Assembly (NCBI GenBank): GCA_030390025.1
Contig: JASTWF010000034.1
Location: 2,728,001-2,792,000 of the forward strand
Origin: Squalus acanthias
Taxonomy: Eukaryota
Length of the DNA: 64,000 nucleotides
Reading direction: 5' to 3'
Below, one piece after another: positions 1-64,000 of this stretch (position 1 is its first letter; every line of letters starts with the position of its first letter). Both the position numbers and the translations under genes were made by a program. Below the pieces are notes generated by a model. It saw only the letters and a program-made list of their open reading frames with translations. It ran no database searches and was not told where the DNA came from.

Positions 1-3000
1 ATATCCTCTACGCTGAGAATATAAAGTTACAGTTAATGGTTAATTTGACATGATGCCCTCTACACCAGTAAAAATAGTTACACTTAATATTTAATTTGAA
101 ATGATGCCCTCTACAACGGTGAATAAAGTTACAGTTAATCGTTAGTTTAGACATGTTAACTTGTACACAGGGGAATACATTTACAGTTATTTGTTAATTT
201 AGATATGTTTCCCTCCACACTGTGGAATAAAGTTACAGTTAATTGTTAATTTCGACATGATATCCTTTACACCGGTGAATAACGTAAATATCAATTGTTA
301 ATTTAGGCCTGAAACACTCTACACCAAGGAGAAGATTTACAGTTAATTGTTAATTTGACATGATATCCTCTACACTGGGGAATAATGTTAAAGTTAATTG
401 TTAATTTGACATGATGCCCTATACACCGGGGAATAACGTTACAATTAATTGTTAATTTCGACATGATGCCCTCTACACTGGGGAATAATGTTACAGTTAA
501 TTGTTAATTTAGACATGATACCTTCTCAACAGGGGAATAAAGTTACAATTAATTGTTAATTTAGACATGATACCTTCTCAACAATGGAATAAAGTTACAC
601 TTAATTGTTGAATTAGACATGATACCTTCTACACTGGGGAACAAAGTTACAGTTAATTGCTAATTTAGACAGGATACCCTCTACATCGGGGAATTAAGTT
701 ACTGTTAATTGTTAATTTGACATGATAACCTCTACACCGGAGAATAATTATACAGTTCATTGTTAATTTAGACATGATATACTCTACAGAATAGAATAAA
801 GTCATAGTTAATTTTGAATTTGGCATGATATCCTGTACACAAGAGAACAATTTTACAGTTAATTTTTAATAGACATGATATCCACTACACCGGGGAAGAA
901 AGTTACTGTTAATTGTTAATTTAGACATGATACCCATTACCATGCGGAATAAAATTACAGTTAATTGTAAATTTTTACATGATGCTCTCTACACCGGGGA
1001 ATAAAGTTACAGTAAATTGTTAATTTGATATGATACCCTCTACACCGGGAAATAAAGTTACAGTTAATTGTTAATTTTTCATGATGTCTTCTACACTGTG
1101 AAATAAAGTTACAGCTAATTGTTAATTTAGACATGATGCCCTGTACACCAGAGAATAAACGTACTGTTAATTGTTGGATTTACATCATACCCTCTACACT
1201 GTGGAATACAATTACAGTCAATAATCTCTACACTGGGGAATAATGATACATTTAATTTGAAATGGATCCCTCTGCACTGGGAAATAAAGTTACAGTTAAT
1301 TGTTTATTTGATATGATATCCTCTGCACCGGGGAATAAAGTTACAGTTAATTGTTAATTTGACATGATATCCTCTAAACCGGGGAATAAGGTTACAGTTA
1401 ATTGTTAACTTAAACATCATACACTTCACACCGGGGAATATAGTTACAGTTAATTGCAAATTTTGACATGATGCCCTCTACACCGGGGGAAAAAGTTACA
1501 GTTAATTGTTAATTTTGACATGATGCCCTCTACACCGGGGAGTAAAGTTACAGTTAATTGTTCATTTGATATGATACCCTCTACACCGGGAAATAAAGTT
1601 ACAGTTAATTGTTAATTTTATATGATGCCCTCAACACCGGGGAATAAAGTTGAAGTTAATTGTTAATCTGTCATGATACCCTCTGCACTGGGGAATAAAG
1701 TTACATGTAATTGTTAATTTGACATGATATCCTCTACACCGGGGAATAACGATACATTTAATTGTTAATCTATACATGCCACCCTCTGCACCATAGAATA
1801 AAGTTACAGGTAATTGTTGAATTTACATCATACCCTCTACACCGGGGAATAAATAAAAGTCATATTTTTTAACATGATAATCTCTGCACCGAGGAATAAA
1901 GATACAGTTAATTTGAAATGATACCCTCTACACCGCGGAATAAAGTTACAGTAAATTGTTAAATTAATATGATGCCCTCGACAACGGGGAATAAAGATAC
2001 AGTTAATTGTTAATTTGGACATGATAACCTCTACACCGGGAAATAAAGTAACAGTTAATTGTTAATTTCGACATGATGCCCTCTACATTGAGGAATAAAA
2101 TTACAGTTAATCGTTAATTAAGACATGATTCCCGATATCCAGGGAATGAAGTTACAGTTAATTGTTAATTTACACATGATACCTTCTACACTGGGGAATA
2201 AAGTTACAGTTAATTGTTAATTTAGACAGGATTCCCTCAACACCGGGGAATAAAGTTACAGGTAATTGTTAATTTAGACATGATTCCTTCTACATCGAGG
2301 AATAAAGTTACTGTTATATGTTGATTTGACACGATACCCTCTACATCAGTGAATATAGTTACCCTTAATAATTATTTTGACATGAAGCCCTCTACAACGG
2401 TGAATAAAGTTACAGTTAATTGTTAATTTAGATATGATGCCATCTACACTGGGGAATATAGTTACGGTAAATTGCTAATTTTTACATGATACCCTGTATA
2501 CCGGGGAATAAAGTTACAGTTAATTGTTAATTTAGACATGATTCCCTGCACACCATAGAATAAAGTTACAGTCAATTGCTAATTTTGACATGAAATCCTC
2601 TACACTTTGGAATAATGTTACACTTAATTTTTAATTTTGAAACGAAGCCCTCTACACCGGGGACTAAAGTTACAGTTAATTGTTAATTTGACATGATACA
2701 CTCTACACCGGGGAATAAAGTAAGAGTTATTTGTTAATTTGACATGATGCCCACTAAACTGGGGAATATATTTAATGTTATTTGTTAATTTGTCATGAAA
2801 ACCTCTAAACTGGGGAATAAAGTTATAGTTGATTGTTAATTTTACATGACCATCTCTACATTGGGGAACAAAGTTACAGATGATTGTTATTTTTAGACGA
2901 TAACCTCTACACCGGGGAATAAAGTTACATTAAATTGTAAATTTAGATATGATACCCTCTACACTGAGGAATAAGATTACATTTAAATGTTAATTTGACA

Positions 3001-6000
3001 TGATGCCCTCTACACCGGGGAATAAAGTTACAGTGAATTGTTAATATAGAAATGATTCCCTCTAAACCAGGGAATAAATTTACACTAATTTTTTATTTGA
3101 CATGCTACACTCAACACCTGGGAATGAAGTTACAGTTAATTGTTAATTTGATATGATACCCTCTACACCGGGGAAAAAAGTTCCAGTTAATTGTTAATTT
3201 AGACATGATACCTTCTACAAAGGGGTATAAAGTTATATTTAATGGTTTATTTAGAAATGATTCCCTCCACACCGGGGATTATAGTTGCAGTTAATTGCAA
3301 TTTTTGACATAATACCCTCTACACCGGGAAATAAAGTTACAGTTAATTGTTAATTTGATATGATACCCTCTACACCGGGGATAATGTTACAGTTAATTGT
3401 TAATTTGACATGATATCCTCTACACCATGGAGTAAAGTTACAGTTTAATTGTTGAATTGACATGATACCGTCTACACTGTGGAATAAAGTTAGTCATTTT
3501 TTTTAACATGATAATCTCTACACCGGGGAATTAAGTTACAGTTAATTGTTAATTTCGACATGATAAACTCTGCAGCTGGGAATAATGTAGGCTTCGCAAA
3601 ACCCCCAGAAACTCGAACAGAACCCTAAGTGAAGTGATTTGAGGTAAAACACTCAGTTTTGGAAATTTGTAAAGATCAGGTAAGAAAAACCCTGAGGAAA
3701 ATGACTTTTTGAATCTTACTGTTGGGAAAGACACCTTTCACAGACACCGACAGGCTACGGAGTGGCGTGCCCAGGCAGTGGACAGATTTGGGTATTGGGG
3801 CCCAATCAAGCTGTCTGGGAATGTGTTTACACTGCCATCCTACCAAGAAGGAAGAGACAAACCCAAAAGCCTCACACACACAACCAAATATGTATAATCC
3901 AAGACCTCTTTTGAAATTCCCAGGCCCAAACAGGATACCAGAAGCCTGAAATAAATAAAACATTTAGTGCCCCGATTTACTTCATCAAAAACCAATCAAC
4001 CAGGTATCCACAGGACAGATTTAAAGTGCGCCAAATACCAAGGACAATAGGGACAAGATTTGGCGCGTAGATAAAGGCCTTGCCTAAATCGGAAGCTATC
4101 AGGACATGTTTAACACAAAGTTAAAGCCATCGAAACTGAGAAGCCCGCCAAAACTAACAATGGAGTAAACAGGGCTCATTTGAAATCTAAGGGAAACCGT
4201 TTTAGTAAGGGGTTTTGAGCGCGAAAAGGAAAGTATAATTGGGGACCTAATGTCACAAGACTCTCTCTCTCTGGACTCGCTGACAACGCACTCAACGCTC
4301 GCACAGCTCTCTCTCTCTCTCAGCTCTGCTCCAGCAACGACACCACAAGCCACGAGGAGAAGGAGGAAAGAAGGCCAACAACTTCACAAACAGACCAACT
4401 CACAAGAAGAAACCAGCGCGACTGCCTCAGTGACCATTGGACACCTCGCGGCAACAAGGGCCTTACGAAACCTTTTATTCAAAAGACTCTAAACCCTAAC
4501 TCTCAACTCTCAAGGATTCGTTCGGTGAGCATTATCCCTGATCTCCTGAAACCAAAACCTAGCTAGATAGTGGGATTTTTGGGATGGGCAAGGTTTTTTT
4601 TGTATATTGTCGGTATCCCTCGACTGTACCGAGTGTTGCTCAACCTGTGTTCAAGTATTAAGTGTGTTTTAAGTTTGTTACCTTTTTCTTTTAATAAAAT
4701 CAGAAATCTTTCATTAGAACCTGTTGTCTACTGAATCTTTGTTCAGGACCCGTAAATAAGTCCAAATTCTAGTAACCAGGGGCGTGTGATCGATTCGAAC
4801 TGCTCACTGAGTCAGAGGTGAAGGCTGAACCCAATACCACACCCTACAATAAAGTTAAAGTGAATTGTTAATTTTGACATGATACCCTCGGCACCGGGGA
4901 ATAAATTAATTGTCAATTGTTAATTTAGGCATGAAACCCTCTACAGCAGGGAGTAAATTTACAGTTAATTGTTAATTTGACATGATATCCTCTTCACTGT
5001 GGAATAAAGTTACATTTACTTGTTAATTTGACATGATATCCTCTACACTAGGGATTAATGTTAAAGTTAATTTTTAATTTGTCATGATACACTTTTCACT
5101 GGGGAATACTGTACCAGTCAATTGTTAATTGTTAATTTAGACAGGATTCCCTCAACACCGGGGGATATAGTTACAGTTAATTGTTAATTTAGACATGATA
5201 CCCTCTACACCGGTGAATAAATTTACAAATAATTGTTAATTTTGACATGAAGCCCTCTACACCGGGGTCTAAAGTTACAGTTAATTGTTAATTTGACATG
5301 ATAACCTCTACACTGGGGAATAAATTTAAAGTTAATTTTTAACTTGTCATGTTACCCTCTACGCTGAGAATATAAAGTTACAGTTAATAGTTAATTTGAC
5401 GTGATGCCCTCTAAACCTGTAAACATAGTTACACTTAATATTTAATTTGAAATAATGCCCTCTACATCGGTGAATATAGTTACAGTTAATTGTTAATTTA
5501 GACATGTTACCTTGTACACAGGTGAAAAAAATTACAGTTATTTGTTAATTTAGATATATTTCCCTCCACACTGTGGAATAAAATTATAGTTTATTGTAAA
5601 TTAAGAAAAGTTTCCCACCACACCAGGGAATAAAGTTACTGTCAATTGGTAATGTGACATGATACCCTCCACACCAGGGTATAAAGTTACATTTAATTGT
5701 TAAATAAGACATCATACCCTCTACACTCAGGATATATGGTTACAGGTAATTGTTAATTTGACATGATCACCTGTACACCGGGGAATAAAGTTACAGTTAT
5801 TGTTAATTTGACATGATACCCTCTACACTGGGGAATAAATTTACAGTTAATTGTTAATGTTACATTATGCCCTCAACACCGGGGAATAAAGTTGAAGTTA
5901 ATTGTTAATCTTTCATGATACCCTCTACACTGGGGAATAAATTTACAGTAAATTGTTGAATTTACATGATACCCTCCACACTGTGGAATAAAGTTGCAGT

Positions 6001-9000
6001 CATTTTTTTTAACAGGATAATTTATACACTGGGGAATAAAGATACAGTTAATTCGAAATGGTGCCCTCTACACCGGGGAATAAAGTTACAGTCAATTGTT
6101 AATTTCGACATGATACACTCTACACCGGGAAATAAAGTTACAGTTAATGGTTAATTTTGACATGATACACTATGCACAGGGGAATAAAGTTACACTCAAT
6201 TGTTAAATTGACATGATACCCTATGCACCAGGGAATAAAGTTACAGTTAATTGTTAATTTCGACATGATATCCTCTACACCGGGGAATAATGTTAAAGTT
6301 AATTGTTAATTTAGAAATGATACCTTCTCAACAGGGGAATAAAGTGACACTTAATCGTTAATTTAGACATGATACCTTCTCAACAGGGGAATAAAGTTAC
6401 ACTTAATTGTTAATTTAGACATGATACCTTCTACACTGGGGAACAAAGTTACAGTTAATTGCTAATTTAGACAGGATACCCTCTACATCGGGGAATAAAG
6501 TTACTGTTAATTGTTAATTTGACATCATAACCTCTACACCGGAGAATAATTTTACATTTAATCGTTAATTTAGACATGATATCCTCTACAGCACAGAATA
6601 AAGTCACAGTTAATTTTTAATTTGGCATGATATCCTGTTCACAAGAGAAGAATTTTGCAGTTAATTTTTAATTGACATAATATCCTCTACACCGGGGAAT
6701 AAAGTTAATTTAATTGTTAATTTTACATGATATACTCTAAACTGGGGAAAAAAGTTACTTTTAATTGTTAATTTAGACATGATACCCACTGCAATGCGGA
6801 ATAAAGTTACAGTTAATTGTTAATTTTTACATGTTGCCCTCTACACCGGGGAATAAAGTTACAGTAAATTGTTAATTTGATACCATAACCTCTACACCGG
6901 AGAATAATTTTACAGTTAATTGTTAATTTTTCATGATGTCCTCTACAGTGTGAAATAAAGTTACAGTTAATTGTTAATTTAGAAATGATACCCTGTACAC
7001 CAGAGAATAAACTTACTGCTAATTGTTGAATTTACATGATACCCTCTGCACTGTGGAATAACATTACAGTCAATAATCTCTACACTGGGGAATAATAATA
7101 CATTTAATTTTAAATGGAACCCTCTACACTGGGAAATAAAGTTACAGTTAATTGTTAATTTGATATGATACCCTCTGCAACGTGGAATATAGTTACAGTT
7201 AATTGCTAATTTTGACATAATGTCCTTTACACCGCGTAATAAATTTACAGTTAATTGTTTATTTTGACATAATGCCCTCTACACCGGGGAATAAGTTACA
7301 GTTAATTGTTAATTTTACATGATATCCTCTAAACCGGGGATTAAGGTTACAGTTAATTGTTAACTTAAACAACATACACTTCACACCGGGGAATATAGTT
7401 ACAGTTAATTGCAAATTTTGACATGATGCCCTCTACACCGGGGAAAGAAGTTACAGTTAAATGTTAATTTTGACATGATTCCCTCTACACCGGGGAGTAA
7501 AGTTACAGTTAATTGTTCATTTGATATGATACCCTCTGCACCGGGAAATAAAGTTACACTTAATTGTTAATATTATATGATGCCCTCAAAATCGGGGAAT
7601 AAAGTTGAAGTTAATTGTTAATCTGTCATGATACCCTCTACACTGGGGAATAAAGTTACATGTAATTGTTAATTTGACATGATATCCTCTACACCGGGGA
7701 ATAAAGATACATTTAATTGTTAATTTATACATGCCACCCTCTGCACCAGAGAATAAAGTTACAGGTAATTGTTGAATTTACATGACACCCTCTACACCGG
7801 GGAATAAAGTAAAAGTCAATTTTTTTAACATGATAATCTCTACACCGAGGAATAAAGATAGTTAATTTGAAATGATACCCTCTACACCGGGGAATAAAGT
7901 TCCAGTTAATTGTTAAATTAATATGATGCCCTCGACACTGGGGAATAAAGATACAGTTAATTGTTAATTTAGACATGATAACCTCGACACCGGGGAATAA
8001 AGTAACAGTTAATTGTTAATTTGACATTATGCCCTCTACACCGGAGAATAAAGTAACAGTTAATTGTTAATTTGCCATTATGCCCTCTACACCGGGCAAT
8101 AAAGTTTCAGTTAATTGTTAATTTCGAGATGATGCCCTCTACACTGGGGAATAAAATTACAGTTAATCGTTCATTAAGATATGATTCCCGGTATTCCAGG
8201 GAATGAAGTTACAGTTAATTGTTAATTTACACATGATACCTTCTACACTGGGGAATAAAGTTACAGTTAATTGTTAATTTAGACAGGATCCCCTCAACAC
8301 CGGGGAATAAAGTTACAGTTAATTCTTAATTTAGACATGATTCCTGCTACATCGAGGAATAAAGTTACTGTTAATTGTTGATTTGACACGATACCCTCTA
8401 CATCAGTGAATATAGTTACCCTTAATATTTATTTTGACATGAAACCCTCTACAACGGTGAATAAAGTTACAGTTAATTGTTAATTTCGATATGATGCCCT
8501 CTACACCGGGGAATATAGTTACAGTTAATTGCTAATTTTGAAATGATACCCTGTATACCGGGGAATAAAGTTACAGTTAATTGTTAATTTAGACATGATT
8601 CCCTGCACACCATAGAATAAAGTTACAGTCAATTGCTAATTTTGACATGATACCCTCTACACCGGGGAATAAAGTTACAGTTGATTGTTAATTTTACATG
8701 ATACCTTCTACACAGGGGAATAAAGTTACAGTTAACTGTTAATTTAGACATGATTCCCTGCACACCGGGGAATAAAGTTGCAGTTAATTGTTAATTTAGA
8801 CATGATTCCCTGCACACCATAGAATAAAGTTACAGTCAATTGCTAATTTTGACATGATATCCTCTACACTTTGGAATAATGTTACAGTTAATTGTTAATT
8901 TTGCCATGATGCCCGCCACACTGCGGAATAAATATAAATTTAATCTTTAATTTGTCATGAAAACCTCTACACTGGGAATAAAGTTGCAGTTGATTGTTAA

Positions 9001-12000
9001 TTTTACATGATACCCTCTACACCGGGAAATAAAGTTACAGTTGATTGTTAATTTAGACATGATTCCCTCCACACAATGGAATAACATTTCAGTCAATTGC
9101 TAATTTTGACAAGATACCCTCTAAACTGTGGAATAATGTTACAGTCAATTGCTAATTTTGAAATGAAGCCCCCTTCACCGGGGACTAAAGTTACAGTTAC
9201 TTATGAATTTAACATGATACACTCTACACCAGGGAATAAAGTTAGAGTTATTTGTTAATTTGACATGATGCCCACTAACCTGGGGAATATATTTAAAGTT
9301 ATTTGTTAATTTGTCATGAAAACCTCTAAACAGGGGAATAAAGTTATAGTTGATTGTTAATTTTACATGATAACCTCTACACTGGGGAACAAAGTTACAG
9401 TTGATTGTTATTTTTAAATGATAACCTCTACACCGGGGAATAAAGTTACATTAAATTGTAAATGTAGATATGATACACTCTACACCGAGGAATAAGATTA
9501 CATTTAAATGTTAATTTGACATGATGCCCTCTACACCGGGGAATAAAGTTACACTTAATTGCTAATTTGACATGATAGACTCTACCCCTGGGAATTAAGT
9601 TACAATTAATTGTTTATTTAACATGATGCCCTCTACACCGGGAAATAAAGTTACAGTTGATTGTTAATTTAGACATGATTCCCTCCACACAATGGAATAA
9701 AATTTCAGTCAATTGCTAATTTTGACAAGATACCCTCTACACTGTGGAATAATGTTACAGTTAATTGCTCATTTTGAAATGAAGCCCCCTTCACCGGGGA
9801 CTAAAGTTACAGTTACTTATGAATTTAACATGATACACTCTACACCAGGGAATAAAGTTAGAGTTATTTGTTAATTTGACATGATGCCCACTAACCTGGG
9901 GAATATATTTAAAGTTATTTGTTAATTTGTCATGAAAACCTCTAAACTGGGGAATAAAGTTATAGTTGATTGTTAATTTTACATGATAACCTCTACACTG
10001 GGGAACAAAGTTACAGTTGATTGTTATTTAACATGATGCCCTCTACACCGGGGAATAAAGTTCCAGTGAATTGTTAATTCAGAAATGAAGCCCTCTAAAC
10101 CGGGGAATAAAGTTACACTTAATTGTTAATTTGACATGATGCCCTCTACACCGGGGTATACATTTTCATTTAATTGTTAATGTCGACAGGAGGCCCTCTA
10201 CATTGGTGAATAAAATTACAGTTAATTTTTAATTTAGACATGATACCTTCTAAACTGGGGAATAAAGTAAAAGTTACTTTTTAATATGTCATGATGCCCT
10301 CTGCACCGGGGAATACAGTTACTGTTAATTGCTATTTTTGACATGATAACCTGTATACTGGGGAATAACGTAACAGTTAATTGTTAATTTAGACATGATT
10401 CCCTGCACACCATAGAATAAAGTTACTGTCAATTTCTAATTTTGGCATGATATCCTCTACAATTTGGAATAATGTTACAGTTAATTGTTAATTTTGCCAT
10501 GATGCCCACTACACTGAGGAATAAATTTAAATTTAATTTTTAATTTGTCATGATGACCTCTACACTGGGTATAAAGTTACAGATGATTTTTAATTTTACA
10601 TGATACCTTCTACACCGGTGAATAAAGTAAAACTTGATTGTTAATATTACATGATACCCTCTGCACAGGGGAATAAAGTTACAGTTAATTGTTAATTTAG
10701 ACATGATTCTCTGCACACCGGGGAATAAAGTTATAGTTAATTGTTAATTTAGGCATGATTCCCTCCACACAATGGAATAAAGTTTCAGTCAATTGCTAAT
10801 AATGACATGATACCCTGTACACCGGGGAATAATGTTACAGTTAATTGTTAAGTTTACATGATAACCTCTACACCGGGGAATAAAGTTACATTAAATTGTT
10901 AATTTAGATATGATACCCTCTACACCGCGAAATAATGTTACAGTTAAATGTTAATTTGACACGATTCACTCTACACCGTGGAATAAAGTTACAGTTAATT
11001 GTTAATTTGATATGATACCCTCTACACCGGGGAATAAAGTTACAGTTAATTGTTAATTTTATATGATGCCCTCAACAACGGGGAATAAAGTTGAAGTTAA
11101 TTGTTAATCTGTCATGTTACCCTTTGCACTGGGGAGTAAAGTTACATTTAATTGTTAATTTATACATGATACCCTCTGCACCAGAGAATAATGTTACAGG
11201 TAATTGTTGAATTTACATGATACCCTCTACACCGGGGAATAAAGTAAAAGCCATTTGTTAATTTGACTTGATACCCTCTGCACTGGGGAATAAAGTTAAA
11301 GTTAATTGTTAATTTCGACATGATACACACTACACCGGGGATTAAATTAAATGTCAGTTTTTCATATGACATGATGCTCTCGGCATAGGGGAATAAAGTA
11401 ATTGTCAATTGTTAATTTAGACATGAAACCCTCTACAGCAGAGAGTAAATTTACAGTTAATTGTTAATTTGACATGATATCCTCTGCACTGGGGAATAAT
11501 GTTAAATTTAATAGTTAATTTGACATGTTGCCTCTGCATGGGAGAATAACGTTACAGTTAATTGTTAATTTAAACATGATGCCCTCTACACTGGGGAATA
11601 AAGTTACAGTTAATAGTTAATTTTGACATGATGCCTTCTACACAGGGGAATAAATTTACAGGTAATTTAAAGGTAATTTAGACATGATGCCCGCTACACC
11701 GCTACACCGAGGAATAATGTTACTGTTAATTGTTAATTTAGACAGGATTCCCTCAACACCGGCGAATAAAGTTACAGTTAAATATTAATTTTATATGATG
11801 CCCTCTATACCGGGGAATAAAGTTACAGTTAATTGTTAATCTGTCATGATACCCTTTACACTGGGGAATAATGTTACAGTTAATAGGTAATTTGACATGA
11901 TACCCTCTACACCGGGGAATAAAGTTACATTTAATTGTTAATTTATACATGATACCCTATGCACCAGAAATTAAAGTTACAGTTAATTGTTGAATTGACA

Positions 12001-15000
12001 TGATGACCTCTACACTGTGGAATAAAGTTACATTTAATTGTTAATTTATACATGATACCCTCTGCACCAGAGAACAAATTTACAATTAATTGTTAATTTA
12101 AACATGATGCCCTCTACAACGAGAAGTAAAGTTACAGTAAATTGTTAATTTGACATGATGCCCTCTACACCGGGGAATAAAGTTCCAGTGAATTGTTAAT
12201 TCAGAAATGAAGCCCTCTAAACCGGGGAATAAAGTTACACTTAATTGTTAATTTGACATGATGCCCTCTACACCGGGGTATAAATTTTCAGTTAATTGTT
12301 AATTTCGACAGGAGGCCCTCTACATTGGTGAATAAAATTACAGTTAATTTTTAATTTAGACATGATACCTTCTAAACTGGGGAATAAAGTTAAAGTTAAT
12401 TTTTAATATGTCATGATGCCCTCTACACCGGGGAATATAGTTACGGTTAATTGCTAATTTTGACATGATAACCTGTATACTGGGGAATAACGTAACAGTT
12501 AATTGTTAATTTAGACATGATTCCCTGCACACCATAGAATAAAGTTACAGTCAGTTTCTAATTTTGGCATGATATCCTCTACACTGGGAATAAAGTTACA
12601 GATGATTGTTAATTTTACATGATACCTTCTACACCGGGGAATAAAGTTAAACTTGATTGTTAATTTTACATGATACCCTCTGCACAGGGGAATAAAGTTA
12701 CAGTTAATTGTTAATTTAGACATGATTCCCTGCAAACCGGGGAATAAAGTTATAGTTAATTGTTAATTTAGTCATGATTCCCTCCACACAAAGGAATAAA
12801 GTTTCAGTCAATTGCTAATAATGACATGATACCCTGTACACCGTGGAATAATGTTACAGTTAATTGTTAATTTTACATGATAACCTCTACACCGGGGAAT
12901 AAAGTTACATTAAATTGCTAAGTTAGATATGATACCCTCTACACCGCAAAATAATGTTACCGTTAAATGTTAATTTGACACGATTCACTCTACACCGTGG
13001 AATAAAGTTACAGTTAATTGTTAATTTGATATGATACCCTCTACACCGGGGAATAAAGTTACAGTTAATTGTTAATTTTACATGATGCCCTCAACACCGG
13101 GGAATAAAGTTGAAGTTAATTGTTAATCTGTCATGATACCCTCTGCACTGGGGAATAAAGTTACATTTAATTGTTAATTTGACATGATATCCTCTACACC
13201 GGGGAATAAAGTTACATTTAATTGTTAATTTATACATGATACCCTCTGCACCAGAGAATAAAGTTACAGGTAATTGTTGAATTTACATGATACCCTCTAC
13301 TCCGGGGAATAAAGTAAAAGCCAATTGTTATTTTGACTTGATACCCTCTGCACTGGGGAATATAGTTAAAGTTAATTGTTAATTTCGACATGATACACTC
13401 TACACCGGGGATTAAATTAAAAGTCAATTTTTCATATGACATGATGCTCGCGGCACAGGGGAATAAAGTAATTGTCAATTGTTAATTTAGACATGAAACC
13501 CTCTACAGCAGAGAGTAAATTTACAGTTAATTGTTAATTTGACATGATATCCTCTGCACTGGGGAATAATGTTAAATTTAATAGTTAATTTGACATGTTG
13601 CCTCTGCATGGGAGAATAAAGTTACAGTTAATTGTTAATTTAAACATGATGCCCTCTACACTGGGGAATAAAGTTACAGTTAATAGTTAATTTTGATATG
13701 ATGCCTTCTACACAGGGGAATAAATTTACAGGTAATTGTTAATTTAGACATGATGCCCTCCACACCGAGGAATAACGTTAGTGTTAATTGTTAATTTAGA
13801 CAGGATTCCCTCAACACCAGGGAATAAAGTTACAGTTAATTGTTAATTTTATATGATGCCCTCTACACCGGGGAATAAAGTTACAGTTAATTGTTAATCT
13901 GTCATGATACCCTTTACACTGGGGAATAAAGTTACAGTTAATTGGTAATTTGACATGATATCCTCTACACCGGGAAATAAAGTTACATTTAATTGTTAAT
14001 TTATACATGATACCCTTTGCACCAGAGATTAAAGTTACAGTTAATTGTTTAATTGACATGATGACCTCCACACTGTGGAATAAATTTACAATTAATTGTT
14101 AATCTTTTATGAAACCCTCTACACTTGGGTATAAATTTGCAGTTAATTGTTAATTTGACATGATATCCGCTACACCAGGGAATAAAGTTACATTTAATTG
14201 TTAATTTATACATGATACCCTCTGCACCAGAGAACAAATTTACAATTAATTGTTGAATTGACATGATACCCTCTACACCAGGGAATAAAGTTACAGTTAA
14301 TTGTTAATTTCGACATTATGCACTCTACACCGGGGAATAAAGTAAATGTCAATTGTTTATTTTGGCATGAAACCCTCTATAGCAGGGAGTAAATTTACAA
14401 TTAATTGTTAATTTGACTTGATATCCTCTAAACTGGGGAATAATGTTAAAGGTAATATTTAATTTGTCATGATAAACTCTACATGGGGAATAAAGTTACA
14501 GTTGATTGTGAATTTGACATGATACCCTTTACACCGGGGAATACTGTACCAGTCAATTAATAATAAGACTTGATAACCTCTACACCGGGGAATAAAGTTA
14601 TAGTAAATTGTTAATTTAAACATGATGCCCTCTACAACGAGGAGTAAAGTTACAGTTAATTGTTAATTTGACATGATACCCTCTACACCGGGAATAAAGT
14701 TACTGTTAATTGTTAATTTAGAAATGATTCCCTCTACACCGGGGACTACAGTTACAGTTATTTGTTAATTTGATATGATACACTCTACACCAGGGAATAA
14801 AGTTAATTGTTAATTGTTAATTTGACATGATGCCCACTAAACTGGGGAATATATTTAAAGTAATTTTTTAATATGTCATGAAAACCCCTACATTGGGGTA
14901 TAAAGTTAAAGTTGATTGTTAATTTTGCATGATAACCTCTACACTGGGGAACAAAGTTACAGCTGATTGTTAATGTTACATGATAACCTCTACACCGGGG

Positions 15001-18000
15001 AATAAAGTTACATTAAATTGTTAATTTAGATATGATACCCTCTACACCGAGGAATAAGGTTACAGTTAAATGTTAATTTGACATGATGCCCTCTACACCG
15101 GGGAATAAAGTTACAGTGAATTGTGAATTTTGAAATGATTCCCTCTAAAGCGCGGAATAAAGTTACACTTAATTGCTAATTTGACATGATACACTCTACA
15201 CCGGGGAATGAAGTTACAGTTAATTGTTAATTTGACATAATACACTCTACATCTGGGAATGAAGTTACAGTTAATTGTTAATTTAGACATGATTCCCGGT
15301 ATTCCAGGGAATGAAGTTACAGTTAATTGTTAATTTGACATGATACCCTCTACACTGGGTATAAAGTTACAGTTAATTATTAATTTAGAAATGAATCCCT
15401 CTAAACCGGGGAATAAAGTTACACTTAAATTTTAATTTGACACGATGCCCTCTACAATGGGGTATAAAGTTTCAGTTAATTGTTAATTTCGACAGGATGC
15501 CCTCTACATTGGTGAATAAAATTACAGTTCATTTTTAATTTAGACATGATACCTTCTAAACTGGGGAACAAGTGAAAGTTAATTATTAATTTGTCATGAT
15601 AATCTCTACACTGGGGAATAAGGTTATAGTTGACTGTTAATTTGACATGATTCCCTCTAAACCGGAGTATAAAGTTACAGTAAATTGTTAATTTAGACAT
15701 GATTCCCGGTATTCCAGGGAATGAAGTTACAGTTAATTGTTAATTTGACATGATACCCTCTACACTGGGTATAAAGTTACAGTTAATTGTTAATTTAGAA
15801 ATGAATCCCTCTAAACCGGGGAATAAAGTTACACTTAAATTTTAATTTGACACGATGCCCTCTACAATGGGGTATAAAGTTTCAGTTAATTGTTAATTTC
15901 GACAGGATGCCCTCTACATTGGTGAATAAAATTACAGTTCATTTTTAATTTAGACATGATACCTTCTAAACTGGGGAACAAGTGAAAGTTAATTATTAAT
16001 TTGTCATGATAATCTCTACACTGGGGAATAAGGTTATAGTTGACTGTTAATTTGACATGATTCCCTCTAAACCGGAGTATAAAGTTACAGTAAATTGTTA
16101 ATTTAGACATGATACCCTTTACATCCTGTAATAAAGTTACAATCAGTTTTTAATTTGACATGATACTCCCTACATCGGGTAATAAAGTTACAGTAAATTG
16201 TTAACTGTGACATGATACCCTCTGCACCGGGGAATAAACTTACAGTTAATTGTTAATTTAGACATGAGTCACTCTGCACCAGGGAATAAAGTTACAGTTA
16301 ATTGTTTATTTAGACAGGATTCCCACGACACCGGGGAATAAAGTTATAGTTAATTGTAAATTTCGACATGATGCCATCTAGACTGGGGAATAAAGTTACA
16401 GTTAATTGTTAATTTAGACATGATACCTTCTACACAGTTGAATAAAGTTACAGTTAATTGTTAATTTAGACATAATTTCTTCTACATAGGGGAGTAACGT
16501 TAGAATTAATTGTTAAGTTGACATGATGCCCTCTACACCAGTGAATATAGTTACACTTAATATTTAATTTGAAATGATGCCCTCTAGACCGGGGAATAAA
16601 GTTACAGTTAATTGTTAAATTCGACATGATGCCATCTTGACTGGGGAATAAAGTTAAAGTTAATTGTTAATTGAGACATGATTCCCTGCACACCGGGGAA
16701 TAAAGTTACAGTGAATTGTTAATTCAGAAATAAATCCCTCTAAACCGGGGAATAAAGTTACACTTCATTGTTAATTTGACATGACGCCCTCTACACCGGG
16801 GTATACAGTTTCAGTAAATCGTTAATTTCGACAGGAGGCCTTCTACATTGCTGAATAAAATTACAGTTAATTTTTAATTTAGACATGATACCTTCTAAAT
16901 TGGGGAATAAAGTTAAAGTTAATTTTTAATTTATCAAGATGCCCTCTACACAGTGGAATATAGTTACGGTTAATTGCTAATTTTGACATGATACCCAGTA
17001 TACCGGGGAATAAAGTTACAGTTAATTGTTAATTTAGACATGATTCCCTGCACACCATAGAATAAAGTTACAGTCAATTGCTAATTTTGACATGATATCC
17101 CCTACAATTTTGAATAATGTTACAGTTAATTGTTAATTTTGCCATGATGCCCACTACACTGGGGAATAAATTTAAATTTAATTTTTAATTTGTCATGGTA
17201 ACCTCTACACTGGGAATAAAGTTACAGTTGATTGTTCATTTTACGTGATACCCTCTACACTGGGGAATAAAGTTACACTTGATTGTTAATTTTACATGAT
17301 ACCCTCTACACCGGGGACTAAAGTTACAGTTAATTGTAAATTTAGACATGATACCTTCTGTACAGGGGAATAAAGTTACAGTTAATTGTTAAATTCGACA
17401 TGATGCCATCTAGACTGGGGAATAAAGTTACAGTTAATTGTTAATTTAGACATAATTTCTTCTACATCGGGGAATAAAGTTACAGTTCATTGTTAAATTG
17501 ACATGATGCCCTCGACACCAGTGAATATAGTTACACTTAATATTTAATTTGAAATGATGCCCTCGACAACGGGGAATAAAGTTACAGTTAATTGTGCATT
17601 TGACATGATGCTCTCTACACCGGGGAATAAAGTTACACTTAATTGTTAAATTCGACATGATGCTATCTTGACTGTGGAATAAAGTTACAGTAAATTGTTA
17701 ATTTAGACATGATATATTCGACACAGTTGAATAAAGTTACAGTTAATTGTTAATTTAAACATGATTCCCTGCACACCGGGGAATAAAGTTTCAGTCAATT
17801 GCTAATTATGAAATGATACCCTCTGCACCAGGGAATAATTTTACAGTTAATTGTTAAATTCGACATAATGCCCTCCACACCAGTGAATATAGTTACACTT
17901 AATATCTAATTTGAAATGATGCCCTCGACAACGGGGAATAAAGTTACAGTTAATTGTTCATTTGACATGATACCATCTTGACTGGGGAATACAGTTACAG

Positions 18001-21000
18001 TTAATTGTTAATTTAGACATAATTTCTTCTACATCGGGGAGTAAAGTTACAGTTCATTGTTAAATTGACATGATGCCCTCTACACCAGTGAATACAGTTA
18101 CACTTAATATTTAATTTGAATTGATGCCCTCGACAACGGGTAATAAAGTTACAGTTAATTGTTCATTTGACATGATGCCCTCTACACCGGGGAATAAAGT
18201 TACACTTAATTGTTAAATTCGACATGATGCTCTCTTGACTGTGGAATAAACTTACAGTAAATTGTTAATTTAGACATGATATATTCGACACAGTTGAATA
18301 AAGTTACAGTTAATTGTTAATTATGACATGATACCCATGCACTAGGGAATAATTTTACAGTTAATTGTTAATTTTGACATGAAGCCGTCTACACCGGGTA
18401 ATACAGTACACGTCAATTTTTTATTTGACATGACCCCTCGGCACCGGGGAATAATTAATTATCAATTGTTAATTTAGACATGAAACCCTCTACAGCAGGG
18501 AGTAAATCTACAGTTAATTGTTAATTTGACATGATATCCTCTACACTGGGGAATAATGTTAAAGTTAATAGTTAATTTGACATTTTGCCTCTGCATTGGA
18601 GAATAAAGTTACAGTTAATTGTTAATTTGACATTATGCACTGTACATCGGCGAGTTTAGTTACAGTTAATTGTTAATTTAAACATGATGCCCTCTACACG
18701 GTGGAATAAAGTTACAGTTAATTGTTAATTTAGACACGATACCTTCTGCACAGGGGAATAAAGTTACCATTAATTGTTAATTTAGACATGATTCCCTGCA
18801 CAACGTAGAAAATGTTACAGTCAATTGCTAATTTTGACATGATTTCCTCAACACTTTGGAATAATGTTACAGTTAATTGTTAATTTTGCCATGATGTCCA
18901 CTACACTGGGGAATAAATTTAAATTTAATCTTTAATTTGTCATGAAAACCTCTACACTGGGAATAAAGTTACAGTTGATTGTTAATTTTACATATTAACC
19001 TCTACACCGGGGAATAAAGTTACAGTTGATTGTTAATTTTACATGATACCTTCTACACAGGGGAATAAAGTTACAGATAATTGTTAATTTAGATATGATT
19101 CCCTTCACACAATGGAATAAAGTTTCAGTCATTTGCTAATTTTGACATGATACCCTCTACACTGTGGAATAACGTTACAGTTAATTGTTAATTTTGAAAT
19201 GAAGCCCCCTACACCGGGGACTAAAGTTACAGTTACTTGTTAATTTGACATGATACACTCTACACCGGGGAATAAACTTACAGTTATTTGTTAAGTTTTC
19301 ATGAAAACCTATAAACTGTGGAATAAAGTTATAGTTGAATGTTAATTTTACATGATACCCTCTACACTGTGGAACAAAGTTAGAGATGATTGTTAATTTT
19401 ACATGATAACCTCTATACTGGGGAATAAAGTTACATTAAATTGTAAATTTAGATATGATACCCTCTACACCGAGGAATAAGATTACAGTTACATTTTAAT
19501 TTGACATGATGCCCTCTACACCGGGGAATAAAGTTACAGTGAATTGTTAATTTAGAAATTATTCCCTCTAAACCGGGGAATAAAGTTACACTTCATTGAA
19601 AATTTGACATGATGCCCTCTACACCGGGGTATAAAGTTTCAGTTAGTTGTTAATTTAGACAGGAGGCCCTCTACATTGGTGAATAAAATTACAGTTAATT
19701 TTTAATTTAGACATGCTACCTTCCAAACTGGGGAATAAAGTTAAAGTGAATTTTTAATTTGTCATGATGCCCTCTACACCGGGGAATATATTACAGATAA
19801 ATTGCTAATTTTGACATGATACCCTGTATACCGGGGAATAAAGTTACAGGAAATTGTTAATTTAGACATGATTCCCTGCACACCCTTTTTTAAAGTTACA
19901 GTCAATTGCTAATTTTGACGTGATATGCTCTACATTTTGGAATAATGTTACAGTTAATTGTTAATTTCGCCATGATGCCCACTACACTGGGGAATAAATT
20001 TAAATTTAATTTTTAATTTGTCATGATAACCTCTACACTGGGAATAAAGTTAAAGTTGGTTGTTAATTTTACATGATACCCTCTACACCGGCGAATAAAG
20101 TTACAGTTAATTGTCAATTTTACATGACACCCTCTACACCGGGGAATAAAGTTTCAGTTAATTGTTAATTTAGACATGATACCTTCTGCACAGTGGAATA
20201 AAGTTACAGTTAATTGTTAATTTAGACATGATTCCCGGCAAACCGGGGAATAAAGTTACAGTTAATTGTTAATTTAGACATTATTCCCTCCACACAATTG
20301 AATAAAGTTTCAGTCAATTTCTAATTTTGACATGAGACCCTCTACACTGTGGAATAATGTTACAGTTAATTGTTAATTTTGACATGAAGCCCTCTACACC
20401 GGGCACTACAGTTACAGTTACCTGTTAATTGGACATGATACCCTCTACACCGGGGAATAAAGTTAGAGTTAATTGTTAATTTTACATGATGCCCACTAAA
20501 CTGGGTTAAAAATTTAAATTTACTTTTTTAATTTTCATGAAAACCTCTACACTGTGGAATAAAGTAAAAGTTGATTGTTAATTTTACATGATAACCTCTA
20601 CACGGGGGAATAAAGTTACATTAAATTGTTAAATTAGATATGATACCCTCTTTAATACCGAGGAATAAGGTTACAGGTAAATGTTAATTTGACATGATGC
20701 CCTCTACACCGGGGATTAAAGTTACAGTGAATTGTTAATTTTGAAATGATTCCCTCTAAACCGGGGAATAAAGTTACACTTAATTGTTAATTTGACATTA
20801 TACACTCTACACCGGGGAATTAAGTTACAGCTAATTGTTAATTTGACATGATACACTCTATATTGGTCAATAAAATTACAGTTAATTTTTAATTTAGACT
20901 TGATACCTTCTAAACTGGGGAATAAACTGAAAGTTAATTTTTAATTTGTCATGATAACCTCTACACTGGGGAATAAAGATATAGTTGGCTGTTAATTTGA

Positions 21001-22678
21001 CATGATACCCTCTAAACCGGGGTATAACGTTACAGTTAATTGTTAATTTCGTCATGATACACTCTACATCGTGTAATAAAGTTACAGTAAATTGTTAACT
21101 GAGACATGATACCCTCTGGACCGGGGAATAAACTTACAGTTACTTGTTAATTTGACATGATTCACTATACACCAGGGAATAAAGTTACAGTTAATTGTTA
21201 AATTGACATAATGCCCTCTACACCAGTGAATATAGTTACACTTAATATTTAATTTGAAATGATACCCTCTACAACGGGGAATAAAGTTACAGTTAATTGT
21301 TAAATTCGACATGATGCCATCTTGACTGGGGAATAAAGTTAATGTTAATTGTTAATTTAGACATGATACCTTCTACACAGATGAATAAAGTTACAATTAA
21401 TTGTTAATTTAGAGATGACTCCCTGCACACCGGGGAATAGAGTTTCAGTCAATTGCTAATTATTACATGAAGCACTCTACAACGGGGAAAAAAGTAAAAG
21501 GCAATGTTTTATTTGACATGTTAACCTCGGCACCGGGGAATAAAGTAATTATCAATTGTTAATTTAGGCATGAACCCCTCTACAGCAGGAAGTAAATTTA
21601 GAGTTAATTGTTTTATTTGAAATGATATCCTCTACACTGGGGAATAATGTTCAAGTTAATTGTTAATTTGACATGATATCCTCTACACTGGGGAATAATG
21701 TTCAAGTTAATTGTTAATTTGACATGTTGCCTCTGCATTGGAGAATAAAGTTACAGTTAATTGTTAATTTGACATTATGCACTCTACATCGGGGAATAAA
21801 GTTGCAGAGAATTGTTAATTTATACATGATGCCCTCTACACTGGGGAATAAAGTTACAGTTAATTGCTAATTTAGACATGATACCTTCTACACAGGGGAA
21901 TAAAGTTACAGTTAATTGTTAATTTAGACAGGATTCCCTCAACACCGGGGAATATAGTTACAGTTAATTGTTGATTTAGAGGTGATACCCTCTACATCGG
22001 GGGAATAACGTTACAGTTAATTGTTAATTTAGACATAATTCCTTCTACATCGGGGAATAAAGTTGCAGTTAATTGTTAATTTGACATGATGCCCTCAACA
22101 CCAGTGAATATAGTTACACTTAACATTTAATTTGAAATGATGCCTCTACAACGGGGAATAAAGTTACAGTTAATTGTTAATTTAGACATGATGCCCTCTA
22201 CACCGGGGAATAAAGTTACAGTTAATTGTTAATTTAGACATGATGCCCTCTACACCGGGGAATAAAGTTACAGTTAATTGTTAATTTTGAAATGATACCC
22301 TGTACACCGGGGAATAAAATTATAGTTAATTGTTAATTTAAACATGATACCTTCTACAAAGGACACTAAAGTTACATTTAATTGTTTATTTAGACATGAT
22401 TCCCTCCACACCGGGGAATATAGTTACAGTTAATTGCTAATTTTGACATAATACCATCCACACCGGGTAATAAAGTTAGTTAATTGTTAATTTAGACATT
22501 ATACCCTGTACACCAGAGAATAAAGTTACAGTTAATTGTTGAATTGACATGATACCCTCTACACTGTGGAATATAGTTACAGTCATTTTTTTAACAGGAT
22601 AATCTCTACACCGGGTAATAAATTTACAGTTAATTGTTAATTTCGACATGATACATTCTACACCGGGGAATAAAGTTA
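1..22678. repeat. Tandem satellite array, ~51-52-bp monomer (consensus ~GAATAAAGTTACAGTTAATTGTTAATTT(A)GACATGATACCCTCTACACCGGG), open at the window's left edge
   Basis: Hundreds of diverged head-to-tail monomers read directly; interrupted only at 3586-4848. The 'KLTINCNFIPRCRG' ORFs are translations of the monomer. Confidence 0.98.
3586..4848 (+). mobile_element. Solo LTR (ERV- or Gypsy-type), 1263 bp, inserted in the satellite
   Basis: Begins TGTAGG and ends CCTACA (TG..CA, 6-bp terminal IR). 4-bp TSD ATAA at 3582-3585 and 4849-4852. AATAAA at 4693. The satellite resumes in register. Confidence 0.88.
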
Positions 22679-23453
22679 ATGGCCCAAAAATTAGTCTCAG
22701 TATGCGAGAGTACGCACTGTGTACTCTCGCGTATTCTGTCTCCAATTGCCGGTTTTCTGCATGCACTGATCATGCGCTGAAAACCGGCACTTCATGTTGG
22801 TTCACTTGCAGGTATCTCCGTGGAATCGCGTGGGCTGCAGATTCTGCGCGTGCGTCCTGAAATTTAATATTTTTCTGAATGAAAGTAGTGTGTGTAAGCT
22901 CCTAGCAGTTACACATGTAAAAAGCAGGAGTAAGAGACATTTTTGAAGATCCGGAGACAGCAGGAGGAATAAATCCTTTTGCAGTGGGGCTACTGAAGTG
23001 AGTTTTTTTAAATCTGAAAGCCACCAATGTTTATTTAATTAAGTCTTAGGTAAGTTTGCAATTTAAAAAAAAGTTAAAAACGTGTTTTGACCATTTGGAG
23101 TAGTATAGGAACTGTGGGTGTGTACAAGGCATATTTAGGTATCTATCATAAATGTGAAAATGAAAGTTTAAAAATGAACTATTTAAATTTCAAAAAGTTT
23201 TAAAGATGAAAATGAGTAAGTAAGTATGTATGTATGTATGTATGTATGCATTAATTTATGAAAATGTTACAGTTCTGGAAAATCAACTAGGGCCGTGTTG
23301 CGGGTAGATGTGTTCCCAATCCGATAGCGCACGTTTCCCACCATAGCCCGACCTGCTTTTATAGCCACTCACTTTACTAAAGTTACTTTAACAACTATTT
23401 CCATTTTTTCATTACAACTTTCTGTTTGAAGAAGAAGCCTGTGAGGGAGAAAG

Positions 23454-24602
23454 ATGCCCTTTCACAATCAATTCCTGTTCCTCTGTGGGATTGTGTATCA
23501 GAGAATTTTTGACGCCAGACAACAAATCAGATGGAGGAACCAAGCCCGTCTCCTCCTGAGAAGGAGAAACTACTACCCACCAAATAGAGTGTACAGGGAG
23601 AGGCTGTCATTTGAGATGCTGTCGGAGGAGCTGTGTGTGAGGAGGCTGCGCTTCAGTAAAGAGTCAATTGGCCGAATCTGTGACATGTTAAAGGAGGACC
23701 TTCAAACACGCTCGAAGAGCCGCACTGCATTATCAGTGAGCATGAAGGTAACCACAGAACTGAACTTCTTTGCAAGTGGGACTTTTCAGGCAAGCACCGG
23801 TGACATTTCCAACATTTCCAAGAATGCTGCGAGGGCCTGCATTCACCAGGTCACAGAAGCCATTTTCCGTAGGGCTTCTGAGTTCATTAACTATGACTTG
23901 TCCGCTCGCCATCAAAAGGAGATGGCGCTTGCATTTCATAACATTGCTGGATTCCCCAAAGTGATTGGGGTCTTCGATGGAACCCATGTAGCATTGAAGG
24001 CACCAGGGGTTGCACCTGTGACATTTATCAACAGGAAGGGGTTTCATTCATTGAATGTCCAGATTGTCTGTGATGCGCATCTCAGGATTTTAAATGTGAA
24101 TGCAAGTAACCGTGGAAGTAATCATGACTCCTTCGTCTTCCGTAACTCTAACTTATATGGCGACCTCAACGCATTGCCTCCAGGATCCGCATGGATATTG
24201 GGCGACAAGGGCTACCCGCTAAGACCATGGCTGATGACTCCCTACCGCAAGACCAATAATGAGGCTCAGGAGAGATACAACCAGGCACACGTGTCCACAC
24301 GGCAAGTGGTGGAGAGGACAATCGGAGTTCTGAAATCACGCTTCCGGTGCCTGGACAGGTCAGGGGTGACCTTGCAGTATTCTCCTCTGAAAGTGGCAAA
24401 GATTGTGGTGGTCTGTTGTGCTTTGCATAACTTTGGCCTGCGGGAAGGACTGACCCTTAACGCTGCAGATGAACTACCTGCAGAAATGGAGGACGTGGAC
24501 AATGCCAATGTGCCTGTGGGAAGGCATGATGGGGAAGAGCCAACTGCTGCTCAAAGTAAGGCTGTTCGGGAGCAGCTGGTAGCCAACACCTTCACGAGGT
24601 AG
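23454..24602 (+). CDS. Harbinger transposase (HARBI1-like, DDE_Tnp_4 type), 382 aa, uninterrupted
   Basis: Motifs [89 protein letters not shown]. Confidence 0.95.
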   Translation: MPFHNQFLFLCGIVYQRIFDARQQIRWRNQARLLLRRRNYYPPNRVYRERLSFEMLSEELCVRRLRFSKESIGRICDMLKEDLQTRSKSRTALSVSMKVTTELNFFASGTFQASTGDISNISKNAARACIHQVTEAIFRRASEFINYDLSARHQKEMALAFHNIAGFPKVIGVFDGTHVALKAPGVAPVTFINRKGFHSLNVQIVCDAHLRILNVNASNRGSNHDSFVFRNSNLYGDLNALPPGSAWILGDKGYPLRPWLMTPYRKTNNEAQERYNQAHVSTRQVVERTIGVLKSRFRCLDRSGVTLQYSPLKVAKIVVVCCALHNFGLREGLTLNAADELPAEMEDVDNANVPVGRHDGEEPTAAQSKAVREQLVANTFTR

Positions 24603-25154
24603 TGTCGCCTTGTACCTACCCCTCCCCCTCCCCCTCCCTCTCCCTCTCCCCCAACAAGGCAAATAAAGGTACAGACACAATTTAAAGTGAAACAGTGCTC
24701 TTTTATTGCAGCATTATAGACTTCTGAGGTTCAGTGTTGATGTACATAGTTTATAACTTTTCAATGTTAACTAGCTACTTTTCAACTTTGTAAACAATTT
24801 TTAAACAGAAATAGGTTATAAAAACATTTGTAAACAGTTCTGACTTACTTTTTTGCTTGGTTAATGCAATAAAGACATTCAAGATGGAAAATAACTCTTT
24901 CCTAAATGTAAAACAGTTTTAATGTTCAATTTTTTTGTGCAAATAAACAATTAGAATTTTTTTAAAGTGAATAGAGGCTGTACTTTTTCAATGAAAAGCT
25001 TACTTACAGTTTCAGTGTCAAATATATATTTAAATAAAAGAAAATGAAAACATGTAACTTTTAAATAAAACGAGAAATTAAACAATTGAAAAATTTACCC
25101 GCTCGAAACTATGCCTGAGGGTCAATGGATGTGTATTGTGGAAAATGCAACACC

Positions 25155-26013
25155 CTACTGTCTCCTGCGCTTTCCCGCTCCCCGTGACCGGTGCCCTGTG
25201 CTGCGACTTGAAACGGCCCTGCTTGCCGTCTCTTGCCCTTCAGCAATTACCTCCTGACAGGGTTGTTGCTGCTGCTGCTGCTGCAAGGCAAGGTTTGCTT
25301 GCATCATCACAGGCGGAGCAGCTGGCTCTTGGACCTGCACTGTTTCTGCGCTGGGAGCAGGTAAGGTTGGTTCTGAGGGAGTCACAGTAATGGCAGCAGA
25401 AATTATTTGCAAGAGTCCAGCAAGAGACTCATTCATTTTATGAAGCTCCATTCCCAAATCGGGTTTCTGCAAGAGTCCAACAAGAGACTCATTTATTTTC
25501 TTAAGCTCCATTCCCAAATCGGGTTTCTGCAAGAGTCCAACAAGAGACTCATTTATTTTCTTAAGCTCCATTCCCAGATTTTGACCAATGATAGACTCTT
25601 TCATTTTATTAAATGACATGCACAGACATTCCACTCCCTGCTTGCCCGAGTCAAGACACTCAACTTCTTTCTCTGTAAGAGAATATATCGATTGCCTCAA
25701 CCCTTCAAGATGGTGGATGTGACCCTGTAACTCCTGTTCTGTTGCATGTATATCTGTTTCTCCCACATGCACTGCAGTATCAAGCTGCTGTCTGTCTGGC
25801 GCAGAGCCAGAGGGGCCAGGAGATGGAGAGGACTTCTCCAGCAACCCGTTTCCAGAACCTCCAATTCCATTTCAGCAACAATTTCCTCTTGCTGCTCCTC
25901 CACCACCCACTCACTCGCATCTCCCACTGGCTCAAAAAGCCCTTCACCAATGACCTCTTCGGCTGCAGACTCAACGCACTGCTCATCCCGTGACTGAGAA
26001 GTCTGCTGCAAAC
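25155..26013 (-). CDS. Harbinger Myb/SANT protein, exon 3 (acidic, low-complexity), with an apparent frameshift near 25845
   Basis: TTTCCTTTACATAG acceptor in phase with ORF 25697-26011. The long C-terminal part continues in another frame (ORF 25155-25844) and ends in basic GKRRRQ. Confidence 0.7.
25409..25577 (-). repeat. 60-bp in-frame tandem repeat, ~3 copies, within the Myb gene
   Basis: Encodes LGMELKKINESLVGLLQKPD repeats; two copies are essentially identical. Confidence 0.9.
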
Positions 26014-26095
26014 CTATGTAAAGGAAACAGTAAAGATTAGCAAAGGTAAAGCATGATGTGCCACATCACAGAAGCTGATATTCAGCACACATCAC

Positions 26096-26243
26096 CTCTG
26101 TCGATTTGTTCAGTTTCAATGGGATATGCGCGAAGATATCCAAACATATGCTCGAGCCTTTCCTCATGTTCGGTTAAAGCCCTTAACGTGACAACACCAC
26201 CGCCTGTCAGTGCACGTTCTCTGGCGTTGTGAGCAGTTTTAGT
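26096..26243 (-). CDS. Harbinger Myb/SANT protein, exon 2 (not in the ORF track)
   Basis: TTTTAG acceptor, then in-frame TKTAHNARERALTGGGVVTLRALTEHEER.. with the characteristic K.AHN.RE..TGGG motif; GT donor at 26095 (phase 1). Confidence 0.82.
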
Positions 26244-26488
26244 CTAAAATTGAAACAGAAAATCTTAAATGTAAGGGTTTTTATACCAAAACTGCATTGG
26301 CACTCACACAGTTAACTCAGTAAACAACTCAAAGCAGTGGAATCCAGATAACATTAGCATTTTATTACACTTGCCTGGCTACAAAAGCCATAAAAATTTA
26401 TGATGTGGAGATGCCGGCGTTGGACTGGGGTGGACAAAAATGAGAAGTCGCACAACACCAGTTTATAGTCCAACAGATTTATTTAATT

Positions 26489-26527
26489 TTACAAGCTTTC
26501 AGAACAGTTTGCTCCTTCGTCAGGTAA
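26489..26527 (-). ncRNA. Minimal hammerhead ribozyme motif (second pLTR copy)
   Basis: Reverse complement reads UUAC-CUGACGA-A-GGAGC(aaacu)GUUCU-GAAA-GCUU-GUAA. Confidence 0.78.
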
Positions 26528-26747
26528 GTTAGCAGTGAGAGAATCTCCCAGAATTCACAATTTAAACACAGACAAAATATATTCAAATCTTTCCTACATC
26601 AAAGAGCACAGCCAAGACAATGAGATGTGTCCCAGGGGGTCCAACGTGTCAAACCACCTGCTGGCTGCATATCCTGTCAATCTGTGTAGGTTCTTGTGTT
26701 AGTCTTTAAAAAAAAAAACACCTGGGAAGACCGGCCATGATGTCAAG

Positions 26748-27488
26748 TCACGTTCTGTATCGTGACATGAACCCGATATCGCGATTGAAGCCATCCTCAT
26801 GAGTGCGGAACTTGGCTATCAGTTTCTGCTCTATGATTTTGCGCTGTCGTGTATCTCGAAGGCCGCCTTGGAGAACGCTTACCCGCATATCCGAGGCTGA
26901 ATGCCCCTGGCTGCTGAAGTGTTCCCCGACTGGGAGGCAACCCTCCTGCCTGGCGATTGTTGCGCGGTGTCCGTTCATACGTTGTCTCAGTGTCTGCATG
27001 GTCTCGCCGATGTACCATGCTCTGGAGCATCCTTTACTGCAACGTATCAGGTAGACAACGTTGGCCGAGTCACATGAGTATGTACCGTGTACCTGGTGGG
27101 TAGTGTCCTTACGTGTGATGATGGTATCTGTGTCCATGATTTGGCATGTCTTGCAGAGGTTGCCGTGGCAGGGTTGTGTGGTGACTTGGTTGCTGTTCTC
27201 CTGAAAGATGGGTAATCTGCTGCGAACGATGGTACTTTTGAGGTTAGGCGGCTGCTTGAAGGCGAGTAGTGGAGGCGTGGGGATGGCCTTAGCAAGGTGT
27301 TCGTCGTCATCGATGACATGTTGAAGGCTGCGAAGAACATGGCGTAGTTTTTCCGCTCCGGGGAAGTACTGGACGACGTAGGGTACTCTGTTAGTTGTGT
27401 CCCGTGTTCGTCTTCTGAGGAGGTCTATGCGGTTTTTCGCCGTGGCCCGTCGGAACTGTCGATCGACGAGTCGAGCGTCATATCCCGC
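26748..27488 (-). CDS. Penelope ORF C-terminus: thumb/linker, Cys-rich motif and GIY-YIG endonuclease (truncated, no RT core)
   Basis: PPLLAFKQPPNLKSTIVRS, PC...CKTC, SCDSANVVYLIRC..C..WYIGET...LRQRMNGH, VGEHF, E...I.KFRT..DGFN. The ORF-track N-terminus (27489-27551) derives from the inverted copy. Confidence 0.9.
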   Translation of the reverse strand, partial: AGYDARLVDRQFRRATAKNRIDLLRRRTRDTTNRVPYVVQYFPGAEKLRHVLRSLQHVIDDDEHLAKAIPTPPLLAFKQPPNLKSTIVRSRLPIFQENSNQVTTQPCHGNLCKTCQIMDTDTIITRKDTTHQVHGTYSCDSANVVYLIRCSKGCSRAWYIGETMQTLRQRMNGHRATIARQEGCLPVGEHFSSQGHSASDMRVSVLQGGLRDTRQRKIIEQKLIAKFRTHEDGFNRDIGFMSRYRT

Positions 27489-27924
27489 GCAACAATCGCC
27501 AGGCAGGAGGGTTGCCTCCCAGTCGGGGAACACTTCAGCAGCCAGGGGCATTCAGCCTCGGATATGCGGGTAAGCGTTCTCCAAGGCGGCCTTCGAGATA
27601 CACGACAGCGCAAAATCATAGAGCAGAAACTGATAGCCAAGTTCCGCACTCATGAGGATGGCCTCAATCGCGATATCGGGTTCATGTCACGATACAGAAC
27701 GTGACTTGACATCATGGCCGGTCTTCCCAGGTGTTTTTTTTTAAAAAGACTAACACAAGAACCTACACAGATTGACAGGATATGCAGCCAGCAGGTGGTT
27801 TGACACGTTGGACCCCCTGGGACACATCTCATTGTCCTGGCTGTGCTCTTTGATGTAGGAAAGATTTGAATATATTTTGTCTGTGTTTAAATTGTGAATT
27901 CTGGGAGATTCTCTCACTGCTAAC

Positions 27925-27963
27925 TTACCTGACGAAGGAGCGAACTGTTCCGAAAGCTTGTAA
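27925..27963 (+). ncRNA. Minimal type I hammerhead ribozyme motif (Penelope pLTR)
   Basis: UUAC-CUGACGA-A-GGAGC(gaacu)GUUCC-GAAA-GCUU-GUAA: stem I UUAC/GUAA, conserved core, loopless palindromic stem III (AGCU). Confidence 0.8.
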
Positions 27964-28136
27964 AATTAAATAAATCTGTTGGACTATAACCTGGTGTTGT
28001 GCGACTTCTCATAAAAATTTATGGCAGCATCTTGTGACTTCAGTTAACTCAGCTTAGCAAACAAACACTGTTTAAAAGTTTTTCATATTAAATTTAAAGA
28101 CATTTTAACATTGACTTTTGTTATAACTATACAAAC

Positions 28137-28388
28137 CTTGAGCGTTCGCAATAAATCACTGACTTTTTTGCGACATTGTTCAGCTGTACGAGGAATGGTC
28201 GAGGTTGCGGTCACACTTTGAGCAAACTCTTTCCACGCTGCCATTTGGCATTTTCGAGGCGGTTTGGACTTCTCAGTTCCAATGATCCTTAACCGCTTCG
28301 CGTCGACCTCGTCGAGAAGTGTGCGGAGATCATCGTCACTGAAATTTTGTGTTCTTTTGATAAACTGGATATTGCTGATAGCAGCCAT
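28137..28388 (-). CDS. Harbinger Myb/SANT-like DNA-binding protein, exon 1
   Basis: MAAIS..RTQNFSDDDLRTLLDEV..AWKEFAQSVTA..PRTAEQCRKKVSDL; GT donor at 28136 (phase 0). Confidence 0.88.
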
Positions 28389-28701
28389 TTCTGTTTGCTG
28401 ATTATAAACAGTAAAATCAAAGAAAAAAATGATTTCAGGGCTTTTAAAACGATTTAAATTACTTTAAATCTCTTTACAACTGTTTAAAATTACTCCAATT
28501 CATCTAAAAATCTTTAAAAGTTTTCAAAACATGCATTTAAATGCAACTTACTTTAACTGCCACGTCTACCACTGTTAGAAATCTGCCTTCAGCTGATGTG
28601 TAACTCCATTGAAGTGAAAAAAAAATTGGGGGCGTGGCATATGGTAAAGAGACCTTCCAGGGCGTGTCTTCACTGGACATCGCACGCGATGAAACGCGCA
28701 T

Positions 28702-28749
28702 GCTGCGCTGCAGGGCGGTGTGACGTCATACGCTGCCCTGCAGTGCAGC
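28702..28749. promoter_or_regulatory. Subterminal imperfect palindrome centred on a CRE-like TGACGTCA, upstream of the Myb gene
   Basis: GCTGCGCTGCAGGGC...TGACGTCA...GCCCTGCAGTGCAGC; outer arms match 14/15. Confidence 0.5.
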
Positions 28750-28861
28750 TCAGAAAACAGTAAGTTCCTGCGTTGAAAAAGTCAAACGGCCGAAGCGGTA
28801 TGTATTACCGCGCCGGCTCCTTACCCCCGGGTGAACAGTCAGACTTTAATTTCTGGGCCAT

Positions 28862-28906
28862 TGACTCTGTTTCTCTCTCCACAGATGCTGCCTGACCTGC
28901 TGAGCA
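28862..28906 (+). mobile_element. Penelope-derived pLTR fragment (same family as 57437-58192)
   Basis: ACTCTGTTTCTCTCTCCACAGATGCTGCCTGACCTGCTGAG matches 58129-58169. Confidence 0.7.
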
Positions 28907-29029
28907 ATGTTCCCTGGAAGGTTCTTGGCCTCGCGGCGATCTGTAAGATCCCCCGCACTTAAATTCACAGGCTGCACAGTGAGCTGGAGTGGGCGGAGGT
29001 GCCCAATACCCAAACACCCGGGATGCAAA

Positions 29030-29279
29030 GTAAAGCTCCGTCTGCACTGCCCCATCAAACATTCCCAGGGCAATAACAGCAAGGGTTATATAAAGATTAA
29101 AGCTCTCTGCACTGCCCCATCAAACATTCCCAGGCCAATAACAGAACGGGTTATATAAAGATTAAAGCTCTCGGCACTGTCCCATCAAACATTCCCAGGG
29201 CAATAACAGCACGGGTTATATAAAGATTAAAGCTCTCTGCACTGTCCCAATCAAATGCTCCCAGGGCAAGTACAGCACT
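29030..29279. repeat. ~66-bp minisatellite, ~4 copies
   Basis: Unit TAAAGCTCTCTGCACTGCCCCATCAAACATTCCCAGGGCAATAACAGCACGGGTTATATAAAGAT. Confidence 0.9.
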
Positions 29280-30599
29280 GATCCCAACTCATCTCCAGGG
29301 CTGGGGAGAGAAACCTCGCCGCCTTCTTAGCAAGTTTACCATGTTATTCACTTGCTGTTTTAAGCTCTGATTGGAATTAGACTTTATTTTTTTTTTGTTG
29401 TATGTTTAACGACAGCATTGAAGGGGGTAATAGAAACTTGGAGCAACTTCTTCTGTCAAAGCTGAACGAGACTTGAAACAATTTAAAGATTTTTAATGAA
29501 CTTTTCACGATAAATGAGTGTTAAAAACATTTTTCCCCCTTAAGTTTTGAATATGAGTTCGGAAGAAACAGAAGCAAAAATCAATTTCCTCCTCATCTAA
29601 ACAAGTTTCAATCAGGTCTTGAAGTCCAAACATTTTAAAGAGGTTCTGAAATGCTTAAAATGTTTTAAAATTGAATTTTGTCAATTTTTGATTTTGAGCG
29701 ATCAAGTGAAGTGAGTAGCTTTAGACAAACATGCAACCATAGTGTTGAGGAGGGGGAGGGCAGGGGAGGATTTGTAGGAGTTACAAATTAGTTTTAAATG
29801 ACTTTAAAAAATATATACCTTTAAGACATATAGGAAGAGAACGAAAAAAGGGAAAAACACAAAAACTTTTATTTTGCCTGTCGTTCTATAGTCCAAAAAG
29901 TCACAGGAATAATGTAAATATAGATTTCATCTTAAACATTTAGGTAAGTGTTAACAGAAACAAGAGATATGTGATGATATATAAAAATTACAAGAAACTA
30001 TTTTATTTGTTTATTGACGAAGACACAGAAAATACTTTGATTAAACTGATAAAGTACAATTCGATTCAATGTTTGATATGGGAGATAAAAAATTGTGAGC
30101 ACAATAAAGTTTGTTCCCCGCTTTTAATTGTGAAATAACTAAAATAATTCAAAATTTTCCTTGATAAGAGCAGGGAATAATATTGTGGAGAATGTTTGAG
30201 AGTAAAATATTAGAAGTGAAATTGGTAAATTATCAATCTTTACATCAACATATAAATAAACATTTCCTAGTCAGTCTGACTGGTTCTCCTGTCCTGTAAG
30301 AAAGACAGATGTTTATTTCTGTTACATCACAGTTTTTCCTGCTTTCTGTTTATAATTCAGTGACACAAATTGTGTATGTGTTTTTCTGCACTTGTGAATA
30401 AGTGTTGCATTTCTGAACTGTTACATGGGTGATGTGCTCCTTGAAGAAGACCACGTTTATTCATGGAAGTTATTGAAGTTGAAAATACGGATACCCATTT
30501 TGTTCAGTGATGTTTAATACTGCGAATTAAAGAACTACAACACTTTATATTTGTTGATTGTCTGGTTACATTGTGATTAATATTATAATAAGTTATGTG

Positions 30600-31432
30600 G
30601 ACGTAATATGTGGATGCAATCTAATGCTGAGAGATGTGAATTTATCCACTTTGCTTTTCCAGTTTTCCTACTAGAGTATTTTTTAAATGGTGAGAGTTTG
30701 AGAAATGTTGGTCTTCAGAGGGACCTTGGTGTCCTTGTACACGAATCACTGAACTTTAACCTGCAGGTACAGCAAGCAATTAGTAAAGCAAATGGTATGT
30801 TGGCCGTCATTACAAGAGGATTTGAGTATAAAAGTAAAGACGTCTTATTGCAATTATATAGGGCATTGGTGAGATATACACCTGGAGTACTGTGTACAGT
30901 TTTGGTCACCTTACCTAAGGAAGGATATACTTTTCAAAGAGGGAGTGCAAGGAAGGTTCACCAGACTGGTTCCTGGGATGGGGGTATTGTCCTATGAGGA
31001 GAGATTGAGGAGACGAAGCATATATTCTCTAGAGTTAAGAAGAATGAGGTGTGATCTATTTGAAGCATACACAATGCTTACTATGCTTGACTGGTTAGAT
31101 GCAGGGAGGATGTTTCCCCTGGCCTGGGGGTCTAGAACCAGGGGTCACAGTGTCAGAATAAGGGGTCGGCCATTTAGGACTGAGATGAGGTGAAATATCT
31201 TCATTCAGCGGCTGGTGAATCCTTGGAATTGTATAGCCCAGAGAGCTGTGGAGACTCAATCATTGAGTATATTCAAGACCCCGATCGATAGATTTTTGAA
31301 TATTGAGGGATTCAAGGGATATGGGGATAGTGCAGGAAAGTGGAGATGAGGTAGAAGAACAGCTATTATCATGTTGAATGGCGGAGCAGGGTCGAAGGGC
31401 CAAATGGCCTGCTCCTGCTCCTATTTCTTATG
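30600..31432 (+). mobile_element. CR1 LINE 3' fragment (RT C-terminus and 3' UTR), degenerate
   Basis: RDLGVLVH..KANGML..RGFEYKSK..LYRALVR; LSYEERL..YSLE.RR.R.DL; tail GGCCTGCTCCTGCTCCTATTTCTTATG. Confidence 0.9.
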
Positions 31433-31488
31433 TTATTAAAGCGCCCTCAATACTCTCCCATCAAATAACTCCAGGCAGGCGCACAAAA

Positions 31489-31588
31489 GAAAAATACTGT
31501 GGATGCTGGAAATACTCAGCAGGTAAAGCAGCATCTGCGGAGAAAGAAACAGAGTTAACGTTTCAGGTCGATGACCTTTCATTGGAAC
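31489..31588 (-). mobile_element. Penelope-derived pLTR fragment with a degraded hammerhead
   Basis: Homologous to 57443-57572; core reads CCAAUGA-AAGGUC(auc)GACCU-GAAACGUUAAC on the minus strand. Confidence 0.7.
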
Positions 31589-31634
31589 AGGCAGATACAC
31601 ATGGATTAGATACAGAGCACTGCTCCACTCAACT

Positions 31635-34052
31635 CACTGATATACCCAACACCATTGACTTTAACACTCTGATATACCCCACAACCCTCACTGTAACACA
31701 CTGGTATAGCTCACTAAACTCTGATATACCCACACCGCTCACTGCAACACTCAGATACACCCCACTCTCTTTCATACAACAAACCTCTCACTGTAACACA
31801 CTGATATACCCCACACCCCTCATTGTAACATTCTCAGATACTGAACACCCCTCACTGTAAAACTGATATACCCCACATCAATCACTATAGTCATCTGATA
31901 TACCCCACAACCTCTCACTGTAACACTCTGATATAAACCACACCCAACACTATAACACTGATATAGCCCACACTCCTGACTGTAACACTCTCTTACATAC
32001 CCCAAACATCTCACTGTAACACACCGTTATACCCCACGCCCCTCACTGTAACACTTTGTGATATACTCCCTATCCCTCACTGTAACACTTTGATATACGC
32101 GACACCCCTCAATGTAACACACTGATATAACCCCACACCCCTGACTGTAACACTCTGTTATACACCACCCCCCTCACTGTAACACTCTGATATGCCCAAC
32201 ACCGGACATTGTATTACTCTGATGTACCTCACACCCGTAACTGTAGCACTCTGATGCAAACCCACTCCCCTGACTACAACACTCTGATATACCCCACACA
32301 TGCCTTCGTGTAACACACCGATATACCCCACACGTCTTTATGCTAACACTCTGATATACGCCGCTCCCCTCAATTTAACTCTCTGATATACCTCACACAC
32401 CTCACTGAAACACTGATATACCTCTCACTGTAACAGACCGATATACCCCACTCACCTCACTTTAACACTCGTATATACACCACACCCCCGCTGTACCACT
32501 TTGATATACCCCACAACCCTCGCTGTAATACTGTGATTTACCCGACACCTCTCACTGTAATACTGATATACACCACACCCATCACTGTAACACACTGAAT
32601 ACCCCACACACATCAATGTAATACACTGTTATACCGCACACCCCTCGCTGTAAAACTGTGATTTACCCGACACCTCTCACGGTAATACTGCTATACACCA
32701 CACCCTTCACTGTAACACATTGATATACCCCACACGACTCACTTTAACTATCTGATCAACCCCACACCCCTCACTATAACACTATCATATACCCCACATG
32801 TCTCACTGTAACTCTCTGATTTAATCCATACACCTCACTGCAACACGCTGATATGAAGGGATAATTACTCGTCCTAGCCCCTTCAGGGCTACCCCGGATC
32901 AGGCATATTGTTCAGACGTTCACTTTCAAATAAACTTTGAGTTAGACGAATCCTAAAGATGCTTAATTGGGTGTAAAGGTCCGGACAATCTCTCCCTAAA
33001 GGAAAGGAACAACCTGAAAATGTTACCAGCCTCCAGATAGCACTTTTAATAAGATTAGCTAGACTGTAAAGTTCCGGATATTATGAGGGTCTGCAAAACT
33101 CCCCAGAATTCTGCAACTCCTCACCAAAGAGTGCACAGAGATTGAGTTTGCGAGTTTGATACAGAAGTCTTATGTGAGACAATTCTAAAAATATATAGAT
33201 TTATTAAAGAACCGACATGTAATTTACAGTTGGTGAGTCAATCACAACATTAACAGATCCAAAAAGAGAAAGCTTACAATTCAATTATCAGAGAACCTTA
33301 CTTTAAAATCTTATCGTTGCTACAGTTTTACAGTTCACATTTCTGCCGGATATCCACCAAAATCAAATACCTTTGATACCCGAGGTACAAAGAGTTCGAG
33401 ACAAACAGAGCCGCCTCTGAAGCCAAGAATCACCTTGCCCCTTAAAGCGAGTCTACTATCCCATTTGAGAGTTCAATATTTATACCCTTTTCCAGTGGTA
33501 TTTCCTTTAAGGTTTTCTGCTGATGTAAGCTAATTATCTCTGGTCATTTTTCTGGTGACCCCTGCAATACTTACAGTCACCACAGCTGGTAGCAATGCAG
33601 AATTATGTCTCTTCTCTAGGTTTTCTAAATTTTCCATAAAAACAGTGTAACGGCAGGTGCGTTTTACTTGATGTCATTTTTACAAAGGCAGATGTTTGTG
33701 CTTCTTTACGAAGTGTAAATTAGAACACCTTAACCAGGGTGAACCATTGTCTTCTTCCGAAAGGTCAGCCTACCGGAGCCTTTAACCTCCTGTTCCAATA
33801 AGGTTATTGATTCAGTGTCAACAATTATCTTATCTCTACAGCCAGAATGCTTTCACAGCTTTTACATAGTTAGGTTTCTAGATTTCCAGACACAGTTTGT
33901 CATGTTTTAATAAGGCCAGAATTCTTTAATAGAATGGTGTATTTTTCTGAATAGTTTATATGGCTTATACTTTCACAGATAGACCACACACCTCTCACTG
34001 CAACACTCTGATATACCCCACACTCCTGATTGTAACACTCTCTTACATACCC
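31635..34052. repeat. ~31-33-bp minisatellite (CACTGTAACACTCTGATATACCCCACACCCCT), interrupted by a solo LTR
   Basis: Diverged tandem units read directly. Confidence 0.92.
32854..33977 (-). mobile_element. Solo LTR, 1124 bp, inserted in the minisatellite
   Basis: TG..CA termini. 4-bp TSD GATA at 32850-32853 and 33978-33981. Minus-strand TATA-like GTATAAAT (33478-33485) upstream of AATAAA (33200-33205). Confidence 0.8.
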
Positions 34053-34892
34053 CAAGGAAGGCAAATGGTATGCTGGCCTTCATTACAAGAGGATTTGAGT
34101 ACAGGAGTAAAGAAGTCTTCCTCCCTTTATATAGGGCCTTGGTGAGACCACACCTGGAGTACTGTGTACAATTTTGTTTTCCTTACTTAAGGAAGGATAT
34201 ACTTGCCATAGAGGGAGTGCAACGAAGGTTCACGAGATTGATTCCTGGGAAGGTGGGACTGTCGTATGAGAAGAGATTAAGTAAACTAGGCCTGTATTCT
34301 CTTGAATTCAGACGAATGAGAGGGGATCTCATTGAAGCATAAAAATTATTACAGTGCTTGATAGGTTGGATGCTGGGAGAATGTTTACCTTGGCTGGGGA
34401 GTCTAGAAACAGGGGCCAGAGCCTCATGATAAAGGGTAGGCCATTCAGGACTGAGATGAGAAGCACAGAAACATAGAAACATAGAAGATAGGAGCAGGAG
34501 TAGGCCATTCGGCCCCTCGAGCCTGCTCCACCATTCAAAGCGATCGTGGCTGATCATCCAAATTCAGTACCCGGTCCCTGCTTTCTCCCCTTATCACTTG
34601 ATCCCCTTAGCCTTAAGAAATATATCTTACTCTAATAAAGACATTTCTTCACACAGAGGTGGTAAACCTTTGGAATTGTCTATCCCAGAGGCCTGTGGAG
34701 GCTCAGTCATTGAATATATTCAAAACAGAAGTCGATAGATTTCTGACTTGTAAGGGCATCAAGGGATATCGAGATAAGGACGGTGAAAGGAATTGAGGCA
34801 GAAAATCAGCCATGATCTCATTGAATGGCGAAGCAGGCTCAAAGGGCCGAATGGCCTACTCCTGCTCCTATTTCCTACATTCTTATGTTCTT
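34053..34892 (+). mobile_element. CR1 LINE 3' fragment, interrupted by an antisense CR1 3'-tail fragment (~34465-34632)
   Basis: LAFITRGFEYRSKEV..RPHLEYCVQF..RRMRGDLIE; insert starts (AGAAACAT)n-AGAAGATAGGAGCAGGAGTAGGCCATTCGG. Confidence 0.88.
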
Positions 34893-34894
34893 AT

Positions 34895-36020
34895 ACCTAT
34901 CACTGTAACACACCGTTTTACCCCACACCCTTCACTGTAACACTCGCTGATATACTCCATACCCCTCGCTGTAAAACTCTGATTTACCCGACACCCTTCA
35001 ATGTAAAACACTCTTATAAACCCGCACCCCTGATTGTAACACTCTGATATACACCACATCTCTCACAGTAACACTGTGTTAATTAACCCAACACTGCTCA
35101 TTAGATTACTGTGATGTACCCCACGCCCCTCACTGTAATACTGTGTTGTACACTACACCTCTCACTGTAACACTCTGATGTACCCAACACCGCTCATTGT
35201 ATTACTCTGATGTAACCCACACCTCTCACTGTAGATCTTTGATGTAAACCCACTCCCCTGACTACAACATTCTGATATACCCCACACATCCCTTACAGTA
35301 ACACACTGATATACCTCACACACGTCTCTGTACGACTATGATATATCCCTTACTTTAATCCTCTCTTACATATTCCAAACCTCTCACTGGAACAGACCAA
35401 TATACCCCACTCACCTCACTTTAAACCCGCACCCCTGATTGTAACACTCTGATATACCCCACACCCCTCACTGTAATGCTCTGATATACCGCACAATTCT
35501 CGCTGTAACACTTTGATATACACAAAAATCACCAATGTAACACACTGATATACCCCACATGCTTACGGTAGCACTATGATATACCCCACACACCTCACTG
35601 CAACATGCTGATAAACCCCACACCCCTCACTGTAACACACTGATATACCCCACACACCTCACTGTAACTCTCTGATTTACCCCACCCCCACACTGTTAAA
35701 CTCTAATATACTGCACACCCGTCACTGTAACACACTGATATACCCCACACCCCTCATTGTAACACTCTGATGTACCCCACACACCTCACTGCAACACGCT
35801 GATTAACCCCATACCGCTCATTGTAACCCTCTGATATACACCAACACCCTCACTGTAACACTCTGATACACCCCACACCCCTCAGTGTAACACTATGATA
35901 AACCCCACACACCTCACTGTAACTCTCTGATAAACCCCACACCCCTCATTGTAACACTCTGATATACCCCTCAATGTAATCCTAACTTACATACTGATAC
36001 ACCCCACACCACTCACTGTT
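34895..36020. repeat. ~32-bp minisatellite (same family as 31635)
   Basis: Tandem CACTGTAACACTCTGATATACCCCAC units. Confidence 0.92.
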
Positions 36021-36287
36021 GTCACTGCCACTTTAATCCCATGGGCTTCAATTTTGGTAATATGTGATCCTTTCTCAAACACCTTTTGTAATGATTGGGA
36101 AATTGGAAAAGTGTGAGTAGTATCAATCATACAACGATAGAATTGGTGATCCAAGTGGTGTTGACAATTTGTTTAGCGTACTTGAAGCCCCGCTCTGATC
36201 ACAGGCCTCATCTGGTTTCAATCAATGAATTAAAAAATCATTGATTTTAATCCTATATTATTATTTCGATGTATTTGTTATCAGGCT

Positions 36288-36463
36288 AGGGGTGACGCTG
36301 TCAAGGCCGGTATCACTTGCCCATCCCTAGTTACCCGTGAGAAAATGGTGGGCCTTCATCTTGAGCCGCTGCAGTCCGTGTGGTGAAGTTGCTCCCACAA
36401 TGCTGTTACTTTAGGAATTTCAAGCTTTTGACCCAGTGACGATGAAAGAATGGCGATATATTT
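36288..36463 (-). mobile_element. 3' end of a LINE of the family seen at 56090-56912
   Basis: Reverse complement matches 56720-56895 (..CACACGGACTGCAGCGGCTCAAG..TAGGGATGGGCAA). Paralog at 43720-43892. Confidence 0.75.
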
Positions 36464-36467
36464 GATA

Positions 36468-36843
36468 GGTACGGTAGCACAGTGGTTATGTTGCTGGACT
36501 AGTAAACCAGATAACTGGACAAATGATCCAGAGACATGTATTCAAATCCCAGGAGCTGGTGGAATTTAAATTCAGTAAATTAGACAAATCTGGAATAAAA
36601 AGCTTGTGTCAATAATGGTGACCATGAAAGTACCGGATTGTCTTACCCATTTGGTTCACTAATGGCCTTTCGGGAAGGAAATCTACCGTCCTTACCTGGT
36701 CTCGCTGAAATGTGATTCCAAACCCACTGCAATGTGGTCGACTCTGCATTGGCCCAGCAAGACATTCACTTGTCTCAGTCGGCTCACCATCACCTGCTGA
36801 TGGGCAATAAATGCTGGCCTTGTCAGCGGTGCCCTCATCCCAA
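36468..36843 (+). mobile_element. tRNA-derived SINE with a LINE-shared 3' tail
   Basis: A-box-like GGTAGCACAGTGG, B-box-like TTCAAATCCC, tail GATGGGCAATAAATGCTGGCCTTGTCAGCG..CATCC. Paralog at 43897-44280. Confidence 0.72.
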
Positions 36844-37140
36844 CAATTAGTGATAAAAATGATTTATTAAGTGTCATAATGATTGAAAAAGCGTCTTAAT
36901 GATTTACAAAGGGATATAAAAGATCTGTAAAGTGGTGTAATGATTTTAAAGATTTATAATGACTAATAAATTCCTGGTGCCGGGCCATCTGCTCCACGGG
37001 CTGGGCTGCTCGGGGTCCTGTGGGCCGTGCCGGGCCAGGCTGCTCCGCCTCGCCGCCCGCTCTAACAGTAACCGGGACACCAACTGCTCCCGCCATCAGG
37101 ACACTCGACTCTCGCCGCCAGGGAAAGACCCCGAGTGACT

Positions 37141-37705
37141 GCCGCAATCCTTGTGCGGGGCCCCAGAGCCGCAATCCTTGTGCGGAGCCACAGAGCCGCA
37201 ATCCTTGTGTGGGGCACCAGAGCCGCCATCTTTGTGCGGGGCTCCAGAGCAGCCATCTTTGTGCAGTGCCCCAGAGCCGTCATCTTTGTGCGGGGCCCCA
37301 GAGCCGCCATCCTTGTGCGGGGCTCCAGAGCCGCAATCTTTGTGCGGGGCCCAAGTGCCACCATCTTTCTGTCGGGCTCCGGACCCGCAATCTTTGTGCT
37401 TTGCCCCAGAGTCGCCTTTTTGTGCTGGGCCCCAGAGCCGCCATCTTTGTGTAGGGCGATGGTACCGCCATCTTTGTGCGGAGCCCCAGAGCCGCCATCT
37501 TTGTGCGGTAAGCCGGAGCCGGCATTTTGTGCAGGGCGCGGGTAGCGCCATCTTTGTGCGCATCCCCAGTGGCGCCATTTTTGTGCGGGGCTCCGGAGCC
37601 GCCACATTTTTGCGGCGACCCGGAGCCGCCATCTTTGTGCGGAGCTCCAGTGCCGCCATCTTTCTGTCGCGCACCGGAGCCGCCATATTTGTGCGTGGCG
37701 CCACA
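37141..37705. repeat. 27-bp GC-rich tandem array, ~21 units, YY1-motif-like
   Basis: Unit GCCGCCATCTTTGTGCGGGGCCCCAGA. Confidence 0.93.
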
Positions 37706-37758
37706 ATATCAGGCCCAGACAACTGTCAACTCTCAGGCTGCAAAGGCTCCGTTTCTTC

Positions 37759-38004
37759 TCATCATTTAATTAATTTTACAATCAGAGTAAAGGGATATTT
37801 CCCCACATTCTTCAACTGCTCTCCGAACTTACATAGAAACATAGAAACGGGGATGTTTCCCATTAACATTCGGAATGTGCCTCAATATCAGGTTGAGGAC
37901 AACGATCAGTCGATCCGCCCCTGCCATGGCCACCAGGTAGCGAGTGACACATTTGGAGATACCACACTTTCCCCGAGACAGGATCACAATCGTCACTGAG
38001 TTCA
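37759..38004 (-). pseudogene. GPR139-like GPCR exon 2 pseudogene with an internal deletion of ~650 bp
   Basis: VNSVTIVILSRGKCGISKCVTRYLVAMAGAD.. joined through an 18-nt filler (37831-37848) to KFGEQLKNVGKYPFTLIVK; paralog of 45018-45919. Confidence 0.9.
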
Positions 38005-39329
38005 CTGTGAGGAAGGGAAATAAACAGGGAAATTATTCATCAGGCTGGGAGGAAAAGCAGCAGTTTTATGGAATGCGGGGTGAAATCTGCAACTCATAAC
38101 CGACATTCAATGATATAATCTAATCCTCTTACCTGTGGAGCTGAATAAAGGGAATATTGTAAGAATAATCGGGAATACATTGTGGAATCAATAAATGAAA
38201 TGGGAATAAATACAATAAATAACAGATGTTTGATCAAGGAGAGATTAAATGATCGATCTAAATTTAGCCCAGCAGACAAAAGCACCATTCGAGGTACCAG
38301 GGACACAAAGGAAGAGAACCTCTGAGAAATAATTTGTGTCCCGGGACCAGTCAGCATTTGGAGCGGTGCATTTCGCTTCTGTGCTCCTGTGTTGGGGGGC
38401 GGGGGGGGGGGGGGGGGAAATCCCGCTTGGATTCCTGCTCCTGGTTAGAATAACCATTCTATATAGAACAGAAAATGAATGCAACAGCAAAATGCAGAAA
38501 CTGCAACCTTGGCATGCAATAATTACAGGCAATTGCATGTAAAATGTACGGATGTAATACGACAATGCTAAGATAATAAATACAAGTGCACTGTAGTTAT
38601 AAAGATAACTGGGCTATCAGATATGTTTTGAAGATTGAGTTTTCTGCATTTTTGTTGAAATACACAAATTCTAGCTCATTGAAAGGTACATTTGCAAGTA
38701 ACATTGCAAATAATGGACTCTGAATTAAAGTAAATAGTGATGATTGACCAGGTAATGTCCCACTAAATCCATTTATTAGCATTGAAATCAGACGGCTTGA
38801 CCCAGAGGCAAAGTGCCGCCGAATGCTGCTGTAAAGTATCTGAACACAAATGGAAGAGAATTATTCTTGTACTTCTTCACCTGTTGTTTCCAACTTGTGC
38901 AGGGAATATTAGACGAGAAGATATCAAAGGATTTTCTTATCCTCAGTACTTCAGTTAGAATCAGCTGGGATTGTTTATCCTGAAGTACAGCAGGAGGCAA
39001 TAGAGAATTACTCTGGGTCTCACTGACAGAGCCACTGAACTGTGACAGACGGGCATGGGATCAAATTGTAAATTCAAAACAATGATCAGAAAGAAATGTA
39101 TTGAAATCTGGCAGAATTAACGTTTTGTGAGAATGTAAATTATCCTTGTAATCTTACTTTAACCATCAGAAGCAGTGCCAATAATGCAGAACTGGAGAGG
39201 GTGAAAAAGGAGACACTGACTGGAACTGAATGATTAGCGGATATTTTAGACATTTAAAGATGTGGATGTGATCTGCCAGGATTTGTTCCTGTGACTCTCT
39301 AAGTATCCATACCGAGCATTAGGTGAAAA

Positions 39330-39460
39330 CAAAAGCAAAATACTGCGGATATTGGAAATCTGAAATGAAAACAGAAAATGATGGAAATACTCAGCGGTTC
39401 AGGCAGCATCTGTGGAGAGAGAGAGACAGAGTTAATGTTTCCGGTCGATGGAATTTCGCC
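39330..39460 (-). mobile_element. Penelope-derived pLTR fragment (decayed)
   Basis: GCAAAATACTGCGGAT..GGAAATCTGAAA..CAGGCAGCATCTGTGGAGA..ACAGAGTTAATGTTTC, homologous to 57443-57550. Confidence 0.72.
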
Positions 39461-40173
39461 ATTTGGTTAACAGTCTCCTAAACCAAGACAGCATTCTTAT
39501 GACCTGAAACAAATGTTCAGTGTCAGTAGCAGACTGATATTCGTTAAATAAAGAGTCACCTCCAATAAATGTACTTGAGTTGAACATTTGAATTTTGGTA
39601 ACACGAATTCACCTTCAGAATCAATAGCTGACAGCAGCGCGGATGGGATGGGGAACGACAAAGAGAGAAACACAGTTAAACATGGGGGGAAAAGTCGGTT
39701 GGTTAGCACCTCCCCTGAGCACCCTCGGGGGTGGTGGGAGGTCTAATGGGGCGCTAGATATTTAGCGCCCGAGAGCGACTATTTTAACGCTCCTCGCGAA
39801 ATTGAGCAGTCATTTTGCGCTGCCACTAAACACTGCCGCCACGATCTCCTGCGCCGACAGGTCGTGACATCAGTCGAGCGTGCAATGCCCTGGTCGCGCC
39901 CCGGACTGAAAATTGAGTCGCGTCCCCTGCCTTAGCTCCTGCCGCTAGGAACGACACGTAGAGGGGAATGTTTTCAAGTCGGGAAGGGGCTGGGGGAGCG
40001 CTATTTAATAGCGGTTGCCTCCTGTCGTTTCTTGTCGGCGAAATTTTTGTTACATGAAGGTTGAGAGACGTCTGGAGAGATTCGACGCTCACCGAAGGAG
40101 TTTTGGGCGCTGAGCACCACTTTGGAGGTTCATTTTTATTTCACCTTCCTTCTAACGAAATTTAGAAGCTTCG

Positions 40174-41304
40174 ATGGGGGCTGCACTAACTTGGGTCGTC
40201 GTCCAGCTTCACCTTCGGAGACAGCAGAGGCGCTGAGAGAGAGAATGGCAAACGCGACCAGAGGGAATAGGGCCATCATGAGACCTTACCCTCCCAGGGT
40301 ATTCAGGGAGCAATTCTCCTCCTATATCCATTTGTCTGAGGAGCAGTGTTTCCAATGGCTGCGCTTCAGCAATGTGGTGGTCACTGAGCTCTGCCACCTC
40401 CTGCAACCAGATCTGCAGCCTCAGCTCAGGACCAGGACGTCTCTGTCGGTGGCAGTGAAGGTGACAGTGGATCTGAATTTCTAAGTCAGCGGTCTTATCA
40501 GACTTCTACTGGGGACATAGTGAATATCTCCCAGTTCGCTGGTCATTGTTGCATCCAGGAGGTGACAAAGGCTTTGTATAAGAGGAGACACCAGTACATC
40601 TCTTCCCATGACCCGGACTAAGAGCGCGAACACGCTTGTAGCTTTGCAAGGTTAGTGGGCTTCCCCATGGTTAAGAGCGCCTTTGACTGCATGCATGTGG
40701 CATTGTGGGCTCCTCATGAAAATGCAGAGGTCTTCAGAAACCACAAGGGCTTCCACTCTCTGAATGTCCAGTTGGTCTGTGACCACAGGCAGCTCATACT
40801 CGCCATCAATGCCCGCCATCATGGCAGCAGCGACAACACTTTTATCCTGCGCCAGACCTATTCCAACCATCGGGTCAACCTAGTGGATGGCTCCTCGGGG
40901 ACAAGGGTTATCCACTCTGCACCTGGCTGATGACACCGCTGCATAACCCCAACACCCCTGCCGAGTGACAATACAATGAGAGCCATAGCGCCACCAAGAA
41001 TTTAATGGAGCAGACGATCGGCGTCTTGAAACAACGGTTCCGGTGTCTGGATAACTCAGGAGGAGCCCTGCAGTAATCTCCAGAGCGAGTTTCACTCTTC
41101 ATTGTTGAGTGCTGCATCCTTCATAACATTGCAATCATGAGGACCCAGCCATTGCCACCAGGGATTGGTGCATCACCTGAGGAGGAGGAGGAAGAGGGAG
41201 AGGAGGAGGAGGAGGAGAATCAGCAGCACCAACGTGGGAGGGAGGCGCACAATGTTGCCACTGCAAGGGCCGTCCGTGAGTGGCTCATAAGACACTGATT
41301 CTAA
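40174..41304 (+). pseudogene. Harbinger transposase pseudogene (second family); CpG-rich upstream region from ~39680 is probably the element's left arm
   Basis: [62 protein letters not shown]; several stops and frameshifts. Confidence 0.9.
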
Positions 41305-41777
41305 TCCCTTACTGAGAAGATGGCTTCTGGGATGAAGAAGCAAATAGAAACAAAGAAACATAGAAGATTGGAGCAGGAGTAGGTCATTCGGCAGCTAGAG
41401 ACTGCTCCGCCATTCAATGCGATCTTGGCTGATCATCCAAATTCAGTACCCTGTCCCTGCTTTCTCCCCATATCCCTTGATCCCCATAGCCTTAAGAAAT
41501 ATATTTAACTCTAATAAAAACATTTCTTCACACGCAGAGTGGTGAATCTTTGGAATTCTCTACCCCAGAGGGCTGTGGAGTCTCAGTCATTGGGTATATT
41601 CAAAACAGAAGTCATTAGATTTCTGACAATAAGGGCATCAAGGGATATCGAGATAAGGCCGGTGAAAGGAATTGAGGCAGAAAATCAGCCATGATCTCAT
41701 TGAATGGCGGAGCAGGCTCAAGGGGCCGAATGGCCTACTCCTGCTCCTATTTCTTACGTTCTTATGTTCTTAAACCT

Positions 41778-43455
41778 CTCTCTGTAACACACCGTTTTAC
41801 CCTAGGCCTCTCACTGTAACACTCTCTGATATACTCCATACGCCTCGCTGTAACACTCTGATATACCCGACACCCCTCAATGTAAAACACTCATATAAAC
41901 CCACACCCCTGATTGTAACACTCTGTTATACCCAACATCGCTCATTGTATTACCCTGATGTACCCCACACCCCTCACTGTAGCACTTTGATGTAAAGCCA
42001 CTCCCCTGACTACAACACTCTGATATACCCCACACACCCCTCACTATAAATATCGATATACCCAACACACCTCACTGTAACACTCTGATGTAAACAAACG
42101 CCCCTGACTATAACACTCTGATATACCCCACACATCCCTTACTGTAACACACTGATATACCTCACACACCTCTCTGTACCACTCTGATATACCCCTTACT
42201 TTAATCCTCTCTTACGTATTCCAAACCTCTCACTGTAACAGACCAATATAACCCACTCACCTCACTTTAGCACACTGGTATATACTACACCCCTCGCTGT
42301 AAAACTGTGATTTAGCCGTCACCTCTCACTGTAATACACTGATATATCCCACACCCTTCACATTAACAATCTGATATACCCCACATGACTCACTGTAACT
42401 CTGAAATACCCCACACACCTCACTGCAACAATCTGATAAACCCCACACCACTCACTGCAACACACTGATAAACCCGCACCCCTCACTGTAACACACTGAT
42501 GTACCCCACACACTTCAATGTAACATGCTGATAAAACACACACACCTTGCTGCAACATACTGTAAAACTCCAGACCCCTCACTGTATCTCTCTGATATAC
42601 ACCACACACCTCACTGCAACATACTAATAAACCCCACACCCCTCACTGTAACACACTGATATACCCCACACACCTCACTCTAACATTGATATACCTCACA
42701 CCCCTCACTGGAACACAGATATACCCCACATTCGTTACTGTAACACTGATATACACCACACCCCTCTCTGCAGCACTGATATACCCCACACCCCACACTT
42801 TAACACACTGATATACCTCACACCCCTCACTGTAACACTGATATCAACCACACCCCTCACTGTAACACACTGATATACACCACACACCTCACTGTAACAT
42901 TGTGATATACACCACACACCTCAATTTAACACACTGATATACCCCACACCGCTCACGGTAACACTATGATATACCCCACACACCTCACTGCAGCATGCTG
43001 ATAAACCCCACACCCCTCACTGTAACACTGTGATGTACACCACACACCTCACTGTAACTCTCTGATATACCTCACATTCCTCGCTGCAACACGCTGATAT
43101 ACCCCACACCCCTCACTGTAACACTCTGATATACCCCAACCCCCACACTGTTACACTCTGATATACTGCACACCCCTCACTGTAACACTCTGATATATCT
43201 ACACCTCACTGAAACTCTCTGATATACCTCACCTTCCTCGCTGCAACACGCTGATAAACCCCAGACCCCTCACTGTAATACTCTGAGATACCCCCAACCC
43301 ACACTGTTACAGTCTGATACACTGCACAGCCCTCACTGTAACACACTGATATACCCCATGCCCCTCACTGTAAAACTGTGATATACACTAACACCCTCAC
43401 TGTTACACAATGTAATTCTATCTTACATACTGATATACCCCACACCACTCACTGT
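41778..43455. repeat. ~32-bp minisatellite (expanded paralog of 34895-36020)
   Basis: Tandem units read directly. Confidence 0.92.
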
Positions 43456-44587
43456 TGTCTTTGCCACTTTAATCCCATGGGCTTCAATTTTGGTAATATG
43501 TGATCTTTTATCAAGCAGCTGTTGTAATGATTGGGAAATTGTGAAAGTGTGAGTAGTATAATTCATACAACGATAGAATTGGAGATCCAAGTGGTGTTGA
43601 CAATTTGTTTAGCTTACTTGACGCCCCGCTCTGATCACAGCCCTCATCTGGTTTCAATCAATGAATTATAAAATCATTGATTTTAATCCTATGTATTATT
43701 TCTATGTATTTGTTATCAGGTTAGGGGTGACGCTTTCAAGGTTGGTATCACTTGCCTAGTTACCCATGAGAAAATGGTGGGCCTTCATCTTGAGCCGCTG
43801 CAGTCCGTGTGGTGAAGGTGCTCCCACAATACTGTTACTGAAGGATTTTCAAGCTTTTGACCTAGTGACGATGAAAGAACGGCAATACATTTGAAGGGTA
43901 CGGTAGCATAGTGGTTATGTTGCTGGACTAGTAAACCTAGTATGACTCGACAAATGATGCAGAGATATGTGTTCAAAACCCACCAGCTACGGGTATTTAA
44001 ATGCCATTAATTAAATAAATCTGGAATAAAAAGCTTATGTAAATCTGTAATAAATACCCAACTGGGTTCACTAATGGCTTTTCTGGAAGGAAATCTGCCT
44101 GTCCTTAGCTGCTCTGTCTGAAATCTGATTCAAACTCACTGCAATGTGGTTGACTTTTAACTGTCCACTGAAATGGCCCATCCAGACACTCGCTTGTCTC
44201 AGGCGGCTCACCACCCCATTCTCCAGGGCAATTAGGGATGGGCAATAAATGCTGGCCTTGTCAGCGGTACCCACATCCCAAAAAATAGTTAGAAAAATGA
44301 TTTATTAAGTGTCATAATAGTTGAAAAAGCATCATAATAGTCGTAATATTTTATAAAGGGTTATAAAAGATCTGTAAAGTGGTGTAATGATTTTAAAGTG
44401 TTATAATGACTAATAAAGTCATGGTGCCGGGCCATCTCCTCCCCGGGCTGGGCTGCTCGGGGTCCTGTGGGCCGTGCCGGGCCAGGCTGCTCCGCCTTGC
44501 CGCCCGCTCTCACAGTAACCGGGACTCCAACTGCTCCCGCCATCCGGACACTCGCCTCCCGCCGCCAGAGAAAGGCCCCGAGTGACA

Positions 44588-44965
44588 GCCGCAATCCTAG
44601 TGCGGGGCCCCAGAGCCGTCATCTTTGTGCGGTGCCCCAGTGCCACCATCTTTGTGCGGTTACCCGGAGCCACCATTTTTGAGCGAGGCCCCAGAACCAC
44701 CATCTTTTTGCTGAGCGCCAGAGGCGCCATCTTTGTGCGGATCCCCAGTGCCCCCAATTTTGTGGGGAGCCCCAGTGCCGCCATCTTTGTGCGGAACCCC
44801 AGAGCCGCCATCTTTGTGCGGGGCCCCGGAGCCGCCATCTTTGTGCTGTGCCCCAGAGCGGCCAATTTTGTGCGGAGCCCCAGAGCCGCCATTTTTGTGC
44901 GGGGCCCCGGAGCCACCATCTTTGTACTGTGCCCCAGAGCCGCCATCTTTGTGGGGGGCGCCACA
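44588..44965. repeat. 27-bp GC-rich tandem array, 14 units, YY1-motif-like
   Basis: Unit GCCGCCATCTTTGTGCGGGGCCCCAGA; ends ~50 bp from the GPCR stop codon. Confidence 0.93.
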
Positions 44966-45017
44966 ATTCCGGCCCAGTGAGCTCTCAACTCTTGGGCTGC
45001 AAAGTCTCCGCTTCTTC

Positions 45018-45919
45018 TCATCCTTTAATGAATTTTACAATTAGAGTAAAGGGATATTTCCCCACATTCTTCAACTGCTCTCTGAACTTAGTCTGGGTCA
45101 TGGCGTAAATCCCAGTGTTTGTGCAGCAACTCAGCAGCTGCAGCATGAATCCCAGTTCCATTACATAACCAGGTAGAAGTACAGAATCATACCCCAACCA
45201 CCACATCCGGGTCCATATAGAATACACCATAAACACTGCCCATAACAGGATGAAATTGCCGGAGATAACAAGCAGTAAAATGATGGATTTCCTGCGGCTC
45301 TCCATCTCTGGGTCTCTGGGACTCTCCCCACTACTGTGACCCCGGAGTCTCCTGCGGGCTCTGCTGGCCACTAAAATGTGTCTGACGGTGACAGCATTGA
45401 GCAGCAGAATCACCACAAATGGGACACACGGGGTGACAAAATAATGAAGGAGCTCGATTGTTCCCCAGACCCGTGAATTCACAACATCGTCTGTGACATC
45501 ACAAAACCAGGCGATGTTCCCAAGCGCATACCGATCTGTTAACATAAAATACCAGGTGATGTCCTTTAAAACGCTCAGCACAGTCACTGTTCCCAGAATC
45601 ACAGCCGCCGTTTTCTCGGTGCAATATTTAGTTTTCAGCTTCTGGCAACAAATGGCCACAAATCGATCAAAGGTGAAAGTGACGGTGAACCAGACAGAAC
45701 AGTCTGTGGCTGCGAACAGCAGGACGGCGTGGATATTGCACACGGGGATGGACCGCACGAAATAAAACTGTTCCATATAAACAATCGGAATCTGCCTCAA
45801 TATCAGGTCGAGGATAACGACCGGTAGATCCGCCGCTGCCATGGCCACCAGGTAGCGAGTGACACATTTGGAGAGTCCACACTTTCCCCGAGACAGGATC
45901 ACAATCGTCACTAAGTTCA
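45018..45919 (-). CDS. Class A GPCR, GPR139/GPR142-like, exon 2 (end of TM1 through TM7 and C-terminus), uninterrupted
   Basis: NLVTIVILSR, YLVAMAAADL, SVWFTVTFTFDRFVAIC, HYFVTPCVPF..ILLLN, RRKSIILL, SCCTNTGIY..QTKFREQ; acceptor TTCCTCACAG at 45920. Confidence 0.93.
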
Positions 45920-46244
45920 CTGTGAGGAAGGGAAATAAACAGGGAAATTATTCATCAGGCTGGGAGCAAAAGCAGCAGTTTGATGGAATTCGGGGTGAAA
46001 TCTGCAACTCACGAGCGACATTCAATGATATAATCTAATCCTATTAACTATGGAGCTGAATACAGGCCTTATTGCAAGAATAATCGGGAATACATTGTGG
46101 AATCAGTAATTGAAATGGGAATAAATACAATATGAAAGTAAGAGATGTTTGATCAAGGAGAGATTAAATGATCGATCTACATTTAGCCCAGAAGACAAAA
46201 GCACCGCCCGAGGTACCAGGGACACAAAGGACACGTGGCTCTGA

Positions 46245-46917
46245 GAGGATTGCGGGCATTCCCAATGTTCAGAGCGCCTTTGACTGCATGCATGAGGCAT
46301 TGTGGCCACCCCATGAGAATGCAGAGGTCTTCAGAAACCACAAGGGATTCCACTCTCTGAATGTCGGATTGGTCTGTGACCACAGACAGCTCATACTCGC
46401 CGTCAATGCCCGCCATCATGGCAGCAGCGACGATACTTTTATCCTGCACCAGACCGATGTCACAGACCTCTTCCAACCATCGTGTCAACCTACTGGATGG
46501 CTCCTCGGGGACAAGGGGTATCCACTCTGCACCTGGCTGATGACACCGCTCCATAAACCCAACACCCCTGCCGAGCAGCAATACAATGAGAGCCATAGCG
46601 CCACCAGGAACCTCATAGAGCACACGACCAGTGACTTGAAACAACGGTTCCGGTGTCTGGACCACTCAGGAGGAGCCCTGCAGTTCTCTCCCGAGCGAGT
46701 CTCCCTCTTCATTGTTGTGTGCTGCATGCTTCATATCATTGCAATCATGAGTGACCAACCATTGCCACAAAGGATTTTTGCACCACCTGAGGAGGAGGAG
46801 GAAGAGGGAGAGCCGGAGGAGGAGGAGGAGGATCAGCAGCACCAACGTGGGAGGGAGGCACACTATGTTGCCACTGCAAGGGCCGTCCGTGAATGGTTCA
46901 TAAGACACCGATTCTAA
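46245..46917 (+). pseudogene. Harbinger transposase C-terminal half (duplicate of ~40640-41304), N-terminally truncated
   Basis: [59 protein letters not shown]-track residues before ~46245 are GPCR intron sequence. Confidence 0.88.
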
Positions 46918-47289
46918 CCCCTTACTGAGAAGATGGCTTCTGGGATGAAGAAACACATCATTGAAAGCATCCCACACCCCCTATTGCCGGGCAAAGCTGA
47001 AATGACTTAAATCAAGAAAGATCTAAAGTAACAATAAAAAACATTATTTATCTTACAAACTCTGTAATTTATTCAGGACAAACAATTACAAACGAACCCA
47101 ACAATTCATGAACTAACAAAACTCGTTCTCACAACATATAGATAAACGTCAAAACAGTAAACAAATACAACAACAACCACCTCGAACTTACCCCACAAAC
47201 ATTCCCCCGATTTATTTACAGATTCTACAGTTGGCCTTCGAGGGTGACCTCCATCCCCTGCGCACTTCCCCCCATCCCACCCTACCGCT

Positions 47290-50200
47290 CCTCCTAATGT
47301 GGCCCCACTGGCTGCAGCAAGGCTGGCGGAAGGCTGCTGAATGCTGGATCCAGAGACTCGAGATTGCTTTGAAGGACGCCCTCGAACAGCTCTGAGCCTG
47401 GAGGGCAAGGCTGCAGACTGCACCAACTCTGTATGGGCGGCAGCAATCTGGGCTGGCTGCTTTGCAGGCCGTGCCAAGTACAATGGGGAAGTGGCAGTGG
47501 TGGGAGCAGGAATGCTGTCATCCTGAGAGAGGACAGCACCTTCCTGCTCGACCGACATTCTGCCACTCCCCTGGGGCAGAACCTTAGCATCCGGAGCAAT
47601 CTGCTCGAGCATAGATTGCTGGCCTGCTGCAGTACTGTGCGATTCCCAGGGGACTGTGGGCGACCCAGCGAGGATGGCAGCAGTCAGTGCTTGCGTGACA
47701 TCAATCTGAGACTGCATGAGAGCAGTCTGAGACTGGATGGCACCATCAATGACTCAATTGTATCACTAAGCCATTGCGTTGCGTTGGCCTGTGCTGCAAT
47801 GGATCGTGCCACATCACCCATTACACACGGCTCTGGTTCACCATGGTCTCCCTGCAATTCAACCATCCTCTGCAATGAGGCAAGAATGGTTTCAAGGGCT
47901 TGCACAAAGATGACAGCTGTGCTAGCGGCAGAGACTTCCACGCTCCTAGCCATTGTATCCATGCTGTCAAGCAGCCTTGCCATTGTACCCATCAGCTCAG
48001 TGTTCATGCTCAAGGCCTGGGTATTCATGGCCGCGATATCGAGGTCCTTATCCAAGTCCTGTGCAGCAGAACTCGCGCGCCTGCTTCCTGTACCCACATG
48101 GCATTGCTGCAGTCCGCTGGGTCCAGGTGCTTCGCCATCACAGACCCTAACACCCTTCTCCCCTCCAGGGAAGGCGTGGCCCCAGTGTCTGATGTTTCAC
48201 CCTCGGGTGGTGAGGCTCCAGCTTCCTCTTCCTCCTCGTCTGGCACATCGCTGCCACTGGCAGGCTGAGCGACAGGCTGGTCAGCAGGTGGTTTACTATC
48301 TGAAAGCAGGAAGGTACTATAGTGGCTTTAGCATAAGGGCAGGGGGGCAGGAAGGGAGCAAGGACTGGAGACAGTTACTTGGATTGAAAGTGTAAAAGGC
48401 TGGTGTTGTGAGGGTGAAGTGGTGAGAGAGAGGAGAGAAAGTTGATGAACATACCATTGCTGTCCCAAGGGGGTCGACCCCTCCAGCGGCCACGGCAACT
48501 ATGACCTGGCTGGCAACGATACTGTGCACTCTGTCCTCCAACTTAGTCAGGAGGTGTAGGTCCGCTGGTCCTGGACCCATGCTTTGCTGTTACCGTCTGT
48601 TATGATAGAACTTGGCCTGCAAGAAAAAGGACAGCTTGTGAGTGAGTGTGAAGCCATGTGTTTGGCAGAAGTGCCTACCAAAGTTGAATAGTCGTCATTG
48701 TGGCAGCCATGTGTTTGGCAGATAGAGTCATAGAGTTGTACAGCACAGAAAGAGGGCCTTCGGCCTATGGTGTCCGCGCCGGCCATCAAGCCCTATCTAT
48801 TCTAGTCCCATTTTCCAGCACTTGGTCCGTAGCCTTGTAGGCTATGGCGTTTCAAGTGATCATCTAAATGATTCTTGAAAGTTGTGAGGGTTCCTGCCTC
48901 TACCAGGCTTTCAGGCAGTGAGTTCCAGATTTCAACCACCCTCTGGGTGAAAAAGTTATTCCTCTAATCCCCTCTACACCTCCTGCCCCCTACCTTGAAA
49001 CTATGCCCCCTGGTTATTGAACCCACTACTAATGGGAAAAGTTCCTTTCTATCCACCCTATCTATGCCTCTCATAATTGTGTACACCTGAATCAGGTCCC
49101 CCCTCAGCCTTCTCTGATATAAGGAAAACAACCCCAGACTGTCCAGTCTCTCGTCAAAGCTGAAACGCTCCAGCCCAGGTAAGATCCTGGTGAATCTACT
49201 CCGCACCCTCTCCAATGTAATCACATCCTTCCTATAGTGTGGCGAACAGAACTGCACACAGTATTCCAGCTGTGGCCTAACTAGCGTTTTGTACAGCTCC
49301 ATCATAACCTCCCTCCTCTTATATAGTTTGCCTTGGCTAATGAAGGCAAGTATCCCGTATGCCTTCTTAACCACCTTATCCACCTGTCCTGCTGCCTTCA
49401 GGGATCTATGTACATGCACACCAAGGTCCCTCTGATCCTCCGTCCATCCTAGGGTCCTACCATTCATTGTGTATTCCCTTGCCTTGTTAGTCCTCCCAAA
49501 ATGCATCACCTCACACTCTTCAGGGTTAAATTCCATTTGCCACTGTTCTGCCCATCTGACCAAACCGTCTATATCGTCTTGTAGCCTGAGGCTTCCCTCC
49601 TCGCTATTTACCACCCCACAGATTTTCGTGTCATCTGCAAACTCACTGATCATACCTCCTACATTCATATCTAAATCATTAATGTACACTACAAACAGCA
49701 AAGGACCCAGCACCGATCTCTGTGGTACACCACTGGACACAGGCTTCCAGTCAAAAAACAACCTTCGACCATCACCCTCTGCCTGCTGCCACTAAGCCAA
49801 TTTTGCATCCAATGTGCCAAATTGCCCTGGATCCCATGGGCACTTACCTTCTTGACCAGTGTCCCGTGCGGAACTTTATCAAAAGCCTTACTGAAGTCCA
49901 TGTAGAATACATCAACTGCACTACCCTCATCCAAACATCTGGTCACCCCCTCGAAAAATGCAATCAAATTGGTTAGACATGATCGCCCTCTGACAAAGCC
50001 ATGCTGACTATCCTGGATTAATCCTTGCCTCTGCAAGTGGAGACTAATTCTGTCCCTCAGAATTTGTCTAATAATTCCCCTACCACTGATATTATGTTCA
50101 CAGGCATGTAATTCCCTCGTCTATCCCTACTACCCTTCTTGAATAATTTTACTCCGTTAGCTGCCCTCCAGTCCTCTGGCACCTCCCCTGTGGCCAGAGA

Positions 50201-52631
50201 GGTTCTGACAATTTGTGTCAGAGTCCCTGCAATCTCCTCCCTTGCCTCACACAGCCGCCTGGGATTCATCTCCTCTGGGCCTGGGGATTTATCCACCTTT
50301 AAGCCCGCTAAAAACCGCTCGTATCTCCACCCTCTCAATGCTAAGTTGTTCAAATATATCACAATCCCCCTGCATGATTTCAATGCCTACATCGTCCTTC
50401 TCCATAGTGAACACAGATGCAAAATATTCATTTAAAACCTCACCTTCATCTTCCGGCTCTACACACAGATTGCCACTTTGGTCCCTAATGGGAGCTACTC
50501 TTTCCCTGGTTATCCTCTTCCTCTTAATATACTTATAAAACATCTTGGGTTTTCCTTTATTTTTCCCGCCAGTGTTTTTTCATGTCCCCTCCTCGCTGTC
50601 CTAATTTTTTTTAAGTGCCCCCCTGCACTTTCTATACTCTTCTAGGGCTTCCACTGTTTTTATTCCTTTGTATCTGATAAAAGCCTCCCTTTTTTCCGAA
50701 TCCATTCTTGTATATCCCTTGATATCCAGGGTTCCCAGGACTTATTGGTCGCACCCTTGACCTTTACGGGAACATGTTGGCGCTGTACACTCTCTATTTC
50801 CTTTCTGAATGACTCCCACTGCTCTGATGTGGATTTTCCTACAAGTAGCTGATCCCAGTCCATTTTGGCCAGATCCTGCCTTATCATATTAAAATCGGCC
50901 TTCCCCCAATTTAGAACCTTTATTTCCGTTCAATCTTTGTCCTTTTCCATGACTACCTTAAATCTCACCGAATTATGGTCACTGTCACCAAAATGCTCTC
51001 CTACTGACGCTTCTACCACTTTCCCGGCTTCATTCCCTAGAATTGGGCCAGTACCGCCCCCTCTCTTGTAGGACTTTCTACATGCTGGCTCAGAAAGCTC
51101 TCCTGGATGCACTTTAAGAATTCCACACCCTCTAAACCTTTCACACTCTGACTATCCCAGTTAATCTTGGGGAAGTTGAAATCCACTACTATTATTACCC
51201 TATTATTTCTACACATCTCTGAGATTTGCCTACATATCTGTTCCTCTATCTCCCCCTGACTGTTTTGGGTATAGAGTACACTCCCAGCAGAGTGCTTGCT
51301 CCCTTTTTGATTTTAGGTTCTAAACATATGGCCTCCTTAGAGGAACCTGCTAAGATATCATCCCTCCTTACTGCAGTAATTGACTCCTTGATTAATATTG
51401 CGACACCCCCTTCTCTTTTACAACCCCTCTGTCTCGCCTGAAGATTCTATACCCCGGAATATTGAGCTGCCAGTCCTGCCCCTCCCTCAACCATGTATCT
51501 GTGATAGAAACAATATCATACTCACATGTGTTCATCAACACCTTCAATTCATCTGCCTTACTCGTACGACACCTTGCATTAAAATAAATGCCCAGCAGGC
51601 TTGCCATACTCCCGTGTGCAGTTACATATTTGCTCTGCCTTCCAAACTGATTTGTTCTTTTCTCTATATTTGGCTGTGCATCACCCCCTGCTATAGCTCC
51701 ATTCCATATCCCATCCCGCTGCCATGTTAGTTTAACCCCCGCCAACAGCACTAGCAAACCTCCGCACAAGGATGTTGGTCCCTTTCCGGTTCAGGTGCAA
51801 CCCGTCCGACTTGTACAGGTCCCACCTTCCCCAGAAGCAGACCTAGTGATCCAGGAAACTAAAGCCCTCCCTCCTGCACAAACTCTTTAGCCACGCATTC
51901 ATCTGCTCTATCCTCTTATTCCTATACTCACTAGCACGTGGCACCGGGAGTAATCCAGAGATTACAACCTTTGAGGTCCTGCTTTTTAATCTGCTACCTA
52001 ACTCCCTAAATTCTTGTTGCAGCACCTCATCCCTCTTTCTACCTATGTAATTGGTGCCAATGTGAACCACGACCTCTGACTGTTCGCCCTCCCCCTTCAG
52101 AATGCCCTGCAGCCGTTCAGTGACCTCCTTGACACTGGCACCAGGGAGGCAACCTACTTTCCTGGAGTCACCAGGATGTGCCTAGCACAGTTGAACAGAC
52201 GTTATTGTGTGCAGCCATGTGTTTAGCAGATGTGTCTCCCCTAGATGAATAGCAATTAATGTGTGCAAGGTGTGGGATGTGCATGTGTGTTTTATGCAAT
52301 GGCCATAGGTTTGGATGAGTGTTGGGCATTTGGGTTTGTAAACCCTCTGGGCACAGAGTGAAGTTGAGATAGAGGAATGTAGAGGTATTGAAAAGAGGTA
52401 CTCACCCTAAAACCCGAGTGAGGTCAATGAACTTCTTCCGACATTTGGTGTGGGTCCTCGGCACCAGGCTCGTCGAGGAGATGTACTGAGCCACCGCCGT
52501 CCATACACTTCTAAACTCCCGGGGCAATGGCCTCCTGACACTCAGGGAACAGCACTGCCCATCGCCGTTCCACAGCACCAACTAGAGCCATCGTCACTGA
52601 AGCGCCCAGCTCTTTCTCTGGGCCTCTCCAT
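47290..52631 (-). pseudogene. Myb/SANT gene of the second Harbinger (exons ~52631-52406, 48616-48455, 48299-~47290), degenerate, with a CR1 in intron 1
   Basis: MERPRERAGRFSDD..; VWTAVAQYISSTSLVPRTHTKCRKKFIDLTRV then GTGAGT; exon 2 AKFYHNRR*..; acidic exon 3; frameshifts and stops. Confidence 0.78.
48722..52170 (-). mobile_element. CR1 LINE, 5'-truncated within ORF1, degenerate
   Basis: SGNH ORF1 remnant (VHIGTN..VVISGLLPVP), APE endonuclease, RT (QHGF, DFSKAFDKVPH, GVPQRSVLGP, FADDTK), CTCTATGACTCTAT tail. Confidence 0.95.
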
Positions 52632-52665
52632 TACTTAGAATTAATAACTGGACATAGATCCTTAC

Positions 52666-52756
52666 TAGAAACACCAACAGCAGTGAGGAGGGGATAGTAG
52701 ATATTTTGTATATCATAACATATTCCTAATATCCTAAACACTTCTCCCCAATCCAT
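52666..52756 (-). CDS. GPR139-like GPCR exon 1 (30 aa + 1 nt); spliced product ~330 aa
   Basis: MDWGEVFRILGICYDIQNIYYPLLTAVGVS followed by GTAAG. Phase 1 matches the exon 2 acceptor; YYP...G..N completes TM1. Confidence 0.82.
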
Positions 52757-52837
52757 GCCTTCCCTTCTGTGAGTGTCTGGTGGTCTTTGTGCTTGGGGAA
52801 GCGCGCTGACTGTGTGAGGTGACACAGTGAAGGGAGC

Positions 52838-52932
52838 TCCTTATTTAGAGCAGAGGGAAATAACCAAGTGACGTCATTAGGCCTCACTGTAACTGGCATT
52901 AATTACATTCATTGAACAAACAGATTAATTGA
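52838..52932 (-). promoter_or_regulatory. Candidate GPCR promoter: TATA-like TAAATA (~52842-52847), perfect CRE TGACGTCA (52869-52876), TAAT homeodomain-type motifs
   Basis: Motifs lie 85-175 bp upstream of the exon 1 ATG. Confidence 0.45.
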
Positions 52933-53034
52933 ACCACTGTCACCACAGCACTTTACTGCAACACAATCTAGCTCAACTTATTGTACACAGTTTTAAATTA
53001 AAAGTGAGCGAATACGCAATATTTCATCTGCCCA

Positions 53035-53188
53035 TAAACATAAGAATATAAGGATTAGGAGCAGGAGTAGGCCATACGGCCCTTCGAGCCCTTCATTGAA
53101 TAAGATCATGGCTGATCTTCGACCTCAAATCCACATTCCCCCACACCCACCCCATCCTCGTATCCCTTGATTCCTGTAGAGTCCAAAA
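53035..53188 (-). mobile_element. CR1 3'-tail fragment
   Basis: AACATAAGAA..TAGGAGCAGGAGTAGGCCATACGGCCCTTCGAGCC. Confidence 0.75.
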
Positions 53189-53294
53189 ATACCGAGGACT
53201 GAACAGAGAGAAGGGAGTTTCTCTTCCTGTATTGATCTAAAGCTGAGAACAAAAGAAGAGGAAGTGAGTGAAATAAGAAGGAATAATGTGTTAG

Positions 53295-53752
53295 CTGTAG
53301 CTCCGTGGGTAGCACACTCGCTTCTGACTCAGACGCTTTGGGTTTAAGTCCCACTCCAGGAACTTGGAGCACATAAATCTAGGCTAACACTCCAGTGCAG
53401 TGCTGAGGGAGTGCTGCACTGTCGGAGGTGCCGTCTTTCGGATGAGACGTTAAACCGAGGCCCTGTCTGCGCTCTCAGGTGGACGTAAAAGATCCCATGG
53501 CCCTATTTTGAAGAGGAGCAGGGTAGTTCTCCCCGGTGTACTGACCAATGTTTATCCAAAGATCAACATAACAGTAACAGATTATCTGGTCATTATCACA
53601 TTGCCTTTTGTTGGAGCTTGCTGTGCACTAATTGGCTGCCGTGTTTCCCACAATACAACAGTGACTTCACTTCCGAAAGTACTTCATTGGCTGTAAAGCG
53701 TTTTGAGATATCCGGTGGTAGTGAAAGGTGCTAAAGAAATACAAGTCTTTCT
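53295..53752 (+). mobile_element. Deu-domain SINE (SacSINE1/AmnSINE1-like)
   Basis: tRNA-like head, then CTGAGGGAGTGCTGCACTGTCGGAGGTGCCGTCTTTCGGATGAGACGTTAAACCGAGG, AAAGATCCCATGG, CTGGTCATTATCACATTG, GGCTGTAAAGCG tail; family recognised from memory of the consensus. Confidence 0.8.
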
Positions 53753-56089
53753 GTCTTAAAATATAGAATCATAGAATGGTTACAACGCAGAAGGAGGCCA
53801 TTCGGCCCGTCGAGCCCGTGCCAGCTCTCTGCAAGAGCACTTCAGCAAGTCCCACTCCCACGTGCTTGCCCCGAAGCCGTGCAATTTTTTTCCTTCAGGT
53901 ACTTATCCAATTTTCTTTTAAAAGCCACAACTGAATCTGCCTCCTCAACCCTTAAGGCAGTGCATTCCAGATCCTAGCCACTCGCTGCGTAAAAAGTTTT
54001 TTCTTATGTCCCCTTTGGTTATTCTGCCAATAACCTTAAATCTGTGTCCTCTGATTCGTGACCTTTCCACCAATGGGAACAGTTTCTCTCTATCTACTCA
54101 GTCCAGACCCCTCATGATTTTGAACACCTCTATCACATTTCCTCTCAACCTCCTCTGCTCTAAGGATAACAACCCCAGCTTCTCCATTCTATCCACGTAA
54201 CTGAAGTCCCGAATCCCTGGAATCATTCTTGTAAATCCTTTCTGCACCCGCTCTACGTCATTCAAATCCTTCCTAAAGTGCGGTGCCCAGAATTGGACAC
54301 AATACTCCAGTTGAGGCTGAACCAATGTTTTATACAGGTTCATCATAACTTCCTTGTTTCTACACTCTATGCCTCTATTTATGAAGCCCAGGATCCCGTA
54401 TACTTTTTTAACCACCTTTTCAACCTGCCCTGCAACCTTCAACGATTTGTTTCTCTGTTCATGCTCCACTTTTAGAATTGTACCCTTTAGTTTATATTGT
54501 CTCTCCTCATTCTTCATACCAAATTGTATCATTTCACACTTTTCTGCATTAAATTTAATTTGCCATGTGTCCGCCCATTTCACCAGCATGTCTCTGTCCT
54601 CTTCAAGTCTATCACTATCCTCCTCACTGTTCACTATACTTCCAAGTTTTGTGTCATCTGCAAATTTTGAAATTGTGCCCTGTACCCCCAAGTCCAAGTC
54701 CTTAACAAATATCAAAAAAAACAGTGGTCCTAGTACCGACCCCTGGGGAACACCACTGTGTACCTTCCTCCAGTCCAGAAAACAACCGTTCACCACTACT
54801 CTCAGTTTCCTGTCACTTAACCAATTTCTTATCCATGCTGCACAGTCCCTTTTATTCCATGGGCTTCAACTTTGCTGGCAAGCTTATTATATGGCACTTT
54901 ATCAACGTCTTTTTGAAATCCATGTCAACCGCATTCCGCTCATCAACCCTCTCTGTTAAATTATCAGAAAACACGTCAAGTTAGTTAAACACGATTGCCT
55001 TTGACAAATCCGTGCTGGATTTCCTTAATTAATCCACACTTGTCCAAGTGACTGTTAATTTTGTCCCGGATTATCGTTTCTAAAACCTTCCCAACCACCA
55101 TGGTTAAACTGACTGCTCTCTATTTTCTGGGTTTATCCTTACACCCGTTTTTGAACAAGGGTGTAACATTTGCAATTCTCCAGTCTTCTGCCAACACACC
55201 GTATCTAAGGAGGATTGGAAGAGTATGGTCAGTACCTCCGCAATTTCCCCCCTTCCCTTAGCATCCGAGGATGCATCCCATCCGCTCCTGGTGACTTATC
55301 TACTTTAAGTACAGCCAGCCTTTCTAGTACCTTGTCTTATCAAATTTTAGCCCATCCAGTATCTCAACTACCTCCTCTTTTACTATGACTTTGGCAGCAG
55401 TTTCTTCCTTGGTAAAAACAGATGCAAATTATTCATTTAGTATCTCAGCCATGCCCTCTGCCTCCATTCGTAGGTCTCCTTTTTGGTCCTTAATCAGCCA
55501 CACCCCTCCTCTTCATACCCGTTTACTATTTATATGCCTTTAGAAGACTTTTGGATCCAATTTTTTGTTTTCTGCCAATCTATTCTAACACACTCTCTTT
55601 GCCCCTCTTATACTTTTTTACGCTTCCCCTCTGAACTTTCTATATTCAGCCTGGTTCTCACTTGTATTCTGAACTTGATATCTGTCATAAGCCCACTTTT
55701 CCTGCTTCCTCTTACTCACTATCTCTTTTGTCATCCAGGGAGCTCGGGCTTTTTTTGCGCTACCCAATCCACTCGTGGAAATGTACCTCGATTGTACCCA
55801 AATCATCTCTTCTTTAAAGGCAGCCCATTGTTCAATGACAGTTTTGTCTGCTAATCTTTGATTCCTTTTACCCAAGCCAGCTCCGTTCTCAACCCACTGA
55901 AATTGACCCTCCTCCAATTAAGTATTTTACTCTAGATTGCTCCTTGTCCTTTTCCATAGCTAATCTAAACATTATGATACTATGATCACTGTTCGCTAAA
56001 TGTTCCCTTACTGACACTTGCTGCACTTGACCTACCTCATTCCCGAGAACAAGATCCAGCAATGCCTCCTTCCTCTTTGTGCCAGAAAT

Positions 56090-56912
56090 GCACCAACCTG
56101 GACGACGTTCAGGATTGGGCTGGTAAGTGGCAGGTAACATTCGCACCACAGAACTGCCAGGCAATTACTATGTCCAACAGGCGAGAGTCTAACGACCTCC
56201 CCTTGACATTCAACAGAATTACCATCGCCGAATCCCTCACCATCAATACTCTGGGAGTCACCTTTGGCCAGAAACTTAATTGGACAAGCCACATAAATAC
56301 TGTGGCAACAAGAGTAGGTCAGAGGCTAGGTAATCTGCAGCGAGTGTCTCACCTCCTGACTCCCCAAAGCCTTTCCACCATCTACAAGGCACAATCAGGA
56401 GTGTGATGGAATACTCTCAACTTGCCTGGATGAGTGCAGCTCCAACAACACTCAAGAAGCTCGAAACCATCCAGGACAAAGCATCCCCCTTGATTGGCAC
56501 ACCATTCACCGCCTTAAACTTTCACTCCCTCCACCACTGGCGTACCGTGGATGCAGTGTGTACCATCTACAAGATGCACTGCAGCAACTCACCAAGGCTT
56601 CTTCGGCAACACCTCACAAACCCGCGACCTCTTCCACCTAGAAGGACAAGGGCAGCAGGTGCATGGGAACACGAACACCTCCAAGTTCCCCTCCAAGTCA
56701 TAAATCATCCTGATTTAGAAGTATATCACCGATCCTTCATCGGCACTGGGTTAAAATCCTGGAACTCCCTACCTTATAGCACTGTGGGAGTACCTTCACC
56801 ACATGGACTGCAGCGTTTGAGGAAGGCAGCGCACCACCACCTTTTCAAAGGCGTTAGGGATGGGCAATAAATGCTTGCCTGGCCAGCGACGCCCACATTC
56901 CAGAAACGAAAA
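56090..56912 (+). mobile_element. 3' fragment of a different LINE family (CR1/L2 group) nested antisense in the CR1
   Basis: LDDVQDWAGKWQVTFAP..LGVT..KLNW..HI..IYKAQ..MEYS..W; tail TAGGGATGGGCAATAAATG..GCCCACATTCC plus A-rich end. Confidence 0.85.
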
Positions 56913-57535
56913 AAATAGAAAGTTCTCTTGAACTCATTTCAGAAATTCTTCTCCCTCTCTGCCCATTATACTATTACTATCTCAGTCAATATTGGGATAA
57001 TTGAAGTCCCCCATTATTATTACTCTACATTTCTTCCACCTCTCTAATTTCCCTGCAGATTTGCTCCTCTATATCCTTCCCACTAGTTGGTGGCCTATAG
57101 AATACATCTAGTAGTGGAATGGTACCTCTATTGCTCCTTAATTCTAACCAAATAGATTCTGACCTTGACCCCTCCAAGACATCCTCTCTCTCCAGCACTG
57201 TGATATTCTCCTTAATCAATACTGCCACCTCACCTCATTTCTTTCCTTCACTATCTTAACCGAACATCTTATATCTAGGAATATTTAGTACCCACTCCTG
57301 CCCTTTATAGAACCAGGTCTCTGTGATCGCCTCAACATCATTTTCCTATCTGGCTATTTGCGCCTGCAGCTCACCCACCTTATTTACCACGCTTCGTGCG
57401 TTTACACACATACACTGTAAACGTTTCTTAGACCTTACAATAGCAAAATACTGCGGATGCTGGAAATCTGAAACAACAACAGAAAATGCTGGAAACACCC
57501 AACAGGTCAGGCAGCATCCGTGGAGAAGCAAACAG

Positions 57536-57572
57536 AGTTAACGTTTCAGGTTTGTGTCCCTTCGTCAGAACT
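57536..57572 (-). ncRNA. Minimal hammerhead ribozyme motif, stem II weakened
   Basis: Reverse complement AGUU-CUGACGA-AGGGAC(aca)AACCU-GAAA-CGUU-AACU. Confidence 0.6.
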
Positions 57573-58094
57573 GGAAAAAGTTAGAGATCTAACAGGTTAT
57601 AAGCAGGTGTAGTTGCAGGGAAAGGTGGGCGGGGTGAGGAAATAACAAAAGGGACGGTCTGTGATAGGGTGGAAGGCAGGAGTGGTTAAATGTTTCAAAT
57701 GGGAATGGCAGAATCACCAAAAGCCGGCTCCTGACAAAATGGGGGCCGAGGTTATGGTCTGAAATTGTTGAACTCAGTTTTGAGTCCAGAAGGATGTAAA
57801 GTGTCTAATACAAAGATGAGGTGCTGTTCCTCGAGCTGACGTTGTAAGAGGCCCAGGACAGAGAGGTCAGAGTGGGAGTGGAGCGCTTGTCACTTTAATT
57901 CTCCGCTCCACTCCCACTCTGACTGCAGCTCAGGCGGCAGCTGTTGATGATTCTACCATCTCTATTTGCAACATTTAACCACTCCTCCCTTCCACCCTAT
58001 CAAAGACCGTCCCTTTAGTTATTCCCTCCCCTCCCCCCCCCCCTTTCCCTGCCCCTACTCCTGGTTACAATCTGTTACATCTCTAACTTTTTCC

Positions 58095-58131
58095 AGTTCT
58101 GATGAAGGGTCACAGACCTGAAACGTTAACT
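58095..58131 (+). ncRNA. Minimal hammerhead ribozyme motif
   Basis: AGUU-CUGAUGA-AGGGUC(aca)GACCU-GAAA-CGUU-AACU; stem I AGUU/AACU, palindromic ACGU stem III. Confidence 0.78.
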
Positions 58132-59627
58132 CTGTTCCTTGCTCCACGGATGCTGCCTGACCTGCTGAGTGTTCCAGCATTTTCTGTTTCTATCTTAGAC
58201 CTTCTTGGATTCTCCGTTAGTCTGAACCCACATAGTACCGTACTATTTCATGCTCTACTGCTATCTGTCTCTCCCTATATTGTGTGCACTTTGTTTCTCC
58301 TTTCTAATGCCAGATCCTGTTTCCCATCCCCCTGGCAGATTAGTTTAAACGCTCCCCAACAGCACTAGCAACCATCCCCGCCCGCACCTCGTGAGTATAT
58401 TGGTTCCGGCTCTGTTGAGGTGCAACCCGACCAGCCTTTTCAGGTCACACCTCCCCCAGAACCGGCCCCAATGTCCCAGGAATCTAAAGCCCTCCCTCCT
58501 GCACCATATCTCCAGCAGCACATTTAATTGATCTATCCTCCTATTTCTATATTCTCTAGCTCGTGGCACCAGGAGTAATCTGGAGATTACTACCTTCGAA
58601 GTCCTGCTTTATAATATCTTTCCTATCTCCCTATTATCTGCCTACAGGATCACATCCCTCTCTCTACCTATGTCGATGATGCCATTATGGACCACGACCT
58701 CAGTCTGTTCACCATCACCCCTCAGAATGTCCTGCAGCCACTCAGTGACATCCTTGACCCTGGCACCAGGGAGGCAACATTTCATCCTGGAGTCACGTCT
58801 GTGGCTGGAGAAACACCTGTCTGTTCCTTTAACTATCGAATCTCCTATCACTATTGCTTTCCCGATCGTCCTGCCCCCCACCCACTACAGCTCAGCCATC
58901 AGTGTTGCCATGGATTTGGCTCTGGCTGTACTCCCCAGAGGAACTATCGAATACTGGTTCGAGAGTGAGATGCACTCATGGGACTCCTGCACTAAATGCG
59001 TGGTTCTCCTTGTCTGTCTGGCGGTCCCACATTCCCTCTCTGCCTGCACACTCTTTTATGCTGCGGTGTGACCACCTCCTGAAACGTGCTATCCACGGAG
59101 CTGTCAGCCTCACGGATGCACTGCAGTGACGCCAGCTGCTGCTCAAGTTCCGAAACAGTGGGAAGTGTCCTGGAGTTCCCACATGACACAAGGTGTGCAT
59201 TCCACGGCACTGAGGTGCCCTGCCATGCCTCTATTTAATAGACCGCCAACTAATTTAACGGAATTATACTCAAGACTTCAAAAAAATCACAATCAACATA
59301 CCATTTTTTCTTTGCAGCGTCTTCCCTTGTGCTGATGTCACTTAACGAACTCCCTTACACTCGCTCCCAGCTCCGGGTTCTCTGGCCTACCTTTATCACC
59401 GGCCGCTCCTCTCGCTCTCTCCTCCTTCCCCCTCTGCCCCTAATTCCCAAGCTTTCCAAATTCACAACCATAGAACTCTCTTTAGACCACTGACAAAATG
59501 GATTTCCCCACACTAGTTCTCTGATTAATTCCATACCAGACCATCAGGATTAAAACAAATAATAAATAAATGGTCTTAAAAGGCAGGATCTGAGAGAATA
59601 TCCCAGTGATGGAACGATGGGACTCGA

Positions 59628-60071
59628 CTAGATTACACTGCTCCCACCTCAGTCCAGGAATTAAATTCCCAGGACTGCCTAGTTTACATTGCTCCCAACT
59701 CAATCCAGGAATTTCATTCCCAGGACTGCCTAGATTACATGGCTCCCATCTCAATCCAGGAATTTCATTGCCAGGGCTGCCTAGATTACACTGCTCCCAC
59801 CTCAATCCAGGAATTTCATTCCCAGGGCTGCCTAGATTACACTGCTCCCACCTCAATCCAGGAATTTCATTCCCAGGGTCGACTAGATTACACTGCACCC
59901 ACCTCAATCCAGGAATTTCATTGCCAGGGCTGCCTAGATTACACTGCTCCCACCTCAATCCAGGAATTTCATTCCCAGGGCCGCCTAGATTACACTGCTC
60001 CCACCTCAATCCAGGAATTTCATTCCCAGGGCCGCCTAGATTACACTGCTCCCACCTCAATCCAGGAATTT
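59628..60071. repeat. 51-bp tandem repeat, ~8.7 near-identical copies
   Basis: Unit CTAGATTACACTGCTCCCACCTCAATCCAGGAATTTCATTCCCAGGGCTGC. Confidence 0.95.
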
Positions 60072-60129
60072 CCTTCTCAGTTCATTTCTCTATTGCCTTA
60101 AAATAGAACAAGAACAAGAAGAGTGACCA

Positions 60130-60650
60130 GAGGTGGGGGCACCGACGGGAGGGAGAAATCCTGTGAGTCCTTAAAATTGCCTAAGTATATAATGAAGTCT
60201 GATGGCTTCCAGTCAGACATGAGCAAGTTAACTTCCTTCTGATTACCACCTACCGCCCTCCCTGAGTTGATGAATCGGCCCATCTTCATGCTGAACACCA
60301 GTTGATGGGAGCACCGAGAGCAGAAAGGGCTCAAATTATACTCTGGGTCGGGAGGGGGAAACTTCAATGTCCTTCACCAAGAGTGGCTCGGAAGTACCAT
60401 CATTAACCGAGCGCTGAAGAACACAGCTGCCAGACTGGGATTGCAGCAGGTGGTGGGAGACCCAAGATGGGAGAATAGCCTGCTTGACCTCTTCCTCACC
60501 AACCTACCTATCGCATATGCAACTGTCCATGACGATATTGGTAGGACTGACCACCGCTCAATGTGTGTGGAGAATAAGTCTCGCCTTCACCCTGAGGCCA
60601 CCCTCCATCATATCATGTGCATCTACCATGATGATCATTGGGATGAAATT
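60130..60650 (+). mobile_element. LINE APE-endonuclease fragment, decayed
   Basis: ITTYRPP, GNFNV.HQEWLGS, GLQQVV..P....LLDLFLTN, IGRTDH. Confidence 0.7.
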
Positions 60651-60802
60651 AGACAGAGCCAAGCGATCCCAACACATCAAATTTTTTCAAAGCTTTCATA
60701 TCCTGTTGTGAATGGTAATGAACAATTGAGCCGTTTCCCCATAGCTCTGAAAATGTCTCCTTTTCAAGTATGTATCCAATTACCTTTTGGAAGTTACAGT
60801 TA

Positions 60803-61150
60803 AGAAAGAAAGAAATAATTGCATTGATATAGCGCTATTCGCGATCTTGGGATGTCCCAAAGCGCTTTGAAGCCAATGAAGTACTTTTGAAGTTTAGTCA
60901 CTGTTGTACCGCAGGAAACGTGACAGCCAATTTGAGCACAGCAAGCTCCCACAAACAGCAATGTGACAATGACCAGATAATCTGCTTTAGTGATGTTGAT
61001 TGAGATAAGTATTGGCCAGAATACCGGGGTTAACCCTGCTGCACTTGTTCGATATAATTCCATGGGTTCTTTTACGTCCACCTTAGAGAACAGACTAGGT
61101 TTAAAGACTCATCTGAGAGACGGCTCCTCTGACAGTTTAGGGCTCCTTCA
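60803..61150 (-). mobile_element. Deu-domain SINE (antisense copy)
   Basis: Reverse complement aligns with 53410-53750. Confidence 0.8.
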
Positions 61151-61356
61151 GTACTGCCCCTCTTACAGTGATGCACTCCCTCAGTACTGTCCCCCCCCCA
61201 ACAATGCAGCACTCCCTCAGTACTGCCCCTCTGACAGTGATGCGCTCCCTCAGTACTGCCCCTCTTACAGTGATGCGCTCCCTCAGTACTGCCCCATTGA
61301 CAGAGATGCACTCCCTCAGTAATGCCCTCCCCAACAATGCAGCACTCCCTCAGTAG
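61148..61356. repeat. ~33-bp minisatellite, ~6 copies, derived from the adjacent SINE
   Basis: Unit CAGTACTGCCCCTCTGACAGTGATGCACTCCCT matches the reverse complement of SINE 53397-53425. Confidence 0.85.
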
Positions 61357-61359
61357 TGG

Positions 61360-64000
61360 CTAGAGTGCAGTTTGTCCCGGACTGCAACTTGGAACAGAAT
61401 GTTAAGCTGCGAGTTTGGTGAGTGAGGGAATTCGGTGAGGGAGGTGTTCCTTCCTTTTTCGATCTTTGTCAGCTTCCAGGACCTGGTGAGCATTTCTACA
61501 GTCCAGTCGTTAAAGTAAAAGTAAGGTCTCTAGTTTAGAGTAAGTAGTGTTTAAAGGGAACTAAGGTCCCTAGTATATTTAATATTCTTTTATTTAAAGG
61601 AAGTAAAGGGAGTAAATTAAGGGTAGGACATGGCATCTCAGCTCGGTTAGTGGAGTGCTCCTCCTGTGCTATGTGGGAAGTCAGAGACACTTTCGGTGTC
61701 CAGGGAGAACACATGAGCAGGAAGTGTCTCCAGCTGCACCGACGCAAAATCCGCGTTTCGGAGCTCGAACTGCGACTGGAGTCACTGTGGAGCAGCCGCG
61801 AAGCTGAGATCTTCGTGGATAGAACGTTTAACGAGGTGGTCACACCGCAGGTAAAGAGTGCACAGGCAGACAGGAAACGGGTGAACGCCAGAGAGTGTAA
61901 AAGAACTAGGAAGCAGTGCAGGAGTCCCCTGGGTCCATATTCCTCTCCAACAGAATTTCCGTTTTGGATACTGATGTGGGAGATGGTTTCTCAGGGGAAT
62001 GCAGCAAGAACCAAGTCCGTGGCACTACGAGTGGCTCAAATGCACAGGAGGGGAGTAAGAGTGGGAAAGCAATAGTGATAGGGGATTCTATCGTAAGGGG
62101 ATTCTGTGGCCGCAGACGTGACTCCAGGATGGTATGTTGCCTCCCTGGTGCCAGGGTCAAGGAGGTCACTGAACGGTTGCAGGGCATTCTGAAGGGGGAG
62201 GGCGAACTGTCAGAGGTCGTGGTTCACGTTGGCACCAACGACATAGTTAGAAAGAGGGATGAGGTCCTGCCACAAGAATTTCGGGAGCTAGGTAGCAGAT
62301 TAAAAAGCAGGACCACAAAGGTTGTGATCTCTGTATTACTCCCGGTGCCACTTGCTACTGAGTACGGGAATAGGAGGATAGAGCAGATGAATGCGTGGCT
62401 AAAGAGTTGGTGCAGGAGGGAGGGCTTTCGTTTCCTGGATCACTGTGTCTGCTTCTGGGGAAGGTGGGACCTGTACAAGTCGGACGGGTTGCACCTGAAC
62501 CGGAACGGGACCAACATCCTTGCGGGGAGATTTGCTAGTACTGTTGTGGGGGGGTGGGGGGGGGGGGTGCGGTTTAAACTAACTTGGCAGGGGGATGGGA
62601 TACGGAGTGGAGCTATAGTAGGGGGTGATGCACAGCCAAATATAGAGGAAAAAACAAGTCAGCCTGGAAGGCAGAGCAAATATATAACGGCCCAAAAAGT
62701 AAGGCAAGGCTGGTGGGCATTTATTTTAATGCAAGGAGTATTGCGAGTAAGGCAGATGAATTGAAGGTGTTGATGAACACATGGTAGTATGATATTGTTG
62801 CTATCACAGAGACATGGTTGAGGGAGGGACAGGACAGGCAGCTCAATATTCCGGGGTGTAGAATATTTAGGCGAGATAGAGGTGGGTGTAAAAGAGGAGG
62901 GGGTGTTGCAATATTAATGAAGGAGTCAATTACTGCTGTAAGGAGGGATGATATCTTAGCAGGTTCCTCTAATGAGGCCATATGGGTAGAACTTAAAAAC
63001 AAAAAGTGGGCAAGCACTTTGCTGGGAGTTTACTGCAGGGCCCCAAACAGTCAGGGGGAGATAGAGGACCAGATATATAGGCAAATCTCAGAGAAGTGTC
63101 GAAATAATAGGGTAATCATAGCAGGGGATTTCAAATTCCCCAAAATTAACTGGGATAGTCAGAGTGTGAAAGGCTTAGAGGGTGCAGAATTCTTAAAGTG
63201 CATCCAGGAGAGCGTTTTGACCCAGCATGTAGAATGTCCTACCAGAGAGGGGGCGGTACTGGACCTAATTCTAGGGAATGTAGCCATGCAAGTGGTAGGA
63301 GTGTTAGTAGGGGAGCATTTTGGTGACAGTAACCATAATTCGGTGAGATTTAAGGTAATCGTGGAAAAGGACAAAGATGGACCTGAAATAATGGTTCTAA
63401 ATTGGGGGAAGGCCGATTTTAGCATGATAAGGCAGCATCCGGCCAAAGTGGACTGGGATCAGCTACTTGTAGGAAAATCCACATCAGAGCAGTGGGAGTC
63501 TTTCAGAAAGGAAATAGAGAGAGTACAACACCAACATGTTCCCGTAAAGGTCAAGTTTGGGACCAACAAGCTAAGGGAACCCTGGATGTCAAGGGATATA
63601 CAAGAATGGATTGGGAAAGAAAGAGAGGCTTTTGGCAGATACAAAGGATTAAAAACAGTGGAAGCCCTAGAGGAGTATAGAAAGTGCCGGGGCGTAATTA
63701 AAAAAGATATTAGGAGAGCGAAGAGGGGGCATGAAAAAAAACACTGGCAGGCAAAAAAAAGGGTAATACCAAGGTGTTTTATAAGTATATTAAGTGCAAG
63801 AGGATAACCAGGGAAAGAGTAGGGCCCATTAGGGACCAAAGTGGCAATCTGTGTATAGAGCCAGAAGATGTGGGTGAGGTTTTAAATGAATATTTTGCAT
63901 CTGTGTTCACTATGGAGAAGGACGATGTAGGCATAGAAATCAGGCAAGGCGATTGTGGTATACTTGAACAAATTAGAATTGAGAGGGAGGAGGTATTGTG
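61360..64000 (+). mobile_element. CR1 LINE 5' part (UTR, ORF1 Zn-finger/SGNH esterase from ~61630, ORF2 APE from ~62715), frameshifted, runs off the window
   Basis: ECSSCAMWE..KCLQL; AIVIGDSIVRG, VHVGTND, DGLHLN; FNARSI, ITETWL, RRDR..RGGGVA, GDF.FP.INW, LDL.L.N, GDSNHN. Confidence 0.95.

What the first reader, a model, noticed from the sequence alone, without database searches (positions are those of the whole stretch)
26389..28023. Hammerhead-bearing Penelope foldback nested in the intron of a young Harbinger
Seen: a 14-bp TSD, a 528-bp near-perfect inverted repeat around a ~517-bp spacer, an uninterrupted GIY-YIG C-terminus, a 37-nt tail and one hammerhead core per arm. All of this sits between exons 1 and 2 of the Harbinger Myb gene without breaking the exons. 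Known: inverted 5' pLTRs and minimal hammerheads are hallmarks of Penelope-like elements. Inference: Myb pre-mRNA would fold into a long dsRNA, possibly an siRNA or ADAR substrate that also masks the ribozyme. The DNA transposon could carry the retroelement as cargo.
Basis: partly seen in the sequence, partly recalled or inferred. Interest (0 to 1): 0.72.

Follow-up and report, generated by a model that had tools for sequence, protein, structure and literature searches.

The report
Ordinary Penelope insertion inside decaying Harbinger
A common shark retrotransposon left its textbook back-to-back double copy inside an intron of one decaying DNA transposon; other copies of that transposon lack the insert, so this is most likely an ordinary one-off nested insertion, not cargo being carried around.

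Summary
The anatomy is real: a 14-bp direct repeat, 528-bp arms with 7 mismatches, a 517-bp spacer, an open Neptune-type GIY-YIG C-terminus, a 37-nt tail and one minimal hammerhead per arm, all inside Myb intron 1. Public shark runs show the empty site and RNA-like contigs spliced across this intron, so the nesting is confirmed. This layout is the published standard form of Penelope-like insertions, and an older example from another family lies in the same window. Both ends share 3 nt with the target and the inner joint shares 3 nt, which fits two cDNAs primed from the two strands of one cut. The cargo idea has no support: no filled junction is listed (tables cut), this Harbinger copy has unmatched flanks, its Myb gene is frameshifted in exon 3, and its transposase has changed at invariant residues. 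A hairpin would form if the locus were transcribed, but the only hammerhead on the Myb strand has lost its G10.1-C11.1 pair and has no partner. The insert also adds a perfect cryptic splice donor and a poly(A) signal. Transcription, siRNA and editing at this locus are untested. Ordinary; low interest.

The parts
22681..28859 (.). Harbinger DNA transposon copy (6179 bp with the insert, 4558 bp without), with short imperfect TIRs
   Evidence: TIR ends located; other contigs share the last 45 bp and then diverge; flanks read AAT left and ATT right, satellite on the left, a different repeat on the right
23454..24602 (+). Harbinger DDE transposase, 382 aa, open frame, with 8 changes at columns at least 90% conserved (4 of them invariant in 11 of 11 homologues)
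   Evidence: PF13359 E 5e-42; 67% identical to the best shark homologue
28137..28388 (-). Myb-like gene, exon 1 (Myb/SANT domain)
   Evidence: PF13873 E 4.4e-11; homologue residues 2-83 align up to 28137; splice to 26243 in run X8
26244..28136 (-). Myb intron 1, 1893 nt here and 272 nt when empty; the insert lies 113 nt from the donor and 145 nt from the acceptor
   Evidence: spliced contigs in X8
26096..26243 (-). Myb exon 2
   Evidence: homologue residues 84-121 align from 26243; intron 2 (26014-26095) joint in X8
25155..26013 (-). Myb exon 3, coding part, with a frameshift near 25830-25850; the spliced frame stops at 238 aa
   Evidence: the homologous C-terminus lies in the other frame; family contigs stop fitting at 25850 and 25830
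26389..26402 (+). Left copy of the target duplication; the last 3 nt are shared with the element end
   Evidence: one copy at the empty site; family contigs match down to 26400
26403..26439 (-). 37-nt Penelope tail, present at this end only
   Evidence: 30-40 bp tail described in PMC8557442 and PMC11167929
26440..26967 (-). Left arm: 3' part of the sense copy (end of the endonuclease, 3' UTR, pLTR)
26489..26527 (-). Minimal type I hammerhead on the Myb-sense strand; stem II closes with G-U instead of G10.1-C11.1
   Evidence: features compared with PMC4209133
26748..27487 (-). 5'-truncated Penelope ORF: end of the RT thumb, C-x4-C-x2-C linker, GIY-YIG endonuclease with CCHH
27485..27487 (.). 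Inner joint of the two antiparallel copies, 3-nt microhomology
   Evidence: the native element continues differently behind 27487 (13 contigs in X1, 1 in X8); the arm starts at 27485
27485..28012 (+). Right arm: inverted, 5'-truncated copy ending at the internal site, without tail
27925..27963 (+). Minimal hammerhead with intact G10.1-C11.1, antisense to Myb; its reverse strand gives a 9/9 consensus splice donor at 27928
28010..28023 (+). Right copy of the target duplication; the first 3 nt are shared with the arm

Best explanation
This is a 5'-truncated Penelope-like retrotransposon in the usual head-to-head form, sitting in Myb intron 1 of one Harbinger copy whose relatives show the empty site; it is most likely a one-off chance insertion with no function. 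Inferred mechanism: the RT-endonuclease nicked both strands of an AT-rich, nearly palindromic site 8-14 nt apart. Each free 3' end (both end in ATG) likely primed a cDNA at one of the two pLTR start sites, both of which read CAU. One cDNA began at the tail end and ran about 1085 nt; the other began 37-40 nt inside and ran about 525 nt. They were then joined through 3 nt of microhomology. The host copy is decaying: frameshifted Myb, drifted transposase, no matching TSD. If it were transcribed, the arms would pair and bury whichever hammerhead is in sense, and the new splice donor or poly(A) signal could cut the Myb message short.
For: Shown: TSD, arms, tail. Empty site with a single 14-mer: a 231-nt X8 contig maps to 26315-26402 and to 28010-28166, overlapping by 14; loose ends before 28010 equal the left flank in X1 (20 of 20 letters) and resemble it in X5 (3 contigs). 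Both Myb introns are spliced in X8. Inner microhomology. Summed contig depth over the Penelope part is 257-538 times that over the Harbinger part in 3 of 3 DNA runs (not a copy number), so nesting by chance is expected. A second fold-back of another family, with an 11-bp direct repeat and 84% arms, lies at 57426-58203; another inverted joint of this family is in X5. Literature: inverted 5'-truncated copy plus tail is typical (PMC8557442, passages); two RT start sites and both strands cut and extended (PMC11167929, main text); opposite-strand hammerhead pairs (PMC4209133); nested inverted copies with 9-10 bp TSD (PMC3846280, passages). Host decay.
Against: The read tables are cut (32 of 32,252 and 32 of 7,627 pieces shown), so absence of further filled copies is not shown. 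No genome was held. Close siblings of this Harbinger exist (0-2 differences per 86-108 nt at depth 75-300), the TIRs and DDE triad are intact, and family members are spliced in an RNA-like run, so movement in trans remains possible. One X5 contig joins the Penelope end at 28011 to Harbinger 28139 (depth 11.8, short side 22 nt), which could be a deleted derivative of a filled copy. PMC11167929 reports initiation without homology to the cut DNA, whereas both ends here share 3 nt. The two-cDNA route is inferred from one locus.
Confidence: 0.85

Rival explanations
1. Hitch-hiking: the Harbinger has moved, or been copied, with the Penelope fold-back inside, making a small composite subfamily.
For: TIRs present and transposase frame open with DDE; close sibling sequences at multi-copy depth; one X5 contig joins a Penelope end to Harbinger 28139; the insert spares exons 1 and 2 and both splice sites.
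Against: Every junction shown at this site is the empty one. This copy lacks a matching TSD. Myb is frameshifted. The 28011-28139 joint starts at the element's natural internal end, so a separate insertion explains it as well. The cargo has no RT and could not move on by itself.
Confidence: 0.07
2. Working hairpin locus: the Harbinger Myb promoter transcribes the fold-back into a 528-bp dsRNA that is diced or edited and helps silence this very abundant Penelope family.
For: 523 of 528 arm positions pair in the predicted intron fold; the promoter side of the element is present; family members are spliced in X8; Penelope small RNAs are known in rotifer and Drosophila (PMC3846280, passage).
Against: The spliced contigs shown differ from this copy (3-13 differences in 104-112 nt), so they come from other copies. 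Fold-backs of this kind are the family's normal product, so this one is not special. A 9/9 cryptic donor at 27928, made before the second arm, could divert the transcript (prediction).
Confidence: 0.05
3. Same element, different route: one cDNA folded back or switched template (self-priming), instead of two cDNAs primed from the two target ends.
For: Self-priming is proposed for inverted Penelope copies in PMC3846280 (passage); the arms share variants that differ from the family majority (26504, 26888), so they come from one source lineage.
Against: The joint has no palindrome but a 3-nt overlap and a 517-nt unique spacer; both outer ends fall on pLTR sites that share CAT with the target; the enzyme extends both strands in vitro (PMC11167929).
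Confidence: 0.12
4. Assembly artefact (fold-back chimera).
For: Inverted repeats are prone to mis-assembly (PMC8557442); no listed contig spans the filled junctions.
Against: The arms differ at 7 positions, the duplication matches a real empty site exactly, and the tail is on one side only.
Confidence: 0.02

Closest known systems
EN+ Penelope-like elements, Neptune/Nematis type, with inverted 5'-truncated copy and tail (PMC8557442)
   Same: C-terminal GIY-YIG with CCHH, C-x2-5-C-xx-C linker, inverted truncated copy at the 5' side, 30-40 bp tail at one end, hammerhead near the 3' end.
   Different: Both copies are truncated behind the RT core, so there is no full ORF and no direct upstream pLTR; the target is an AT-rich palindrome, not a microsatellite. 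No tree was built to separate Neptune from Nematis.
Poseidon PAc of the green anole (PMC11167929)
   Same: Two RT start sites that define the tail; both strands cut at AT-rich DNA and extended.
   Different: Different clade by the linker motif; here both ends share 3 nt with the target, while the paper reports initiation without homology.
Pen2a/Pen2 insertions of Adineta vaga (PMC3846280)
   Same: Inverted pLTRs, tail on one end, TSD of about 10 bp, nested inside other transposons.
   Different: The hosts there are another Penelope or a non-LTR element; the inverted joints often carry palindromes.
Minimal type I hammerheads of metazoan PLEs (PMC4209133)
   Same: 4-bp helix I, extra base after A9, palindromic 15.2-16.2, pairs on opposite strands.
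   Different: The Myb-sense copy has G-U at 10.1-11.1; helix II is 5-6 bp; the pair is about 1.4 kb apart rather than 100-700 bp.
Vertebrate Harbinger transposons (PMC9179366)
   Same: DDE transposase plus Myb-like gene between short TIRs.
   Different: This copy has a frameshifted Myb gene and no matching 3-bp TSD.

Membership tests
EN+ Penelope-like element | C-terminal GIY-YIG endonuclease with CCHH | tested here: met
   VVYLIRC..C...WYIG..R..H..H motifs conserved in 6 aligned proteins; weak PDB hit to Endonuclease II, E 0.19; no Pfam GIY-YIG hit
EN+ Penelope-like element | RT in the same ORF upstream of the endonuclease | tested here: met
   Truncated away at this locus, but the 89% and 61% identical relatives P0001 and P0003 carry RVT_1 upstream in one chain
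EN+ Penelope-like element | Inverted 5'-truncated copy and a 30-40 bp tail at one end | tested here: met
EN+ Penelope-like element | Short TSD against an empty site | tested here: met
   8-14 bp; empty site in X1, X5, X8
Neptune/Nematis clades | C-x2-5-C-xx-C linker between RT and EN | tested here: met
   C-x4-C-x2-C in the window and in all 5 relatives
Neptune clade | RT phylogeny | not tested
   No named reference set was fetched
Minimal type I hammerhead | Conserved core, helix I, palindromic 15.2-16.2 | tested here: met
   Both arms against the description in PMC4209133; no Rfam match
Minimal type I hammerhead | G10.1-C11.1 pair | tested here: inconclusive
   Met in the right arm, G-U in the left (Myb-sense) arm
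Minimal type I hammerhead | Same-strand partner for the dimer; self-cleavage | tested here: not met
   One core per strand in the insert; cleavage itself cannot be assayed here
Harbinger | DDE transposase and Myb-like gene within TIRs | tested here: met
Harbinger | Identical 3-bp TSD on both sides of this copy | tested here: not met
   AAT versus ATT (or TAA versus TTG one base further out); unrelated flanking repeats
Autonomous Harbinger copy | Intact Myb ORF | tested here: not met
   Spliced frame stops at 238 aa; the C-terminus homologous to two 476-aa proteins is in another frame
Composite (cargo-carrying) DNA transposon | Two or more filled copies at different sites | tested here: inconclusive
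   None among the rows shown; tables cut, no genome held
Hairpin siRNA or ADAR locus | Locus transcript, small RNAs, A-to-I edits | not testable with these tools
   Only pooled contigs were available

The most novel reading that the evidence does not exclude
A Harbinger subfamily spreads, in trans, a promoter-driven 528-bp Penelope hairpin: a mobile dsRNA source that silences or edits transcripts of the genome's most abundant ribozyme-bearing retroelement, one transposon carrying a suppressor of another.
Probability: 0.03. Interest if true: 0.7.

Novelty: new member of a known kind. Interest (0 to 1): 0.16.

Why it matters
As it stands, little: it is one clean example of a known insertion product. 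Its use is mechanistic. The empty site is known, so the two ends and the joint can be read to the base. They fit double-ended priming at two fixed RNA sites with 3 nt of primer-template match, which the in vitro work on Poseidon did not see. With this family's very high copy number that point can be tested across thousands of insertions. A general side point: in any head-to-head Penelope insertion the sense hammerhead lies on the second arm transcribed and would always be buried, and the antisense of this family's hammerhead core is a perfect 5' splice site.

Tried and rejected
Whole-genome copy count: no genome held. Rfam, 20000-36000, E up to 1: no hammerhead, one chance snoRNA hit. Pfam did not recognise the endonuclease. 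No run on record as RNA was listed; X8 and X15 are guessed to be RNA, which says nothing on expression of this copy. A>G and T>C counts in X8 equal those in DNA run X1 (10 and 13 each); pooled contigs cannot show editing, so this is uninformative. Exact search for the left flank plus TSD in metagenome contigs: 0 matches, uninformative for a shark. Myb exon 1 against longer proteins: 0 of 123 candidates; the HMMER search of exon 3 then gave 2 hits. Earlier-findings look-ups by sequence, by place and by eight words were empty. The primary Harbinger paper PMC2290759 was not held, so the need for the Myb C-terminus in binding the transposase is recalled, not read. I first suspected the NRGS motif of the transposase was damage; relatives P0020 and P0021 share it. 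I considered the 97 and 91 contigs that end at 26400 as proof of a fixed insertion end and rejected that: the loose consensus is similar in two runs, so part of it is the element's own continuation. Dating by arm divergence is weak: 5 substitutions in 528 (0.3-2.2%), about 2-16 million generations at 7e-10 (PMC10587355, passages), but 2 of 5 are CpG changes and RT errors would inflate it. Paper searches for hitch-hiking of nested retroelements and for Penelope hairpin siRNA gave listings only, none read; I make no claim that either is absent from print. Supplements were not read for any paper.

Full report
Observation. A 14-bp direct repeat lies at 26389-26402 and 28010-28023 and is the only exact 14-mer repeated over more than 200 bp within the Harbinger. 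The arms are 26440-26967 and 27485-28012, 528 nt with 7 mismatches, 517 nt apart. A 37-nt extension lies at the left end only. The minus-strand frame is open from the inner joint to 26748. Hammerhead cores lie at 26523-26497 (minus) and 27929-27955 (plus); Rfam does not score them.

The insert. The 245-aa fragment found 18 relatives among 698 candidates, the best 89% identical over 99% of its length to a shark protein. Three of three longer relatives scanned carry RVT_1 upstream. The alignment of 6 proteins shows a C-x4-C-x2-C linker, a GIY-YIG-type motif and CCHH, the marks of the Neptune/Nematis type in PMC8557442 (passages). Pfam has no hit for the endonuclease; the profile's only PDB hit is a weak one to Endonuclease II (E 0.19). 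No tree was built.

The host. A Harbinger runs from 22681 to 28859. Its transposase (23454-24602, plus strand) matches PF13359 and shark HARBI1-like proteins at up to 67%. Its Myb gene is on the minus strand, with exons at 28388-28137, 26243-26096 and from 26013. Two 476-aa Myb-like proteins (the only 2 hits, E 3e-4 and 6e-4; PF13873) align to exon 1 up to residue 83 and to exon 2 from residue 84. In run X8 (RNA by guess), 2 contigs leave exon 1 at 28137 and continue with 29 of 30 letters of the exon 2 start (compared by eye), and 2 contigs skip intron 2. So the intron is real at family level.

Empty versus filled. No genome was held, so I used public runs (20 listed); 5 were laid, in two halves of the locus. 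A 231-nt X8 contig maps to 26315-26402 and to 28010-28166 with a 14-letter overlap: the empty site with one copy of the repeat. X1 (1 contig, 20 of 20 letters) and X5 (3 contigs) show the left flank as the loose end before 28010. X15 has a 296-nt contig that fits from 28010 on, with its other side not shown. That is 3 of 4 runs directly and 1 by inference; X6 was laid on the left half only. No filled junction is among the rows shown, but only 32 of 32,252 and 32 of 7,627 pieces were shown, so this is lack of support, not proof of absence. One X5 contig (depth 11.8, short side 22 nt) joins the Penelope end at 28011 to Harbinger 28139. It may be a separate insertion, a deleted filled copy or noise. 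Summed depth over the Penelope body is 483, 257 and 538 times that over the Harbinger in X1, X5 and X6. This is not a copy number, but it makes chance nesting unsurprising.

How it was likely made. Family contigs match the window down to 26400 (97 in X1, 91 in X5), and the right arm runs to 28012. So CAT at each end belongs to both element and target, and the true duplication is 8-14 bp. The empty site is a near-perfect 18-bp palindrome. The native element continues differently behind 27487 (13 contigs in X1), while the inverted arm starts at 27485: a 3-nt overlap at the joint. PMC11167929 (main text) shows that a PLE protein cuts and extends both strands at AT-rich DNA and starts at two RNA sites whose spacing is the tail. 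I infer two cDNAs, one from each target end and each start site, joined by microhomology. That paper reports no primer-template homology; the 3-nt matches here differ from it, on one locus. Self-priming (PMC3846280, passage) is the rival, but this joint has no palindrome.

It is the normal product. PMC8557442 calls the inverted 5'-truncated copy and one-sided tail typical. PMC4209133 reports opposite-strand hammerhead pairs. PMC3846280 shows inverted copies nested in other transposons. The same window holds an older fold-back of a different family at 57426-58203, with arms 84% alike, an 11-bp direct repeat, a one-sided extension and one hammerhead core per arm. X5 shows another inverted joint of the young family at 26931/27052. 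The scan's own index lists 1262 notes with the words Penelope, hammerhead and inverted (unchecked AI notes, not support).

State of the host copy. 'Young' is half right. Pieces with 0-2 differences per 86-108 nt occur at depth 75-300 in X1 and X5, beside more distant forms at higher depth. But the spliced Myb frame stops at 238 aa, the homologous C-terminus lies in the other frame, and family contigs stop fitting at 25850 and 25830, around the switch. The transposase keeps DDE but differs at 8 columns conserved in at least 90% of 11 homologues, 4 of them invariant. The flanks read AAT and ATT; the left is a 52-bp satellite and the right is a fragment of the other hammerhead-bearing repeat. No TSD marks this copy as having jumped in its present form. 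Movement in trans stays possible, since the TIRs are there. That Myb binds the transposase is from PMC9179366 (passage); that its C-terminus does so is recalled.

RNA consequences, all predictions. In the folded intron 523 of 528 arm positions pair, and the Myb-sense hammerhead is fully buried but for one mismatch. That hammerhead has U in place of C11.1, a pair PMC4209133 calls highly conserved, and no same-strand partner; single minimal hammerheads did not cleave in that paper. So masking probably changes nothing. No contig ties transcription, small RNA or editing to this copy; the spliced contigs shown differ from it at 3-13 positions per 104-112 nt.

Verdict. A real, cleanly readable, ordinary nested insertion: a new member of a known kind. 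The cargo and silencing ideas are not excluded, but nothing here supports them. The bioRxiv paper 10.64898/2026.07.22.740005 was read in part (abstract, introduction, start of methods) and adds only context.

Noticed in passing
window 57426-58203: Older fold-back of a different hammerhead-bearing Penelope-like family: arms about 57467-57734 and 57930-58199 (84% alike), 11-bp direct repeat, extension on the left side, one core per arm, and a 20-bp perfect inverted repeat in the spacer.
   Followed up: partly
window 22678-22680 and 28860-28904: The Harbinger's flanks do not match: 52-bp satellite on the left, a hammerhead-type repeat cut inside its core region on the right. This suggests recombination between two copies, a flanking deletion or satellite overwriting.
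   Followed up: partly
window 27923-27931, minus strand: The antisense of this family's hammerhead core is a perfect 5' splice-site consensus, so every antisense intronic insertion of this abundant family would add a strong cryptic donor.
   Followed up: partly
window 26462-26789: Where arm differences can be polarised (26708 and 26789 by family majority, 26501 by other subfamilies) the left arm carries the changed base; too few to be significant.
   Followed up: partly
window 28011 / 28139, run X5: One contig joins the Penelope internal end to Harbinger exon 1 near its donor; possibly a second insertion into another copy.
   Followed up: no
window 25408-25576: 60-bp tandem repeat (2.8 copies) inside the Myb C-terminal frame, giving a 20-aa repeat.
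   Followed up: no
window 28819-28863, runs X8 and X15: Contigs of 0.5-1.8 kb share only the last 45 bp of the right end, some at high depth: probably related non-autonomous elements with the same TIR.
   Followed up: no
window 40065-40484 and 46168-48395: Further Harbinger-like relics (transposase-like frames and possible Myb partner frames), judged by eye from the ORF list.
   Followed up: no
window 45018-45947, minus strand: 309-aa open frame that looks like a single-exon G-protein-coupled receptor, judged by eye.
   Followed up: no
window 21-22678: About 21 kb of a 51-52 bp satellite in two blocks, abutting the Harbinger's left end; 32-bp and 27-bp satellites further right.
   Followed up: no
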